Source: a virus. Taken from it: DNA of 64,000 nt. Position numbers and translations under genes: made by a program. The stretch lies in IMG/VR virus record IMGVR_UViG_3300011116_001048, positions 54,565-118,564 of that record; one strand, given 5' to 3'. Shown piece after piece: positions 1 through 64,000 of this stretch; within the stretch, counting starts at the first letter, position 1; each line of letters starts with the position of its first letter. A model generated the notes under the pieces. That model saw nothing but the letters and a program-made list of their open reading frames with translations. It did not search any database and was not told the DNA's origin.

Positions 1-117
1 GATATCTCCGAAGACACTCTAAGTCTTATCAACAAAGAGATTGATGGGATGGAAGCAGAAAACAAAGAAGAGTTAAAGAATATTGTGCGTGAGCTTTATA
101 TGGAGAGTTTAGAGTGA
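1..117 (+). CDS. gp47: 3' end of T4-like recombination endonuclease subunit gp47 (SbcD/Mre11-like), partial
   Basis: Frame 1 reads DISEDTLSLINKEIDG...LKNIVRELYMESLE*, resembling gp47 C-termini; its TGA overlaps the GTG start of gp46 (GTGA), the usual 47-46 order. Confidence 0.7.
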   Translation, partial: DISEDTLSLINKEIDGMEAENKEELKNIVRELYMESLE

Positions 118-1838
118 TCACATTCAAGACTGTTCGTTTTAAGAATTTTGGTTCTTTCGGTAATACCTTTACTGAAATTAACCTAAACAAAAATAACACA
201 ACTCTGGTGTGTGGTTCTAATGGTAACGGTAAGTCGTTTGCTTTCCTAGACTCTATCTCGTTTGCCCTATTTGGCAAACCGTTTCGTAACATGAACATTC
301 CCCAACTTGTAAATAGCATCAACAAGAAAAATTGTGTGGTGGAATTAGAATTCAGTATTGGTAAAACCGAATACAAAATTGTTCGTGGTTTGGCTCCCAA
401 AGTGTTTAAGATCTACAAGGACGATGAGCTACTGAATGAAGACGCTAAGAGTAAAGACTACCAGAAGATCCTAGAAGAACAAATTGTGGGCATGAATCAT
501 AAGACGTTCTCTCAAGTGGTTGTGCTTGGCTCATCTTCGTTTATTCCGTTCATGCAGTTAACCCCAGCAGATCGTCGTCTAGTTATTGAAAATATTTTAG
601 ACATCGGTATCTTCTCAGAGATGAATGGTGTACTAAAAACCAAGATTGGTACTGCCAAAGGCAACCTACAGGCAGTAGAGTCTGAACTATTGTTAGTAAA
701 CGAAAAAGTTTCTGCAACCAAAGAGGTGTTGGAGTCGTACCAACGCAACACGTCAGATCGTGTGGCAGACCGTAAAAAGACTCTGGAAGAAAACACCGAA
801 ACCATCAAGGCCCTTTCCAAGGAGATCAAAGCTCTTCAAAAGACCATGAAGGAACTGGAAGCCGAAACAGAACCGGGAGATCAGATCAGTGCTGAACTTA
901 AAAAACAACAAATTGTACTTTTTAAACTGGAAAGTACTATTGAGGGAGTTCAAGAAGACATCAAGTTCTTTGAAAAGAACCAAAGTTGCCCAACCTGCAA
1001 ACAAACCATCAGCAAGGAACACAAAGAAACAGTTATTGCTGAAAAGACAGAAAAAGCACAAGAACATAACCGTTCACTGGAACGCATAAAAGAAGCAATC
1101 AATATGTCTAAGAATAATTTGAACAAGATTACCAGTGTTCAAAATAAACTTAATGATCTAATCATCAAAGCTTCTGCCAAAGAGCAAACAGTAGAGTCTC
1201 TGGTTAAACTAAACCAAAAGTTAGATCAGGAGATGCTGGCGGTTGTAGAAACCGCAGACACACAAGCCAAGATTCAAGAAGCACAGGAACGTCTTTCTGA
1301 TCTGCTATCCAAACAAGAAAAACTTTTGGAAAAAAAACAGAAAGCTCTTGACACGCTCCGTTCGTATGATAAACTGGTATTCTTGTTCAAGGACAGTGGA
1401 ATCAAAGCCAAGATTGTAAAATACTATATTCCACTAATTAACAAGTACGTGAACAAGTATCTAAACAACATGGACTTCTACGCAAACTTCCATCTAGACG
1501 AGGAGTTTAACGAAGTCATTAAGAGCCGCCATCGTGACGAGTTCTGTTACGAATCGTTCAGCGAAGGCGAGAAAATGAGAATCGATCTGGCACTGCTTCT
1601 GACATGGCGAGAGATCGCAAAGTTGAAGAACAGTGTCAATACTAATCTGCTTATTCTGGATGAAGTATTTGATTCCAGTTTGGACAGTGGTGGAGTGGAT
1701 GAGCTAATGAAACTGCTGTCTAGTTTTGGTGCCCGTGCAAACGTCTATGTCATTAGCCATAAGACGGACCAACTACTAGATAGATTCAATCACGTTGTTC
1801 AATTCGACAAGAAAAAGAACTTTAGTAGGATTGTATGA
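114..1838 (+). CDS. gp46: Recombination endonuclease ATPase subunit gp46 (SbcC/Rad50-like)
   Basis: Walker A GSNGNGKS, coiled coil with CPTC zinc hook, signature FSEGEKMRIDLAL, Walker B LLILDEVFD, H-loop VISH. Confidence 0.96.
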   Translation: MITFKTVRFKNFGSFGNTFTEINLNKNNTTLVCGSNGNGKSFAFLDSISFALFGKPFRNMNIPQLVNSINKKNCVVELEFSIGKTEYKIVRGLAPKVFKIYKDDELLNEDAKSKDYQKILEEQIVGMNHKTFSQVVVLGSSSFIPFMQLTPADRRLVIENILDIGIFSEMNGVLKTKIGTAKGNLQAVESELLLVNEKVSATKEVLESYQRNTSDRVADRKKTLEENTETIKALSKEIKALQKTMKELEAETEPGDQISAELKKQQIVLFKLESTIEGVQEDIKFFEKNQSCPTCKQTISKEHKETVIAEKTEKAQEHNRSLERIKEAINMSKNNLNKITSVQNKLNDLIIKASAKEQTVESLVKLNQKLDQEMLAVVETADTQAKIQEAQERLSDLLSKQEKLLEKKQKALDTLRSYDKLVFLFKDSGIKAKIVKYYIPLINKYVNKYLNNMDFYANFHLDEEFNEVIKSRHRDEFCYESFSEGEKMRIDLALLLTWREIAKLKNSVNTNLLILDEVFDSSLDSGGVDELMKLLSSFGARANVYVISHKTDQLLDRFNHVVQFDKKKNFSRIV

Positions 1839-2029
1839 GAAAAAAACAAGATAAAAGAAAAATACCATATCAAGGATCTCCACATAAGTTTAGAGTTCCT
1901 GATGCTTATCTTAAAAATCCTAAATTGTGGGAAGCTAAAATTAAAAAAGAAGAAGATAAAAAGAAAAAAGAAGAAGCAGAATTTTTTGAATGGTATAATA
2001 AAGAACTGAAAAAATACGGATATAAATGA
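1835..2029 (+). CDS. Small Lys/Glu-rich hypothetical protein
   Basis: 64-aa ORF with ATGA overlaps to both neighbours. Confidence 0.55.
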   Translation: MRKKQDKRKIPYQGSPHKFRVPDAYLKNPKLWEAKIKKEEDKKKKEEAEFFEWYNKELKKYGYK

Positions 2030-2766
2030 AAAAGAAAAAGAAAAAGGTGTCACGCCGCATCGGTAGGGGAGATTCTGTAGACTCGCTAATTATGGGTAGC
2101 GAGCCTATATGGAAGGATGCAGACAAGCTAACTCCAGAAGAATACGATACCAAGATCCTTAAGGCTATTAACTGGTACAGTTATTCGTGTGACAATAACA
2201 TGTGCAAGCCATGGGTCATCGACTGGATGATGAAGAACGAGTATTCTAAAAAGGACATCAAGGCGGCTGCAGCATGCGATATCAATGCTATGGAGTTTAT
2301 GTATATTGGTAGCCGTTGCCGTATTATGAATCTGGGGGCTAAACTACGACCAGAAACTCTGGATATGATCAAGAAGAACGTAGACCAGATTATTCATCAG
2401 GGGTTGATTCGTCCGGCTAAGATCGAAGATCCTAACAAGGAAAGGGTTAATGTTCAAGAACGTATTCTAAAGAAGAGTATAGAATACATGGCCGTAATTG
2501 AAGGCCGTATTGATCATTTTTACGATCTTGCAATCCACGATGGACTAAAGAACGTAGATCATACTGAATGGCTTCGTAGTGAAGGCATCAAGCCTGTACA
2601 CTATAAGCGTTTAGCTAAAGTTCTAGACCCACACATTAAAGAACTAAAAACAGCATATAAAGGCCAAGATGCAGATCTTAAAGAAGGATTTTCGTTCCTC
2701 GGTAAACGTAAGATCAAACAAATGATAACTACATTAGAGGAATTTAAGGAAATTCTTAATGGCTAA
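2026..2766 (+). CDS. Hypothetical protein
   Basis: 246-aa ORF, coupled to neighbours, codon style like the core genes. Confidence 0.8.
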   Translation: MKKKKKKVSRRIGRGDSVDSLIMGSEPIWKDADKLTPEEYDTKILKAINWYSYSCDNNMCKPWVIDWMMKNEYSKKDIKAAAACDINAMEFMYIGSRCRIMNLGAKLRPETLDMIKKNVDQIIHQGLIRPAKIEDPNKERVNVQERILKKSIEYMAVIEGRIDHFYDLAIHDGLKNVDHTEWLRSEGIKPVHYKRLAKVLDPHIKELKTAYKGQDADLKEGFSFLGKRKIKQMITTLEEFKEILNG

Positions 2767-3079
2767 TTTTCCAACAATATTTAAAGTAACAGACGGTTCT
2801 GGAAATTGTATACAATACGCCAAAGGTGATGTTGTATATAAAAATGGAGAAGCGTATATTGCAAAAGTAATTCCTACACCGTGTCTTTCTCCGGAGCACA
2901 AAGCGTCAGGATGGGAACCACTAGCAAGTGAAAGAACTGGAACAACAGTAACTTATTACAATTCCACTACCGCACCCGCCAGAGTGGTTCAGGGAGATGA
3001 ATGGTTCAATCCAAGTACTGGAAGATTGTACAAATATATTATTGATTCAAATTCCGAACAATGGGTACAAATCTTTTGA
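2759..3079 (+). CDS. Hypothetical protein (possible small carbohydrate-binding/virion module)
   Basis: 106 aa; YAKGDVVYKNGEAYIA...W and GDEWFNPSTGRLYKY...QWV resemble aromatic repeats of tail-associated modules. Confidence 0.65.
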   Translation: MANFPTIFKVTDGSGNCIQYAKGDVVYKNGEAYIAKVIPTPCLSPEHKASGWEPLASERTGTTVTYYNSTTAPARVVQGDEWFNPSTGRLYKYIIDSNSEQWVQIF

Positions 3080-3103
3080 CTTTTGTTTTTTCTGTGGTAT
3101 ATT
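3076..3103 (+). promoter_or_regulatory. sigma70-like promoter of the RNase H gene
   Basis: TTGACT-16 nt-TATATT, with ATG 7 nt after the -10. Confidence 0.6.
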
Positions 3104-3109
3104 TAAATC

Positions 3110-3946
3110 ATGTTACTTATTGACAACAACCAGATTATTCTGGCTAATATTTTTCAGGCATCCAAAGATGGCGAACCCTTGAATGAAGATTATGTTCGCC
3201 ATACGGTTCTGAACACGTATCGTAAATATCGCACAAAGTTTCGCAATTATGGAGAAATGATTCTCTGTAATGACGGAAATAATTATTGGCGCAAAGAGAT
3301 TTTTCCTTATTATAAGGCAAATCGTAAAAAGCAGCAAGAATCTAAGAAAGAAGAATGGAAAGCTGTTTTTGATGTACTGGATAATCTAAGAGAAGAAATT
3401 AAAGACGTTTTTCCGTATCCTAGCATTCGTATGCAAGGAGCAGAAGCAGACGATATTATTTACACTCTTTGCAAGACTTATTCGCCATCCGAAAAAGTTC
3501 TTATTATTTCTAACGATAAAGACTTTCAACAATTACAGATGTTTCCAAATGTAGAGCAATACAGCCCCACTACAGATAAATATCTTACATGTTCCGATCC
3601 TCGTGGATTTCTTTTTGAACATGTAATTGGTGGTGATTCTAGTGACGGAATTCCTAATATTCTGAGCGATGACGATACCTTTGTGCAAGACGGAAAGCGC
3701 CAAACACCATTAACTCAAAAACGAATTACACAAATTAAAAAGGACGCGGAATTGTCCACATTTTATGAAAATCCTAAATATGTTAGAAACAGTACACTAA
3801 TTGATATGAGTAATGTACCACAAGATCTACAAGATCGTATTTTAGAATCTTATCAGTCTCAGAAAGGAAAAGGCAGAACCAAGCTGCTTCAGTATTTTAT
3901 TGATCATAAACTGAAGAGTCTCATGCCACATTTAGAGGAGTTTTGA
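3110..3946 (+). CDS. rnh: T4-like RNase H (5'-3' exonuclease/FEN family)
   Basis: LLIDNNQI, NYWRKEIFPYYKANRK, EADDII, ISNDKDFQQL, GDSSDGIPNI, NSTLID motifs. Confidence 0.93.
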   Translation: MLLIDNNQIILANIFQASKDGEPLNEDYVRHTVLNTYRKYRTKFRNYGEMILCNDGNNYWRKEIFPYYKANRKKQQESKKEEWKAVFDVLDNLREEIKDVFPYPSIRMQGAEADDIIYTLCKTYSPSEKVLIISNDKDFQQLQMFPNVEQYSPTTDKYLTCSDPRGFLFEHVIGGDSSDGIPNILSDDDTFVQDGKRQTPLTQKRITQIKKDAELSTFYENPKYVRNSTLIDMSNVPQDLQDRILESYQSQKGKGRTKLLQYFIDHKLKSLMPHLEEF

Positions 3947-4128
3947 TGTATACCCCAGAACCTGAATCAGAGTATGAGCGTTGGAAGCGTGAACAAAAAG
4001 AACGTAAGCAAGCGCGAAAAACAAAACGCCCTCGCAAACCAAATCAACAACAGTGGTTAAATGATCTTCGCCACGGATACACATCTGATGGCGATGATTT
4101 TGAAAATTTTGAACGATTTAACAAATAA
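3946..4128 (+). CDS. Small hypothetical protein
   Basis: 60-aa ORF overlapping the rnh stop (TGATG). Confidence 0.55.
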   Translation: MYTPEPESEYERWKREQKERKQARKTKRPRKPNQQQWLNDLRHGYTSDGDDFENFERFNK

Positions 4129-4134
4129 AAGGAA

Positions 4135-4830
4135 ATGTATATTATGACTAAAGCGACAACAACAATCTCTAAGGATACGCTGAACATTCTTAAGAATTTC
4201 AGCGGTATTAATTCTAATCTGTATGTAAAGCCCGGTTCAAAGATTACAACTATGTCCCCTACCAAGAACATCATGGCAGAGGTAGAAGTTGAAGAATCTT
4301 TTGATACTGAGTTTGGTATTTGGGATCTGAACAAGCTTCTGGGTGTTATTTCACTGTTTCAAGAACCAGAATTTGCTTTTGAAAACAAGTACATGACAAT
4401 TACTGGTGCTAGAGGTTCCACTGTAAAATACTATTATTCTGATCCTAAGCTCCTATCATATCCAACTAAGAGCATCAAGAAGATCGATTCTGTCGTAGAG
4501 TTTGATCTTACTGCAGATGACTTTAAGGAACTACAACGAGCAAGTGCTGTTCTAGGCAATCCAGATTTGTGTTTTATTTCTGAAGATGACAAGGTACTTG
4601 CTGTGGTAAAGGATCTCAAGGATCCAACCTGTAACGTGTTCTCTATTGAGGTTGGTGAAAACAAGAACGAAGCCGAGTTTTCATTTAACTTCAAGATGGA
4701 AAACATGAAGATGTTAGATGGAGATTATCACGTAGCTCTGTCTAAGAGCGTGATTGGTCAGTTTACAAACGCCAGTCGTCCACTAACGTATTGGGTGGCT
4801 ATGGATGCCAGCAGCACCTACAAGGGATAA
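4135..4830 (+). CDS. gp45: Sliding clamp gp45
   Basis: ISKDTLNILKNFSGINSNL, FGIWDLNKLLGVISLF, YWVAMD; precedes gp44/gp62. Confidence 0.93.
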   Translation: MYIMTKATTTISKDTLNILKNFSGINSNLYVKPGSKITTMSPTKNIMAEVEVEESFDTEFGIWDLNKLLGVISLFQEPEFAFENKYMTITGARGSTVKYYYSDPKLLSYPTKSIKKIDSVVEFDLTADDFKELQRASAVLGNPDLCFISEDDKVLAVVKDLKDPTCNVFSIEVGENKNEAEFSFNFKMENMKMLDGDYHVALSKSVIGQFTNASRPLTYWVAMDASSTYKG

Positions 4831-4831
4831 T

Positions 4832-5791
4832 ATGCTAACTGCAAATGATGCTATTGGACTTCTCGTTGAGAAGTATCGTCCTGCTATTATTGATCATTGC
4901 GTACTTCCTCAAGACTTGAAGGACACGTTTAATAGTATTGTGGAGTCTGGGGAGTGCCCTAATCTGCTTCTAGCAGGCAAGCCCGGTATGGGTAAGACCA
5001 CAGTAGCCAAGGCACTGTGTACCCAACTAGGCGCAGATTATATTCTGATCAACTGTTCTGAAGACGGTAATATTGATACCCTACGAACCAAGATCCGACA
5101 ATTTGCCAGTACGGTGTCGCTGTCAGAAGGGGCCAAGCAGAAGATCGTTATTCTGGACGAGTTCGACTACTCTAACGCCCAGAGCATTCAGCCAGCCCTT
5201 CGTGGAGCTATTGAAGAGTTTGCTAAGACTTGCCGGTTTATCTTGACGTGCAACTACAAGAACCGTATTATTGAGCCTATCCATTCTCGTTGCACGGTTA
5301 TTGATTTTAATTTCCCTGCAAAGGAACGTCCAGAACTGGCCAAGCAGTTTCTGTCCCGTTGTCAAGGTATTCTAGACGAAGAAGGCATCAAGTACGATCT
5401 CAAGGTGCTGTCTAAGGTCGTCGTCAAGTTTTTTCCGGATTTTCGTCGTACCCTAAACGAACTCCAGAGGTACTCTGCGGCTGGGGTTATTGATATTGGA
5501 ATCCTTAGCACGGCTGGAGAACTTAACATCAAGGAATTGATGGGGTTCTTAAAGACCAAGAACTTTACAGAGATTCGTAAGTGGGTAGCCAACAATCTAG
5601 ACAACAGCCCTCAGGACGTGTTTAGGAAGGTCTACGATGGCTTATACGAGCATCTAGATCCCAAGAGCATTCCTCAAGCAGTTGTGATTATAGGCGAATA
5701 CCAATACAAAACCGCATTTGTAGCGGACCAAGAAATCAATCTGTGTGCGTTTATGGTAGAAGTAATGATGAATTGTGAGTTTAAGGAATGA
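4832..5791 (+). CDS. gp44: Clamp loader large subunit gp44 (AAA+)
   Basis: LVEKYRP, Walker A GKPGMGKT, ILDEFD, IIEPIHSRC (SRC motif), FPDFRRTLNELQRY. ATG at 4832 chosen as it directly follows the gp45 stop. Confidence 0.95.
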   Translation: MLTANDAIGLLVEKYRPAIIDHCVLPQDLKDTFNSIVESGECPNLLLAGKPGMGKTTVAKALCTQLGADYILINCSEDGNIDTLRTKIRQFASTVSLSEGAKQKIVILDEFDYSNAQSIQPALRGAIEEFAKTCRFILTCNYKNRIIEPIHSRCTVIDFNFPAKERPELAKQFLSRCQGILDEEGIKYDLKVLSKVVVKFFPDFRRTLNELQRYSAAGVIDIGILSTAGELNIKELMGFLKTKNFTEIRKWVANNLDNSPQDVFRKVYDGLYEHLDPKSIPQAVVIIGEYQYKTAFVADQEINLCAFMVEVMMNCEFKE

Positions 5792-6183
5792 ATCCGTTTG
5801 ACTTCCTAAATTCCATAAATCAAACAAAAATTCCACTTATGGACGAAGACCCCGGGTGCGAACGGGAGTACAATCCATTTCTAGCCAATCGTGGTCTTTC
5901 GTACTTTTCTGATACTATATTTTTGGCAAATGAAATGAACCGCTTACCAGGTTTGGGCAAAAAGCTCCAGTACGACTTTCTTCGAGTATCTGCCCGAGCC
6001 CGTAAACGATACAGTAAGTGGATCAAGGACGAGTCTAATGACCGTATAGACGCTTTAAAGACCCTATACGGTTACTCCCATACCAAAGCCAAACAGGCAG
6101 CAGAACTAATATCAGAAGACGATTGGAAGCTTATTTTTGCTCGTTTGAATCAAGGTGGCACAAATACTAAAATTCCTAAATAA
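5788..6183 (+). CDS. gp62: Clamp loader small subunit gp62
   Basis: PFDFLNSIN, YNPFLANRGLSYFSDTIFLANEMN, QYDFL...RKRYSKW, YGYSHTKA; located between gp44 and regA. Confidence 0.92.
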   Translation: MNPFDFLNSINQTKIPLMDEDPGCEREYNPFLANRGLSYFSDTIFLANEMNRLPGLGKKLQYDFLRVSARARKRYSKWIKDESNDRIDALKTLYGYSHTKAKQAAELISEDDWKLIFARLNQGGTNTKIPK

Positions 6184-6220
6184 TTCCGTGTTACTGAAAT
6201 TTTAATGAAAGCGGATTATT

Positions 6221-6625
6221 ATGGAACCCGAAGATATTTTTGATGGCCTTGGAGTTGAAATTAAATTAAAATCTAAAGACGATTTTCTCAAGGTCAAAGA
6301 AACACTTACCCGCATGGGTGTGTCATCCAAGAAAGAAAAAAAGCTGTATCAAAGTTGTCACATCCTCCACAAGCGAGGACGTTACGCTATTATGCATTTT
6401 AAAGAAATGTTAGATCTTGACGGATTAGAAACAGATATAGACGATACCGACCTTGGCCGTCGTAATATGATTGTAAAGCTGCTAGTAGAATGGGGGCTAG
6501 TAGAAGCAGTCGATCCAGAAGAATATAAAGAACCAATTATTTCTCTGGCTCAATTAAAAATTATTCCCCATAAAGAAAAGAAAGAATGGCAACTGGTGCC
6601 TAAATATCATATAGGAAACTCTTAA
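6221..6625 (+). CDS. regA: Translational repressor RegA
   Basis: DDFLKVKETLTRMGV, LYQSCHILHKRGRYAIMHFKEM, RRNMIVKLLVEWGL, WQLVPKYHIG. Confidence 0.96.
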   Translation: MEPEDIFDGLGVEIKLKSKDDFLKVKETLTRMGVSSKKEKKLYQSCHILHKRGRYAIMHFKEMLDLDGLETDIDDTDLGRRNMIVKLLVEWGLVEAVDPEEYKEPIISLAQLKIIPHKEKKEWQLVPKYHIGNS

Positions 6626-6627
6626 TC

Positions 6628-7266
6628 ATGAAAACTGAAGTGATTTCTTTTTATAGTGACATAGACGGTAAAACATATTACAGCGATCATGCAAAACGGC
6701 TACACGAACAGTTAGTTCGTTTAAATATACCACATGATATCAGACAAAAAGATTCTTTAGGTTCGTATCAAAAAAATTGTCTGAGTAAACCACAATTCAT
6801 TTATCAACTGTTAGTCCAAAAACAAAAACCACTTGTTTGGTTGGATATTGATTCAGACGTGCGAAAAGATCTGAATATATTTGATCAATTTATAGGAAAT
6901 ACAGATTTGGCAGTCGCATGTTCTACCAACAAACTGCACGCAGCAAAAGCATCACCGATCTATTTAGATTTTAATTCCAAAGTATTGGAATTTTTACAAC
7001 ACTGGACCTTTATGGCAAAACAAATGGCTAACAATGGCCAATGGTTTGATCATGAAGCTTTAATAGGAATTTTACACTCTTTCTACCAAAAAGAAGGATT
7101 TCGTATGAAATTTATAGGTCCAGAATATTGTGTATGGCCCGGTCAAGAAAATGAACATTCGGCTATTGTAATGGGTCTAGCGGATGCTGATTCAAAGAAA
7201 GAAGCTCTGAAAAGATTAGGAATGAGTGAGGATTTAATAGCATGGCAGAGTCCCGGTACAAAATAA
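6628..7266 (+). CDS. Putative GT-A fold nucleotide-diphospho-sugar transferase
   Basis: KPQFI...LVWLDIDS (DxD) and late DHEAL motif. Confidence 0.65.
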   Translation: MKTEVISFYSDIDGKTYYSDHAKRLHEQLVRLNIPHDIRQKDSLGSYQKNCLSKPQFIYQLLVQKQKPLVWLDIDSDVRKDLNIFDQFIGNTDLAVACSTNKLHAAKASPIYLDFNSKVLEFLQHWTFMAKQMANNGQWFDHEALIGILHSFYQKEGFRMKFIGPEYCVWPGQENEHSAIVMGLADADSKKEALKRLGMSEDLIAWQSPGTK

Positions 7267-8126
7267 AAGGAATAGGTCTTCCTTTTGATGCGTCTCATTC
7301 GTCTTGTTCTAATATAAAACCAAAAAAATTTGATTGGAATTTACAAACAGGAATATGTAACGTCCATGTTGATCGTGGATTGATGATTCGTCCTGATTAT
7401 TCTTTTGAAAAAAATAAAACATTCGGATGGGTGTGTGAGTCCAAATTTATTGTTCCGGACGTTTATAATTTTTTAATTCATAATTATAAAATTTTATTTG
7501 AAAATTATTATAATAAAATATTTACATGCGATCATGAATTATTATCTTTGCATAAAAATTTTATATATTGCCCTAATGGTAGTAATTATCCTTGGGTAAA
7601 TAAAAATGATTGGAAAATTTACTCTAAAAATAAAACATGTTCGATGTTTTGTTCTCCAAAATTGATGACAGAAGGGCATGTATACAGACATCAAATTGCG
7701 AGATTAGCTCTTGATTGTGGTTTTGATGTATTTGGCGGTGCACACGGAACAAAAAGAACAGTAACAGATATACGCAATCCATGGAATACTAAAATAGATG
7801 GTATCAGAGATTATATGTTTAGTATCGTGGTAGAAAATGGTGTTTACGATGCGTACACCACAGAAAAAATAACAGATTGTTTTGCCACAGGTACTATTCC
7901 TATATACGTAGGAACAAAACAAATCCCAAGCTGTTTTGATCCACAGGGAATTATTTGGTTGGAAATGGACAAAGAAAAACAAATACTTGATACTTTAACC
8001 GAAGAATTATACATATCTAAGATTAAGTCAATAGAGCACAATTTAAATGCTTTGAGTCATTTTAAATTAGCAGATGATTACTTATACGAGATGATAGAAC
8101 ATGAAATTTTTAACCCAACTAAATAG
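7242..8126 (+). CDS. Putative GT10-like (fucosyltransferase-family) glycosyltransferase
   Basis: C-terminal YMFSIVVEN...YTTEKITDCFATGTIPIYVG is the GT10 alpha-1,3-FucT-type motif. Confidence 0.7.
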   Translation: MAESRYKIKGIGLPFDASHSSCSNIKPKKFDWNLQTGICNVHVDRGLMIRPDYSFEKNKTFGWVCESKFIVPDVYNFLIHNYKILFENYYNKIFTCDHELLSLHKNFIYCPNGSNYPWVNKNDWKIYSKNKTCSMFCSPKLMTEGHVYRHQIARLALDCGFDVFGGAHGTKRTVTDIRNPWNTKIDGIRDYMFSIVVENGVYDAYTTEKITDCFATGTIPIYVGTKQIPSCFDPQGIIWLEMDKEKQILDTLTEELYISKIKSIEHNLNALSHFKLADDYLYEMIEHEIFNPTK

Positions 8127-8763
8127 TGGCTGTATTGATATCTGTAAAAATATGATTAAATCTGGAGAATTAGTAGGATTAAATCCAGATGATTTTATTA
8201 TTGCTTGCCTGGATAAAAATGCACACAACGAATTGAAGCATTATAAAGGTGCGTTTTTATATCAAGAAACACCATTAACAAATTATCAAAATTGGTCTTT
8301 TGATCCGTCTAGTAATTTTAGACAAATTGTTAAAAATAAATGGAAATTAATTAAAGAAATATACCAAACACATAAATCTCTTTGTTGGATCGATACGGAT
8401 ATTGTGTTTAAATCAAATCCATTACCCATAATCGACAACCACACTCATATACTGTTTCAATGCGATACTCCCGGTTCTTTTATTTGTTCTGGATTTATGG
8501 TATTTAATAATACAAAAGAATGTGAACAACTAATATCTGAATGTGGAGAAAACACAGAAGAAGACGATCAAATTTTAATCAACAATAAAGTAAGAAAGTA
8601 CGCAAACAGCTGTGGCATATTAGATCAAGAAAAATTTCCAAATGGTTATGTGTATCATACACTAGGAAAGAAAGACAAAGCCGTGATAGTGCACAATAAT
8701 CATATGGTGGGGATTGATACAAAAATTAATAAATTTAAACAAGAAGGAATGTGGCATATATGA
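8101..8763 (+). CDS. Nucleotide-diphospho-sugar transferase (GT77-like)
   Basis: WIDTDIVF, ICSGFM, DDQILIN, FPNG, VHNNHMVGIDTKINKFKQEGMW. Confidence 0.72.
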   Translation: MKFLTQLNSGCIDICKNMIKSGELVGLNPDDFIIACLDKNAHNELKHYKGAFLYQETPLTNYQNWSFDPSSNFRQIVKNKWKLIKEIYQTHKSLCWIDTDIVFKSNPLPIIDNHTHILFQCDTPGSFICSGFMVFNNTKECEQLISECGENTEEDDQILINNKVRKYANSCGILDQEKFPNGYVYHTLGKKDKAVIVHNNHMVGIDTKINKFKQEGMWHI

Positions 8764-9608
8764 TCTATACAGAAGACCGATTTAGAATTAAACCCAGTTA
8801 TCCAACATATCCACCATATCATATTGGTGATTATCTTGAAGATTATTTTTATAATAAATTTTCAAAAGAATTACCACATGTAAATGCAGATTATATTGGT
8901 ATAAGTTGGACTACACTATACTGTGATAATAAAAAACAAGATCTCCAAGAATATTTAAATAATCTTCCTATAAATGGTAACTATTTTACAGTGAGTCAAC
9001 ACGATGATGCTCCCATGGAGCATTTACCAAAAAATACTTTGTGTTTTTCTGCTGGAGGAAATATACAAAAATCTGGTATAGTACCAATACCTTTAGTTTG
9101 TTCAGAATTACCAATAAAATCACAACAAGAAACACATAAACGAGAATTGCTTGCATGTTTTGTTGGTTCTTATACTCACCCTATCAGACAAAAATTAATG
9201 AAAATTTGTGAAAATATAAAAGATATTACATTTTATATGAGACAATCAACTGGTAAGCCTTTGATACAAGATGAATTTAAAATGTTTATAAACAGTGCAA
9301 TAAACAGTAAATTTTGTTTATGTCCTAGAGGATACGGTTTAAATAGTTTTAGATTATATGAATGTATGCAATTGGGTTGCATACCAGTTATTATAACAAA
9401 TAAATTTTATTTACCATGGGAAGATGAATTAAATTGGAATGATTTTTCTGTTCTGATAACAGAAAATGATTTACCCAATTTAGAAAATATTTTACGATCA
9501 TATTCCGATGAAAAAATAGAATATATGAGAAATAAAATAAAACAACTATGGCCTATTTATTTTTCTCTAAATGGTGTTTATAACAATATAATCAAGAGAA
9601 TCAAATAA
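8760..9608 (+). CDS. Exostosin-family (GT47-like) glycosyltransferase
   Basis: FVGSYTHPIRQ, SKFCLCPRGYGLNSFRLYECMQLGCIPVII, LPWEDELNWNDFSV. Confidence 0.8.
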   Translation: MIYTEDRFRIKPSYPTYPPYHIGDYLEDYFYNKFSKELPHVNADYIGISWTTLYCDNKKQDLQEYLNNLPINGNYFTVSQHDDAPMEHLPKNTLCFSAGGNIQKSGIVPIPLVCSELPIKSQQETHKRELLACFVGSYTHPIRQKLMKICENIKDITFYMRQSTGKPLIQDEFKMFINSAINSKFCLCPRGYGLNSFRLYECMQLGCIPVIITNKFYLPWEDELNWNDFSVLITENDLPNLENILRSYSDEKIEYMRNKIKQLWPIYFSLNGVYNNIIKRIK

Positions 9609-10237
9609 TGAAAATATTTTTAGTACACAAAAAAGGATTAAAAAACAGACTTAATAACATTTTAGAGTTATTAACTAAATGTAATTTTGTAGAAGATATA
9701 GAAATTGTTACTTCTGAAGATAGCTCTGTTGTATTTGCTTCAGATGCGGAAAGAAATTCAATACTTCTTCCTAATTTTCCAAACAAAAATTTAACAAATA
9801 AAGAAAAATCATTATATCATAAACAATATAAAATATTAGAAAAAATATCAAATTTAACAGAACCTGCATTAGTTTTTGAAGATGATGTTTTTTTTGATCC
9901 TATAATTCTAGAAAAATTTATTGCTGATTTAAAAAATATTCCTAATGATTGGGATTTTATATTTTTTGGAACCGGTTGTAATTTAAGTATAGAAGGACAG
10001 GGATTTGTTAAAAACACAAAACTATTAAAGTCAAAATGTACAGACAGCATGTTAATAACACCATCAGCTGCTAATAAATTATTTAATGAGATAAAACAAA
10101 ATAAAGCATATTATGCATACGATTGGGATTTAAATTATAGGTTTCTTAAATTAAATATGAATGTATACTGGTATGAGCCAGGTATAACTATTCAGGGTTC
10201 ACAAAATAACATTTATAAAAGTGAAATACAAATATGA
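9608..10237 (+). CDS. GT25-like glycosyltransferase
   Basis: SLYHKQ, LVFEDDV, WDFIFFG, CTDSMLITPSAA, DWDLN. Confidence 0.7.
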   Translation: MKIFLVHKKGLKNRLNNILELLTKCNFVEDIEIVTSEDSSVVFASDAERNSILLPNFPNKNLTNKEKSLYHKQYKILEKISNLTEPALVFEDDVFFDPIILEKFIADLKNIPNDWDFIFFGTGCNLSIEGQGFVKNTKLLKSKCTDSMLITPSAANKLFNEIKQNKAYYAYDWDLNYRFLKLNMNVYWYEPGITIQGSQNNIYKSEIQI

Positions 10238-11010
10238 AAATAGAAATAATAACATTACCGAGTGCAAAAAATAGACAAGAAAGAATGCAAAAATTATTTG
10301 GTGAATTTAATTTACTATTTACATTCAAAAATGGTATATCTCAAGATGAATGTTCTTTTGAAAATATTCATGGGCTGTGGTATGTTAATTGTAAAGGTAA
10401 AAAATTTTTAATAAATGAACCAAAAATATTAAAATATACAAATCGAGCTTGGATGCGTTTTGGAGAAATTGCGGCATATCTTGCCCATTATTTTTTATGG
10501 AAAGAGTTTTTAAACACGGAAGACGAATATTTGGTTATCTGTGAAGATGATGCAAAACCACAATCAAATTTATCTAAATTAAAACAATTATTTTTATCAA
10601 ATAATGATGTTTGTTTTTTAAATCTACAAGCAGTAACAGCACACAATCAATCAAAAACCCCCGGTTACAATTTTCCTCATGTTAACGTACTATCTCCAGA
10701 TCTGGTAGAATACATTAATACCCCAGCACTTCCATTATTATGTGAAGGATTGGCCGCATACGCCATAAACAAAAATGGAGCTAAAATTTTAACCGATTAC
10801 GTAGAAAATAATGGTTATGTTGGTCCTAATGATTGTATGTTAGCTCAAGTAGTCAAAGAAAATATTTTAAAAATACATTCTCCAAAAGATATAGACCAGT
10901 ATTTTTTATTAGATGAGCAGACATATGAACATTCATATACCCATAGCGGAAAATTTGAATTATTACATAATTTTAATACAACTTATATTAATAAAGTTAC
11001 ACAATTTTGA
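10234..11010 (+). CDS. GT25-like (LgtB/Lex2B-type) glycosyltransferase
   Basis: IITLPSAKNRQERM, GEIAAYLAHYFLW, LVICEDDA, AAYAINKNGAKIL. Confidence 0.8.
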   Translation: MKIEIITLPSAKNRQERMQKLFGEFNLLFTFKNGISQDECSFENIHGLWYVNCKGKKFLINEPKILKYTNRAWMRFGEIAAYLAHYFLWKEFLNTEDEYLVICEDDAKPQSNLSKLKQLFLSNNDVCFLNLQAVTAHNQSKTPGYNFPHVNVLSPDLVEYINTPALPLLCEGLAAYAINKNGAKILTDYVENNGYVGPNDCMLAQVVKENILKIHSPKDIDQYFLLDEQTYEHSYTHSGKFELLHNFNTTYINKVTQF

Positions 11011-11046
11011 TATAAGATATACTGATAGACCTTTAAGGAAATAATA

Positions 11047-11898
11047 ATGAACATATCATTTATTGATTTTTGGGATGGATTCGTATATGAAAATAATTTT
11101 TTTATTGATTTATTAAAATCAATGAATAGAAATTACAATTTAGTTCCATTTTCAGACAAAACTGATGTTTTAATTTATTCTTGTTTTGGTGAAAGGCACA
11201 AAGCAGCAAACAGAAATAAAGTTAAAAAAATATTTTATACCGGAGAAAATGTAAGACCAAATTATAATGATTGTGATTATAGTTTAACATTTGATTTTGA
11301 TACGTATTCTCATAAAAATATACGATTACCTTTATGGTTATTACAATTAGATTGGTTTAATAAAAAAAACTATGGCAATCCACAATTTGTCATTCCATTA
11401 CAAGAAATAGCTTATAATAAATGGATACAAAAAGAAAAAACTCAATTTTGTTCTATTGTTTTTAATAATCCCTCACCATATAGAATAGAAATGATACAAA
11501 AGTTGTCAAAATATAAACCAGTTCATTGTTATGGAAGAGTAACTAATAACTCTATTCCTTATGGAGAAGATACTAAATGTGAATTAATATCTAATTATAA
11601 ATTTAATATATGTTTTGAAAATTCAATACATCCAGGCTATTATACAGAAAAATTAATACACGCAAAAATATCAGGATGTCTTCCTTTGTATTGGGCAGAC
11701 AATAATTGTGAAAAAGATTTCAATCCAAATTCATTTTTAAATCTTTACAATTTTAATAGTATAAATGAATTTGTAGATAGAGTTATATGGTTAGATAACA
11801 ATCAAGAAGAATATAATAAAATTTGCGACGAATATCTTTTTAAGGATAAGGTTTTATCACTAGATAATATAAAACAACAGCTTACTAATATTTTATAA
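11047..11898 (+). CDS. GT10-like alpha-1,3-fucosyltransferase-family protein
   Basis: DFWDGF, KIFYTGENVRP, YKFNICFENSIHPGYYTEKLIHAKISGCLPLYW. Confidence 0.82.
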   Translation: MNISFIDFWDGFVYENNFFIDLLKSMNRNYNLVPFSDKTDVLIYSCFGERHKAANRNKVKKIFYTGENVRPNYNDCDYSLTFDFDTYSHKNIRLPLWLLQLDWFNKKNYGNPQFVIPLQEIAYNKWIQKEKTQFCSIVFNNPSPYRIEMIQKLSKYKPVHCYGRVTNNSIPYGEDTKCELISNYKFNICFENSIHPGYYTEKLIHAKISGCLPLYWADNNCEKDFNPNSFLNLYNFNSINEFVDRVIWLDNNQEEYNKICDEYLFKDKVLSLDNIKQQLTNIL

Positions 11899-11915
11899 AT
11901 GAAAGAAACATTTTT

Positions 11916-12554
11916 ATGATATATCAAAGAGAAAGTACTTTACCATACCCCCAACCATGGGAATATGTTATGCATAACATATTTAATAATGCAAAAAATT
12001 TATTTTTTGTTGATGTTGGAGCTCATGATGGATTATGTTCATCTAATACAGCATATGCCGAAATGGATTTAGAATGGAATGGTATTTGTGTAGAACCACA
12101 CCCAGATGTATACCCCAAGCTAATAAAAAATAGAAAATGCAAAACCTACAATTGTTGTATAAGTCAAAATACTGAAGAAGTAGAATTTTGTAGTATACGA
12201 GGATATTCTGAGATGTTAAGTGGGATAAAATCAGCATATGACGAAAAACATATGGATAGAATCAAAAATGAAATTACAAATCATGGCGGTGAATTAAATA
12301 TAATAAAAATTCAATCCAAAACATTAAATGATTTATTTCAAGAAAATAATATAAATCATATTAATTATCTTTCTATTGATACCGAAGGATCCGAATTAAA
12401 CGTTTTAAAAAGTGTAGATTTGAACAAATACAAAATAGATGTAATAAGTGCAGAAAATAATGGTTACAATTCAGATGTTAAAGATTATTTAAATGATTTA
12501 TATCTTTTTGTTGGTAAAGTTTGCCACGATGAAATTTATGTGAGAAAACCATAA
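11916..12554 (+). CDS. FkbM-family methyltransferase
   Basis: FFVDVGAHDG..SNT, WNGICVEP, YLSIDTEGSELNVL, ISAENN. Confidence 0.88.
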   Translation: MIYQRESTLPYPQPWEYVMHNIFNNAKNLFFVDVGAHDGLCSSNTAYAEMDLEWNGICVEPHPDVYPKLIKNRKCKTYNCCISQNTEEVEFCSIRGYSEMLSGIKSAYDEKHMDRIKNEITNHGGELNIIKIQSKTLNDLFQENNINHINYLSIDTEGSELNVLKSVDLNKYKIDVISAENNGYNSDVKDYLNDLYLFVGKVCHDEIYVRKP

Positions 12555-13555
12555 TGAAAACTATTTGCTTTTATACACCACATTTCACTGTAAGAGGAAC
12601 AGAAGTAGCCGTTTACGACTATGCTCATTATAATGAAAAAATATTAGGAAATAAATCTATAATTGTTCATCATAAAAATGATTCCAGAAATGAGGCAGAA
12701 TCTGTTACTAAGTTTAAAAATAGATTTGATGTTGTTTCTATGGAAGGATTCAATTATATTGAAAATAATCCAAGAGCTCATGCCGCAGAAGTTGTAACTC
12801 AATTAAATAAAGTTATCGAAACTAATAAAGCAGATGCCATGTATTTAATAAAAGGTGGTTGGAATGATGGTATAGTTCCAACAGCATGCAAAAGCCTCAT
12901 ACACTGCTGTGGGCTTCCTCCAGTAACAGAGAAGCACGGTGATCGTTATGCGTACGTTTCTTATTGGTGCAGTCAACATTGCTCTAATGGAACCATACCA
13001 GCAGTTCCGCATATGGTAGATTTACCAGATATAAATGAAGATTTTAGATTAGAATTAAATATTCCACAAAATGCAACAGTATTTGGTAGGTCTGGAGGAT
13101 ATGATACTTTTGATCTTCCATGGGTAAAACAAATTATACAAGAAGTATTAAAACGACGATCTGATATTTTCTTTATATTTTTAAATACTGAAAAGTTTAT
13201 AGATCATCCAAATGTAATTCATCTGGGTAAAAACACAGATTTAATTTATAAAACAAAATTTATTAATACTTGTGATGCAATGCTTCATGGTAGATTTATT
13301 GGTGAATCTTTTGGTTTGAGCTGTGGAGAATTTTCTATAAGAAATAAACCAGTAATAACTTGGTTTGGTTCTAAAGAAAGAAATCACATCTATATTTTAG
13401 GCGACAGAGGAATTTATTATAATAACCCTACAGATTTATTTAAAATATTAATGAATTATGATCGAGAATATTACCTAAATAAAGACAACAATTGCTATAG
13501 AGATTATAGCCCAGAAAAAATAATTAAGGTATTTGATGAGGTTTATTTAAAATGA
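12554..13555 (+). CDS. GT-B fold (GT4-like) glycosyltransferase
   Basis: RGTEVAVYDYAHYNE, FGRSGG, DAMLHGRFIGESFGLSCGEF (E-x7-E-like). Confidence 0.78.
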   Translation: MKTICFYTPHFTVRGTEVAVYDYAHYNEKILGNKSIIVHHKNDSRNEAESVTKFKNRFDVVSMEGFNYIENNPRAHAAEVVTQLNKVIETNKADAMYLIKGGWNDGIVPTACKSLIHCCGLPPVTEKHGDRYAYVSYWCSQHCSNGTIPAVPHMVDLPDINEDFRLELNIPQNATVFGRSGGYDTFDLPWVKQIIQEVLKRRSDIFFIFLNTEKFIDHPNVIHLGKNTDLIYKTKFINTCDAMLHGRFIGESFGLSCGEFSIRNKPVITWFGSKERNHIYILGDRGIYYNNPTDLFKILMNYDREYYLNKDNNCYRDYSPEKIIKVFDEVYLK

Positions 13556-14370
13556 AAAACAATCTAGTAATTACAACTTCTTTATTTGATCTAAATAGAC
13601 AAAATTGGAAAAATTATAATAGATCTATAGATCAATATAAAGCTTATTCTAAAGGAATGTTGTCGCTTGATTGCGACATGGTAATTTATACACAGCCGCA
13701 ATTTAAAACTTATTTTGAAGAAGCAAGATCAGGTAAAGAAAATAAAACAAAAATAATAACAATGAGTTTGGAAGAAATTCCATATTATGAATATATGGAA
13801 GAAATAACAAACTTAATGAATAGTGATTTTTTTATTAAAAATGTAAGAAATGTACCTGGAATTGATATATACAGACCAGAAGCAAATTATCCAATTTATA
13901 ATATTATACAATTTGCAAAATCAAAATTTGTTAAAAATACAATAAAAAATAATTATTTTAATTCCAAATACCATTGTTGGATGGATGTTGGCATTTATCA
14001 TGACAAATACCCCGAAAGATTTAAAAATAAAAAATATCCTAGTAGGAATTTAGAACAATTAGATGATGAAAAGATTCACCATTTTTATGTCGATTTTCCA
14101 AGAGAAACTGATTTGAATAAGTTAGAATATTATTCAATGATTGGTGATGTTAGAATGGCCGGTGGTTGGTTTGGTGGAGTTAAAAATTCTATGATATTGT
14201 ATTCAGAATTAATAGAAGATGTTGTAAAACAGTCTATAAAAGAAAATGTTATTTCCGATGATCAAAACATGTATACAATAGCGTATTTACAAAATAAAGA
14301 TAAATTTACACTACATGATGGAAGGTTTGCAGTAAATCCCATGTTTGCTGGTCTGGATTATTTTCTATGA
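13552..14370 (+). CDS. HtrL/YibB (WlaTC)-like protein
   Basis: TTSLFDL, YNIIQFAKSKFV, YHCWMDVG, MAGGWFGG, ISDDQNMY. Confidence 0.72.
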   Translation: MKNNLVITTSLFDLNRQNWKNYNRSIDQYKAYSKGMLSLDCDMVIYTQPQFKTYFEEARSGKENKTKIITMSLEEIPYYEYMEEITNLMNSDFFIKNVRNVPGIDIYRPEANYPIYNIIQFAKSKFVKNTIKNNYFNSKYHCWMDVGIYHDKYPERFKNKKYPSRNLEQLDDEKIHHFYVDFPRETDLNKLEYYSMIGDVRMAGGWFGGVKNSMILYSELIEDVVKQSIKENVISDDQNMYTIAYLQNKDKFTLHDGRFAVNPMFAGLDYFL

Positions 14371-15191
14371 TTAGTGTTACACTGTATGGTCGTTTAGGTA
14401 ATCATTTATGGCAATATGCTGTTTGTAGAACTGTTGCTGAACAAAAAAACTACGAATATCATATTCCTAAAAATTTTTTAGGAATTCATCTGTTTGATTG
14501 TTCTTTGGGTACAGAACAAGATCTAACAAATAAATGTTTTCCAACATGTAATAACCACGATCAGATGCAAAAATACGATCCAGAAATATTTAATATTGAA
14601 GATTTTACAAAAATAGATGGTTATGTTCAAACAGAAAAATACATTAAACATAATAAAAAAAATATAATAGAATGGTTTAAACCAAAACATGATGTCACTC
14701 CAATAATAAAAGAACTAAAATTAGATGAGGATGTTTGTGTTATTGGATTTAGAGGAGGGGATTATAAAGATAAACCTCACGTATATCTTAATATAAAGTT
14801 TTATTACGATTCTATGGATTATATGCGAAGTATAAATCCTAATATTAAATTTATTATTATTACAGATGATCCAGAAGAAGCAAAGAAGCATTTTTCTGAA
14901 TATCCAATTTATAATTATGGAATGGTTGGAGATTTTTATGCGATACAATTTGCAAAATATTTAATAATAGCAAATTCCACATTTTATTGGTGGGCAGCTT
15001 GGTTGAATACCAGATCAAAAGTAACCGTTCTTCCAAAGTATTGGTTACGACATAATATAAGTGAAGGGTGGTGGATGCCTTCTGATTCTCTAACAGAAGA
15101 TTTTATTTATATTGATAGAGATGGAAAAGTCCAAACTTATGAGCATTGTTTGGCCGAAATAACAGATATAAATTATCAACCGCAATACTAA
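14367..15191 (+). CDS. GT11 alpha-1,2-fucosyltransferase-family protein
   Basis: GRLGNHLWQYA, GYVQTEKY, GFRGGDY, IITDDPE, IIANSTFYWWAAWL. Confidence 0.88.
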   Translation: MISVTLYGRLGNHLWQYAVCRTVAEQKNYEYHIPKNFLGIHLFDCSLGTEQDLTNKCFPTCNNHDQMQKYDPEIFNIEDFTKIDGYVQTEKYIKHNKKNIIEWFKPKHDVTPIIKELKLDEDVCVIGFRGGDYKDKPHVYLNIKFYYDSMDYMRSINPNIKFIIITDDPEEAKKHFSEYPIYNYGMVGDFYAIQFAKYLIIANSTFYWWAAWLNTRSKVTVLPKYWLRHNISEGWWMPSDSLTEDFIYIDRDGKVQTYEHCLAEITDINYQPQY

Positions 15192-15197
15192 TTTATC

Positions 15198-15824
15198 ATG
15201 CTAAATTTAGTAATAATAACTTCTGTAATTAATGCGTTTGTTCCATCTATATATTCTTCAACAGAAAGATTAGAACAAACTTTAAGATCTATACAAACAG
15301 TCAAAGACAAAATACCAAATTCTTATATAGTATTGCTAGAAGGAAGTCAATTAAATGAAGATCACTCCATTATCTTACGAAGCAAAACAGATGAATTATT
15401 TTATATAGATGTTTCTGGATTACCAAAAAGTGTTGGAGAATTAACTTTATTGGATTCGTATTTAAATTGTGAAAATTTTAATATTATTAAAGATAAAATT
15501 AATAGTTTAAGTAAATTATCTGGCAGATATTATCTAAATGATAATTTTAAATTTGTTGATAATAATTTATGTATGGTAAAAAAAACAGATAAATCATGGA
15601 GCGGAAAAGGAACGTACGATACCAGATTTTATAAAATACCAAAAATTTTATTAAATAATTATATTACGAATTTAAAACAAGTTTATTTGAATAGGTATAA
15701 TATACACGATATTGAACATGGGTTTTACGAATATCAAGTTATATCAAAAGACAATATAATGCTCTTAGATAAACTAGGAGTGTCCGGTAATTATGCCCCA
15801 AATGGGGGATATGTAGAGGATTAA
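15198..15824 (+). CDS. Hypothetical, probable GT-A-like glycan synthesis protein
   Basis: VIITSVIN...ERLEQTLRSIQTV...IVLLEGS, KLSGRYYL, DIEH; embedded in the GT operon. Confidence 0.6.
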   Translation: MLNLVIITSVINAFVPSIYSSTERLEQTLRSIQTVKDKIPNSYIVLLEGSQLNEDHSIILRSKTDELFYIDVSGLPKSVGELTLLDSYLNCENFNIIKDKINSLSKLSGRYYLNDNFKFVDNNLCMVKKTDKSWSGKGTYDTRFYKIPKILLNNYITNLKQVYLNRYNIHDIEHGFYEYQVISKDNIMLLDKLGVSGNYAPNGGYVED

Positions 15825-15826
15825 AT

Positions 15827-16429
15827 ATGCTAAGAACAGAAATTATTAATTTATTAATAAACAAGAATAACTACGAATCATATTTAGAAATTGGAATAGG
15901 CGATGGTGGTAATTTTACACAAATAAATTGCAAAACAAAAATCAGTGTAGATCCGCATCCAGAATGTTACAAATTAAATCCAACATTTAAAATGACTTCT
16001 GATGAGTTTTTTAAAATTAATAAACAAAAATTTGATATCATTTTTGTAGATGGCCTTCATACATTCGAGCAAACATACATCGATATCAAAAATGCGTTAT
16101 CGTGTTTAAATGAAAATGGAATAGTATTAGCTCATGATACTTTACCACCATCCGAATACCACCAACGAGAACCAGACCAATATAAGATTGGGGAGGCATG
16201 GAATGGTACTTGCTGGAAAGCAATTGCCAAACTTAGAATAGAAGAAGAAAATCTGACAATTAATACGGTCGATACTGATTGGGGGGTTTCTTTAATTAAA
16301 TTTGGTAAAAATAATAAATTTAATACAGAAAAAAATTCAACATTAGATTACTTATTTTTTTCTAAAAATAAATTAAATTTAATGAACATAATTACAATTG
16401 AACAATTTAAAAATTTATATTTATCATGA
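15827..16429 (+). CDS. Class I SAM-dependent methyltransferase (Methyltransf_24-like)
   Basis: SYLEIG, VDP, FDIIFVDGLHTFEQ, VLAHDTLP, WNGTCWKA. Confidence 0.85.
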   Translation: MLRTEIINLLINKNNYESYLEIGIGDGGNFTQINCKTKISVDPHPECYKLNPTFKMTSDEFFKINKQKFDIIFVDGLHTFEQTYIDIKNALSCLNENGIVLAHDTLPPSEYHQREPDQYKIGEAWNGTCWKAIAKLRIEEENLTINTVDTDWGVSLIKFGKNNKFNTEKNSTLDYLFFSKNKLNLMNIITIEQFKNLYLS

Positions 16430-16944
16430 TAATAGGAGAATATACATACGGTCACGAGACCATTAATTTAATAAAACCAAAAGAAAATCCTTATAATTTA
16501 ATTATAAAAAAATTTTGTTCTATTGGGGAAAATTTAACAGTTTATATGGGAGGTCACCATAGAAAAGAATGGATTACTACGTATCCTTTTGGTCATAGAT
16601 ACAAACAAACATTTAATCAATTTGATGGAAAAGAATACTGCGTATTTAAAGGTGATGTGATTATAGGAAATGACGTATGGATTGGAATGAATGTGTTTAT
16701 TATGGATGGAGTCTCCATAGGAGATGGTGCAATAATTGCTGCTAATTCTCATGTTATAAAAAACGTAGAACCATATTCAATATACGGTGGAAATCCAGCA
16801 AAATTAATAAAATATAGATTTTCAAAAGAATTAATAAATCATTTATTAAAATTACAATGGTGGGACAAATCAATTGAAGAAATTAATAGCATATTGACAA
16901 TATTGTGTTCAAATAATTACGAGGATATAAAAAAAATAAAATGA
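16426..16944 (+). CDS. Hexapeptide-repeat O-acetyltransferase (CatB/Vat-like fold)
   Basis: IGEYTYG, KFCSIG, ITTYPF, IGNDVWIG, IGDGAIIAA, YGGNPAKLIKYRF. Confidence 0.88.
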   Translation: MIIGEYTYGHETINLIKPKENPYNLIIKKFCSIGENLTVYMGGHHRKEWITTYPFGHRYKQTFNQFDGKEYCVFKGDVIIGNDVWIGMNVFIMDGVSIGDGAIIAANSHVIKNVEPYSIYGGNPAKLIKYRFSKELINHLLKLQWWDKSIEEINSILTILCSNNYEDIKKIK

Positions 16945-17825
16945 AAATACTTTACATATCATTAGGACAACCTGATTATCAGTGTGATTGTGTCATGCAC
17001 GGATTATATAATTTATTGGGGGCAGATTTAACACATACAGATAATTATCATTTAATGTATAAACAGCACACTAGTCCAGAATTACTAAAAACTATTTCCG
17101 GGAGAGGTTTTACTATATGGGGCAATCTTCCATTATACCTCAATGATAATTCTGATATTGAAAATAAAATAAAATCCAAATATTTTGATTATGTAATATA
17201 TGGCAGCTATAGAAGGTGTTTAGATTATTTGGATACAGTAAAGCAAAATTATCCAGCAAATAAAATAGCGTTTATAGACGGAGAAGATGATACTAATTTA
17301 ATTAAACCAGCTGATGGAGTTATATTTAAAAGAGAATTGGTTTATGATATTAATGGAGTACATCCGATATCTTTTGCAATACCCAAAGAAAAAATATGGA
17401 ACAATGCAACATTAAAAGAAAAATATAAAAAAATAGCAAACTATAAACCATCAAATCCTGGAACCGGATATGTGTATACAGAAGAACAAGAATACTATAA
17501 TGATTATAAAACATCCTATTTTGCTCTTACACACAAAAAGGGAGGTTGGGATTGTATGCGGCATTATGAAATTTTAGCAAATTTTTGCATACCGTATTTT
17601 CCAAATATAGAAAATTGCCCAACAAAAACCATGTACAATTTTCCTAAAGATAAAATTATTAAAGGCAATAAAATGTTTGAAGATAATTTTAATGAAGACA
17701 TCAAAACAATTAATATAGAACAATACTCTGAATTATTATACAGCATTTTTGAATATACAAAAAATAATTTAACAACAGAAAATTTAGCAAAATATATTAT
17801 ACATACTATAAAGAAGGATTCTTAA
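16941..17825 (+). CDS. Putative GT-B glycosyltransferase
   Basis: FIDGED, FKREL, HPISFAIP, KKGGWDCMRHYEILANFCIPYF. Confidence 0.62.
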   Translation: MKILYISLGQPDYQCDCVMHGLYNLLGADLTHTDNYHLMYKQHTSPELLKTISGRGFTIWGNLPLYLNDNSDIENKIKSKYFDYVIYGSYRRCLDYLDTVKQNYPANKIAFIDGEDDTNLIKPADGVIFKRELVYDINGVHPISFAIPKEKIWNNATLKEKYKKIANYKPSNPGTGYVYTEEQEYYNDYKTSYFALTHKKGGWDCMRHYEILANFCIPYFPNIENCPTKTMYNFPKDKIIKGNKMFEDNFNEDIKTINIEQYSELLYSIFEYTKNNLTTENLAKYIIHTIKKDS

Positions 17826-17827
17826 TT

Positions 17828-18823
17828 ATGAAAAATGTTTTAATTACAGGCGGCGTTGGTTTTGTTGGTCACCATATGGTGAATTATTTATTACAAAATA
17901 GTGATGCAAATATTATTGTTATGGATAGATTGGATACTTCTGGTAATCTTAATCGATTAACAGAAATGACCAGCTATCAAAAAAATAAAAATCGTGTAAA
18001 TTTTGTTTGGCATGATTTTAAATCAGAAATTATTAAAAACGAAGTACTGGGAGCCATGTTAGGTAAACCAGATACTATACTACACGTCGGCGCAGGATCG
18101 CATGTTGACAGAAGTATTGAAGATCCATTATCCTTTGTTATGGATAATGTCGTAGGTACATGTAATGTTTTAAATTATGCAAGACAATTAGATAATTTAG
18201 AAAATATAGTATATTTTTCTACAGATGAAGTATTCGGCCCTGCTGCACCTGGCATCGCACATCATGAGTGGCATCATTATAATTCCGGCAATCCGTATTC
18301 TGCATCAAAGGCAGGAGGAGAAGAACTTTGTCTAGCATTCCACAATACGTATAAATTACCAGTTATGATATCGCATTGTATGAATATTTTTGGTGAACGA
18401 CAACACCCAGAGAAATTTATACCTTCTTGTATACGAAAAATATACAAAGGCGAAAAGGTAATAATTCACAGCAATAAAGATTTAACAAAAGCAGGAAGTA
18501 GATTTTATATTCACGCAAATAATGTGTGCTCTGCTGTGAACTTTATATTAAATAAAGGAACTCATGGAGACAAGTACAATATCGTTGGAGAAAAAGAATT
18601 AGATAATTATCAAGTTGCTTCTATTATCGCGGATATTCTTGGCAAACCATTAAATTATCAATTTGTTGATTTTCATAGTAGCAGACCTGGGCACGATTTA
18701 AGATATGCTCTAGACGGTTCAAAATTGGCAAAAATGGGCTGGAATTTAGAATGCACCGTAGAAAAATCATTAGAAGCTACCGTTAAATGGTCATTAGAAA
18801 ATCCTAAATGGATTGGAATGTAA
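17828..18823 (+). CDS. rfbB: dTDP-glucose 4,6-dehydratase (RmlB/RfbB-type extended SDR)
   Basis: TGGVGFVG, SHVDRSI, STDEVFG, NPYSASKAGGE (YxxxK), NIFGERQHPEKFIP, RPGHDLRYALD. Confidence 0.88.
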   Translation: MKNVLITGGVGFVGHHMVNYLLQNSDANIIVMDRLDTSGNLNRLTEMTSYQKNKNRVNFVWHDFKSEIIKNEVLGAMLGKPDTILHVGAGSHVDRSIEDPLSFVMDNVVGTCNVLNYARQLDNLENIVYFSTDEVFGPAAPGIAHHEWHHYNSGNPYSASKAGGEELCLAFHNTYKLPVMISHCMNIFGERQHPEKFIPSCIRKIYKGEKVIIHSNKDLTKAGSRFYIHANNVCSAVNFILNKGTHGDKYNIVGEKELDNYQVASIIADILGKPLNYQFVDFHSSRPGHDLRYALDGSKLAKMGWNLECTVEKSLEATVKWSLENPKWIGM

Positions 18824-18835
18824 TTTTTATCAGTA

Positions 18836-20095
18836 ATGGAGAATAAACACGTGCCTAAATTATGCTTATCGATGATTGTTAAGAATGAAACTCACATCAT
18901 CAAAGAGTGCTTAGATACTATTTCAAAATACGTTGATTATTGGGTTATTGTAGACACCGGCTCTACAGACGGCACTCAAGACCTAATTCGTAATTATTTT
19001 GCAGAAAAAGGAATCCCCGGAGAGCTCCACGAACGTCCATGGGTAGGTTTCGGGCATAACAGATCAGAAGCTCTGGCTCTTTGTGATGGAAAGGCTGATT
19101 GGGCTTGGATGATTGATGCTGATGATTATATCGAAGGTAAATTTGAATTTCCTATAAACATTCCTCAAGAAATTGATGCGTTTGCGTTAAAATTTAAACG
19201 TCAAGAATTTGTGTGGTGGCGCACTCAAATATTTAAAACCGGATGTGGTTGGAAATACGTAGGCGTCCTTCACGAATATCCAACAATAGAAAATAAACAA
19301 CCAAACATTAGTAAAATTGATGGAAATTACGCAATCGTTGCTCGTACCATGGGGGCACGTAATCTTAATATTACGCCTATAGAAAAGTATAAAAAAGATG
19401 CAGAGCTTCTAGAAAAGGCACTTCAAGAAGAACCTAACAATATACGATACCAGTTCTATCTGGCTCAAAGCTATTTTGATTCGCAGCAATGGGAAAAAGC
19501 AGAAGAAGCGTACATAAAACGTGTACATATGGGTGGTTGGGAAGAAGAACAATTCTACGCTGCGTATCGTATAGGCATGTGCCGGGGGCTGCAAAACAAA
19601 CCGTGGATTGAAATCCAACAAGCATTCTTGGAAGCATGGGAACTACGTCCTACCCGGGCAGAACCCTTACATCAAATTGCAAGAATTTACCGTTTAATGG
19701 GGCATCCTCGTTTGGGGTTCTTGTACGCCAAAATGGCTGCAGAAATTCCTTATCCTTCAGACGATATTTTATTCGTATCAGAAGATGTTTACAAATACGG
19801 AATTTTAGATGAGCTTGGATCCACTGCATTCTATGCGGGCAAGCCCCATATGGGCTATGCTGCATGCAAGAAACTACTCACCGAAACCCGTTTACCAGAG
19901 GACCAAATTCCTCGGGTACAAAACAATCTAAACGAATATCTGAAGTTTTTTGAACAAACTAATCAGACGCATCTTATCCAACAAATAGATGAGCAGGCCA
20001 AAAAACAGAGCGAAAAAAAGGACCATAAACCCGCAATTTTCCCTGCTCATTTACCCAAAAAGAAGTTTAAGGACCGAAAAGCTGTCAGTCGATAA
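18836..20095 (+). CDS. GT2-family glycosyltransferase with C-terminal TPRs
   Basis: LSMIVKNE, VDTGSTDGT, FGHNRSEAL, MIDADD, VLHEY, then TPR helices (RYQFYLAQSY, FYAAYRIG, RAEPLHQIARIY). Confidence 0.9.
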   Translation: MENKHVPKLCLSMIVKNETHIIKECLDTISKYVDYWVIVDTGSTDGTQDLIRNYFAEKGIPGELHERPWVGFGHNRSEALALCDGKADWAWMIDADDYIEGKFEFPINIPQEIDAFALKFKRQEFVWWRTQIFKTGCGWKYVGVLHEYPTIENKQPNISKIDGNYAIVARTMGARNLNITPIEKYKKDAELLEKALQEEPNNIRYQFYLAQSYFDSQQWEKAEEAYIKRVHMGGWEEEQFYAAYRIGMCRGLQNKPWIEIQQAFLEAWELRPTRAEPLHQIARIYRLMGHPRLGFLYAKMAAEIPYPSDDILFVSEDVYKYGILDELGSTAFYAGKPHMGYAACKKLLTETRLPEDQIPRVQNNLNEYLKFFEQTNQTHLIQQIDEQAKKQSEKKDHKPAIFPAHLPKKKFKDRKAVSR

Positions 20096-20097
20096 AC

Positions 20098-20105
20098 GAT
20101 AAATA
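20098..20105 (+). promoter_or_regulatory. T4-type late promoter (GATAAATA)
   Basis: Near-consensus TATAAATA box, 5 nt before the ATG at 20111. Confidence 0.65.
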
Positions 20106-20110
20106 CTCGT

Positions 20111-20521
20111 ATGACAGCAAAATACGACTTATCAATCAATCAGGGTTCTAATTTTGATCTTTGGGTACAGTACTTAACAGACGGAAATACCGCTGTTAAT
20201 TTGTCTCCGTACCGAGCAGAAATGCAAATAAAACGGTACAGAGGAGCAGACTATCCTTTAGTGTTTGCTACCAATAACGGAATAACCTACGGATACACCG
20301 GTGGCTATACCGGTGGAATAGGTGGCGTAGGAGGCATCACCCTTAATAGAAACTATGATGGATCCGGTTTGACAGGGGGTATCTACATCACTATGGACGC
20401 AAACACAACCGATTCTATGCCATACGGTAAATACTTCTACGATATTAAATTATTAATAGGAACCACGTATTCACAAAGACTTTTAGAAGGTAGAGTTTCT
20501 GTTGAAGGGAAAGTCGTTTGA
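20111..20521 (+). CDS. Late virion-associated protein (BppU-N-like adaptor?)
   Basis: YDLSINQGSNF...NLSPYRAEMQIK...GKYFYDIKL...RLLEGRVSV resembles baseplate adaptor domains; late promoter. Confidence 0.6.
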   Translation: MTAKYDLSINQGSNFDLWVQYLTDGNTAVNLSPYRAEMQIKRYRGADYPLVFATNNGITYGYTGGYTGGIGGVGGITLNRNYDGSGLTGGIYITMDANTTDSMPYGKYFYDIKLLIGTTYSQRLLEGRVSVEGKVV

Positions 20522-22893
20522 AAATCAAAATTCGTCAAATTTCAGAAAATATATCATTTTTTGAACCCGATTTATACTACAGTTTTCCAAAATTAAAATT
20601 AAATCAGGCGACGAAATATGTTACTTTATTCGGACCGTATGAAGGAATATACGACTTTTTACCGGCTGTTCCAGTAGATTTTACTGTACAATTTGATACA
20701 GTATTTAAATATCTTATAAACAGATATGAACCAGAGTGGGCTCAAGGGAAAACAGCAGTGGCCCAAACTTTGGGGGTTTCTTTATCAGAAAATCCTTTTA
20801 ATACTGGTGGTTCTGTCATGTCTGCATTTCAATATGTTGCAAACCCTTCAACAATAGGCGCATCTGCTGGTTGGTTTGATACATTTACACACCCCAGATA
20901 TTATGCAAATGCTGTAAAATCTACTTATATACCATTTCAACGAGCCAAATCACCACAAAATGCAAATCTTAAATTTATTGATTACGATTTAAGAGCACTT
21001 CTGGCGGTAGATTATCATTATAACCAAGGGGGTTATGCTACAAGTTTTTTCAATATAGGTCCAAAATTTACTTGGGATCCTGATGATTCAGATTTAGAAC
21101 AACAAATTTCTTTTAATATTCAACAAAATCATGATAATGGTATTAAAAGAATTATGTTGCATAGTCCATATGGTTATTTAAGAAGTGCAATGAGTGATCT
21201 TTTGGCTGTTGGTGCATGGAGAGCCGTTCCTTGGATTTCAGACAGATACAGTTCTGAAGGATTTAAGTTTGATTCTTATTTAATGTTACAAGAATCAACA
21301 ACAGTTAGAGATCTATTAAATGATCCATTAGCAATCAGAAATGCTTTATTGGGAGTTACCGTTGATGGAATTACTGATATTAATTTAAACACCTTATATC
21401 GCGGACTAACATTTTTAGAAGGAACCGTAGCAGCAAAACGAGATTTTAATAGAGCCAATACTATTGGTTATACCATGAGCGTTAATGTTGGTTCTCCATG
21501 GATTAAATATCCACAAGGGTTGACCTGGCAAGGTGGATGGTTCAGTGCAAATACTCCGGGCATTTGTTTTGATAAAAGAACACTAATAATGTATGATGGT
21601 TCTACATTTTCTGATACCCCACCAACAATAAACAACACGTTTACCCCTGCTAATATTCCAGCCGGTTCTGAGACAGGATTATCGTTTGGATACGGCACTA
21701 AACTATTAAATTCACTTAATAAATTGTCTACCGAATGGGGAGATAAGATAGAATTTATCGGCTATCTGGGAATGCTTCCATACGGACCGATGCACGAAAC
21801 AGCAGTGCCATGGATGTTTTATAAAGATCCAACAAACAACGAAAACGTAAAATACACTAAATGGCGGTTAGACGCTTCAGTATCTCACTGGAAGAATAAA
21901 TTTAAATCACCACACGACGGATTTGCGCACGTGTTTATGGATGCTAGTGCTGTTATTGACCGTACGTATCACAAGTATCAAGCACCGGGATTTACTGCTT
22001 GGAAAAATATATTAGCACCGGGAGTAAGTTTTGTTGAAAACATTCCCGTTTCGTGGGCGCGAGATCAATACAATTACAGTAGAGGAATTTCCGGACCTAA
22101 TACAAACAAAGCTGTAATATTAGGAACAGAAACATTTGCCCAATATATGTTTAAATACGATGCATATTACGGCGATCCTACAAGAACCGAACAAAGCAGA
22201 TTTAACGGAGATTCTGCGCCTAGACATTGGTGTTTGGACGATGATATAGCAACAGATTTACATTCTAGATCGTACGATTTACTTTTAGGTCAAAGAAAAT
22301 GGGGAATAACTTATTCAAATGCTATTTGGGGCCGTGGCGTATGTGGTTCGTCTGATTTGGGAGAAATACTAACAGTAGATACTCCGGCGAATATGCAAAC
22401 TTTAGATGCGTATCCTATGTTTTATAATAGTTTTATTGGTATTTCTGGTAGTGCTTTATATTGGAAAACTGTTCCCAATACAACATATCTTGGAAACACT
22501 TCAGGAATTCCTTGGAACCGGGACAGGCGTTTCCGATTATTTTATCTGTATCCTATGATGTTGGCTTTGAATACTACAATAGTAGATCATATGCACAATG
22601 GAATGGGTTATTATAGGCCACAAGAATCTGGCTGGTTTGATATTTCATTAGGAAATACATTTAATAATAATATGGAAAGTTCTGCAGAATACCCTGTAGT
22701 CGCTTCGTATCCAAGAAGCAACAGAAAAACGCCAACCACTCCACCCAGAAATTATTGGTCAGGAAATAAATCTTCTTCGGAATTTGAATTATTATACGCA
22801 TGTATGAAGGCAGGAGTTACTATGGGCCTAAATAGTTTAGGATTTAATAATTTGTATAATCAACTATACAACGAAGGTGCTACAGGATTTTGA
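20518..22893 (+). CDS. Large putative virion protein
   Basis: 791-aa ORF, TTG start overlapping previous stop, aromatic/Gly/Thr-rich, in late structural operon. Confidence 0.7.
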   Translation: MKIKIRQISENISFFEPDLYYSFPKLKLNQATKYVTLFGPYEGIYDFLPAVPVDFTVQFDTVFKYLINRYEPEWAQGKTAVAQTLGVSLSENPFNTGGSVMSAFQYVANPSTIGASAGWFDTFTHPRYYANAVKSTYIPFQRAKSPQNANLKFIDYDLRALLAVDYHYNQGGYATSFFNIGPKFTWDPDDSDLEQQISFNIQQNHDNGIKRIMLHSPYGYLRSAMSDLLAVGAWRAVPWISDRYSSEGFKFDSYLMLQESTTVRDLLNDPLAIRNALLGVTVDGITDINLNTLYRGLTFLEGTVAAKRDFNRANTIGYTMSVNVGSPWIKYPQGLTWQGGWFSANTPGICFDKRTLIMYDGSTFSDTPPTINNTFTPANIPAGSETGLSFGYGTKLLNSLNKLSTEWGDKIEFIGYLGMLPYGPMHETAVPWMFYKDPTNNENVKYTKWRLDASVSHWKNKFKSPHDGFAHVFMDASAVIDRTYHKYQAPGFTAWKNILAPGVSFVENIPVSWARDQYNYSRGISGPNTNKAVILGTETFAQYMFKYDAYYGDPTRTEQSRFNGDSAPRHWCLDDDIATDLHSRSYDLLLGQRKWGITYSNAIWGRGVCGSSDLGEILTVDTPANMQTLDAYPMFYNSFIGISGSALYWKTVPNTTYLGNTSGIPWNRDRRFRLFYLYPMMLALNTTIVDHMHNGMGYYRPQESGWFDISLGNTFNNNMESSAEYPVVASYPRSNRKTPTTPPRNYWSGNKSSSEFELLYACMKAGVTMGLNSLGFNNLYNQLYNEGATGF

Positions 22894-22908
22894 TGTTTTT
22901 TTATTACC

Positions 22909-25900
22909 ATGAAATTAAAAATACGAAACATTTTAAATCAAATAACTCCAAAAATAATTCAAGGAGTCCGTCGTAGTGTATTTTCGCTCTCTATAAAAGA
23001 TAAAATACAATATCAAATTATACCGTTACAAATACCGTATCCAAATATAATAGGAGAATCAGAATCATACAATATTATTCTGGGTTCTTGGTTTGAAATA
23101 CCTAATAGCTCCAGTTTAACTTCTATTGTTCCGTTTGTCTGGGTTAGCTATAATGATATTTTTAATATTAATAATTCCAATACACCTATTGAATCCGCAT
23201 CTGCCGTAAGAAGCCGATTGGATGGAATTTCGGCTGGTAAACGGTTCCTTGCTCCTATACGATATTGGGGACCCAGATCAATTTGGGGGGCAACAACCGA
23301 CAATATACCGTCCGGATCTGTTCCCGGAGTGACAAACGTAACTCCATGGGCAGATACTGGAATAAAAGGAGTAACTACCGAATGGAATTCTTGGTTAGAT
23401 TCTCTGGGAACTACTTTTGATTTTCTTATTATTGATCAAGAAAACCAATACATGATAAGTTCCTTTGATGGAATTACTTTTGAAAAAAAATTAAAAGGAC
23501 TAACCGGAGACTCCAGATATACGCAAGCAAAATACGGCCTTTCTTCTTTGTCTGATTTGTTATCAGGAATTACATTAACTAACGTTACTTTAGGAGCATA
23601 TTCTTCAGGAGCAGAATATATCACATTCAATAAAGTTATTGGGCAATACGGTGCAGCAGTACTGAATCGTGCATTGTGGGATTATTCAAAACAAAAATTA
23701 CCAGATTTAAGAGGAAGCAATTACGACGGATTTATTGCTACAATAAACCCCGGACCGGATTCTAATGGTCACCCACAAAGCCACGACGATATCTTTGGTA
23801 CTGCTTCTGCACCACATTTCTACGGAATATTAGAAGGAATAAAGACCGCATGGTATGTGAACAAATCCAACCCAACTCAATTAATTTTTAGATACACTGC
23901 ACCTGCTGGATACACTTTTTCGGATCTGGTGCCACAAACCGTTTGGTCTGGATTTATTCAAAGCCAACAGCTAGCACGGTCTGTTCGTCGTTCTGATGCT
24001 ACTAAAGGATTTCATCCGTGGATCGCCAGTCCAGGATACACCGGAATTTCGGTTGATGCTCCTGTATTATTTTCTACAGACGATAGGTATTATTACGAAA
24101 ATATAATACATCTTGGACTATTGGGAGCAGAAGCGTATTTGTATTGGAATCCATCACAATTTAATGGATTAAGTTTAACGTATGCAACTAAAATAGATTC
24201 CACAATAAACGAATTAAACACGCGATTTGGTAATAAAAGAATAAAAGAAACAGCCCCATCAGGACTTACTTCCATTTCTTGGAACACAAATTATATAACA
24301 ACAGGGGCTAAACTAGCAAACAATACGTATTTGTGGCGAACAACATTTAAACCAGAAATTTCAATAGCTGTTGATACAAGCACAAATGTACAATATATTT
24401 TGGGTTCTGATGTTGGTGTCTGGAAAACAACCACAAACTCTACCCCACCAGAATATTCATATATTGACAGTTTAATATTTTATGACGGTAGTACAGGCGG
24501 AATAACTCAAATTTACGATATTAGACAAATGAGTGGTGGTGGTAGAGCTCCTGTTGCTGCTTACGAAGCAATGGGAGCCAAATATATGCCGTATGTGCAA
24601 AATATAGATCCGTATTATTTGTGGTATTACGACAAAATTGACGGCATTCCTGGTCTAACTACTGGTTGGAAAGGCGGTCTGACTGCTAATGGCTCTTTAC
24701 GATTTGGTGAAGGGTATAATACTAATGCTTTCAATTACGTGACATCACGAGAAATCGACAACATAGTTCGTCTTCTGGTGTTACAAGGGGTAACTGCAAG
24801 TAAAACCGAATATATTTACATAAATTGGTTTGAAGATCATAGAGATGTTGGTCATTTTGGGTTTGGAGTAATGACAGGTCCAACCGATAGTGTTGATATT
24901 ATCAGCACCACTGTCGATAATAACGGAATAACATTCCAACAGCCGCAAGCTTTAATTTCTCAAGACAATCAAGGACGAACTGTTCGACAAAACTTTACAG
25001 AACTAGCGTACACTATAGCAAAAATTTTTGATGGCGGAACAGGAACAGACGGCGTATATTTCCACGGTTTACGTCATTACTTTCCTAAATGTAAATTTGG
25101 TGTGTACAATTGGCCTGTTTGGGGTTATTATTTTCAAGACGGTTCCGGGAACGTGTTAGGAAATAACGTTTCTGTTGCGAACATTCAAAGTAAAATTGAT
25201 TTTTATGCGGACGCGTGGATTAAAGGAATGAGTGGTGCTATTGATTCTTTTGATATGTGGATGCCTAGTTTTTATTCTAGTTTAAATTCTCCAGATATGA
25301 ATAGAATTAGAGTTATACAAGGGGTTTCCGCATGCGTTAAGATTAATGAATTATTGAGTGCAGCAGGAAAACCTAAAAAATTAATTATTCCGTTTGTTAG
25401 TGTGTTCTACAACACCATAGCAACAGGCAACCCGTATTCACGGCAAACTTACGAAACAGAATATTATTATACTCCTCCTTGGACTATACAGACCGATGCT
25501 AATATAAATTACGAACAGTTACAACCTATTATGAATGGTGGAGGAAATGGAATTGCTATATGGCAAAATACCGCTACCAATAGATGGATCGTGGCGGGAA
25601 GAATAACTAACGGACAAAATGAAGACACAGCACCACAACCAGAGTGGCGAAAATGGATGTTTAATCACCCAGGCGGAACAACGGCTGGAATTAATCAGTG
25701 GTCGGATAAAACTATGTTAAGGCAAGCAATTTCAGCACAGTATAATTACCTTAAAGGCGTGTGTTTGGGTGCAACAGGAAATCGTTGGTGGTGGGCAACA
25801 GCAAGCCAGAACACATTTGCAGGCCCTGTAGAACAGTATACGCCGTCAGAATGGTTACCGTTGGGACTGTCGTTGGCTCCTTACGGAAACAAAGTAGCGT

Positions 25901-26034
25901 ATTACAACGGAACAGCAGACAGAGGAGCCACTTCATCGTTTGAAACTCAACAAATAATAGACTATGTATTAGAAGACGCAAAAGTTCGAATGATACAAAC
26001 CGCTAAATCTCTTTGGTCTAAAAACAATACTTAA
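22909..26034 (+). CDS. Large putative virion protein with two glycoside-hydrolase-like domains
   Basis: 1041-aa ORF; FLIIDQEN and INWFEDH...FGVYNWP...WMPSFY...IIPFV...GIAIW patterns (see findings). Confidence 0.65.
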
Positions 26035-26048
26035 TAATTTTTAATCGT

Positions 26049-27509
26049 ATGGATAAATTTAAAAAATATTTTAATATAGACGAATCTGCAGAACCACAAG
26101 CAGAACCACCTGTATTAGAAAGAGTGGTACCCATTCCCGGTCCACAAGGACCAAGAGGTCCTGTTGGCCCACCCGGACCTCCGGGCGAAGACGGCTGGGC
26201 AGGCCCACAAGGCGAGCGTGGTCCTGTTGGCCCTCAAGGCCCTCAAGGCATACCCGGTCCCAAAGGCGATAAAGGTGATAAGGGTGATACAGGCGAAACC
26301 GGTTGGCCCGGTGATAAGGGCGAACCCGGCATTCAAGGCGAACCCGGTCTTATGGGACCTCAAGGACCTAAAGGCGAACGTGGAGAACCCGGCCCCCAAG
26401 GACCCCAAGGCGTTCCCGGTGTAAACGGTAAAGACGGTGCTCAAGGACCAAAAGGTGAACAAGGTATTCGAGGCGAACGTGGGCCTCAAGGACCTCAAGG
26501 AGTTCCCGGTGTAAACGGTAAAGATGGTGCTCAAGGACCAAAAGGAAAACAAGGACCGCAAGGAAAACAAGGACCTCAAGGACTACAAGGACCACAAGGA
26601 CCTCAAGGCCCAGAAGGCCCGCAAGGACCACAGGGCCCTCAAGGCGAACCGGGAATCGTTTCTGCTAACTATCCTTTAGTATTAGAACAGGGCGAGCTTT
26701 CTTTTGATGGGTCTAAATTTAAACAAGACATTACCAGTTTAATAAAAACAAAGCTGGATGCTCAAACTGTAGCTCAAAACTTCCAATGGCTGAATACCGG
26801 TTCGGTTGGTGGTGGTGCTGTTGGAATTTATAAAGATAAAGCCAGAATAATAAAATCTGTAAACGATTTAAATTTTGTTGGTAATAATATAACAGTTACC
26901 CGTAAAGGTAAACAAGTAGACGTTTCAGTTAGTAGTGAAATTACTGGAGATTATGTTAAATACGTAAACGGTCTTATTGGTGCGGTCACATTAGCAGCAG
27001 GACCAAACATATCATTAACCACAAATAATAATACTATTACTGTTGCCAGTAGTCCTGGATTTACATACACTTCAGAAACACCGGTGTATACTCCTACAGT
27101 TGGTGATCGTTGGATGGATTCTGATACTGGTGTGGAATACGTTTGGGTAGACGATGGTACCAGTACACAATGGATTCAACCAACTAACACAGCACAAGGC
27201 AGCGCATCTAAAGTTTCCATACTACAAACAGTTTCTATAACCGGAGCCACTTACGCAGCCACTGCATTGGACTACTATATTGGTGTGAGTTACGCTGGTC
27301 AGTCCGTAATCACGCTTCCTGCTGCTCCAGAAGCTGGTCGAGAAATGGTGGTTAAGGACGAATCGGGCCATGCTGGCGATAATATTAATCGCTGGATTAC
27401 TATTTGTGGAGCCAGCCCAACCAAGATAGACAACCAAGACACTGCCGTACTAAACATAAGTAACGGTGGTCTTCACTTCATATACAACAACGGATGGAGA
27501 ATTATATGA
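26049..27509 (+). CDS. Collagen-repeat virion/tail protein
   Basis: About 60 consecutive G-X-Y triplets (GPQGPQ...), then [15 protein letters not shown] and a C-terminal [23 protein letters not shown] domain. Confidence 0.88.
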
Positions 27510-28741
27510 GTTACCTGTTTAACAATAAAGTGGGATTTGTGGATAATGCGGTGGACGCGTTTAATCGTCTCCGAGTTTCTACGGAATTTACACTTTTTGA
27601 CAGCCAAAATCGTTACCAAGCCAATGATAAGTGGGACACGTTTGGTGTAACAGGCGGCACTGCTGAATACGTTTTGAACGAAAGTGCTATTAATCTGATT
27701 GTGGGAACCACAGTAGGTTCCAAACTAACCAAAGAAACCAAGCGTGTGTTTCCGTATCAACCGGGTAAATCACTACTGATACTGAATACTTTTGCCATGG
27801 CTACGCCAGTAGACGGTGTACGTCAGCGTGTAGGATACTTTGGTATAACCGGTGGTGCCACTGCTGGTGTTCCGTATAACGGAATTTATTTAGAACAAGA
27901 CGGAATCACGTTAAGTATTGTTTTAGAATCTGCTTCACTAAACACCACAACCCGTGTAAATCAGACCGCATGGAACGGAGACACGTTTAACGGACTGGGA
28001 GCTTCAGGCAGAAGTCTAAACGTGACCAAAGGTAACATATTCTGGATGGACATTGAATGGTTAGGTGTAGGCGATGTCCGTACCGGATTCTTTGTTGACG
28101 GAAAACCGGTAGTGGCCCACACGTTCCATAATGATAATGAAAACTCAACCACGTATATGACTACTGCGTGTCTGCCTATTCGTTACGAGATAGAAACCAC
28201 TAAAGCACAAGCGTCCAGTCATACCATGAAACAGATTTGTTCCAGCGTTATTTCAGACGGTGGATACGAAGGGTTTAGTCGCAGATACAACGTTTCTTCG
28301 GATGGAGATTTAATTACCATGGGAACCGCAAAGGTGTATTATCCCCTAGTGTCTATCCGATTAAATCCTAACAGACTGGACTCTATTATTGTTCCGTCTA
28401 ATATCTCTATGGTATTAAACGGCCAACAATGGGTTCACTACCGTGTTGTATTAAACGGAACGTTTACTGGAGGAACCCCGGTTTGGAGTACCCACTACAA
28501 CGGAAATGTAGACTATATTGTTCACACCGCCGGAACTTTAGGTTTAACTGGAGCAACAGACATTATCGGCGGTTATATCAGTTCTAGTAGTTCCGTGATT
28601 GATATTAATTCTGCTTCAAACTTTAATTTTCAGCTAGGCCGTACTCAGACAGGAGTTAGTGATGTGTTGACCATAGTAGCAGCAGGAAGTTCTAACAATG
28701 CTGGTGTTGGTGTAGACTTGTCTTGGTTCGAGATCGTATAA
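27506..28741 (+). CDS. Putative virion structural protein
   Basis: DAFNRLRVS...YQPGKS...[18 protein letters not shown] pattern typical of phage virion proteins; ATGA coupling sets the start at 27506. Confidence 0.7.
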
Positions 28742-28744
28742 ATA
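28737..28744 (+). promoter_or_regulatory. T4-type late promoter (TATAAATA)
   Basis: Perfect consensus 10 nt before the tail fibre ATG. Confidence 0.75.
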
Positions 28745-28754
28745 CCTTTAATCT

Positions 28755-31586
28755 ATGCCATTAAATTTTCCATCTAATCCTGCTGTAAACGAACCGTACA
28801 CTTTTGGTGGTCGTACGTGGATCTGGAACGGTTCTGCATGGGATTCGTATAACACTGCAGTTACTGGTCCTACTGGTCCTATTGGATTCACCGGAGCTAC
28901 GGGTCCAACAGGTCCAACAGGAGCTACGGGTCCTACTGGTCCTATTGGATTCACCGGAGCTACGGGTCCAACAGGTCCAACAGGAGCTACGGGTCCTACT
29001 GGTCCTATTGGATTCACCGGAGCTACGGGTCCAACAGGTCCAACAGGATTGCAAGGAAACACTGGGGCAACTGGTCCTGTAGGTGATTACGTAATATCGC
29101 TTAATGGATTAACTGGTATACTTTCGCTCCTAGCGTCCACAGGAATAAGTGTTGCTGCAGCCGAAAAAGGAATTACGTTTATTAATACCGGTGTACTGAA
29201 TTTTAATGGTTTAACTGGTGCTGTAACAGGAATTACACAAATTAATTCTGGATCAGGTATCTTAATATCTGGAACCACCAATCCAACTATAACAAACACT
29301 GGTGTTACCGGATTTAACGGTTTAACCGGAGCAGTGTCTGGTGTAACTGCAGTAAATGCTGGTACAGGTATCAGCGTATCAGGCACTACCAATCCTACCG
29401 TAACCAATACTGGTGTATTGAGTTTTAATACACTAACCGGAGCAGTAACAGGCGTAACACAAATAAACGCTGGATCGGGTGTACAGATAACAGGTACTAC
29501 CAATCCTACAATTACTAATACTGGCGTTACAGGATTTAACGGAGCAACAGGAAATGTTACTGGAGTTACTGGAGTTGCGGCAGGTACCGGTATCAGTATA
29601 TCCGGTTCCACCAATCCTACAATTACCAATACGGGTGTTCAGTCATTCAATGGTCTCACAGGAGCAGTATCTGGTGTTACCACATCCGTAGCTAATACCT
29701 TTACCGCACTTCAAACATTCAATACAGGTATAACTTCTGCTGGTGCCACATTTAACGGCAACGTGGCCATGACCAGCACTTCGTCCCATACAGGTCTTGC
29801 GTCCTTTGCTGGTGGTATTAGTGCTTCTGGTGGTATCACGTTTACAGGAACAATAAACGGACTTCGATTAACCGCTTTTGGTACAGACAATACTATAATC
29901 GGAGCAACAGGAGCAGGTATTGCCTTAACCACAGGAACAGACAACTTCTTTGGTGGGGCACGAGCAGGAGATGCAGTAACAACAGGTAGTAGAAACGTTG
30001 CTATAGGTACTGATGCGTTGGGCGGGACTACTGGAGCATCCGATACAGTAGCTATAGGATATAATGCTCTGTTAGTAAATAGAGCAGACGGTGCGGTAGC
30101 TATAGGATCCAATGCACTAAAAAGTTTAACAACGGGAACGGAAAATTTTGCATTAGGTTTTAATGCTGGAGCCGCAATCAATACGGGCAGTAGAAACGTG
30201 GCAATGGGTGCGTATGCGTTAGCACAAGCCACAACAGTAAATGATTGTGTGGCAATAGGACGTTATGCTCTAAACTATAAAACTGGTAGTGGCGACCATT
30301 GTGTTGCTATAGGTCCCGGTTCTATGTTATACGCAACATCGGCGTCTAATTGCGTTGCTGTTGGTGGTGCTTCACAAAGAGGTAGTGATCTGGTAACAGG
30401 TACGTATAATTCGTCTATCGGTTACGGGTCAATGCTTAATATAATAAGCGGTAACTACAATACCGCCGTAGGTTACAATTCATTATACAGTTTAACCGGC
30501 GGTTCAGAAAACATTGCTTTTGGTGGCGAAGCTTTGGTGGCTTTAACAAACACAGGAAAAAATACTGCTGTAGGTCAAGTTGCTTTACGAAACATTACCA
30601 CAGGTAATTCTAATACTGCTATAGGATATGGTGCTGGTCAATACAAAACTTCGTCAGATACCAATCATACTTTATCTGGTGATGCAAACGTGTATATTGG
30701 GTTTCAAGCTAGAGCCAGTGGAGACAATGTTACTAATGAAGTAGTTATAGGCGGCAATAAACCTGTTGGTTCTGGTTCTAATACTACAACTATTGGTAAT
30801 TCTTCTACAACATTAACTCAACTGTTTGGCAAAATTAGTACTGCCCAAGGTATCAGTGCTTCTGGTGGTATCACATTTCAGGATACTATTTCACTAAACG
30901 GACAAACATTTACAAATGTGGTTTCTTCTGTGAATGGTTTAACAGGAGCACTTGCTAATCTATCTGCACCGGCGGGGCTCACTTCATCTACTGCGGTATA
31001 TACGTTTCCTAACGGAGTGACTGCTTACAGTGCAAGTAGCACACCGTATTACACTTCTCCGTATTTTGGTTCTCGTTCTGTTAGTACTAGCACACTAACA
31101 CCAAACAGAACTTATTTTGTTTTACATCAAGCACCACGAGCGATATCTTTGAAGAATATAAGAATAGCCGCAAATTCGCCTTCAGTTGCTATGAACTTAT
31201 ATCTAAGTGTATGGACTGTGAATCCTTTAACAGGGTTACCACAATCTAGATTGTACGTATCTGGAGGACTAACGGCCAATGCTAGTACTTTTAACTATGT
31301 AACAGTAACAAATGCTTCAGGATTAGTTAGCGTGCCTGCAGGTCCATTTTATATGGCAGTAACAGTCAGTAATTCGCTTCCCACGTACGCACACAGTAAC
31401 GATAGATCGATAAATCTTTACGGATCCGATAATTACGTAACCGGTTATCAGAATTACGCTCCTGTTTTAGACACTGATGGATTTACTGCCCCAACCAGTA
31501 TCACTCAAGCAGGAACAACATTTGCTTTCGTTAATTATATTAATGCTGTGGCACCTACTCCAGTGATGGAGTGGAACCACGTATAA
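28755..31586 (+). CDS. Tail fibre / adhesin
   Basis: [18 protein letters not shown]-terminus, GPTGAT collagen, repeated [15 protein letters not shown] units, 14-aa NxAVG beta-helix repeats (NTAVG, NIAFG, NVAIG), C-terminal head domain. Confidence 0.85.
28866..29048 (+). repeat. Three 63-bp tandem repeats encoding [21 protein letters not shown]
   Basis: Identical units start at 28866, 28929 and 28992 (third truncated). Confidence 0.95.
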
Positions 31587-31596
31587 AGGAGATTTT

Positions 31597-31932
31597 ATGG
31601 ACGTAATGATTCATACAATTTACGATGAAGACACAGGAGAAACTGTAATTATCGATAAAAGACATTTTTATCGGTGTGTAGACCATCAGCTTCAAATTAT
31701 TCGTGAACAAGCCAAAACTCTTATTCTTGAAGCCGCACCAGAATACAAACAACGAAATGCTGCTTTAGGACTGTTATCTTCAGAAGAAATAGAAGAAATT
31801 AAAACAAAGATTCAAAATATTCGTACCGTTTCAAATCAAAAAGAACAGGAAATTTTATCTGTTGTTTGGGATGGAACAGAAAACACCAGACCGGCAGCAT
31901 GTGATGCGGTACAATCGGTAAGATGGGATTAA
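31597..31932 (+). CDS. Probable tail fibre assembly chaperone
   Basis: Directly after the fibre; ILEAAPEYKQRNAALGLL..EIKTKIQNIRTVSN resembles fibre chaperones. Confidence 0.6.
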   Translation: MDVMIHTIYDEDTGETVIIDKRHFYRCVDHQLQIIREQAKTLILEAAPEYKQRNAALGLLSSEEIEEIKTKIQNIRTVSNQKEQEILSVVWDGTENTRPAACDAVQSVRWD

Positions 31933-31936
31933 TTAT

Positions 31937-31965
31937 TTGACTTTGTTATTTTTTTAATGTATACT
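31937..31965 (+). promoter_or_regulatory. sigma70-like promoter of the dut-gp43 operon
   Basis: TTGACT-17 nt-TATACT, near-perfect consensus. Confidence 0.75.
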
Positions 31966-31972
31966 ATGACAA

Positions 31973-32491
31973 ATGCTGAAATACTATAAAGTCCATCCAG
32001 ACGCACAACCACCAGTATTTGCAACCCCCGGATCTGCATGTTTTGATCTGAAGGCGTATCTGGGAAATGATATTTTTCAGGTGCGTGGATATTGCCAGAA
32101 CAACCGTGAGTGTAATGTGGCCATTCACCAGACCACTGAAGACCGTTACGTAAAGATTGAACCGGGTCAACGTATTCTGGTTCCTACTGGTCTTGTATTT
32201 GATATCCCCGAAGGATACTCTGTGCGTGTTCACGCCCGTTCTGGTCTGGCGTTGAAGCAAGGTCTAGTAATGGCTAATGCTGAAGGTATCATTGATTGGG
32301 ATTACGTGGAACAAACCCATATTATGGTTCTGAATGTTTCAAACGAAAATTTGTTTGTCCATAATGGCGAACGTATTGCTCAAGGTGAACTGGTTCCTGT
32401 ACTACAGTACAGTATTGAACCCACCGAAACAAAGCCCGAGCAAAAGACCAGTCGTAGTGGTGGTTTTGGATCAACAGGAGTACACGGATGA
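31973..32491 (+). CDS. dut: Trimeric dUTPase
   Basis: ACFDLKA, HARSGLA, GIIDWDY, GERIAQ, RSGGFGSTG. Confidence 0.95.
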   Translation: MLKYYKVHPDAQPPVFATPGSACFDLKAYLGNDIFQVRGYCQNNRECNVAIHQTTEDRYVKIEPGQRILVPTGLVFDIPEGYSVRVHARSGLALKQGLVMANAEGIIDWDYVEQTHIMVLNVSNENLFVHNGERIAQGELVPVLQYSIEPTETKPEQKTSRSGGFGSTGVHG

Positions 32492-32808
32492 CGCGAGACG
32501 ACCTAATTCGTAATCACGAGATGCTGTGCAATACCGCCCGTGAATTGATGAAGAAAAAAAATGCAGATTACGCAGGTCGAAACGGTGTAGAGCCGTTTGC
32601 TAATTTTACCCGCGTGGAAGCCATGGGTATTTGCCCAACCGAAGTAGGATTTTTGGTCCGTGTAACCGACAAGATGAGCCGCCTATCTTCGTTTATGGAA
32701 TCGGGCAAACTTGAGGTTGCCAACGAGTCTTTTGAGGATACAATAGTAGACGTGATTAACTACATGGTGCTACTACACTCGTATCTAAAAGACAAAAAGC
32801 ATGGCTGA
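32488..32808 (+). CDS. Nmad1/DUF1599-like alpha-helical nucleotide-modification-associated protein
   Basis: KKKNADYA..PFANF...VRVTDKMSRL...ESFEDTIVDVINYMVL pattern. Confidence 0.7.
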   Translation: MTRDDLIRNHEMLCNTARELMKKKNADYAGRNGVEPFANFTRVEAMGICPTEVGFLVRVTDKMSRLSSFMESGKLEVANESFEDTIVDVINYMVLLHSYLKDKKHG

Positions 32809-35371
32809 ATTTTACACTGCTGTACACTGTTTCGGTGATACCATTGCCGAGATTTATTATAAGGATGGGAAGCGGTACACACGGAAGACGCAGTTTCTTC
32901 CGTCGCTGTACGCTCCATCACTAACCAAGGCAACTCCGTGGAGATCCCTGGAAGGTCTTCCTCTAGACGAGTTCTGCCCCGGTTCTATCTCTGAATGTAA
33001 AGACACCATTGAGCAATACTCTAACGTGGCCAACTTCCAGATCTACGGTAATACCGACTGGACCGCACAGTATATTGCCAAAACGTATCCCGGAGAAGTG
33101 GAATACGATTACAAGGCTCTTCGTATCGGATTCTTAGACATTGAGACCGAATCGGAAGACGGATTCCCGTCTATCTCCGATCCCAACGAACGCATCAACG
33201 CTATTACCATTGAGACAGACGGTAAGCGTGTCTCGTTTGCTCTACACGAGTTTGACCTGCCCGGTGTGGAGTGCCATGTGTTTGGAGACGAACGCAGCAT
33301 GCTTCGGGCATTCTTGGAGTATTGGGAGCTACACTATCCTGATATCATTACGGGATGGAACATCCGATTCTTTGATATTCCGTACATCTACGGGCGTATT
33401 GCTAAACTGTTTGACGAGAAGACCGCCAAGCGGCTGTCTCCGTTCAAGAAGATCCAAGAAAAGATTATTAACCGTAAGGGTAAAGACCATACGGTATTTG
33501 ATCTGCTGGGTGTGGCTACTCTGGACTACTACGAACTGTACATCAAGTTTACGTACACCAATCGTGAGTCGTACGCTCTAAACCATATCGCTCAGGTAGA
33601 ACTGGGTGAGAGGAAGCTGGACTATACCGAACACGACAGTATTCGTGAGTTCTACACCAACGACTTTCAGAAGTTTATGGAGTACAACTCTCATGACGTT
33701 ACTCTGGTCCAGAAACTAGACAAGAAGCTGAAACTGCTAGAACTGGTTGTGGCTCTGGCGTACAATGCCAAAGTTAATTTCACAGACACGTTCAGTCAGG
33801 TTAAGACGTGGGACTGTATCATCTACCATCACCTCCACTCCAAGGGTGTCGTGATCCCACTAAAGCCCCAAGCAGAAGAGAAGGCCCAGCAGTTTGAAGG
33901 TGCGTATGTGAAAGATCCTCAGGTGGGCATGCACAACTGGATTGTGTCGTTTGACTTGGATTCGTTGTATCCCCATCTTATTATGGGTTTTAATATTTCT
34001 CCAGAAACCAAGGATAAGTTGGGTAAAAGAAATACTTTAAGCCCGGATTATATTCTTAATCCAGAATCTGAAGAGGCTGGCAAGCAATTTATTCGTTATC
34101 AAGACCATTACGAATATGCCAAAAAACATAACACCACTATTGCGGCTAATGGTGTGTATTTTACACGGGCCAAGCAAGGCTTTTTGCCTGAACTGATGGA
34201 AACCATGTACGGTGAGCGTAAGCTGTACAAGGAAAAGATGTTGGATGCCAAGAGAGAACTAAAGGCTCTGCCTGATACTGCATCTCAGGCAGAACGAGAT
34301 CGATTAGAGTTTGATATAACCAAATACCATAACTTTCAATTGGTCCGTAAGATTCAGCTAAACTCTGCTTTTGGAACAGTGGGAAATCCTTATTTTAGGT
34401 TTTACGATATTGATTGTGCAGAAGCCATAACTGTTTCCGGTAAACTGGCAATTCGTTGGATTGAACAAGAATTAAACAAGTACCTGAACAAAATGGCCGG
34501 TACCACAGACGTAGACTTTGTGGTGGCTTCAGATACCGATTCGGTGTACTTATGTCTGGATAAAGTTGTGCAAAAGATTTTTACCAAGCCTGCTACCAAT
34601 CAAAAAATCACCACAACTTTGGAAAAGTTATGTAAGGACAAGATTGAACCGTTTATTGCAGACAGCTACGAGAAGTTGGCCACGCGTGTAAACGCATACG
34701 CCCAGAAAATGCGTATGAAGCGTGAAAGTATTTGCAGCAAGGGTATCTGGACCGCCAAAAAGAGGTATATGCTTAATGTGATGATGGGCGAAGACGGAGT
34801 ACTACTCAAAGAACCAGAACTCAAGATCATGGGTATTGAAACCGCACGGTCCAGTACACCACAGATTGTACGTCAGGCTCTGAAGACCGCAATAGGTCTG
34901 ATTATGAATCAGGGTGAGGCTGCTGTCAAACAGTTTGTTCAAACGTTTCAAGACCAGTTTAACGCTGCACCTGTGGAAGAGATTGCGTTTCCACGATCTG
35001 TTACAGGTATGGAAAAGTATTCGTGCAAGACTAATGTGTACAAGAAGTCTACACCCATTGCTGTCAAAGGTTCGCTACTGTTTAACCATTTCTTAACAAA
35101 GCATGGGCTGGATAAAAAATACCGGTTAATTGGTGAAGCAGATAAAATTAAATTTATTTACCTGAAAGAACCTAATCCACTTTCACACGTAAGTGGAAAA
35201 GAACAAGTTATTTCGTTTATGAACCAGATTCCTAAGGAACTCCACCTAGATAAGTACGTGAACCGGGATCTACAATTTGAAAAATCTTTCAAAGAGCCCT
35301 TGAAAACCATTTTAGATGTGCTATACTGGAGTATTGAAAACCAGCCGACGCTGGAAGACTTTTTTGTGTAA
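32801..35371 (+). CDS. gp43: Family B DNA polymerase gp43
   Basis: ExoI FLDIET, ExoII GWNIRFFDIPY, ExoIII YNSHD, motif A SFDLDSLYPH, motif B KIQLNSAFG, motif C SDTDS, KKRY, MGIETARSSTP. Confidence 0.97.
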   Translation: MAEFYTAVHCFGDTIAEIYYKDGKRYTRKTQFLPSLYAPSLTKATPWRSLEGLPLDEFCPGSISECKDTIEQYSNVANFQIYGNTDWTAQYIAKTYPGEVEYDYKALRIGFLDIETESEDGFPSISDPNERINAITIETDGKRVSFALHEFDLPGVECHVFGDERSMLRAFLEYWELHYPDIITGWNIRFFDIPYIYGRIAKLFDEKTAKRLSPFKKIQEKIINRKGKDHTVFDLLGVATLDYYELYIKFTYTNRESYALNHIAQVELGERKLDYTEHDSIREFYTNDFQKFMEYNSHDVTLVQKLDKKLKLLELVVALAYNAKVNFTDTFSQVKTWDCIIYHHLHSKGVVIPLKPQAEEKAQQFEGAYVKDPQVGMHNWIVSFDLDSLYPHLIMGFNISPETKDKLGKRNTLSPDYILNPESEEAGKQFIRYQDHYEYAKKHNTTIAANGVYFTRAKQGFLPELMETMYGERKLYKEKMLDAKRELKALPDTASQAERDRLEFDITKYHNFQLVRKIQLNSAFGTVGNPYFRFYDIDCAEAITVSGKLAIRWIEQELNKYLNKMAGTTDVDFVVASDTDSVYLCLDKVVQKIFTKPATNQKITTTLEKLCKDKIEPFIADSYEKLATRVNAYAQKMRMKRESICSKGIWTAKKRYMLNVMMGEDGVLLKEPELKIMGIETARSSTPQIVRQALKTAIGLIMNQGEAAVKQFVQTFQDQFNAAPVEEIAFPRSVTGMEKYSCKTNVYKKSTPIAVKGSLLFNHFLTKHGLDKKYRLIGEADKIKFIYLKEPNPLSHVSGKEQVISFMNQIPKELHLDKYVNRDLQFEKSFKEPLKTILDVLYWSIENQPTLEDFFV

Positions 35372-35381
35372 GGGCACACAT

Positions 35382-35462
35382 ATGGACCTGTCAACCCTGG
35401 TATTTTTGGTTATTATTGTGATATTTTGTGATATTTTAGAAAAATGGATGAATAAAGAGTAA
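35382..35462 (+). CDS. Putative 26-aa membrane peptide (below ORF-track cutoff)
   Basis: MDLSTLVFLVIIVIFCDILEKWMNKE*; fills the gap after gp43. Confidence 0.4.
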   Translation: MDLSTLVFLVIIVIFCDILEKWMNKE

Positions 35463-35502
35463 ACATATATAAGTGTATACACATTTATGAGGAACCCGCA
35501 GC

Positions 35503-37503
35503 ATGTTTAACCCCTTTGGAAATGTACTAAGATTCCCTGATGGCCGAGTTATAGTCAAACAGCCCAATGGAATGTGGAAAGACACCACTACAGGGGTTCA
35601 GTTCCACCAAAACACCGCCCAAGACTTGTTTTACTCGTCCATGTATCATCTAGACGTTTCAGACGGTGGACGGGTAAAAAAAGCAAGAAGTGGCGATGGT
35701 TCAACTTTAAATTTGGATTTTACTGCTACAACCTCTTTAAATTCCATGTTTACGTTTAGTCGAACCACTACGGCAACCTTCATCAACAGCAGCGGGCTGG
35801 TGCAATATGCAGATGCGAATCTGATTCTTCAGAGTGAGTCCCTAGCCACGTCACCGTGGACCCCAACCAATGGAGCAAGTGTTGCCGACGTTTCAACCAC
35901 AAATCCGATAGGAGGCTCAACGGCAACACAACTGACTTCTGGTGGCGCAAATAACTCTGTTCTGCAAGCACCATCTCTCGCAGCAAGTGTTCCACACACG
36001 GTGCGGTTTTGGGTGCGTGGCGGAACGTCTACACAGATGCAGTTCGGATACTTCGCTGGTAGTTTTCAGACCGCAAGCGGAGTCACGGTTGTCGGAAGTG
36101 GAAGCGTGATTGGTACTGGGTTGATGACGATTACGGGATTGTCTACGACAACGTGGACGCAAGTTACATTTGTGTTGGCCTCGCCAGCCGCCAGTGGGTC
36201 ACTTCTGTTCTATCCAGACACCGCAAGCCCAACTGTTGGAAGAACGAACTTTGTGTGGGGTGTGCAGATGAATGCAGGATCAACTGCAAGTGCGTACAAT
36301 CGCACGACTACTTCTGCCTACCATTCCCCCCGTTTCGACTACGACCCGACCACGCTCGCGCCTCGCGGGCTGCTGATTGAAGGCAGCGCGACCAACTTAA
36401 TACCGTACAGTTTTGCTATGACCGGTGGACAATGGGAGTATGCTGCAGGAGGAACTATTACAGTTACACTTAATACCTCAGAGACGACCGCACCAGACGG
36501 AACAACCGGAGCAATAAAGATACTAAAAAACTCCGGTTCAAATTCGTACACATTTGTACGAAACTCAGTAACACCAACAACGTCTGATTATCACACTGTA
36601 AGTTTTTGGGCCAAAAAACCTAGTATTAACGGATCAACATACGCAGGATTGCGTACCACCGGTGCAGGATTTGTGCCAGCAGACGCAACTAAAAGTATAG
36701 TATTTGATCTGGTAAACGGTACTGTTGTGACTGGTTTGAGCGGAAACCAGTTTTACACCAATCCTACAATTACGCCGTATAGAGACGGTTGGTACCGAAT
36801 AAGTGCCACATCTGGGGCAACTATGGCTTCAGGGTTAGGATCTGTTTACGCCAGCATATGTATGACAACTCCTGAAGATAATGGCAAAGAAAACAACACG
36901 CTTCCAGCAAACACAAGCATGTATGTATGGGGTCCTATGCATGAAGCTGGATCTGGGGCTTCATCGTACATTCCAACCGGTGCGGCATCGGGAGGTGCTC
37001 AAAGAACATCAGATAATGCGTATCTAACAAATTGGTCTGCATTCTCATCAAACTGGAACCAATACGAAGGAACTCTGTTAATCGATGGTGATGTAACCAG
37101 AATTTCTTCAATTCAATCATATCCACGTATTGTTGCGTTTACTACCACAACAAACACCACTCCACGATTTGGTGTATTTATGGATACTGCGCTCAATACA
37201 TACAAAGGAGAAGTGTATCTTCAAACATATCTTATAGATGCAACGGTAAGTATAACACCCGGAACACGATTTGTTCACGCAATTTCTGCTCTTCAAGATA
37301 CAACAAGCCGTTTGCGTGGATCGATAAACGGGAGTACAGTCACAGAAGTTACTGACGCTTCACCTCTTGGTTTAACTTTGGTTGGAGGTCTGGCTTTTAA
37401 CTCCGGCCCAAATACTAATTGCCCATCCGTTCATTTGCGCCGTGTAAAATATTGGCCTCGTGCTTTTTCACAAACAGAACTAAATTCTATTACCACAATC
37501 TAA
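35503..37503 (+). CDS. Putative virion receptor-binding/decoration protein with CBM-like and LamG-like domains
   Basis: TFSRTTTATFINSSG, PRFDYDPTTLAPRGLLIEGSATNL, two CBM-like repeats, ASSYIPT..QRTSD, C-terminal ..LRRVKYWPRAFSQTEL. Confidence 0.72.
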   Translation: MFNPFGNVLRFPDGRVIVKQPNGMWKDTTTGVQFHQNTAQDLFYSSMYHLDVSDGGRVKKARSGDGSTLNLDFTATTSLNSMFTFSRTTTATFINSSGLVQYADANLILQSESLATSPWTPTNGASVADVSTTNPIGGSTATQLTSGGANNSVLQAPSLAASVPHTVRFWVRGGTSTQMQFGYFAGSFQTASGVTVVGSGSVIGTGLMTITGLSTTTWTQVTFVLASPAASGSLLFYPDTASPTVGRTNFVWGVQMNAGSTASAYNRTTTSAYHSPRFDYDPTTLAPRGLLIEGSATNLIPYSFAMTGGQWEYAAGGTITVTLNTSETTAPDGTTGAIKILKNSGSNSYTFVRNSVTPTTSDYHTVSFWAKKPSINGSTYAGLRTTGAGFVPADATKSIVFDLVNGTVVTGLSGNQFYTNPTITPYRDGWYRISATSGATMASGLGSVYASICMTTPEDNGKENNTLPANTSMYVWGPMHEAGSGASSYIPTGAASGGAQRTSDNAYLTNWSAFSSNWNQYEGTLLIDGDVTRISSIQSYPRIVAFTTTTNTTPRFGVFMDTALNTYKGEVYLQTYLIDATVSITPGTRFVHAISALQDTTSRLRGSINGSTVTEVTDASPLGLTLVGGLAFNSGPNTNCPSVHLRRVKYWPRAFSQTELNSITTI

Positions 37504-37505
37504 TT

Positions 37506-37805
37506 ATGAGCGATTTTTTCCTTCGAACAAACAATAAAACACTTATGAAAACTGCGTTGTTATCTTCTGGTATTGAGGTAGAAGGTATCGACGGAGAAAC
37601 GGTATGGTTTAACGGTATTCGTATCGATTTAGGTTGGATCGGGCCTATTTCACAGCCCAATCCCACGAATCCCAGTGGCCCTCTTATTACTGATAATCGA
37701 TTTCATGCAAACATGAGAGTAAGTGGAGAACTGGCAAAAGATATATTGGATAAGCTTCCGATATTAGATCCGCCACCTAGTACTCCTGTACGTGTTTGGG
37801 CGTAA
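37506..37805 (+). CDS. Small companion protein of the LamG-like protein
   Basis: DLGWIGPI...DNRFHANMRV; start 37506 follows the upstream stop. Confidence 0.6.
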   Translation: MSDFFLRTNNKTLMKTALLSSGIEVEGIDGETVWFNGIRIDLGWIGPISQPNPTNPSGPLITDNRFHANMRVSGELAKDILDKLPILDPPPSTPVRVWA

Positions 37806-37846
37806 CAGGCAACACATTTAACTACATTTAAAAAGGAATATACATT

Positions 37847-38866
37847 ATGAGTGGGTTTTTACATGATCTAATCAAAGAGTCGGGTAATCAGTACGCAGGT
37901 ATGATTGAAGACGGTATTGAAGGCAGTGATATTCGTGGGTTTATTGACACGGGCTCGTACGCGTTCAACGCTCTGGTGTCAGGCTCGCTGTACGGTGGTA
38001 TTGCAGACAACAAGATTATTGCACTGGCTGGTGAGTCGGCTACAGGCAAGACGTACTTTTCCATCGGTATGGTACGTAAGTTTCTGGAAGACCGTAAGGA
38101 CGGTATGGTACTGTACTTTGATTCAGAGCAGGCTGTGACTTCAGACATGTTCTTGGATCGCGGTGTAGACCCCAAGCGTATTGCAGTGTTCCCTGTGGCT
38201 ACGATTGAAGAGTTCCGTGGTCAGCTAATCAAAATTGTGGACAAGTATCTGGAGCAAGACGCAGAGAAGCGTAAGCCCCTGATGGTTGTACTGGACTCAC
38301 TGGGCATGTTGAGCACCAGCAAGGAAATGAACGATACTGCTGAAGGTAAGGAAGTACGTGACATGACCCGTGCTCAGGTTATCAAGAGTACCTTCCGTGT
38401 GCTTACCCTGAAGCTTGGCAAGGCTGGTATTCCACTAGTAATGACCAACCACACCTACGACGTGGTAGGCTCGTACGTTCCCACCAAGGAGATGGGTGGT
38501 GGTTCTGGTCTTAAGTACGCCGCATCAACTATCGTATACCTGTCCAAGAAGAAGGACAAGGACGCAGACGGTCAGGTGGTTGGTAATATCATCCACTGCA
38601 AGCTGTACAAAAGCCGCCTCACCAAGGAAAACCAGATGGTGGATGTACGTCTCAACTACGACAGTGGCCTGAATCGTTACTACGGACTTCTTGACATTGC
38701 TCTAAAGCATGATATATTTAAGAAGGTGTCTACTCGTATTGAACTTCCCGGAGGCGAAAAGGCGTTCGAGAAGAACATTAACGAAGAACCGGAAAAGTAT
38801 TTCACTGAGGATGTAATGAAGCGTCTAGAAGAGGCTGTAGCAAAGGAATTTAAGTATGGACAGTAA
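37847..38866 (+). CDS. uvsX: RecA-like recombinase UvsX
   Basis: [59 protein letters not shown]. Confidence 0.95.
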
Positions 38867-39125
38867 TACTGTGTGGTGGTTTGTTGGTGGTCTAGTAGGT
38901 GGTGTTGTTGGTGCTGCAATTGGAAGGACAGTGTATAATTTTGTTTGGACGTATTACGAAGATTTACGAAAGTTAAATCTACGTATCGTGGACGTTCAAC
39001 GTGAACTGGGCGAAAATATACGCCAAAATGATCTTCGTCGTAGCGATAATTTTCATCTCTTATGGAACAAAATTCAAGATTTAACGTGTCGTGTTACTGC
39101 ACTGGAACCTAAGAAGACCAAGTAA
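38856..39125 (+). CDS. Small membrane-anchored hypothetical protein
   Basis: N-terminal [17 protein letters not shown] hydrophobic segment plus coiled coil. Confidence 0.6.
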
Positions 39126-40519
39126 TGAAAGAATTTGAACTAGTGCTTCTAGAAGCACTTCTCTTCCGAGAAGACTTCTACAAGAAGGTTATACCTTTTA
39201 TCAAGAATGAATACTTCCACAGGAAGCCTATTCAGATGTTGTATACGTGCATCCACGACTTTGTGATGCAGTACAACGCGTGTCCGTCCAAGGATGCTAT
39301 GAGTATCTGTCTTGAGAAGCACAAGGGCATTGCTCAGAAAGAGTACGATGAGTGTATTGAGATGCTGGAAGACTTTAACAAGAAGTCTGCAGACCAGCAC
39401 AATCTGGAATGGCTGATCACAGAAACTGAAAACTTCTGTAAAGAAAAGGCGTTATACAATGGCATCATGGAATCCATTCAGATTATTGATGGAAAGTCCA
39501 AGGACAAAATCCGAACGGCTATTCCAAGTATTCTATCTGATGCTCTTGCAGTTAGTTTTGATACTAATATCGGTCACGATTACTTGGAAGATTCAGATCA
39601 ACGATACGAGTTTTATCATCGAATCGAAAAGCGGATTCCGTTTGATCTGGAGTTTTTCAACACCATCACCAACGGCGGAACTCCCATCAAGACCTTGAAT
39701 ATCGTGATGGCAGGTACAGGTGTAGGCAAGTCCTTATTTCTTTGCCATCATGCAGCAAATTGTCTTGCACAAGGCATGAACGTGTTGTATATTACGTGTG
39801 AGATGGCCGAGGAACGTATTGCCGAACGTATTGATGCTAATCTGCTGGACATCACTCTGGATTCGCTGCGTGAACTTCCCAAGGAAGTGTACGAGAAAAA
39901 GATGAACACACTAAAGCAAACCGTGAAGGGTAAGATTATTATTAAAGAGTATCCTACATCCAGTGCCAGTGTGAACCACTTCCGTGTCCTGCTGGACGAA
40001 CTTAATCTGAAGAAGAAGTTCAAGCCAGACGTGATTATTATTGATTACCTGAACATCTGTGCGTCTAGTCGTATGAAGCACAACGGTAACGTTAATTCGT
40101 ATATGTACATCAAGGCTATTGCAGAGGAACTCCGAAGCATGGCTGTGGAGTACAGCGTACCAATCTGGTCCGCCACACAAGTCAATCGTACAGGATTTGC
40201 CAGCACCGATATCGGTCTGGAAGACACTTCCGAATCGTTTGGTCTACCAGCAACAGCAGACTTTATGTTTGCTCTGATCTCTACAGAAAAGCTGGACGAG
40301 ATGAACCAGATCATGGTGAAGCAATTGAAGAACAGGTATAACGATACCGCAATCAATCGTAAGTTTATTGTGGGTATCAATCGTGCCAAGATGAAACTAT
40401 TTGATGTGGAGCAGTCTGAACTGGCAGACGCCAATCAAGAACCGGACACAGAAGAGGACGAGGAGTATCGCTTTACCAGCAAGTTTGGTAAGAAAGACTT
40501 TTCCAAGTTTCGATCATGA
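39125..40519 (+). CDS. gp41: Replicative helicase gp41
   Basis: MAGTGVGKS, YITCEMAEERIAERIDAN, IIDYLNIC, ATQVNR, SESFGLPATAD, KQLKNRY. Confidence 0.97.
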   Translation: MKEFELVLLEALLFREDFYKKVIPFIKNEYFHRKPIQMLYTCIHDFVMQYNACPSKDAMSICLEKHKGIAQKEYDECIEMLEDFNKKSADQHNLEWLITETENFCKEKALYNGIMESIQIIDGKSKDKIRTAIPSILSDALAVSFDTNIGHDYLEDSDQRYEFYHRIEKRIPFDLEFFNTITNGGTPIKTLNIVMAGTGVGKSLFLCHHAANCLAQGMNVLYITCEMAEERIAERIDANLLDITLDSLRELPKEVYEKKMNTLKQTVKGKIIIKEYPTSSASVNHFRVLLDELNLKKKFKPDVIIIDYLNICASSRMKHNGNVNSYMYIKAIAEELRSMAVEYSVPIWSATQVNRTGFASTDIGLEDTSESFGLPATADFMFALISTEKLDEMNQIMVKQLKNRYNDTAINRKFIVGINRAKMKLFDVEQSELADANQEPDTEEDEEYRFTSKFGKKDFSKFRS

Positions 40520-41547
40520 CCCTATTCATCGATAAAAAGTTTATCAATCTGATGTCAGGCCAACTGGAACGTTTCAGTTGGAAGAAAGACAATCTGGCTA
40601 ATTGTCGTTGTCCTATCTGTGGTGATTCCAGCAAGAACAAAGTTAAGGCTCGTGGATTCTTCTTTGAGAAGAAAGGTGAGTTCTTTTACAAGTGTCATAA
40701 CTGTAGTGTAGGATTGAATTTATACAACTTTATGAGTAAAGTTACTCCAAACCTATGTAAAGAGTACAGTCTAGAAAAGTTTAAAGAGAAACAACCAACA
40801 CAGGAAAGGGAAAAACCTAAGATGCTGTTCTCCAAGAAGCCCAAAAAGAAGTACACTATTGAGCTGCCCACTGTTGCAGAACTGCCACCTAATCACATGT
40901 GCCGCCAGTTTGTGGAACTACGAAAAATTCCCAAGAAGATGTGGCAGCATCTGTATTACGCAGAAGATTTTGCAGAGTGGGCCAAGCGTATTAATAAAGA
41001 GTCTGCAGAAGGTTTAGCCAGTGAACCTCGTCTGGTGATTCCTATTCTAGATCGTAAAGGGCATCTAGTAGGAGCACAAGGACGAGTACTTAAAGTGTCC
41101 ACAGATCGTGCTGCCCGTAAGAGTGTTCGTTACATCACCATCAAACCACACGATCAAGAACACAAGTCGTGGTACGGTTTAGATCGTCTAGATCTAACAG
41201 GAACTGTGTATGTTGTTGAAGGACCACTAGATTCGTTATTCCTTCCTAACTGTCTTGCGACTGTGGGAATGAGTGATGTGTTTAACGTTCCTAAGGAAAT
41301 TAAAACTCGTTCTGTGATTTATGTGGTGGACAACGAACCACGAAACGCTCAAGTAGTTCATACCATGGAAAAACTTGTTGATCAACATAAACGTGTTTGT
41401 GTTTGGCCTGACCATATCAAACACAAAGATATTAATGATATGATTATGGATGGAATGGATGCATCTGAAATCCTAAATATCATTAACGAGAATGCAGTGT
41501 CAGGTCTCGAAGCACAAATAAGGATCAACAAATGGAAGAAGATTTAA
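40516..41547 (+). CDS. gp61: DNA primase gp61
   Basis: Zinc finger CRCPICGDS...KCHNC, TOPRIM VVEGPLDSLF, DNEPRN, KDINDMI. Confidence 0.95.
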   Translation: MTLFIDKKFINLMSGQLERFSWKKDNLANCRCPICGDSSKNKVKARGFFFEKKGEFFYKCHNCSVGLNLYNFMSKVTPNLCKEYSLEKFKEKQPTQEREKPKMLFSKKPKKKYTIELPTVAELPPNHMCRQFVELRKIPKKMWQHLYYAEDFAEWAKRINKESAEGLASEPRLVIPILDRKGHLVGAQGRVLKVSTDRAARKSVRYITIKPHDQEHKSWYGLDRLDLTGTVYVVEGPLDSLFLPNCLATVGMSDVFNVPKEIKTRSVIYVVDNEPRNAQVVHTMEKLVDQHKRVCVWPDHIKHKDINDMIMDGMDASEILNIINENAVSGLEAQIRINKWKKI

Positions 41548-41837
41548 CTCCAGAAGAACCCGAAAAGAAAAAAGAATACGAAGAAATTGAAATAGACAGT
41601 GATAATCCTATATTTGTGTTTTGCTTCATGTTCATGGAGTATATTAAAGAAATAAATCCAGAACTATACGATAAAGCACATCGTTACGCTCAAGATCATA
41701 CTGATATTGATATTACCGATTTTGAAATAGGAGATTTTGAAGAATTGGAAGACGATGGAGAAGATGACGTAGACGATGAATACGAAGACGATGAAGGTTT
41801 TAATTATGAAGACGACGATTACTCACCAGAAAATTAA
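41532..41837 (+). CDS. Highly acidic small protein
   Basis: 101 aa, about 42 D/E residues by hand count. Confidence 0.65.
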   Translation: MEEDLTPEEPEKKKEYEEIEIDSDNPIFVFCFMFMEYIKEINPELYDKAHRYAQDHTDIDITDFEIGDFEELEDDGEDDVDDEYEDDEGFNYEDDDYSPEN

Positions 41838-42513
41838 TGTTTTAGACAAAGGACACGTTGAATATGTCGATCATATGGGCTCAGATCTTACGGTTGTCAA
41901 TGCTGCTAGGGTCTCATTTGCTAAAACCAGTGAATGGGAACACACAGAAGATGGTACACGTGTTTTATCACAAAAAGACCAACGACTCATCAAATATCTG
42001 GCAAACCACAACCATTGGACGCCTTTTGCGCACCCGCAAATTACCCTCAGAATCAAGGCACCCATCTTTGTCCGAACACAACTGTTCAAGCACAAGGTTG
42101 GGTTCACTGAGAACGAAATTTCGCGTCGTTATGTGACACACGAACCAGAGGTATATAATCCACAATGGCGTGCTGCTCCTACAGACGGAGCCAAACAAGG
42201 CAGTTCTGATTTTATTACAGGCGAAGCTGCAGAACAACGTTTAGATTTTCTGTACGGAATTGTTACAGAAAATATAGAAGTGTACAACAAATTACTGGAA
42301 TTAGGGGTTGCCCCAGAGCAAGCACGGGCTGTATTGCCACAGGGTACCTACACTGAGTGGTGGTGGACGGGATCGCTCTCAGCGTACGCTCGTGTGTTTA
42401 AACAGCGAATAGACGCCCACGCTCAGTGGGAAGTTCAGAGATTTGCTGAGGCAATTGGAAAAATATTGGAACCGCTGTTTCCTCACGCTTGGGCAGTTCT
42501 GACCGCTAAATAA
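41806..42513 (+). CDS. thyX: Flavin-dependent thymidylate synthase ThyX
   Basis: GSDLTVVNAARVSF, HWTPFAH, QLFKHKVGFTENEISRRYV, EQARAVLPQG, DAHAQWEV. Confidence 0.92.
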   Translation: MKTTITHQKINVLDKGHVEYVDHMGSDLTVVNAARVSFAKTSEWEHTEDGTRVLSQKDQRLIKYLANHNHWTPFAHPQITLRIKAPIFVRTQLFKHKVGFTENEISRRYVTHEPEVYNPQWRAAPTDGAKQGSSDFITGEAAEQRLDFLYGIVTENIEVYNKLLELGVAPEQARAVLPQGTYTEWWWTGSLSAYARVFKQRIDAHAQWEVQRFAEAIGKILEPLFPHAWAVLTAK

Positions 42514-42550
42514 ACTTACTTACTTTTAACAAACAGGAGAAAAATTAAAT

Positions 42551-44497
42551 ATGCATTTACCTACACCTTATCAAGAGTTTATTCATCTTTCACGGTATTC
42601 ACGTTGGCTAGAGGAGGAAGGCCGTCGTGAGACTTGGGAAGAAACAGTTAATCGTTACTTTAACTATTTCGACAAGCACCTGAAAGAAAACACCAAGTGT
42701 AAACTGGATAAGGATACTCGTGAAGAGTTACGTCAAGCAGTTCTCAATCAAGAAGTCATGCCGTCCATGCGTTCACTGATGACCGCAGGCGAGGCTCTAG
42801 ACCGTGACAATACCGCAGGATACAACTGTTCATATGTTGCAGTAAATCGCGTTCGTGCTTTTGATGAAATTCTTTATATTTTAATGTGCGGTACTGGAGT
42901 AGGATTCTCCGTGGAGAGACAATATGTGGACAAACTACCTACAATCGCTGAGGAATTTACTGACTCAGATACGACAATCGTGGTCCAAGACAGCAAGGCT
43001 GGTTGGGCTAAGGCTTACAAGGAGCTTATCTCCTTACTCATTGGTGGTCAAATTCCACGATGGGACCTATCTAAAATACGCCCTGCTGGTGCCCGACTCA
43101 AAACTTTCGGAGGTCGTGCGTCTGGCCCAAAGCCACTGGATGATCTGTTTAGGTTCAGTGTGGATACATTTAGAAGAGCAGCAGGACGCAAACTCACCTC
43201 CATCGAATGCCACGATCTCGTCTGTAAAGTTGCGGAAGTTGTTGTGGTCGGAGGCGTCCGTCGATCAGCTCTTATCAGCCTTTCAAATCTTACCGATGAA
43301 CGGATGCGTGATGCTAAGACTGGAGCATGGTGGGAAGCTAATCCTCAAAGAGCACTTGCGAATAATAGTGTAGTGTACAAGGAGAAGCCAGAGATTGGTA
43401 CATTCATGGAAGAATGGGTGTCGTTGTACAAGAGCAAGAGTGGTGAGCGTGGTATCTTTAATCGTGATGCATGCCAGAAGACTGTAGCCAAACTAGGTGA
43501 CCGACGTGATGCTAGTTACGAGTTCGGTACCAATCCGTGCTCAGAAATTATTCTGCGAGATCGTGAGTTCTGCAATCTTACAGAAGTGATTGTTCGTCCC
43601 AACGATACCATGGAGACTCTGGCTCGTAAGGTTCGTCTTGCGTCTATTTTAGGCACATGGCAAGCCTCACTAACCAACTTCCCATATCTGTCCAGCGAAT
43701 GGAAGAAGAACTGTGAAGAAGAAGCCCTGCTGGGTGTATCACTCACAGGCATTCTAGACAATACTATGATGCGAGATCTACACGGTTTAAAGGCTAATCT
43801 GTCCAATCTCAAGGAGATGGCGATCAAGACTAACGCAGAATGGGCCAAGAAGCTTGGTATCAATCCTGCTGCAGCCATTACTTGTATCAAGCCAAGCGGT
43901 ACTGTTTCACAACTTACCGATGCGGCTTCAGGTATTCATCCTCGGCACAACGAGTATTACATTCGTACTGTTCGTGCAGACCGTAAAGATCCTCTGTGCC
44001 AGATGATGATTGACAAGGGATTTGTGCATGAGCCGTGCGTCATGAAGCCAGATTCAGTCATGGTATTCTCGTTTCCCATGAAGGCTGAAGGATCTGTTAC
44101 ACGTAATGACATGACTGCTATCGAACATCTAGAACTATGGCTAGCGTATCAACGCCACTGGTGTGAACACAAGCCATCAATTACGGTTAGTATACGAGAA
44201 GACGAATGGATGGAAGTTGGTGCATGGGTATATAAACATTTTGATGAAATTAGTGGTATTTCATTCTTGCCTTTAGATCTAGGATCATACAGGCAGGCTC
44301 CATATCAAGACTGTTCTAAACAAGAATACGAAGCACTTTTAGAAAAGATGCCTAAAAATATTGATTGGAGTGATTTAAAGAAATGGGAAAAAACCGACAA
44401 TACTGTAGGAACACAACAGTTTGCTTGTAGTGCTGGAGCATGCGAATTAGTGGATTTACAAGTAGATAATTCTAAAGATTTTCCCGTAATGAGATAA
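42551..44497 (+). CDS. nrdJ: Class II (adenosylcobalamin-dependent) ribonucleotide reductase
   Basis: RRETWEETV, PSMRSL, YNCS, GTGVGFS, GGVRRSALI, TNPCSEI, CIKPSGTVS, HKPSITV, C-terminal FACSAGACE; no small subunit follows. Confidence 0.94.
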   Translation: MHLPTPYQEFIHLSRYSRWLEEEGRRETWEETVNRYFNYFDKHLKENTKCKLDKDTREELRQAVLNQEVMPSMRSLMTAGEALDRDNTAGYNCSYVAVNRVRAFDEILYILMCGTGVGFSVERQYVDKLPTIAEEFTDSDTTIVVQDSKAGWAKAYKELISLLIGGQIPRWDLSKIRPAGARLKTFGGRASGPKPLDDLFRFSVDTFRRAAGRKLTSIECHDLVCKVAEVVVVGGVRRSALISLSNLTDERMRDAKTGAWWEANPQRALANNSVVYKEKPEIGTFMEEWVSLYKSKSGERGIFNRDACQKTVAKLGDRRDASYEFGTNPCSEIILRDREFCNLTEVIVRPNDTMETLARKVRLASILGTWQASLTNFPYLSSEWKKNCEEEALLGVSLTGILDNTMMRDLHGLKANLSNLKEMAIKTNAEWAKKLGINPAAAITCIKPSGTVSQLTDAASGIHPRHNEYYIRTVRADRKDPLCQMMIDKGFVHEPCVMKPDSVMVFSFPMKAEGSVTRNDMTAIEHLELWLAYQRHWCEHKPSITVSIREDEWMEVGAWVYKHFDEISGISFLPLDLGSYRQAPYQDCSKQEYEALLEKMPKNIDWSDLKKWEKTDNTVGTQQFACSAGACELVDLQVDNSKDFPVMR

Positions 44498-44504
44498 TTA
44501 AGTG

Positions 44505-44512
44505 TATAAATA
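44505..44512 (+). promoter_or_regulatory. T4-type late promoter of the HNH gene
   Basis: Perfect TATAAATA between the nrdJ stop and the HNH start; GAGG RBS follows. Confidence 0.75.
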
Positions 44513-44527
44513 CCTTTGAGGAAACTA

Positions 44528-45142
44528 ATGAATAAATGGGAACAACAAAAACAATTATGTTTATATAAAGGAAAAAGTTATATAAATCAAACTATAAATT
44601 CTTGGAAAATTATAGGATATCACTCCACAAAACAAAAGCCTTCCGGATCTGCGGTTTTGTGGTTGTGTGAATGTATAGAATGTGGAATTAAAAAATCACT
44701 ATATCCATATAGTATATTTTCTAACAAATCCAAAAAATGTTTTTCTTGTTCTATGAAAAACACAAAAGGTTGTAATAATCATAATTGGAAAGGTTTTGGG
44801 GATATACCTAGTTCAGTAATTACAGCTGCAAAAAATAATGCAAAAATTAGAAAAATAAAATTTAAATTAACTCCTAATTATTTGCAAAAATTGTGGTTAA
44901 AACAAAATAAAAAATGTGCATTATCTGGCGAAGAACTTGTAATGAGACCAAAATCTTTTAAAGGAAAGGATGCATGGAGTAATACAGCATCTTTAGATAG
45001 GATAGATTCAAAAAAAGGATACATTCCAGGAAATGTTCAATGGGTACATCCTATAGTAAATATGATGAAAAATCATTTTAATGAATTGTTGTTTTTAGAG
45101 TTTTGTGAAAAAATTTATAATTATAAAAAGGAGATACTATGA
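44528..45142 (+). mobile_element. Free-standing HNH (His-Me) homing endonuclease gene
   Basis: WLCECIECG..KCFSC N-terminus; KCALSG, ASLDRIDSKKGYIPGNVQWVHPIVNMMK; very AT-rich relative to nrdJ; own late promoter. Confidence 0.8.
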
Positions 45143-45420
45143 ATACTGATAACTTATTACTATTAAACTTTATCATTACTGTGGCACTAGCTTTTATAAT
45201 GTACCGTCAACACGTTGTTGGCAGTTTCAATCGTGAACGCGAGTCCGAAAACATCCACCAAGAAATCCGAAACAACATGGATTACGTGGACGGGCGTCTA
45301 AACAATTTTCAAGACCGTATTGACCGAGATATGCTGGATCTATACCGAGATCTACAAGACGTACAAGACAAGAATCCTAAAAAGAATCCCAAGGGAATAA
45401 ACTCTCGGATTCCGTTTTGA
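45139..45420 (+). CDS. Small membrane-anchored hypothetical protein
   Basis: LLLLNFIITVALAFIMY TM segment then coiled coil. Confidence 0.6.
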   Translation: MNTDNLLLLNFIITVALAFIMYRQHVVGSFNRERESENIHQEIRNNMDYVDGRLNNFQDRIDRDMLDLYRDLQDVQDKNPKKNPKGINSRIPF

Positions 45421-45441
45421 GTCTTGTTTGGTTTTGACATA

Positions 45442-45471
45442 AAAAAACCCGGTCTCACGACCGGGTTTTTT
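45442..45471. terminator. Bidirectional intrinsic terminator
   Basis: AAAAAACCCGGT-CTCACG-ACCGGGTTTTTT perfect inverted repeat where + and - transcription converge. Confidence 0.92.
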
Positions 45472-45472
45472 C

Positions 45473-46978
45473 TTATTGGCTCATACGTTTCTTTAATGTG
45501 TCTAGTGCCATCTTGTGGGCTTGACCATGTGTCATCTTAACACCTTGTTCTTGTGCTTGAGTCATCAATTTAATAACTTGGTGTTTCACAAAAGTTTCAG
45601 GATCACTGACTTTTTCTTGGGGTGTATCGGTTTCTGGTTCTAGATCTTCCACATCAGAAGAGTCTCCTACTCCGTATACTCCAGTAGGATTTTCACGACT
45701 GGCTATGTAATGAGCCATTCTTTTTTTGCCTTTTTTAGTTAAACCGTATGCAGAAGTTTCTATACTGACTTCTTCGTTAAACATTTTCATAAAGTGATTG
45801 TAGTATTGTTCTCGTAAACTCATTTCTGTTCCTTTTGTTTGTGTTTGTAACCAACTCATAAGTTGTGGATCATTACCGTAAGCGGCTTTAAACCCCTCAA
45901 CTCCACGTTCTTTTAGATCTTTTTCAGCCTGTAAAATTGTTTCTTGACTTAACTGACCAGTTTGGCGTTCTGTTTGTGTTTGTGCTTGTCTTAGCTTTTG
46001 ATATTGGGCGTTTGCTTGTGCTTGTTTGGCTTGTTGGCTGGTTCCCCATTCTTTGGTGGCTTTTTCTTGTTGGGCTGCACGACCTGCTTTACCGTAACCC
46101 AGTGTTTCTTTGGCCAGATCAATAGGTCCCATTTCTTCTGTTTCTTGTCTTGCTGTTATGGTTTTAGGGTCTGTTTTATCACCAACCCATTGAACACCAT
46201 CTGATCCTATACTCATTTTATTACCAAAATAACGGCCTAATTGCCAGCCGGTTTCAGCAGCAGTCGCCATAGCAGCAGGAACTCCTAACACTCTTCCTGC
46301 AATTCCTAATCCTCTACCTAAACCGCTTTTTCCCAAAGTCTGTATTGCTTTAGCAACGGGTTCTACCAGTTTGGTTTTAGCTAATTTAGATGTAGCATCA
46401 GTAACAACAGAGCCAACTTTTTGTCCTGCTTTATACCCTGTTAAATATCCACCAACAGATCCAACAATAGATCCAGCAACACCACCAAGAGCTTCCTGCC
46501 ATGAACCTTCTCCTGCTCCTATTGATCGTGCAAGAGCAGCACCAGCAGCCTCAGAAGGTTTAGCAGCAAGATTCATCAATCCTACACCACCAACAGCTCC
46601 AGGAATGCTTGGTTTGGCTCCGGTCAACCATCCACCACCAACTTGTCCTGCAGCCTCTATACCAGTTAGTGCCCAAGGATTAACCACACCCATGGCTTGT
46701 GCTGTTTTTTTAGCAGCCAATCCTGTTCCAACTTCTACTACTCCTTGAACTGCTGGAGCCAATTTTGATGGGAGATTAAGAGTGTCTTTTAGGTCAGGAG
46801 ATAAAGGTTCTGTTTTTGGTTTGGGGGCTAAAGCAGGATTAGTATTTCTTGTGTAATCTGGTTTTGGTTTAAACTTAGCGACAACATCTAAAACGGTGTC
46901 AACGACGCTTTCGTTTACTGATTTTTTAAAAATATTTCTGATGATATCAGTTTCGTCGTTTACAGGCAAGTTGTGCAT
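45473..46978 (-). CDS. Putative capsid-internal/ejected protein with glycine-zipper-like segments
   Basis: Start MHNLP at 46978 behind a late promoter; Ala/Gly-rich helices (GGVAGSIVGSVGGYLTG); VNE, LRE, FNE sites. Confidence 0.65.
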   Translation of the reverse strand: MHNLPVNDETDIIRNIFKKSVNESVVDTVLDVVAKFKPKPDYTRNTNPALAPKPKTEPLSPDLKDTLNLPSKLAPAVQGVVEVGTGLAAKKTAQAMGVVNPWALTGIEAAGQVGGGWLTGAKPSIPGAVGGVGLMNLAAKPSEAAGAALARSIGAGEGSWQEALGGVAGSIVGSVGGYLTGYKAGQKVGSVVTDATSKLAKTKLVEPVAKAIQTLGKSGLGRGLGIAGRVLGVPAAMATAAETGWQLGRYFGNKMSIGSDGVQWVGDKTDPKTITARQETEEMGPIDLAKETLGYGKAGRAAQQEKATKEWGTSQQAKQAQANAQYQKLRQAQTQTERQTGQLSQETILQAEKDLKERGVEGFKAAYGNDPQLMSWLQTQTKGTEMSLREQYYNHFMKMFNEEVSIETSAYGLTKKGKKRMAHYIASRENPTGVYGVGDSSDVEDLEPETDTPQEKVSDPETFVKHQVIKLMTQAQEQGVKMTHGQAHKMALDTLKKRMSQ

Positions 46979-47001
46979 GATTAGTCCTTTAACTCCAATA
47001 A

Positions 47002-47009
47002 TATTTATA
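47002..47009 (-). promoter_or_regulatory. T4-type late promoter (TATAAATA)
   Basis: TATTTATA on the + strand, 23 nt upstream of the ATG at 46978. Confidence 0.7.
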
Positions 47010-47042
47010 TTTTTTCCATTTCCTCGTATACATAATATTGAC

Positions 47043-47810
47043 ATGACACGGGCCACTGCAATCTTTACCGCAGTGATTCTAGCCTTCTTAACCGGATGCC
47101 AGAAGGATGCCAGTGTCTCCGGATCTCCCATCCCCACCGCCACCATCGATATTCCAAAGAGTATACGTAAACCAGACCCGTTCCCGGGGTTTCAAATTGT
47201 AGACCACAATACTCAAGATAAGTATGGTTGCGTGGGGCACGTACATAACGAACGGGGTGAATTTATTGGAAGTGGTGTGCTGATTGCCCCTTCGGTAGTT
47301 CTTACCGCTGGTCATGTGATTGACGGCGATGAATTAAAATTCTTTATTACTGGTGATAAAGCGTATATTATTGAAAAAACTATTCTTCATCCGCAGTATA
47401 AAAACGAAGAAGACGTTGTACACGATCTTGGATTATTGATATTAACGGAAGGATGTGATGAAACGCCAGCACAAATAATCCAAAACAGTTCAGAGCTGAC
47501 CCAAAGAGAACCTATCACAACAGTAGGTTATTCTCACCAAATAAAAAAAATCAGTAAACCAGGGACATTCTGGTATTACGGAACAGTTGAAGAAGAACCA
47601 CAATACATGAAGTTTCTTCCTATAAAAGGGCATATCTGGTTTGGTGATTCTGGTGGTGCCGTATTTGAAGATCATGGCCATCTAGCAGGAATTATATCTT
47701 CCATGACCGTTATAGACGAAACACTAATAGAACAATCAGCAACACGTTTAGACAGATATATTACTTGGATACAGGATACCATAGAACATGAAGGATGTTC
47801 ACTTAAATAA
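47043..47810 (+). CDS. Trypsin-like (S1) serine protease lipoprotein
   Basis: Signal peptide with lipobox LTGC; triad motifs VLTAGHV, HDLGLL, GDSGGAVF. Confidence 0.88.
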   Translation: MTRATAIFTAVILAFLTGCQKDASVSGSPIPTATIDIPKSIRKPDPFPGFQIVDHNTQDKYGCVGHVHNERGEFIGSGVLIAPSVVLTAGHVIDGDELKFFITGDKAYIIEKTILHPQYKNEEDVVHDLGLLILTEGCDETPAQIIQNSSELTQREPITTVGYSHQIKKISKPGTFWYYGTVEEEPQYMKFLPIKGHIWFGDSGGAVFEDHGHLAGIISSMTVIDETLIEQSATRLDRYITWIQDTIEHEGCSLK

Positions 47811-47883
47811 CTGGCAGAAAATTGTTATCTGTATTAACAGTTTCTTGATCGGAATGCTTATTGCACGAGCAATGGGTTTTTAA
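47788..47883 (+). CDS. Putative 31-aa membrane peptide
   Basis: MKDVHLNNWQKIVICINSFLIGMLIARAMGF*; fills the gap before the RuvC-like gene. Confidence 0.4.
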   Translation: MKDVHLNNWQKIVICINSFLIGMLIARAMGF

Positions 47884-47897
47884 CCTAAATATTATTG

Positions 47898-48449
47898 ATG
47901 TTAATTGCAGGTATAGATTATTCGCTAACTAGCCCCAGTATTTGCGTTTTTAACTCAGACGAACCGTTCTGTTTTAAACGTTGTGCGTTTTTCTTTTTGT
48001 CAGACGTAAAGAAAAATCAAACCATGTTTTTAAACAACATTTACGGAGAAGCGTTCCACGACTGGACCACCGATTTTTCACGATACGAAAACATTTCAGA
48101 CTGGGCCATGGAACATCTAGGTGTGTGTGAACAAGTAGCGATAGAAGGATACGCATTTGGTGCTAAAGGCAAAGTGTTCCACATAGCCGAAAATACTGGA
48201 GTTCTTAAATATAGGCTACACCAAGCAGGCATTCCTGTAGAAGTTATACCACCCAGTGCCATTAAAAAGCAAGCGTCAGGCAAGGGAAACGCTAACAAAG
48301 AAGAGATGTATAAAGCGTTTGTACGAGAGACGTTTGTAGACCTACAAAAAGTAATTAGTCCCGGAAAGAAAGATGTCGGAAACCCAGTTTCCGACATCGT
48401 AGACTCTTACTTTATATGTAAAGCTCTTTATCTTAAATTAAAGGCTTAG
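47898..48449 (+). CDS. RuvC-like Holliday junction resolvase
   Basis: IAGIDYS, VAIEGY, IAENTGVLK, PSAIKK.ASGKGNANKEEM, DIVDSY; CTAAATA late-like box 6 nt upstream. Confidence 0.85.
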   Translation: MLIAGIDYSLTSPSICVFNSDEPFCFKRCAFFFLSDVKKNQTMFLNNIYGEAFHDWTTDFSRYENISDWAMEHLGVCEQVAIEGYAFGAKGKVFHIAENTGVLKYRLHQAGIPVEVIPPSAIKKQASGKGNANKEEMYKAFVRETFVDLQKVISPGKKDVGNPVSDIVDSYFICKALYLKLKA

Positions 48450-48754
48450 TCTTTCTTCTTCTTTACTGCATTACGGACACTAGCGTAAAATACGCGAGTT
48501 CCTTTTTCTTTGCCGTATTGCTTGACCATATTTGCAAGCATTGATTTGTGTTCTTCAGCGTATTTTTCTTCTTCAGCAGAAAGTTGTTCCGATAAAGTTT
48601 TTGGAGTGCTGGCAGAAACTGCTGAAGCTCCAGCTTTAATATTGGTTTCTGCTTGGGGTACAATCCCTAAACGCTTGCGTTGCATTTCAGCTTCTGTTAC
48701 TTGTACTTTTTGAGCTTGACCTTGTAACCATGCGTTCATTATTCTTGGGTCCAT
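48446..48754 (-). CDS. Small late hypothetical protein
   Basis: Start MDPRIM at 48754 behind TATAAATA (48775-48782); VTE and LSE sites; basic tail KQYGKEKGTRVFYA. Confidence 0.65.
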   Translation of the reverse strand: MDPRIMNAWLQGQAQKVQVTEAEMQRKRLGIVPQAETNIKAGASAVSASTPKTLSEQLSAEEEKYAEEHKSMLANMVKQYGKEKGTRVFYASVRNAVKKKKD

Positions 48755-48777
48755 TTGTAGTATTCCTTTTCTATTAT

Positions 48778-49401
48778 TTATACGTTTCGTCTTCTTGGGG
48801 TTATAAATCCAGCAAGACCCAGTAAAAACACAGGTCCAGCGCAAGGAATGACTACGCCCGGTCCAAACCCACACCAATCTATGAAATTTCCTTGGGTGTT
48901 TCCACCAACAGCACTAACAGCTTCAAATGAAAACCGGGTGGTGTTTCCAATTGAAATTATAGTTCCGTAATGCACTTGCCATGCCGCATTACTAGCGGCA
49001 AAATCTTGCGAAAATATGGTAGTATCATCACCACCACCCCATGTTTGGTCTGCTCCAAGATCGGTAATGGACAATTTCATTACGTCGGTTCCGTAACGAC
49101 CACGGTGAGCAAAATGCCAGTTTATGGATTGGTAGTCTCCTAGTCCATTCACGTCTTGGTATAGTGTAGATGCGTAGTTAGCGTTTAGTTCTGCATGACG
49201 AGTGCCTTCATACGACGGAGTAGGCATGTACTCTCCCCAGATTTCAATAAGATTATCTGGGGCTGTAGTTTTCCATGGGGTATCTACTCCTCCTTGAACA
49301 AATCCGTAACCGTAATACACGTCATTACCTTCAAAACCACCATCAATTAAATCTCCAGACGCTGAAGTGGCGAGCAGTAGTGATGCTAGTAATTTTTTCA
49401 T
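48778..49401 (-). CDS. Secreted beta-sandwich protein with PEP-CTERM-like C-terminal sorting signal
   Basis: Signal peptide MKKLLASLLLATSASG; DGGFE..GNFID jelly-roll pattern; tail VIPCAGPVFLLGLAGFITPRRRNV. Confidence 0.75.
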   Translation of the reverse strand: MKKLLASLLLATSASGDLIDGGFEGNDVYYGYGFVQGGVDTPWKTTAPDNLIEIWGEYMPTPSYEGTRHAELNANYASTLYQDVNGLGDYQSINWHFAHRGRYGTDVMKLSITDLGADQTWGGGDDTTIFSQDFAASNAAWQVHYGTIISIGNTTRFSFEAVSAVGGNTQGNFIDWCGFGPGVVIPCAGPVFLLGLAGFITPRRRNV

Positions 49402-50201
49402 CAAACCATTCTCCTTCTTGGTGTATTAATTAAACTGAATGCAAATACAGATACTGAACCAGATGCCGGTACAGGTGAAATTTCCGTTCCTTGACCAAAT
49501 ACAAACGGACTGTCTTGAAAGTCTAAAAGAGGATATTGTACATTTGCCAGTAGTTCAGGTGTTACCATAAAAACTAAAGGAAAGTCGTAATCAGTAACAG
49601 ACGCAATAGTAATAGGAGGAACTACTGGTGGATCAACTATAAGTTTACCACCACTAACCGTATCTGTAACTATCTCTGTTTCACCCGGAACCCACGGTTT
49701 ATCCGAAACTTCTGCTTTAGTAATTTCTATTTTAGCTTGATTGATCTTGTCTAAATTTTCAAACTGTTGAAGCAATCCTGCAAAATCAACACCACCTTTT
49801 TGTGATTTACTGTTTCTGGCAGTTTTCTTTGGCTCTTTAGAAATTGGTGCTGAAGTTTCTTTTTTATCTGTTGGTGGTACAATTTCAGTTATTTTAGCTT
49901 GTACATTTTGTACTTGTTCTACTTTACTAAAAATTCGATCAAAAGCTTCTTGACCAAGAATGGTTACACCTATAGTTGTGGCTAGCTGGAAAGCAGACAG
50001 CGTTTTCTGTAGTTTGTTTATTTTAGTTTTGGCTTCTTTAAGTTCTTTGGCTACAGCTTGCTCTTTTTCTATACGAGCGTCTTCATGTGCTTGAGCACAC
50101 TCTTCCAAAGACTTTTTAACTTCTAAGCAAGATTCTTCTTTAAGTTTAATACAACTAGCACAATGTGGATGTTCACTCTGTACAGATTTTTTGTCTGCCA
50201 T
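49401..50201 (-). CDS. Coiled-coil membrane protein with PEP-CTERM-like tail
   Basis: Internal hydrophobic FQLATTIGVTILG; tail PVPASGSVSVFAFSLINTPRRRMV. Confidence 0.65.
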   Translation of the reverse strand: MADKKSVQSEHPHCASCIKLKEESCLEVKKSLEECAQAHEDARIEKEQAVAKELKEAKTKINKLQKTLSAFQLATTIGVTILGQEAFDRIFSKVEQVQNVQAKITEIVPPTDKKETSAPISKEPKKTARNSKSQKGGVDFAGLLQQFENLDKINQAKIEITKAEVSDKPWVPGETEIVTDTVSGGKLIVDPPVVPPITIASVTDYDFPLVFMVTPELLANVQYPLLDFQDSPFVFGQGTEISPVPASGSVSVFAFSLINTPRRRMV

Positions 50202-50232
50202 AGCTTCCCTTTCGTGTTGTAGTATTATTTAG

Positions 50233-50526
50233 TTATTGCTTTGGTTCAGAATTCTCGTTGAGTAGTTTTTGTTTGGCTTCTTCTAGCTTTTCTTCACACT
50301 CTGGGCACGGCCTCATAAACTGTTTCCATCCCCAAGTGACTACAAGAAATACTAGTGGAAGATACCACAGAATCCACTGCCAACCGGTTTGAAACGAGAT
50401 ATTGTTTTCAATTTCGTGATTTATTTTCTTAAGAATAACACTCTCCGAAGTTGTGTCTGGCACAATTTGTGGTGCTGTAGAGCAAGCGGTTAAGAGTGTG
50501 GTAGTTAATAGTGTTAGATATTTCAT
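50233..50526 (-). CDS. Lipoprotein with additional C-terminal TM helix
   Basis: Lipobox LTAC at residues 12-15; WQWILWYLPLVFLVVTWGW TM. Confidence 0.7.
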   Translation of the reverse strand: MKYLTLLTTTLLTACSTAPQIVPDTTSESVILKKINHEIENNISFQTGWQWILWYLPLVFLVVTWGWKQFMRPCPECEEKLEEAKQKLLNENSEPKQ

Positions 50527-50536
50527 GGGTTACTCC

Positions 50537-50971
50537 TTATGACTTGTTCGATGCAGCAGCAGATCCAAAGTAGAAACCGATAATGCTGAGAAGAATCTGT
50601 CGATTCTCACTGGTAAACAGGTATCCGTTAACTTCAACAAAGAACTTCTTGGTTGTTTCTGGGAAAAGACCAAACAGACCTTCTGGAGTTTTGGCATCAA
50701 CTTCTACGAAAGTTGGTACGCCGAAGAACGGAAGAACGAACGGTGCTAGAAATGTGGCAAACAAGGTTGCAAGCACAATTAGTTGACGAACACCTTTGCC
50801 TACATCTAGTGGTACTCGTTGTGCTGCTGCGTTTTGGTTCTCCGTGGTCTGCTTGTTAGCAGCCATAAGACGTTCAAACATCTCTTTTTGGTCTTGGGCC
50901 TTCTGGGCCATGTAGCGGAAAAGGAATCCGGTTGCAGATCCACCAATCAATGAAATTAATTCTGTCGGCAT
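50537..50971 (-). CDS. Membrane protein (holin-like)
   Basis: Hydrophobic segments LISLIGGSATGFLF, LIVLATLFATFLAPFVLPFF, ILLSIIGFYFGS. Confidence 0.6.
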   Translation of the reverse strand: MPTELISLIGGSATGFLFRYMAQKAQDQKEMFERLMAANKQTTENQNAAAQRVPLDVGKGVRQLIVLATLFATFLAPFVLPFFGVPTFVEVDAKTPEGLFGLFPETTKKFFVEVNGYLFTSENRQILLSIIGFYFGSAAASNKS

Positions 50972-50991
50972 AACAATCCTTTCTCAATAGA

Positions 50992-51384
50992 TCAATAGCT
51001 GTTTTCTTTGTCTGTAAAGTATTTATTAGGCTTCTTACGTCTAAAAATGGAATTTTTAGAAGTATGTCGTTTTTGGGCTTCTACTGGTATTGCTAGATCT
51101 TCCGGTTTTAATCCTGCAATACCGGCTACAACATTAGTAGGACCTGAAGATACTGCAGGACTAGCTCCAGCCCCTCCACCTTCTCCGTCTTCAAATAAAC
51201 GGCATGCGACCAGTTCACGTGTTACAATTTCAATAAATTGTTGTTTGTCACCACCTAAAAAGTCGCATTGCTCAGAAAATTCATTTAGTGCAGTATTCAG
51301 GTTGTTAGAGAATTGTGGTTTTGTAACTTCTTCGATAAATTTACAGGCAGTAAAAGTAGTGATTAATTTTGAAATGTTGTTCAT
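50992..51384 (-). CDS. Hypothetical late protein
   Basis: 130-aa ORF coupled to upstream gene; LNE/LFE then GGGAGASP..TNVVAG low-complexity tail. Confidence 0.65.
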   Translation of the reverse strand: MNNISKLITTFTACKFIEEVTKPQFSNNLNTALNEFSEQCDFLGGDKQQFIEIVTRELVACRLFEDGEGGGAGASPAVSSGPTNVVAGIAGLKPEDLAIPVEAQKRHTSKNSIFRRKKPNKYFTDKENSY

Positions 51385-51761
51385 GTTAACTCTTTTAAAA
51401 CATTCATTATTCTATGATCCACAGGTATCTCTTCAATTTTTAATTCCGGAATTCGTTTTGGTAATATTTGTAGGAAATGTAAAAATGTTTTTAAATACGA
51501 ATGGTATTTTGGTTCTATACGAAAAAACAGTATTCTAGCACAGCCTTCAACACTAAAAACATTATTAAGAATTAAAATATGATTTAATAGTAGACGTTCT
51601 TTAAGAATTTTCTTTGTTTCGTATTTATTAAAAAGCCTTTTAATGTATTTAATTCTATTTAAATCCTCGTAGAATTCGTTCATCCCTTTACAGCCGGGAT
51701 TATCGTACATTTTAATTGCATAAAGAAGAAAATTATCTTCACTCAAAGGCTCATATAACAT
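51381..51761 (-). CDS. Conserved T4-like hypothetical protein
   Basis: LSEDNFLLYAIKMYDNP..EFYEDLNRIKYIKRLF..KERLLLNHILILNNVF pattern familiar from T4-like cyanophage-type genomes. Confidence 0.75.
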   Translation of the reverse strand: MLYEPLSEDNFLLYAIKMYDNPGCKGMNEFYEDLNRIKYIKRLFNKYETKKILKERLLLNHILILNNVFSVEGCARILFFRIEPKYHSYLKTFLHFLQILPKRIPELKIEEIPVDHRIMNVLKELT

Positions 51762-51764
51762 TTA

Positions 51765-52292
51765 TTAGATCTTTTCTGCTTTTTCAGCTTCTCCTTGTTC
51801 TGGTTTATCCGAATAACGAACAATTTTAGCGTCCATTTTATATAAACCAGTTTCAGCTTCAATTACATTTATTACTAAAGCTAAATGATCACCACCTAAA
51901 ATATCTTCTACCCCATCAGTTACTTTGAATCCTTTGCTTAAATCGTGGTCTGGAGTGGTTCCAAAGGTACCACCGAAACGTTTAAGAGTAAAATGATGTG
52001 GTTTATTGATCTCAACCTGTGTTTTGTTTGTAAAATCAAAATCCAGACCTGCCAGATTAAGCTTTACTCTCATTAAAGAAAGAGCTGCACGAGGATCTAG
52101 ATATTCACGACTAGTAAACGCGTGTAAAAATGCTTGTAATTTTTGTACTTGTGAATCAATTTGAATCTGGTGGATTCCTACATCATCTGAAGCAGAACGA
52201 GTAGAATCTGGTACTGGCCATTGACCTAAAGCACCACCATCAACGTATTCTGATTCCATTAATTGTTGTTTTAGTTGTTTGTAACTTTTCAT
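51765..52292 (-). CDS. Late protein with capsid-targeting-like N-terminus
   Basis: MKSYKQLKQQLMES resembles the T4 internal-protein leader MKTYQEFIAE; GATAAATA at 52307-52314 and GGAG RBS. Confidence 0.7.
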   Translation of the reverse strand: MKSYKQLKQQLMESEYVDGGALGQWPVPDSTRSASDDVGIHQIQIDSQVQKLQAFLHAFTSREYLDPRAALSLMRVKLNLAGLDFDFTNKTQVEINKPHHFTLKRFGGTFGTTPDHDLSKGFKVTDGVEDILGGDHLALVINVIEAETGLYKMDAKIVRYSDKPEQGEAEKAEKI

Positions 52293-52328
52293 TTAAGTCT
52301 CCGTATTATTTATCTGTTTTTAAATGTC

Positions 52329-53813
52329 TTATTTTTTAGTCTTTTTGTTGTTTTTGCCTTTACGCATGGCTAAAACTTTAAAAGTGGCTGTTCGAAATTC
52401 TGCTTCTTCTTGCGAATCTAAACGTTCGTCGGTTTTGATTCGTTTAATATTTCCGCGTTTTTTCATTTTAGCGGCAATTTCGTCTCTTTTTTTTATTTCG
52501 GCTTTAGTCATCGTGCCTTTGTGGTCTTTATTTACCACTTCTTCGTTTATTTTGTTAAAAAATAACGACATTAGTTTATCTTTTAACAATAAATTTGCAT
52601 GTTCATTTATTCCTTGACCGGCTTTATTTGCTTCTATGGCACGAAGTTGAGCAAGGGCTTTATTTTTACTGGAATGAGTACCTAAAACTTTAGTTTTAGT
52701 TTTATTCATCACTATCCATTTTCCGTCTTTATGCTCAATAACCTCATTTAATAGTTCTAGTTCGGTGTTAACATCTTCTTTAACTGACCGCCAAGAACCT
52801 CCTTTTTTCTTGTAACATTTAGCTGCCCAAGCGTTAGCATACGCACTGGGATACACATCAAATTTAGATTTTGCTTGTTTTTTGCACGCTGACCATTTTT
52901 CTGGATCGTTTGGTTTGTTCTTTTCTAAAATAAGAATTTTAGTGTTTTCACAAATTATTTTTACAATTTCTGTAGGATCTATAACCTTTTTTACTTCATT
53001 ATTTTCAAATAACGCAAAATTATTTTTAAAAATTCCCAGAGTACCAAACCAATCACCTGTTGTTGTTTCAATTAAAGCTTTCTTGCCTCTAAATGGTGTT
53101 AAATCTAACTCAGTAAAATCCATACATTCTTTAGTTAGCTGACTTACAGATTTTCCACGTTCCCACATCCGACACGACCAATAACGAGCCTTGGTTCGTG
53201 GACCGGGATTTTCACAGCGATGACGAGCACGAAAATTCTTGCGGCGACCAGGATCGTCCCGTTTAATTTCCATGTTTGGATCGCCAAAACGAACAGTAAT
53301 TACATTACCTTTTTCATTTTTTACACGAACAGCAAACTTTTTTGGACCACCGGGAGTACGAAATGGTTTACCTAATGGAGCATCTTCGTTCAGATATTTC
53401 TTTTGAAGTTTATCTTTAATTTTTTTTACTAGTTGTTTGTCTTTATTGTGTTCACAACCACAATCTTCGTTTGTTGATTCCATGTGTTCGTTCACTTTCT
53501 TTTTCTTTTCTACTCCAGTTTCAACAAATATGGGTTTTTTTCCTTTTTTACCTGTTCCTTTTTCGCCTCTACCTGCTTCCGATTGCGCTGCTCGTTTACG
53601 TTTCACAAAATTTGCAATTCCTTTTTTTCCTAATTTTTTTGCTTTTTGTTTAGATAAACAAGCAGAATATGGTTGTCCTTCTTTGGCATCTCCACATTTA
53701 CCTGCTCTTTTCCCAGCACTGTTATATCTATCCCAACCCGGTTCTTTGGTTGCAGATTCTTTTTTAAACCATTTACCTAAACCTGATTTTGCATAAATTT
53801 CATTTAATCTCAT
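52329..53813 (-). CDS. Multi-module basic protein (putative capsid-internal polyprotein)
   Basis: Basic modules (GLGKWF.., KKFAVRVKN..RKNFRARHRC..ARYWSC, KFDVYPSAYANAWAAKCY, GTHSSKNKALAQLRAIE) separated by LNE/VNE/INE. Confidence 0.75.
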   Translation of the reverse strand: MRLNEIYAKSGLGKWFKKESATKEPGWDRYNSAGKRAGKCGDAKEGQPYSACLSKQKAKKLGKKGIANFVKRKRAAQSEAGRGEKGTGKKGKKPIFVETGVEKKKKVNEHMESTNEDCGCEHNKDKQLVKKIKDKLQKKYLNEDAPLGKPFRTPGGPKKFAVRVKNEKGNVITVRFGDPNMEIKRDDPGRRKNFRARHRCENPGPRTKARYWSCRMWERGKSVSQLTKECMDFTELDLTPFRGKKALIETTTGDWFGTLGIFKNNFALFENNEVKKVIDPTEIVKIICENTKILILEKNKPNDPEKWSACKKQAKSKFDVYPSAYANAWAAKCYKKKGGSWRSVKEDVNTELELLNEVIEHKDGKWIVMNKTKTKVLGTHSSKNKALAQLRAIEANKAGQGINEHANLLLKDKLMSLFFNKINEEVVNKDHKGTMTKAEIKKRDEIAAKMKKRGNIKRIKTDERLDSQEEAEFRTATFKVLAMRKGKNNKKTKK

Positions 53814-54439
53814 TTGTGTTGTTGTCCTAATTGCGCCGTAATTTGGTCACGGATTTTCATCAGTTGGCCGGAAGAATAGATCTCGTCTATACGTTCAGCT
53901 TTGAGACTACTACACCACTGAACCATTAAAAACCCGGTTAATTGATTCATTATTCGTATAGGAAGTACAGCAAAAGCTTCTACGTTTCGTGATTCCAAGT
54001 ATTGTTTTAAATACGAATTTTTCAGATCTACTGTATAATGAATTTTAGAATCGTCTGCTAAAACCAAATTTAACAAAGGAATAAACATTGAACACAACAG
54101 CCCTTTAATTCTGTTTGCGTCAGAGTCTATGCCTTTTTCTAATGATTCATGAGTTAAACTAAACTTTCTCATAGACACACCATCCATAAAATATTCGCCG
54201 TTATGAAATTGAATTATTTGTGATCTGGCCGCATCGGTTAATACTCGAAGCTCTGTAAGGACTTCATGGATTTCACTATGTACCATTATAAAATTATCAT
54301 TTTTACCAAATTCAATTTTATGGTTTTGCCAGTATTTGTACCCGCCTATAATTAATCCACATATTAGGGCCGCATAAACACTATACGATTCAAATACTTT
54401 TATAACATCTTGGTAAAAATTGTAATGACCGTCGATCAT
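53810..54439 (-). CDS. Single-TM protein with GAF-like C-terminal domain (T4 holin T-like architecture)
   Basis: TM YAALICGLIIGGY, then RSQIIQFHNG..KFSLTHE..AFAVLPI..TGFLMVQW. Confidence 0.6.
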   Translation of the reverse strand: MIDGHYNFYQDVIKVFESYSVYAALICGLIIGGYKYWQNHKIEFGKNDNFIMVHSEIHEVLTELRVLTDAARSQIIQFHNGEYFMDGVSMRKFSLTHESLEKGIDSDANRIKGLLCSMFIPLLNLVLADDSKIHYTVDLKNSYLKQYLESRNVEAFAVLPIRIMNQLTGFLMVQWCSSLKAERIDEIYSSGQLMKIRDQITAQLGQQHK

Positions 54440-54449
54440 GGAATGCCTT

Positions 54450-56831
54450 TTATTTTTTATTTTTCTTTTTCTTTAACTGTACTTCTAGATAAGGAATGCT
54501 TGCTCTACCAACGAAAGGAAAATTGGAACCAGGAGTGTCTTTTAGTAGCTTTTCGACTACTTCTGGGGTGCCTTCAAATCCAGCGCCATGATCCTCATTC
54601 ATGCTGCGGTTTTTAGATTTGGGTAATACTCGTAGATTGCTATCGCCGTTATTTTTTGGATTGCCGTCTTTATGGTCTACATCTTTACCGTCACCTTTGC
54701 GGACTTTGCCCTTTTTCTCCATTTTACGACGAGCTAATACACGTTTGCTGCGGTTAGCACGTTGTTCCGGTTTGCTGTGATAATTATCGTATTCTTTACG
54801 GTAATTTCTAGCTTCAGTTAACCCGAATTCATTTTCCATTATGATGAGAGCATCCAACATGTCAATATTTCCTGCTTTGATATTTTCTATCAAAGAATCG
54901 TTCAGTAAAATATATTGTTCCAGGAGTGCGTCTGCACCTTTTTCTAGAACATTTTGTTCATTGCCTTCGGGATCGTAATTTTTTTGAACCGGAATTTGAA
55001 TTTGTTCTTCTGAATTGGTATTTGCATTAAAAATGATTGTATTGCTTGCATCATTATCACCCGCATAAAAATCAGAATATTCTATTGGCATTTTAAATGT
55101 AGCATCTGAAATTCCTAGTTCAAATGCTTGTAAAAACGCTGCAGGAGTATTAATTTGATTTTTAATAGATTCAATGTCACCGATAACAGATAAAGTGTTT
55201 TCCATTAGTGGTGTCATTTTTTGGAACAAGGTTTGTAAAAATCCACCACTAGAATTTGGAGTTTGAATAAATTTTAAAATTAAATTTGTATCTTTAGATT
55301 TGGCCAATGTTAAAGCAAAATTTTGATCTAAAGGAATTGCTTTAGCGTTAGTTCCATCTTTCTTTGCAGTAAACATCATCTGGGCAGAACCGGTTTTACC
55401 ACCAAATTTAATATTGCCTGTGAGAGCTTCTAATAATATAGCAGCTTTTAGGTCGTAATTTTCATTAATATAATTTTCTACTAATTCACCGGCTCGATTT
55501 AACAACGTCTTTTGGGAGTTTTGTGTAGTTTCGGCTCTCCATTTTTCGCGTGCCAAAGCAATAGATCCCTCACGAGAATTTTGTAGTGCTAAAGGTATAG
55601 ATTGGCTTGAAAACGTTTGTCGTAATTGTTGAATAAAATCGTTTACAAACATATCAAAAGAACCAACAATCTGTTGTAACGGCATCATAGCATTTATTGC
55701 ATTAAAAATAATACCGGCTTCCCCTTTACTAATAGGGCGTATTTCTTCTCCAATTTTAATACAAACTCCTAAAGATTGTCCTTTTGTTTTACCGATAACT
55801 GTGGCAGCTGGTGCTGATTCTTTTACGCCCATCTGTGACCATACTTTAGTTGTTTTTACAACAGGATCGGATTTAGTAAAAGTCATAGTGGCAGCAGCAG
55901 GAAATGCAGAATAAATTTCTTTAGCAAATCTTTGCATTGCGTCACCAAACGTTCTGCTTGTATTAATAAATTGTTGATATTCGGTTGACGGTTGTTTTCC
56001 AGATAAAGAATTTAGTGCATCACCAACCCCTGCAACAAATTGAGGAACTGTGTGGTCCCATTCAGGGAAAGTTGAATCTGGATTAGTCATTTCCTTTCCG
56101 TCTTTTGGTGTTCTTAAATGTGGAGGAGTTGGTGTTTCCGTTTTTTCAGATTGTTTTGGTTGCATTTGTTTAGATTTATTTTGTTTTGTGGTTTCTTCTT
56201 TTTCGCGCTCAACACGACCACCAAGCAATCTGATTGATGTTTTGGTGTTCATAAAATTATCTAAACTAGAATAATATGTAAGATCGCGTTTAGTTACATT
56301 ACCTTTATCTTGTTTTTTGGTTTTTCCTTTTAACAGCGTGTGGTGATTTGGATTGTAATCGTGTTTGGTTATAATTTCAATTTTATTTAATTTTGTGTTT
56401 TTAACAATTACAACATTTGCCAGACCAGCTTGCTTTTCTTGTTTACGTGCTTCGCGTTTGCGATCTCTTTCACGATCTTTAGAATCTACTTCCGGGCGCA
56501 TTTTTTGTTTTTCGCGTTTTAACGCAGTTCGTTTAGATTCTGCTTCTGAAAGCAAAGAATTTAAAAATGCATCATTAATTTGTTGGATTTTATCACCAAA
56601 CATAGATTCGCGCATTTGTAGCCCTTTAGCTTTTGCCTGATACAAATCTCTGGCTAGTTCTGCTTTCAATCGTCCTTTTCGTATAGCGGTTTCTCTATCA
56701 AAATTGGCTATTTTTTTTCTGTTTTCAAATTTTTGTTTTTGATACGGAATATTAAGTTCCCACAACAGAATAGATTCTGTTAGAAAGTCAGCGTACTCGG
56801 ATTCATTGAACCAGGAAGGGGTATTAGACAT
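54450..56831 (-). CDS. Large late protein with C-terminal HNH module
   Basis: 793 aa; KDVDHKDGNPKNNGDSNLRVLPKSKNR HNH motif between LTE and MNE sites; CATAAATA at 56843-56850. Confidence 0.75.
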   Translation of the reverse strand: MSNTPSWFNESEYADFLTESILLWELNIPYQKQKFENRKKIANFDRETAIRKGRLKAELARDLYQAKAKGLQMRESMFGDKIQQINDAFLNSLLSEAESKRTALKREKQKMRPEVDSKDRERDRKREARKQEKQAGLANVVIVKNTKLNKIEIITKHDYNPNHHTLLKGKTKKQDKGNVTKRDLTYYSSLDNFMNTKTSIRLLGGRVEREKEETTKQNKSKQMQPKQSEKTETPTPPHLRTPKDGKEMTNPDSTFPEWDHTVPQFVAGVGDALNSLSGKQPSTEYQQFINTSRTFGDAMQRFAKEIYSAFPAAATMTFTKSDPVVKTTKVWSQMGVKESAPAATVIGKTKGQSLGVCIKIGEEIRPISKGEAGIIFNAINAMMPLQQIVGSFDMFVNDFIQQLRQTFSSQSIPLALQNSREGSIALAREKWRAETTQNSQKTLLNRAGELVENYINENYDLKAAILLEALTGNIKFGGKTGSAQMMFTAKKDGTNAKAIPLDQNFALTLAKSKDTNLILKFIQTPNSSGGFLQTLFQKMTPLMENTLSVIGDIESIKNQINTPAAFLQAFELGISDATFKMPIEYSDFYAGDNDASNTIIFNANTNSEEQIQIPVQKNYDPEGNEQNVLEKGADALLEQYILLNDSLIENIKAGNIDMLDALIIMENEFGLTEARNYRKEYDNYHSKPEQRANRSKRVLARRKMEKKGKVRKGDGKDVDHKDGNPKNNGDSNLRVLPKSKNRSMNEDHGAGFEGTPEVVEKLLKDTPGSNFPFVGRASIPYLEVQLKKKKNKK

Positions 56832-56855
56832 AAGCGTACTTTTATTTATGGATTT

Positions 56856-57227
56856 TTACGGTTTGTCTTGAATTTGTGGTTGAATTCGCTCTACAGTAAA
56901 TCCTTTAAAAGTTTTTCTTTTTCCAGAAATTACATCGTGCATAGCCGAAGAATTTATCTTTCTATCACGACAAAATCCTTCAAAATTGTCTGTAATATAC
57001 TTAATTCCGTCCTTGTCTGTAAAAATAAAGATTGTGCGTTTCTTTTTAGTGTGAGAAAATTCTATAGTTTTTCGTACTTTTGATTCCCAAACCCATTCTG
57101 CTCCTACTTTTTTGAATTCTCCACCGTATTTTTCTGTGAATTTAGTTCTGTTTAGCTGACTTTTAGAGTTTCCATTAAAAAGAGCCCATTCTCTGGTATT
57201 ACGTCTGTTTACATTGTTTAGGTTCAT
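56856..57227 (-). CDS. Small protein with NUMOD1-like DNA-binding C-terminus
   Basis: NFEGFCRDRKINSSAMHDVISGKRKTFKGFTV resembles homing-endonuclease HTH modules; no nuclease motif seen. Confidence 0.55.
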   Translation of the reverse strand: MNLNNVNRRNTREWALFNGNSKSQLNRTKFTEKYGGEFKKVGAEWVWESKVRKTIEFSHTKKKRTIFIFTDKDGIKYITDNFEGFCRDRKINSSAMHDVISGKRKTFKGFTVERIQPQIQDKP

Positions 57228-57858
57228 ATTCGTCTCTCCATTCTTTAATTGCTACAGCAAGATCTTTTTTATAATTTTTTGTTTGTTCTACAAACGATTG
57301 GACTGTTCCGTCATCACAACTGATTAATATTACAATTTGTGGTATTTTTTCGCCCGTTCGTTCTTCCCACATACACGCGTACGCTGTCGCTTGCAGGAAA
57401 TAATTGTGAATATCGTCTTTACGTTTAGGTTTAGTGCTGCCTTTAAAATCTATTACACTGGGAATCTGATCGTATTCTGCAATACAATCTACTCTTCCCG
57501 CTATACGCAACGGTTTACTCCACAAAAATCCTTCTACTGCTCGTATATTATCAATTTTATCAATTTTACTTTGAAGCTGATTAAACAGGTCTAGAGTGTA
57601 AGGATCTTGATTAGTTTTAAATTCGGGATTATTTTTAATGTAATTTTCAATTAAAGAATGCAGTTTGGTGCCACGATTTCGTGTACGAATCGCTTCTTTA
57701 GGATTATTTTTACGCCATTCCGCAAAAAATTGATTTTTTTTCCAACCAACAACTGTGGTTACGCTGGGAAAACGCCCGTCCGGAGTCTGGTAAAACCCGT
57801 CGATTCGTTCGGCTTGTGGTAGATCTGTTAGTTTATGATTAAAAAGTTTAACACTCAT
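57199..57858 (-). CDS. PD-(D/E)XK exonuclease (MGME1/Cas4-like phage exonuclease)
   Basis: FPSVTTV, RGTKLHSLIE, AGRVDCI, VIDFKGS, YFLQATAYA. Confidence 0.88.
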   Translation of the reverse strand: MSVKLFNHKLTDLPQAERIDGFYQTPDGRFPSVTTVVGWKKNQFFAEWRKNNPKEAIRTRNRGTKLHSLIENYIKNNPEFKTNQDPYTLDLFNQLQSKIDKIDNIRAVEGFLWSKPLRIAGRVDCIAEYDQIPSVIDFKGSTKPKRKDDIHNYFLQATAYACMWEERTGEKIPQIVILISCDDGTVQSFVEQTKNYKKDLAVAIKEWRDEYEPKQCKQT

Positions 57859-57891
57859 AATATATACATATATCTATACGAGAAAAACACT

Positions 57892-58140
57892 ATGAAAGCA
57901 ATTACTCCAGCATCATACCAAAAAGTATTTCAAATAACGCCGAGCACCAATACCGTTGCTCCTCATCGTGGGCTGCTATTCACGTATAACTCTGCTGCTA
58001 ATTCTGTTGGTTTAAAGTTTGCCGATGGAACTGGTGTTACTTTAGCTAATTTAGGAGCATCTGGTAGTTCTGACGTATTTCCAATTATAGCAAATCAGGT
58101 TATTTCTGCTAGCGGATTAACCGCTTACGGATTAATTTAA
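57892..58140 (+). CDS. Small putative virion protein
   Basis: 82-aa beta-rich ORF (start MKAITP); TATACATA late-like box upstream. Confidence 0.55.
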   Translation: MKAITPASYQKVFQITPSTNTVAPHRGLLFTYNSAANSVGLKFADGTGVTLANLGASGSSDVFPIIANQVISASGLTAYGLI

Positions 58141-59745
58141 TCAGCTGCCTAACATTTTCTTGAAGTAACCGGTTACGTCAGAGCCTGTAGAACTGAATAC
58201 TCGGTACTGTTTTTTTCCATATACTACTCTACGAACCCCTCTAATAGAAGACGCAAACACGTCTACTTTTTTGCCGTCTTGTAGATAAGAAACTTTATAT
58301 TTTTGTTTCTTTAATCGGCGTTGCAGCGATTCTTTGGGAGACAGTTTTCCTTCGGAAACCATAATTTGTTGGGTCATCCATCTACGTAGGAATGGATCAA
58401 ACGCTCCAATACGTTTTTTTGCGGCGTATCTCTCTCCGGCAGCAAGTTGATCTTGATACACTGATTGCGGTAACGACGGCGACGCACCGCTGGTAAAAAA
58501 ATCTGGTATTTGTGGTCTTGCCTTTCCCGGTTTAACTTTAGATTTGCTTTTTCCACTACTTCCATCACTTTTTCCCGTTGTTGCAGCCGCAGCAGCAACC
58601 GCTGCGGCTGTAGCTACTGCTGTTGCTTTTGCTCTTGCTGTGTCTGTAATTTTATCAGCAGTTTGATCTACCGTTTGATCTGCAGCTTTAGCCGCATCCT
58701 TGGCCACATCCTTGGCCGCATCCTTGGCCGCATCCTTGGCGGTATTTTGGGGGCTGGCCGTAGTTTTTCCGGTAACTAGATCTGGTGTTTTTGTTTCCTC
58801 CGGTGCCGCAATACCAGCAGGAGGTGCACCCGCTTCAGGTGCTTTTGGAGCCTTTGGAGAAACAATATCTTGTACAGTTTGTTTACCAGATTTTCCTGCT
58901 GGAGGTGCTGGGGCAGCAGGCTTTTGTGTAACTTTTATTTTTGAAACATCGGATTTAGGTAATTCTGGTGTTCTGGTTGGTGCTTCTATGCTGGCAGGAG
59001 GTCTTGGTGTTGGGCTGTACTCTACACCAGGCTTTGCTTCGGCTGCTCCGAGCTGTAATTTTGCCGCAGCAATAAACGTGTAAAGTGGCTTTTTTAATAG
59101 ATCCATAGCAGTTTTCTTTGCTGCTTGTGTTGCGGTTTCTATTCCAGTTTTAAGTGGACTTGGTGGAGTTGGTTCGGATCTGAGACCGCGTTCATGACGA
59201 GCCAACCACGCTATATCGTCAGCACTTCTTGCACTTGCAGGAGTGTCTCGTATTTGTTGTGCAATTTCGTCTGCTGCTTTTGCGTGTGCAGATTGTATTT
59301 CACTGGTTGAGACTTGTCTTCCTTTTTTTTCTGCTTCTATTTTCAGTTCTGATATTTTTTGAGTGGCTTTTTCTGCGGCTCTTGCGGCTGCGGCTTTTGA
59401 TACTCCTTCTACCCCTGCAACAACAGGTTCAACCTGTTCGGCCAGAACTACAGCACAATTTTTTATTATTTTTTCCGCAATTAAAGAAATATCTTTGGAA
59501 GTAATCTCGTCTTCTGATGTTTCTGTTATATTTGGAATACGGAACGGGCTACCAGCACTCTCGTTTAACACACCAAAATGCACACCCATTCCGTAACAAA
59601 TTATGGTTTGAAACTCGTTTGCTATTTCAGTAAATTCTGTCAGTGTAGGATAACAACCATGCTCTGTTTTAAAGAGCATGGCTGCTTCGGTTAGTAGCGA
59701 TTTAATGTACTGTTTTTCTGAAACTTCTAAAAGAGTATTGGGCAT
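58141..59745 (-). CDS. Pro/Ala/Lys-rich late protein (putative capsid-internal polyprotein)
   Basis: LTE, LNE, LAE, VSE sites; long low-complexity linker; basic C-terminal domain; CTAAATA at 59751-59757, 5 nt before ATG. Confidence 0.72.
   Translation of the reverse strand: MPNTLLEVSEKQYIKSLLTEAAMLFKTEHGCYPTLTEFTEIANEFQTIICYGMGVHFGVLNESAGSPFRIPNITETSEDEITSKDISLIAEKIIKNCAVVLAEQVEPVVAGVEGVSKAAAARAAEKATQKISELKIEAEKKGRQVSTSEIQSAHAKAADEIAQQIRDTPASARSADDIAWLARHERGLRSEPTPPSPLKTGIETATQAAKKTAMDLLKKPLYTFIAAAKLQLGAAEAKPGVEYSPTPRPPASIEAPTRTPELPKSDVSKIKVTQKPAAPAPPAGKSGKQTVQDIVSPKAPKAPEAGAPPAGIAAPEETKTPDLVTGKTTASPQNTAKDAAKDAAKDVAKDAAKAADQTVDQTADKITDTARAKATAVATAAAVAAAAATTGKSDGSSGKSKSKVKPGKARPQIPDFFTSGASPSLPQSVYQDQLAAGERYAAKKRIGAFDPFLRRWMTQQIMVSEGKLSPKESLQRRLKKQKYKVSYLQDGKKVDVFASSIRGVRRVVYGKKQYRVFSSTGSDVTGYFKKMLGS
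58691..58740. repeat. 12-bp tandem repeat x4 (GCCGCATCCTTG) encoding AKDA
   Basis: Four units at 58691, 58703 (one mismatch), 58715 and 58727. Confidence 0.9.
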
Positions 59746-59759
59746 ACTCTTATTTAGTA

Positions 59760-60326
59760 TTACTTTGCTGGCAGCACAAATCGAATAGGCCAGTAACGGG
59801 TACCGTCGCCGTTTCCAAACAATATCCAGTCTTCCACACGAAGAGGATCGTACGGCCTAAGCGTACCGTCTGCCAGATTTACGGTAAAAACACCACCACC
59901 AGTGCCCAACTTACGCCAAACAGCCAGAGAAATAGGCGTTTGGTGTGAATCGGAAATAATGGTGTATCCCTGATCAGCCAGCCAACGGTACATGGCAGGA
60001 GCAATACCCTGCCCAACGTAATCGTTGTGAACACGAATACGATCCATAGTGTACACCTTTCGGCTCCACTGGAACGCTCCGGGCGGAACAGGCGCACTCA
60101 CAAGACGGGCAACCAGCACAACATCACCGTTGTTATCGGTGGCCATAACCAGCACACCATTTCCTTGCAGTGTACGAATGTGCTTCAGTTCAATAGCCAG
60201 ACCGTTCAGGTCACGAGTACCCCAGTGCTTGGTAACAGTACCGGGGGTTTGATCAAACTCCTTGATTTCCTTGTTAAAAGAGGCGAGATGGTCACTATCG
60301 ATTGTAATAGTAGGGGTAAGAATCAT
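59760..60326 (-). CDS. GNAT-family acetyltransferase-like protein
   Basis: IRVHNDYVGQGIAPAMYRW (acetyl-CoA motif A), ISDSHQT..AVWRKL. Confidence 0.68.
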   Translation of the reverse strand: MILTPTITIDSDHLASFNKEIKEFDQTPGTVTKHWGTRDLNGLAIELKHIRTLQGNGVLVMATDNNGDVVLVARLVSAPVPPGAFQWSRKVYTMDRIRVHNDYVGQGIAPAMYRWLADQGYTIISDSHQTPISLAVWRKLGTGGGVFTVNLADGTLRPYDPLRVEDWILFGNGDGTRYWPIRFVLPAK

Positions 60327-60332
60327 AATGGT

Positions 60333-60360
60333 AATATACACCACAGAATAAAAATGTCAA
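60333..60360 (-). promoter_or_regulatory. sigma70-like promoter of the GNAT gene
   Basis: TTGACA-16 nt-TATATT; shares TCTGTGG in the spacer with the rnh promoter. Confidence 0.65.
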
Positions 60361-60378
60361 GAATGAAGTATAAATTTC

Positions 60379-60386
60379 CATAAATA
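60379..60386 (+). promoter_or_regulatory. T4-type late promoter (CATAAATA) of the candidate ncRNA
   Basis: Same box variant as at 56843 and 62023; followed by a structured non-coding unit. Confidence 0.6.
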
Positions 60387-60516
60387 ATGGTGATCGGGCT
60401 GAGTTGGTCGTAGACAGTCCTCAAGCGAACTACGCTACTCATGCTAAAAAGGGAACTTCGCTACCTTTCGGTCGTCATAGGGCAGGGGAGAGTTCGCGCT
60501 CTCTCCTGCTTTTTTT
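60387..60516 (+). ncRNA. Candidate structured small RNA (three-way junction with complementary loops)
   Basis: Late promoter, GC-rich non-coding tract with closing stem, two hairpins whose loops pair (AGCGAA/TTCGCT), and a terminator; only an 8-codon ORF. Confidence 0.62.
60482..60516 (+). terminator. Intrinsic terminator
   Basis: GCAGGGGAGAG-TTCGCG-CTCTCTCCTGC (11 bp, one G-U) followed by T7. Confidence 0.88.
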
Positions 60517-60523
60517 ATAAATA
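60516..60523 (+). promoter_or_regulatory. T4-type late promoter (TATAAATA)
   Basis: Perfect consensus overlapping the terminator T-run; AAGGAA RBS before the ATG at 60555. Confidence 0.75.
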
Positions 60524-60554
60524 CAGGTAAGAGTATATAGCAAGGAATACCAAA

Positions 60555-61490
60555 ATGGATATAGAAAATATTAAAAAGAATATTAAACAATCAATTGTAC
60601 AAAACTTTATAGCAGAAGCCAAGATGAAAGACGGCCCGGGCAAGACCAGCCAACGCCCAAAAAGTTGGGACAAAGGCATCAAGGCCGGTTCGGAGAAACG
60701 CAAGATGCGTGAACAAGGCAAGCGTGAAGCCCGCGATATGCAAGAGGGAGTCGGTGATTTTTTTGGTACAGATAGAGAAGGAAACACCCGAGGATTAGGT
60801 AGAAATTATGGTGTAGAACACGAGCCTGATGTGGTATCGGGAGCAGAAATGACTCATATTCAACACTTTGAGCAAGTTGATCCGCGAGATGTTAGTAAAG
60901 GATTTCAGTACAGAAAAGGTTCAAAACTAGCAAGACACGGTATTCCTGTTGCACTGTTAAACACTTCAACTCTGCTACCAAAATCAGGAGCCGAAGCAGA
61001 ATTTGCAAAACTACCTAATGCGCTAAAATATCTGCAAGACGTTAAAAATTACCATTGGGATTCGTACAGCCGAAACGTTGATGCAAGACGAAGTGGCCTT
61101 AAAGGAGCAGGAGCCAATGTGCGATACCACACTCAGATGGGTATTGCTACAAAAGCTTTAATAGAAAAACTCAGAGGCGGTCAACAAACTAGTAGTTTAA
61201 CAGAAGGCGAATCTTGGGGACCAGAGTTTGCTGGTTCGTCTCAAGACGATGCCACCGCTCGTGCTTACGAAGAACAAAGCCGAGAAGCAGACATGGAACC
61301 TACTCCCAAGACTCATAAAGATGTTATAAAAGAACTGTCTGCCGCACACGAAAAACGGTCTGCCGCACATGAAGCAGCGTTAAGTCATGCGTATACCGCA
61401 GCAACTATGGGTAAAAGGAAACTAACTCCAGAGCAAATGAGAGACGTGTATCATAAACACTACAGAAGTAGTATGGGTAGCCCAGACTGA
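60555..61490 (+). CDS. Late hypothetical protein (putative capsid-internal)
   Basis: 311 aa; NFIAE, MQE and LTE sites separate modules. Confidence 0.72.
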   Translation: MDIENIKKNIKQSIVQNFIAEAKMKDGPGKTSQRPKSWDKGIKAGSEKRKMREQGKREARDMQEGVGDFFGTDREGNTRGLGRNYGVEHEPDVVSGAEMTHIQHFEQVDPRDVSKGFQYRKGSKLARHGIPVALLNTSTLLPKSGAEAEFAKLPNALKYLQDVKNYHWDSYSRNVDARRSGLKGAGANVRYHTQMGIATKALIEKLRGGQQTSSLTEGESWGPEFAGSSQDDATARAYEEQSREADMEPTPKTHKDVIKELSAAHEKRSAAHEAALSHAYTAATMGKRKLTPEQMRDVYHKHYRSSMGSPD

Positions 61491-61715
61491 TACGATATTT
61501 GTAACTGTTACGAATATTGTAATCAAATATAAAATTTATAACACAATACGAACTTCCTGTCCGTTACAAAATTCGTAACTGGATAAGAAATTCGTAAGTG
61601 TGTTGTATTTTGTGTACAAACTTTCTGTCTGTTACAAACTTCCTAACGAATAGGAAATTCGTAACAGATTTAAATTATAAAATTAGGTGGAGTTCCCGTC
61701 CGCACTTCCTGTCCG
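61491..61715. repeat. Cluster of three related imperfect inverted repeats plus a 12-bp direct repeat
   Basis: Hairpins 61491-61521, 61537-61607, 61628-61668 built from GTTAC/GTAAC and TTCGTAA elements; ACTTCCTGTCCG at 61552 and 61704. Confidence 0.8.
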
Positions 61716-61717
61716 GT

Positions 61718-62017
61718 TTATCGCCACCGACGACCTTGCATATTATTGCCTTGATCGTAGCGTCCGCGTAGACTTTTGGGTTGGCCGCGTTTGATCTTGT
61801 TCATCAGTTCGCTCCAGCGTCCGCCGGTAGCCTTATCTGGCGTCAAAGTGTAGTCTGCTCCCAATGCGGGCGTACATCCGGCCCATGACTTCTTCACGGT
61901 TCCTTCCGCCTTGCACTTGGGACATGGAAGAGTGGTGGGCAGGTCACGATCCTTCATCATATGGACTTCTTCCCATAACTTCTTACACTTATCACACTCA
62001 TAGTTGTAGGTTGGCAT
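61718..62017 (-). CDS. FmdB-family zinc-ribbon protein
   Basis: MPTYNYECDKC...PCPKC; CATAAATA at 62023-62030, 5 nt before ATG. Confidence 0.85.
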   Translation of the reverse strand: MPTYNYECDKCKKLWEEVHMMKDRDLPTTLPCPKCKAEGTVKKSWAGCTPALGADYTLTPDKATGGRWSELMNKIKRGQPKSLRGRYDQGNNMQGRRWR

Positions 62018-62177
62018 GGAAGTATTTATGGGACTTTGGGGATGCGTCTGATAACCTAGTATACTTCACCCTGTCCGATAAGCAAATGGTATCTCCGATA
62101 TTCCGATTCCCGTATCTGGATTCTGTGAATACAAAATGTATAATACACAATATACTATCAACTTTCTGAACTTTATT

Positions 62178-62789
62178 TCAGCCGTAGAAGCGGGACAGGG
62201 CAGCGTACACCTGGGACGGAATGGTGGCGTGGGCCTTGGCCTTGAAGTCGCTGGGCATCATCTCCACCATTCGCCACGACCTGTACGGGTTCCGTCCGCT
62301 CCGCCAGCATCCTGTGTCACGCATCAGATGGTGAGAATAAATGTACAGGTTGGCGTACCGGGCGTATGCAGCCACATCTATAGGCAAGCCCTTGGCTTTG
62401 GCAAGACGCATGGCTCGTATTTCTGCATCACGCTCAAACGCCATCACACGGGCGAACGCCTTGCGTAGCACCGCTGGGGCTGGAGCCTTGCCACGGTGAA
62501 GGTAGTCGTGGACAATACAGGCGGCTGCGTTGTCGGCGTTGTACACATGGGCGGGCTGTTCCACCCATTGACGGAAGTGGGCGTACTCGTGGAGGAGTGT
62601 GCCAAGCCAATGGGGATGGCCCCGTGCCACCCTGATGATCCGGCGACGGTCGCAGAAGAAGCCCTCTGCCCGCCAGCCACCTCCGTTCACTTCCCGGCCC
62701 CGACCAAAGCAAAGACGGAACCCATAGGAATGGAGTTCCGCCTTCACTTGCTCAACGAACTTTCGTACTTCGGATTTCAGTTTCCCCAT
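62178..62789 (-). CDS. HExxH metallopeptidase-like protein
   Basis: TLLHEYAHFRQW and downstream ERDAE; GC-rich. Confidence 0.68.
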   Translation of the reverse strand: MGKLKSEVRKFVEQVKAELHSYGFRLCFGRGREVNGGGWRAEGFFCDRRRIIRVARGHPHWLGTLLHEYAHFRQWVEQPAHVYNADNAAACIVHDYLHRGKAPAPAVLRKAFARVMAFERDAEIRAMRLAKAKGLPIDVAAYARYANLYIYSHHLMRDTGCWRSGRNPYRSWRMVEMMPSDFKAKAHATIPSQVYAALSRFYG

Positions 62790-62804
62790 TCTGAACCCTC
62801 CGTA

Positions 62805-64000
62805 TTATGTATGCTTTGCCACCGCCTCAACCATGCGGTTCACAAGACTACGGCTGACGATCTTGCGGGACAGGCTCTTGATGAACTGCGACTTGAGCCG
62901 GGTGTAGTTGGTGTTGCTCAAGTCCAAATCCTCGTAGGCATCCGTTTCCTGCTTGCGGGCGATACGGATGGCGAACACAGAGCCGAAGCCAAGGCCGTCC
63001 CCAGCCACCTTGCTGCCGTCGTGGGTGTACACCACCGGGAGAGCAGACAGGTAGTACTCGTCGTTCCAATGCTTGCCAAGAGCATCACCAGCAGGATCGT
63101 CCTTCAGGTAGTACTTGTTGGCATCACGAACCACCTTGCCGTCCGGGGTAGCCAGCGTGTAGCCGGGGATGATGTCGTTGGGCGTGTTGTTGCCCGACAG
63201 GTACAGCATCATGGTGTTGCAGCCCGTTTCGTCCATCAGATACGAGGCCAGCACATTGGTGCTGATGTTGTTGCGGAGGCTGTACGACGCACCCGTGCGA
63301 GGGTTGGTCAGACGAGTGAACCGATCACCGCTACCGTAGTAGTGGTTGTCCAGCGGCGAACTGCTGGTGCTGCCGTCCGTCACCACCACCACATTCATAA
63401 TCTCCGCACGGTGCTTCTTGCGGAACTCCTTGACCATCTGCACCGATGCAACGAGCGAATGGTCGAGCGGAGTGTCGCCCAGCGAGAGCCAATACGGGAA
63501 CGACGGAGCGTGGAGGCTGTAGTTGGGCTTGCTGGGGTTCATGTTGTACGCCAGCATCCACAACTTCTCCATCGCATCCTTGTAGGTCGCACCGTTCATG
63601 GTGCTGCTGGCGAAGTTGTACAGGAAGAACGGCGAGTGCGTTGCCACATTGGGCTTGCTGCTGTTGGTGATGAACCCCTTCGCCAAGTCCTCGAACTTGG
63701 TGGCCTCCTGCTCGTCCTGCATCGTCCTACGATAATCGTAGTAGTCACCGTAGTACTTGTCGCTGGGCTGGTTGCTGCTGAAAGCGTACACATCGAATGG
63801 CACACCGATGCGACGGAAGAACGAGGTGAGCGTGTACATCTGCTTCACCACATTCAGGATCACGCCACCCATAGAACCCGACCAATCCAGCAGCAGAATG
63901 AACCCGTGGTTCTTGCCGTTGGGCTTGATGGTGAAGTGCTTGAACAAGTCCTCGTTCCACTTGTAGGTGGACAGCAGGCCCATGTCCAGCGTTCCCGACT
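62805..64000 (-). CDS. C-terminal part of a vWA-domain (CobT-like) protein, 5' end outside window
   Basis: Open to window edge (SGTLDMGLLSTYKWNEDLFK); MIDAS LLLDWSGSM, LGDTPL, VVVTDG. Confidence 0.8.
   Translation of the reverse strand, partial: SGTLDMGLLSTYKWNEDLFKHFTIKPNGKNHGFILLLDWSGSMGGVILNVVKQMYTLTSFFRRIGVPFDVYAFSSNQPSDKYYGDYYDYRRTMQDEQEATKFEDLAKGFITNSSKPNVATHSPFFLYNFASSTMNGATYKDAMEKLWMLAYNMNPSKPNYSLHAPSFPYWLSLGDTPLDHSLVASVQMVKEFRKKHRAEIMNVVVVTDGSTSSSPLDNHYYGSGDRFTRLTNPRTGASYSLRNNISTNVLASYLMDETGCNTMMLYLSGNNTPNDIIPGYTLATPDGKVVRDANKYYLKDDPAGDALGKHWNDEYYLSALPVVYTHDGSKVAGDGLGFGSVFAIRIARKQETDAYEDLDLSNTNYTRLKSQFIKSLSRKIVSRSLVNRMVEAVAKHT

Follow-up and report, generated by a model that had tools for sequence, protein, structure and literature searches.

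The small-RNA locus and its transcription unit

Within the window, by which we mean the whole stretch of 64,000 nt analysed here (the last 64 kb of the 118.5-kb IMG/VR record IMGVR_UViG_3300011116_001048, with an estimated completeness of 65%), we found a small-RNA locus inside a 225-nt spacer that separates two diverging genes. The source is an uncultured, T4-like lake phage, which we regard as a distant T4-type phage since its DNA polymerase shares 46% identity with cyanophage gp43 of the T4-like kind. The spacer and its borders hold the following features:

59760-60329, minus: gene of a 189-aa protein, left of the spacer and reading away from the RNA gene
60360 to 60333, minus: strong sigma-70-like promoter of the 189-aa gene (TTGACA, 16 nt, TATATT; 11 of 12 matches)
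60379-60386, plus: late-promoter-like box CATAAATA, 5 nt ahead of the conserved RNA body, with a presumed promoter role by analogy with T4-type phages
60392-60516, plus: predicted small RNA with its terminator hairpin, about 125 nt, its 5' end being presumptive; kept as a unit in 74 variants
60479-60516, plus: intrinsic terminator, with a 15-bp G+C-rich stem (60479-60512), a 4-nt loop and a T run to 60516
60516-60523, plus: perfect TATAAATA box of the downstream gene, present after the terminator throughout the window's clade
60555-61490, plus: gene of a 311-aa protein, right of the spacer, with the perfect TATAAATA box ahead of it

The box and the terminator are separated by about 90 nt of non-coding sequence, and both lie where the original prediction had put them, which described a late-promoter box at 60379-60386 and a strong terminator bracketing a GC-rich stretch. 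As had also been said, the element holds only an ORF of 8 codons, and its start codon is not kept in relatives, which argues that the region is non-coding; among these is a close relative, with a flanking protein 80% identical, in which the RNA is better kept than the surrounding spacer and the ATG of the ORF is lost. A tmRNA-like tag or a small protein was considered and ruled out, neither the frame nor the stop codon being conserved.

Among the 73 variants of the RNA family for which full flanks were available, NATAAATA stands upstream of the RNA in 47, and a relaxed form of it in 58. Boxes of the late type occur 14 times in the window, five of them at most 60 nt upstream of gene starts. A terminator (hairpin plus U-run) was found on the RNA strand in 69 of the 73 variants, compared with 6 on the opposite strand, and since the terminator hairpins of other subfamilies have a wholly different sequence, they are good evidence for which strand is transcribed. 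In the window's clade the perfect TATAAATA box right after the terminator further marks the RNA as a transcription unit of its own. Like a base-pairing small RNA, the element thus combines its own box, whose promoter activity is predicted, with an intrinsic terminator, on one strand and with no conserved ORF. The RNA is probably transcribed late in infection, the box being the one indicator of timing, and the earlier description of the element as a dedicated late non-coding RNA agrees with the conservation of box, terminator and multi-helix junction.

Among the sequencing runs recorded as RNA, none contained the locus; one run labelled RNA-Seq, which we judged to be probably DNA, covers only positions 60350-60540. 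Metagenome contigs and DNA runs show a roughly ten-fold pile-up on the element relative to its flanks, which arises because many co-occurring strains share the element and is therefore uninformative on expression.

On the minus strand, the near-consensus sigma-70-type promoter (60333-60360) stops about 4 nt short of the ATG of the 189-aa gene, which suggests an early, almost leaderless minus-strand transcript diverging from the late RNA gene. Searches of the neighbouring proteins against PHROGs and Pfam gave nothing, and the protein atlas gave nothing for the 311-aa downstream protein; the upstream 189-aa protein (59760-60329, minus) resembles atlas clusters named N-acetyltransferase (GNAT), with scores of 0.95-0.97, a lead only. 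Elsewhere in the window, a 10-kb stretch at 8001-18000 has a G+C content of 26-28%, compared with 35-46% elsewhere, together with dense plus-strand ORFs of 200-330 aa, and may be an acquired gene cluster. At 62001-64000 the G+C content climbs to 56% at the end of the record, and long ORFs overlap on opposite strands near this end (62496-63998 plus, 62805-63983 minus). A 793-aa protein is encoded at 54450-56831 (minus), the sole recognisable part of which is a C-terminal HNH endonuclease domain (residues ~675-750).

Relatives and fold of the RNA

A 19-nt stretch of the hairpin P3 of the RNA recurs in 28 IMG/VR loci and in 110 metagenome contigs, and 74 distinct variants were collected from viral and metagenome contigs of fresh and sea water, of which 73 with full flanks were kept after dropping duplicates and one chance match. 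The family was retrieved by its conserved core, so that the invariance of this core is partly a matter of ascertainment. The neighbouring genes are conserved only inside subfamilies and differ between them, which indicates that the RNA is not tied to one protein gene. A blastn search of the locus against cultured phages and against E. coli genomes gave no match, and a permissive search of cultured phages returned only contaminating 23S genes, on the antisense strand. In Rfam, no family was matched by cmscan of the window at gathering scores or of the locus at E-values up to 10. Likewise, tRNA, tmRNA, riboswitches (purine and others) and the SRP Alu domain had no ARAGORN or Rfam match at the locus, and the lack of a tRNA cloverleaf claimed at the outset is borne out.

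The minimum-free-energy fold gives the same P1, P2 and P3 as the hand fold proposed in the original prediction, with these elements:

60392-60396, plus: 5' strand of P1 (GAUCG), pairing with 60469-60473; 5 bp, closing the junction
60397-60447, plus: P2 arm, with helices 60400-60404/60437-60441 and 60409-60413/60430-60434 and the apical loop AGCGAA
60424-60429, plus: apical loop AGCGAA of P2, a copy of the rRNA target sequence (23S 1932-1937) that is also able to pair with the P3 loop (60457-60462)
60448-60468, plus: P3 hairpin, with stem 60448-60452/60464-60468 and an 11-nt loop

One part of the hand fold had to be cut back, since of its 12-bp P1 only the inner 5 bp are conserved, the outer four pairs being unpaired in 10-19 of 21 close relatives. 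With the terminator included, the fold is more stable than expected (z = -4.25, with none of 200 shuffles folding as well), whereas the 95-nt body without the terminator is unexceptional (z = -1.19; 21 of 200 shuffles equally good). In the window's clade 93.5% of the cells in the hand-fold structure are paired, and the sequences are too alike for covariation to be seen there.

Across subfamilies, P1 and P2 covary in an alignment fitted to a model. The covariance model in question, R1, was built from the window's clade and recovers 67 copies from all subfamilies; in its alignment the structure pairs 89.8% of the cells (31-47% in slid controls), and 13 pairs are changed on both sides, compared with 6.2 +/- 1.4 in shuffles, none of 500 of which reach 13. 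One P1 position is AU in 32 sequences and GC in 20, and in P2 eight of the ten outer and three of the five inner pairs change on both sides, counts which lean towards the structure because they come from an alignment fitted to the model. Independent single-sequence folds gave P1 and P3 in 22 of 26 representatives. When all subfamilies were aligned by MAFFT alone, RNAalifold returned no consensus structure, as the P1 strands are misaligned there. The P3 hairpin is invariant across the family, but the family was retrieved with the hairpin sequence. The subfamilies that we call long carry an extra hairpin, the sequence of which is totally different among members.

The perfect complementarity first noted between the P2 loop (60424-60429) and the P3 loop (60457-60462) is exact, and in the window's clade 94% of the cells of this loop-loop pair are paired, with zero variation. 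A pattern search in which the P3 loop was left free found no member with a different loop, and since the P3 loop never varies, covariation cannot bear on the loop-loop pair. Moreover, the long subfamilies have no such pair and show the ancestral rRNA-antisense sequence at this place. Covariation in homologues, which had been suggested as a check on both the stems and the loops, therefore speaks for P1 and P2 across subfamilies and leaves out the invariant loop-loop pair.

Complementarity to 23S rRNA and the probable host

The reverse complement of the RNA is co-linear with domain IV of bacterial 23S rRNA (E. coli nt ~1914-2010), covering the 3' side of helix 69, helix/loop 70, the flanks of helix 71 and helix 72, with only the helix-71 hairpin deleted. 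The complementary blocks are as follows:

60401-60418, plus: an 11-mer and a 7-mer, both exact complements of Phycisphaerales-type 23S in the region of helix 72 (E. coli nt ~1987-2009)
60431-60444, plus: block against 23S nt ~1964-1977, 13 of 14 complementary (17-18 of 18 in some relatives)
60452-60467, plus: 16-nt exact complement of planctomycete 23S nt 1927-1942 (helix/loop 70), in the P3 hairpin
60473-60480, plus: CGUCAUAG, complementary at every base to 23S nt 1914-1921 (loop and 3' strand of helix 69) as found in planctomycetes, with G1918

The 11-mer and the 7-mer have two bases between their targets in the 23S that are missing from the RNA, the two bases between the core and the helix-69 block mismatch the 23S in every member, and in the window's clade the block against the 3' strand of helix 69 has drifted to wobble pairs. 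Two parts of E. coli rrl, 1913-1944 (79-88% identity) and 1963-1979, are matched on the minus strand by every subfamily, and a gap-tolerant alignment of the window's copy with E. coli rrl spans 1914-2010 with a score of 25.7, compared with 17.5 +/- 1.8 for shuffles. In blastn against planctomycete 23S, with a 6-Mb search space, E-values were 1.8e-12 for relative L400, 3e-9 for L016, 1e-6 for L030 and 0.009 for the window, always in antisense, and across the whole 118-kb phage record the RNA locus is the top match to planctomycete rRNA loci. The duplex predicted by RNAduplex with a full Phycisphaerales 23S reaches -101.7 kcal/mol, the best duplex lying at the homologous site, while 40 shuffles gave -68.8 +/- 3.8 kcal/mol and the E. 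coli 23S gave -74.1. Complementarity to a target, as expected of a base-pairing small RNA, is thus present beyond chance, with exact stretches of 16 and 8 nt and further blocks, and within the phage itself the complementary sequence amounts to one 12-mer only. In this record, with its completeness of 65%, a search for an RNA directed at the 16S tail was negative.

The Rfam model of the bacterial large-subunit rRNA (RF02541) gave no match for the window's copy. It aligns the long member L016 on the strand opposite to the RNA, at positions 1935-2020 and with about four in five bases identical, a match that is weak and truncated (7.5 bits, E 1.4, gathering score 50). A fragment of an LSU rRNA gene was rejected as an explanation, there being no match at gathering score on the transcribed strand, in favour of a derived inverted piece. 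We are highly confident that this is a real, conserved RNA gene that derives from, and is complementary to, 23S rRNA; from its sequence, it appears to go back to an inverted duplicate of some 100 nt of host 23S domain IV, trimmed afterwards.

When 185,579 species genomes were scanned for the 16-mer complementary to the P3 hairpin, 111 of the 120 matches listed were 23S genes, nearly all from Planctomycetota, the groups among these listed matches being Phycisphaerales, Planctomycetaceae, Pirellulales, Isosphaeraceae and Gemmatales. The 23S genes that bear the 16-mer have a G where E. coli has A1938, and this base is complemented by the RNA; 92 of the 111 listed also carry G1918, which is complemented by the 8-mer at 60473-60480. 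Relatives with a U for the C opposite position 1938 exist as well, as in the otherwise near-identical pair L400 and L447. The window's RNA best matches Phycisphaerales-type 23S, including that of a Lake Baikal genome, while L030 fits a rare helix-72 variant from Phycisphaerae, L018 and L031 fit a variant helix 69 loop, and in the long types an unbroken stretch of 20-23 bases agrees with the Planctomycetaceae form.

Measured against the best planctomycete 23S, the identity of the complement is 0.70-0.79 for the 3' side of helix 69, 0.68-0.96 for nt 1962-1978, 0.60-0.83 for nt 1979-1996 and 0.54-0.76 for nt 1997-2012; the 0.96-1.0 of the loop-70 core is biased, the core having been used for retrieval. 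The part corresponding to the helix-71 hairpin has an identity of 0.12-0.49 and is deleted or swapped for unrelated hairpins. The blocks not used for retrieval hold 0.54-0.96 identity while the helix-71 part and the flanking genes diverge, a pattern that points to selection for complementarity. The host, assigned from the rRNA signature as the single line of evidence, is probably a planctomycete of the Phycisphaerales. Searches of 5 and then of 401 Phycisphaerae genomes gave short, weak matches in coding regions only, and no CRISPR or prophage link.

Among these matches, about 60 nt at 58682-58745, within a gene at 58141-59745 (minus), are 78-82% identical to DNA of 3 of the 401 Phycisphaerae genomes, which may reflect a shared protein motif and is not a CRISPR spacer. 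Outside the window, 58 nt of the phage record (7468-7525) are 75% identical to DNA just upstream of a Planctomycetaceae 23S gene (L202:4374-4431), possibly as part of a tRNA-like gene. Foreign sequence interrupts several planctomycete 23S genes, upstream of the 16-mer in L210, L244, L249 and L264 and downstream of it in L286; the interruptions, which look like introns, lie inside helix 69 or just after nt ~1951, in the region complemented by the phage RNA.

Other forms of the element were also seen. Two jumbo-phage contigs (222 and 345 kb) hold a minimal form (L443:2680-2697, plus; L444:3080-3097, minus) made up of a 7-bp closing stem, a hairpin with the loop-70 complement and a terminator, which lies between tRNA genes but on the strand opposite to them. 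Family members adjoin tRNA arrays in L446 and L433 too, and L444 has a tmRNA gene and L446 a permuted one. Three prophage-like contigs, two of them from isolate genomes, carry an 18-nt loop-70 complement in its U form (L430:3594-3611, L440:5026-5043, L451:3160-3177), set within an extended hairpin of another kind that lacks the family's other parts and has no Rfam match at gathering scores.

Proposed action on host ribosomes, alternatives and known systems

The ribosomal subunits are joined through central bridges made by the region of helices 69-71, one of the best conserved RNA sequences of bacteria; beside helix/loop 70, the helix 69 loop is the other exposed element of the same inter-subunit bridge. 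Helix/loop 70 presents a single-stranded UUCCU at which the toxins MazF-mt6 and MazF-mt3 cut in free 50S and not in 70S, and the association of the subunits depends on it, as do contacts with tRNA and the ribosome recycling factor (PMC5408214). We hypothesise that the junction, closed by the 5-bp P1, would expose the 11-nt P3 loop and the 3' linker before the terminator, the exact complements of two unpaired, universally conserved stretches of 23S, helix/loop 70 (1927-1942) and the helix 69 loop (1914-1921). Late in infection, the RNA would then pair with nascent 23S or free 50S of a planctomycete host, starting at the exposed loops and spreading into the further blocks (~1964-1977, ~1987-2009), and the duplex would keep the bridge region of helices 69-71 from forming or working, with the outcome that 50S maturation or subunit joining would be blocked, or that the long duplex would be cut by RNase III. 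The AGCGAA loop of P2, a derived copy of the target, may mask or pre-organise the P3 loop.

That the RNA works by pairing with host 23S or 50S we consider likely. As the best explanation overall we favour, by a modest degree of confidence, a late antisense RNA that pairs with nascent 23S or free 50S of a planctomycete host and disables the bridge region; in the specific inhibitory outcome our confidence is lower than in the pairing. The sequences show the gene, with its conservation, strand, fold and lineage-specific complementarity; the timing of transcription, the binding and all downstream effects are what we infer from these features. Access to the target is not self-evident, since the complementary sequence is partly buried in P1, P2 and P3 and, in the window's clade, the P3 loop can pair internally, and it is hard to see what a phage would gain from disabling ribosomes at a stage when it still makes late proteins.

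The conserved junction with its covarying P1 and P2, the derived and conserved internal loop-loop pair of several subfamilies and the two invariant 23S mismatches beside the core would also suit a protein-binding or assembly RNA that acts through its own fold, its similarity to rRNA being a matter of ancestry only. We regard this as unlikely, since the least variable bases are exactly those that complement the 23S and they track lineage-specific rRNA variants, while the loop-loop pair is absent from the long subfamilies, no neighbouring protein gene is conserved across subfamilies, and neither pRNA nor any other Rfam family is matched. The packaging-like version of this idea, put forward in the original prediction as a pRNA-like architecture, is not supported, the P3 loop being the exact complement of planctomycete 23S helix/loop 70. 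An oligomerising or capsid-associated RNA, also suggested there, likewise found no support, since the P3 loop is probably not for dimerisation and the P2 loop is a derived 5-6 nt copy of the target found only in some subfamilies.

The RNA could, conversely, be protective, transiently covering helix/loop 70 and the helix 69 loop of the free 50S against ribosome-cutting toxins (of the MazF-mt6/mt3 kind, which cut UUCCU in loop 70) or other abortive-infection factors. The late-type box fits defences that are triggered by late phage products, and all the evidence on complementarity to the 23S applies equally here. Endoribonuclease toxins are in addition known to act on loop 70, which only the free 50S leaves accessible (PMC5408214). 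Masking is a serious rival, although we rate it as rather improbable, because a stably bound antisense RNA would itself block subunit joining, the complementary blocks beyond loop 70 would be superfluous, and no loop-70 toxin is known in Planctomycetota from anything tested here.

A cis-acting leader, with attenuator- or riboswitch-like control of read-through into the downstream late gene, would account for a terminator directly ahead of a plus-strand gene, and in the subfamily of L018, L020, L022 and L028 the next start codon does lie ~20 nt past the terminator, with no canonical box. It is made very improbable by the perfect TATAAATA that follows the terminator in the window's clade, by downstream genes that are unrelated between subfamilies, with no anti-terminator alternative evident, and by the minimal forms of the jumbo phages, which lie within arrays of tRNA genes but on the other strand. 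Regulatory decoys that mimic rRNA in the sense orientation are known, and the minus strand of the element does read as 23S sense sequence, so that a minus-strand product could mimic 23S domain IV and act as a decoy for an rRNA-binding protein, a modification enzyme or a toxin. We find this hard to credit, since box and terminator lie on the plus strand in nearly all variants and several G-U pairs of P1 and P2 would turn into C-A in a minus-strand product; the minus-strand promoter (60360 to 60333) cannot drive such a product, because in that direction it comes after the element. Phages are known to acquire host DNA, and attachment sites typically share a short identical core, but a non-functional remnant of captured host rDNA, a site of attachment or recombination, or a similarity due to chance is disfavoured to the point of being hardly credible, as 74 variants keep box, fold, terminator and complementary blocks while neighbours and helix-71 segment diverge, chance is excluded by E-values and shuffles, and integration in the middle of a 23S gene would destroy that gene, for which reason the attachment site was rejected.

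For the antisense RNA that would pair with host 23S, we propose, tentatively and at somewhat short of even confidence, a wider role in which phages of many lineages encode RNAs tuned to the 23S of their host phylum, seizing or disabling the large subunit at the inter-subunit bridge. If this is true, the sequence of the RNA alone would read out the host phylum of an uncultured phage, and the pairing of RNA with rRNA would add a new level to the conflict between viruses and their hosts. Should the pairing be real, it would give phages a new means of controlling translation or ribosome supply, and would offer a natural template for rRNA-directed antisense inhibitors and a practical host marker, in which the complemented signature bases G1918 and G1938 would point to Planctomycetota, a phylum for which we know of hardly any phages. 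The family is readily testable, given a short RNA and a target site located with single-base precision.

Small RNAs that act by base pairing have mRNAs among their known targets, and full-text searches of the literature found no phage RNA aimed at rRNA; as originally surmised, the element is absent from the components described for T4-like phages in the literature searched. Its nearest likeness in design is with CopA/CopT of plasmid R1, RNA I/RNA II of ColE1 and the Hfq-type sRNAs, which are loop-presenting antisense or trans-acting base-pairing RNAs, likewise small and highly folded, with their own promoter and an intrinsic terminator, and RNAs of the CopA/CopT type likewise hold a conserved complement in a hairpin loop with extra complementarity to extend the duplex. 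The targets of these RNAs are an mRNA or a replication primer, whereas the apparent target of the phage RNA is the inter-subunit region of host 23S; furthermore, unlike them, its gene is a trimmed, inverted copy of the target gene and is borne by a virus. The phi29 pRNA is also encoded by a phage, is ~120 nt long and has a three-way junction with two mutually complementary loops, but its loops pair between molecules into a ring at the portal, whereas here one loop is an rRNA complement and the other a short copy of the target that is often absent; to our knowledge, packaging in T4-type phages needs no RNA. MazF-mt6 and MazF-mt3 share the target site of the phage RNA, the UUCCU of helix/loop 70, but are endoribonucleases of host toxin-antitoxin systems that cut it, where the phage RNA would pair instead (PMC5408214). 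The closest natural case that we found is AS5, a natural chloroplast antisense RNA to 5S rRNA, the overexpression of which is reported to destabilise the 5S rRNA (PMC3017836). Like the phage RNA, AS5 is a natural RNA complementary to rRNA, but it is encoded in cis opposite its own target, in the genome that also holds this target, whereas the phage RNA is encoded in trans and is imperfect and block-wise in its complementarity, with a tertiary fold of its own. In architecture the phage RNA is like the loop-presenting antisense RNAs, but it is directed at what would be a new class of target, the rRNA of the host.
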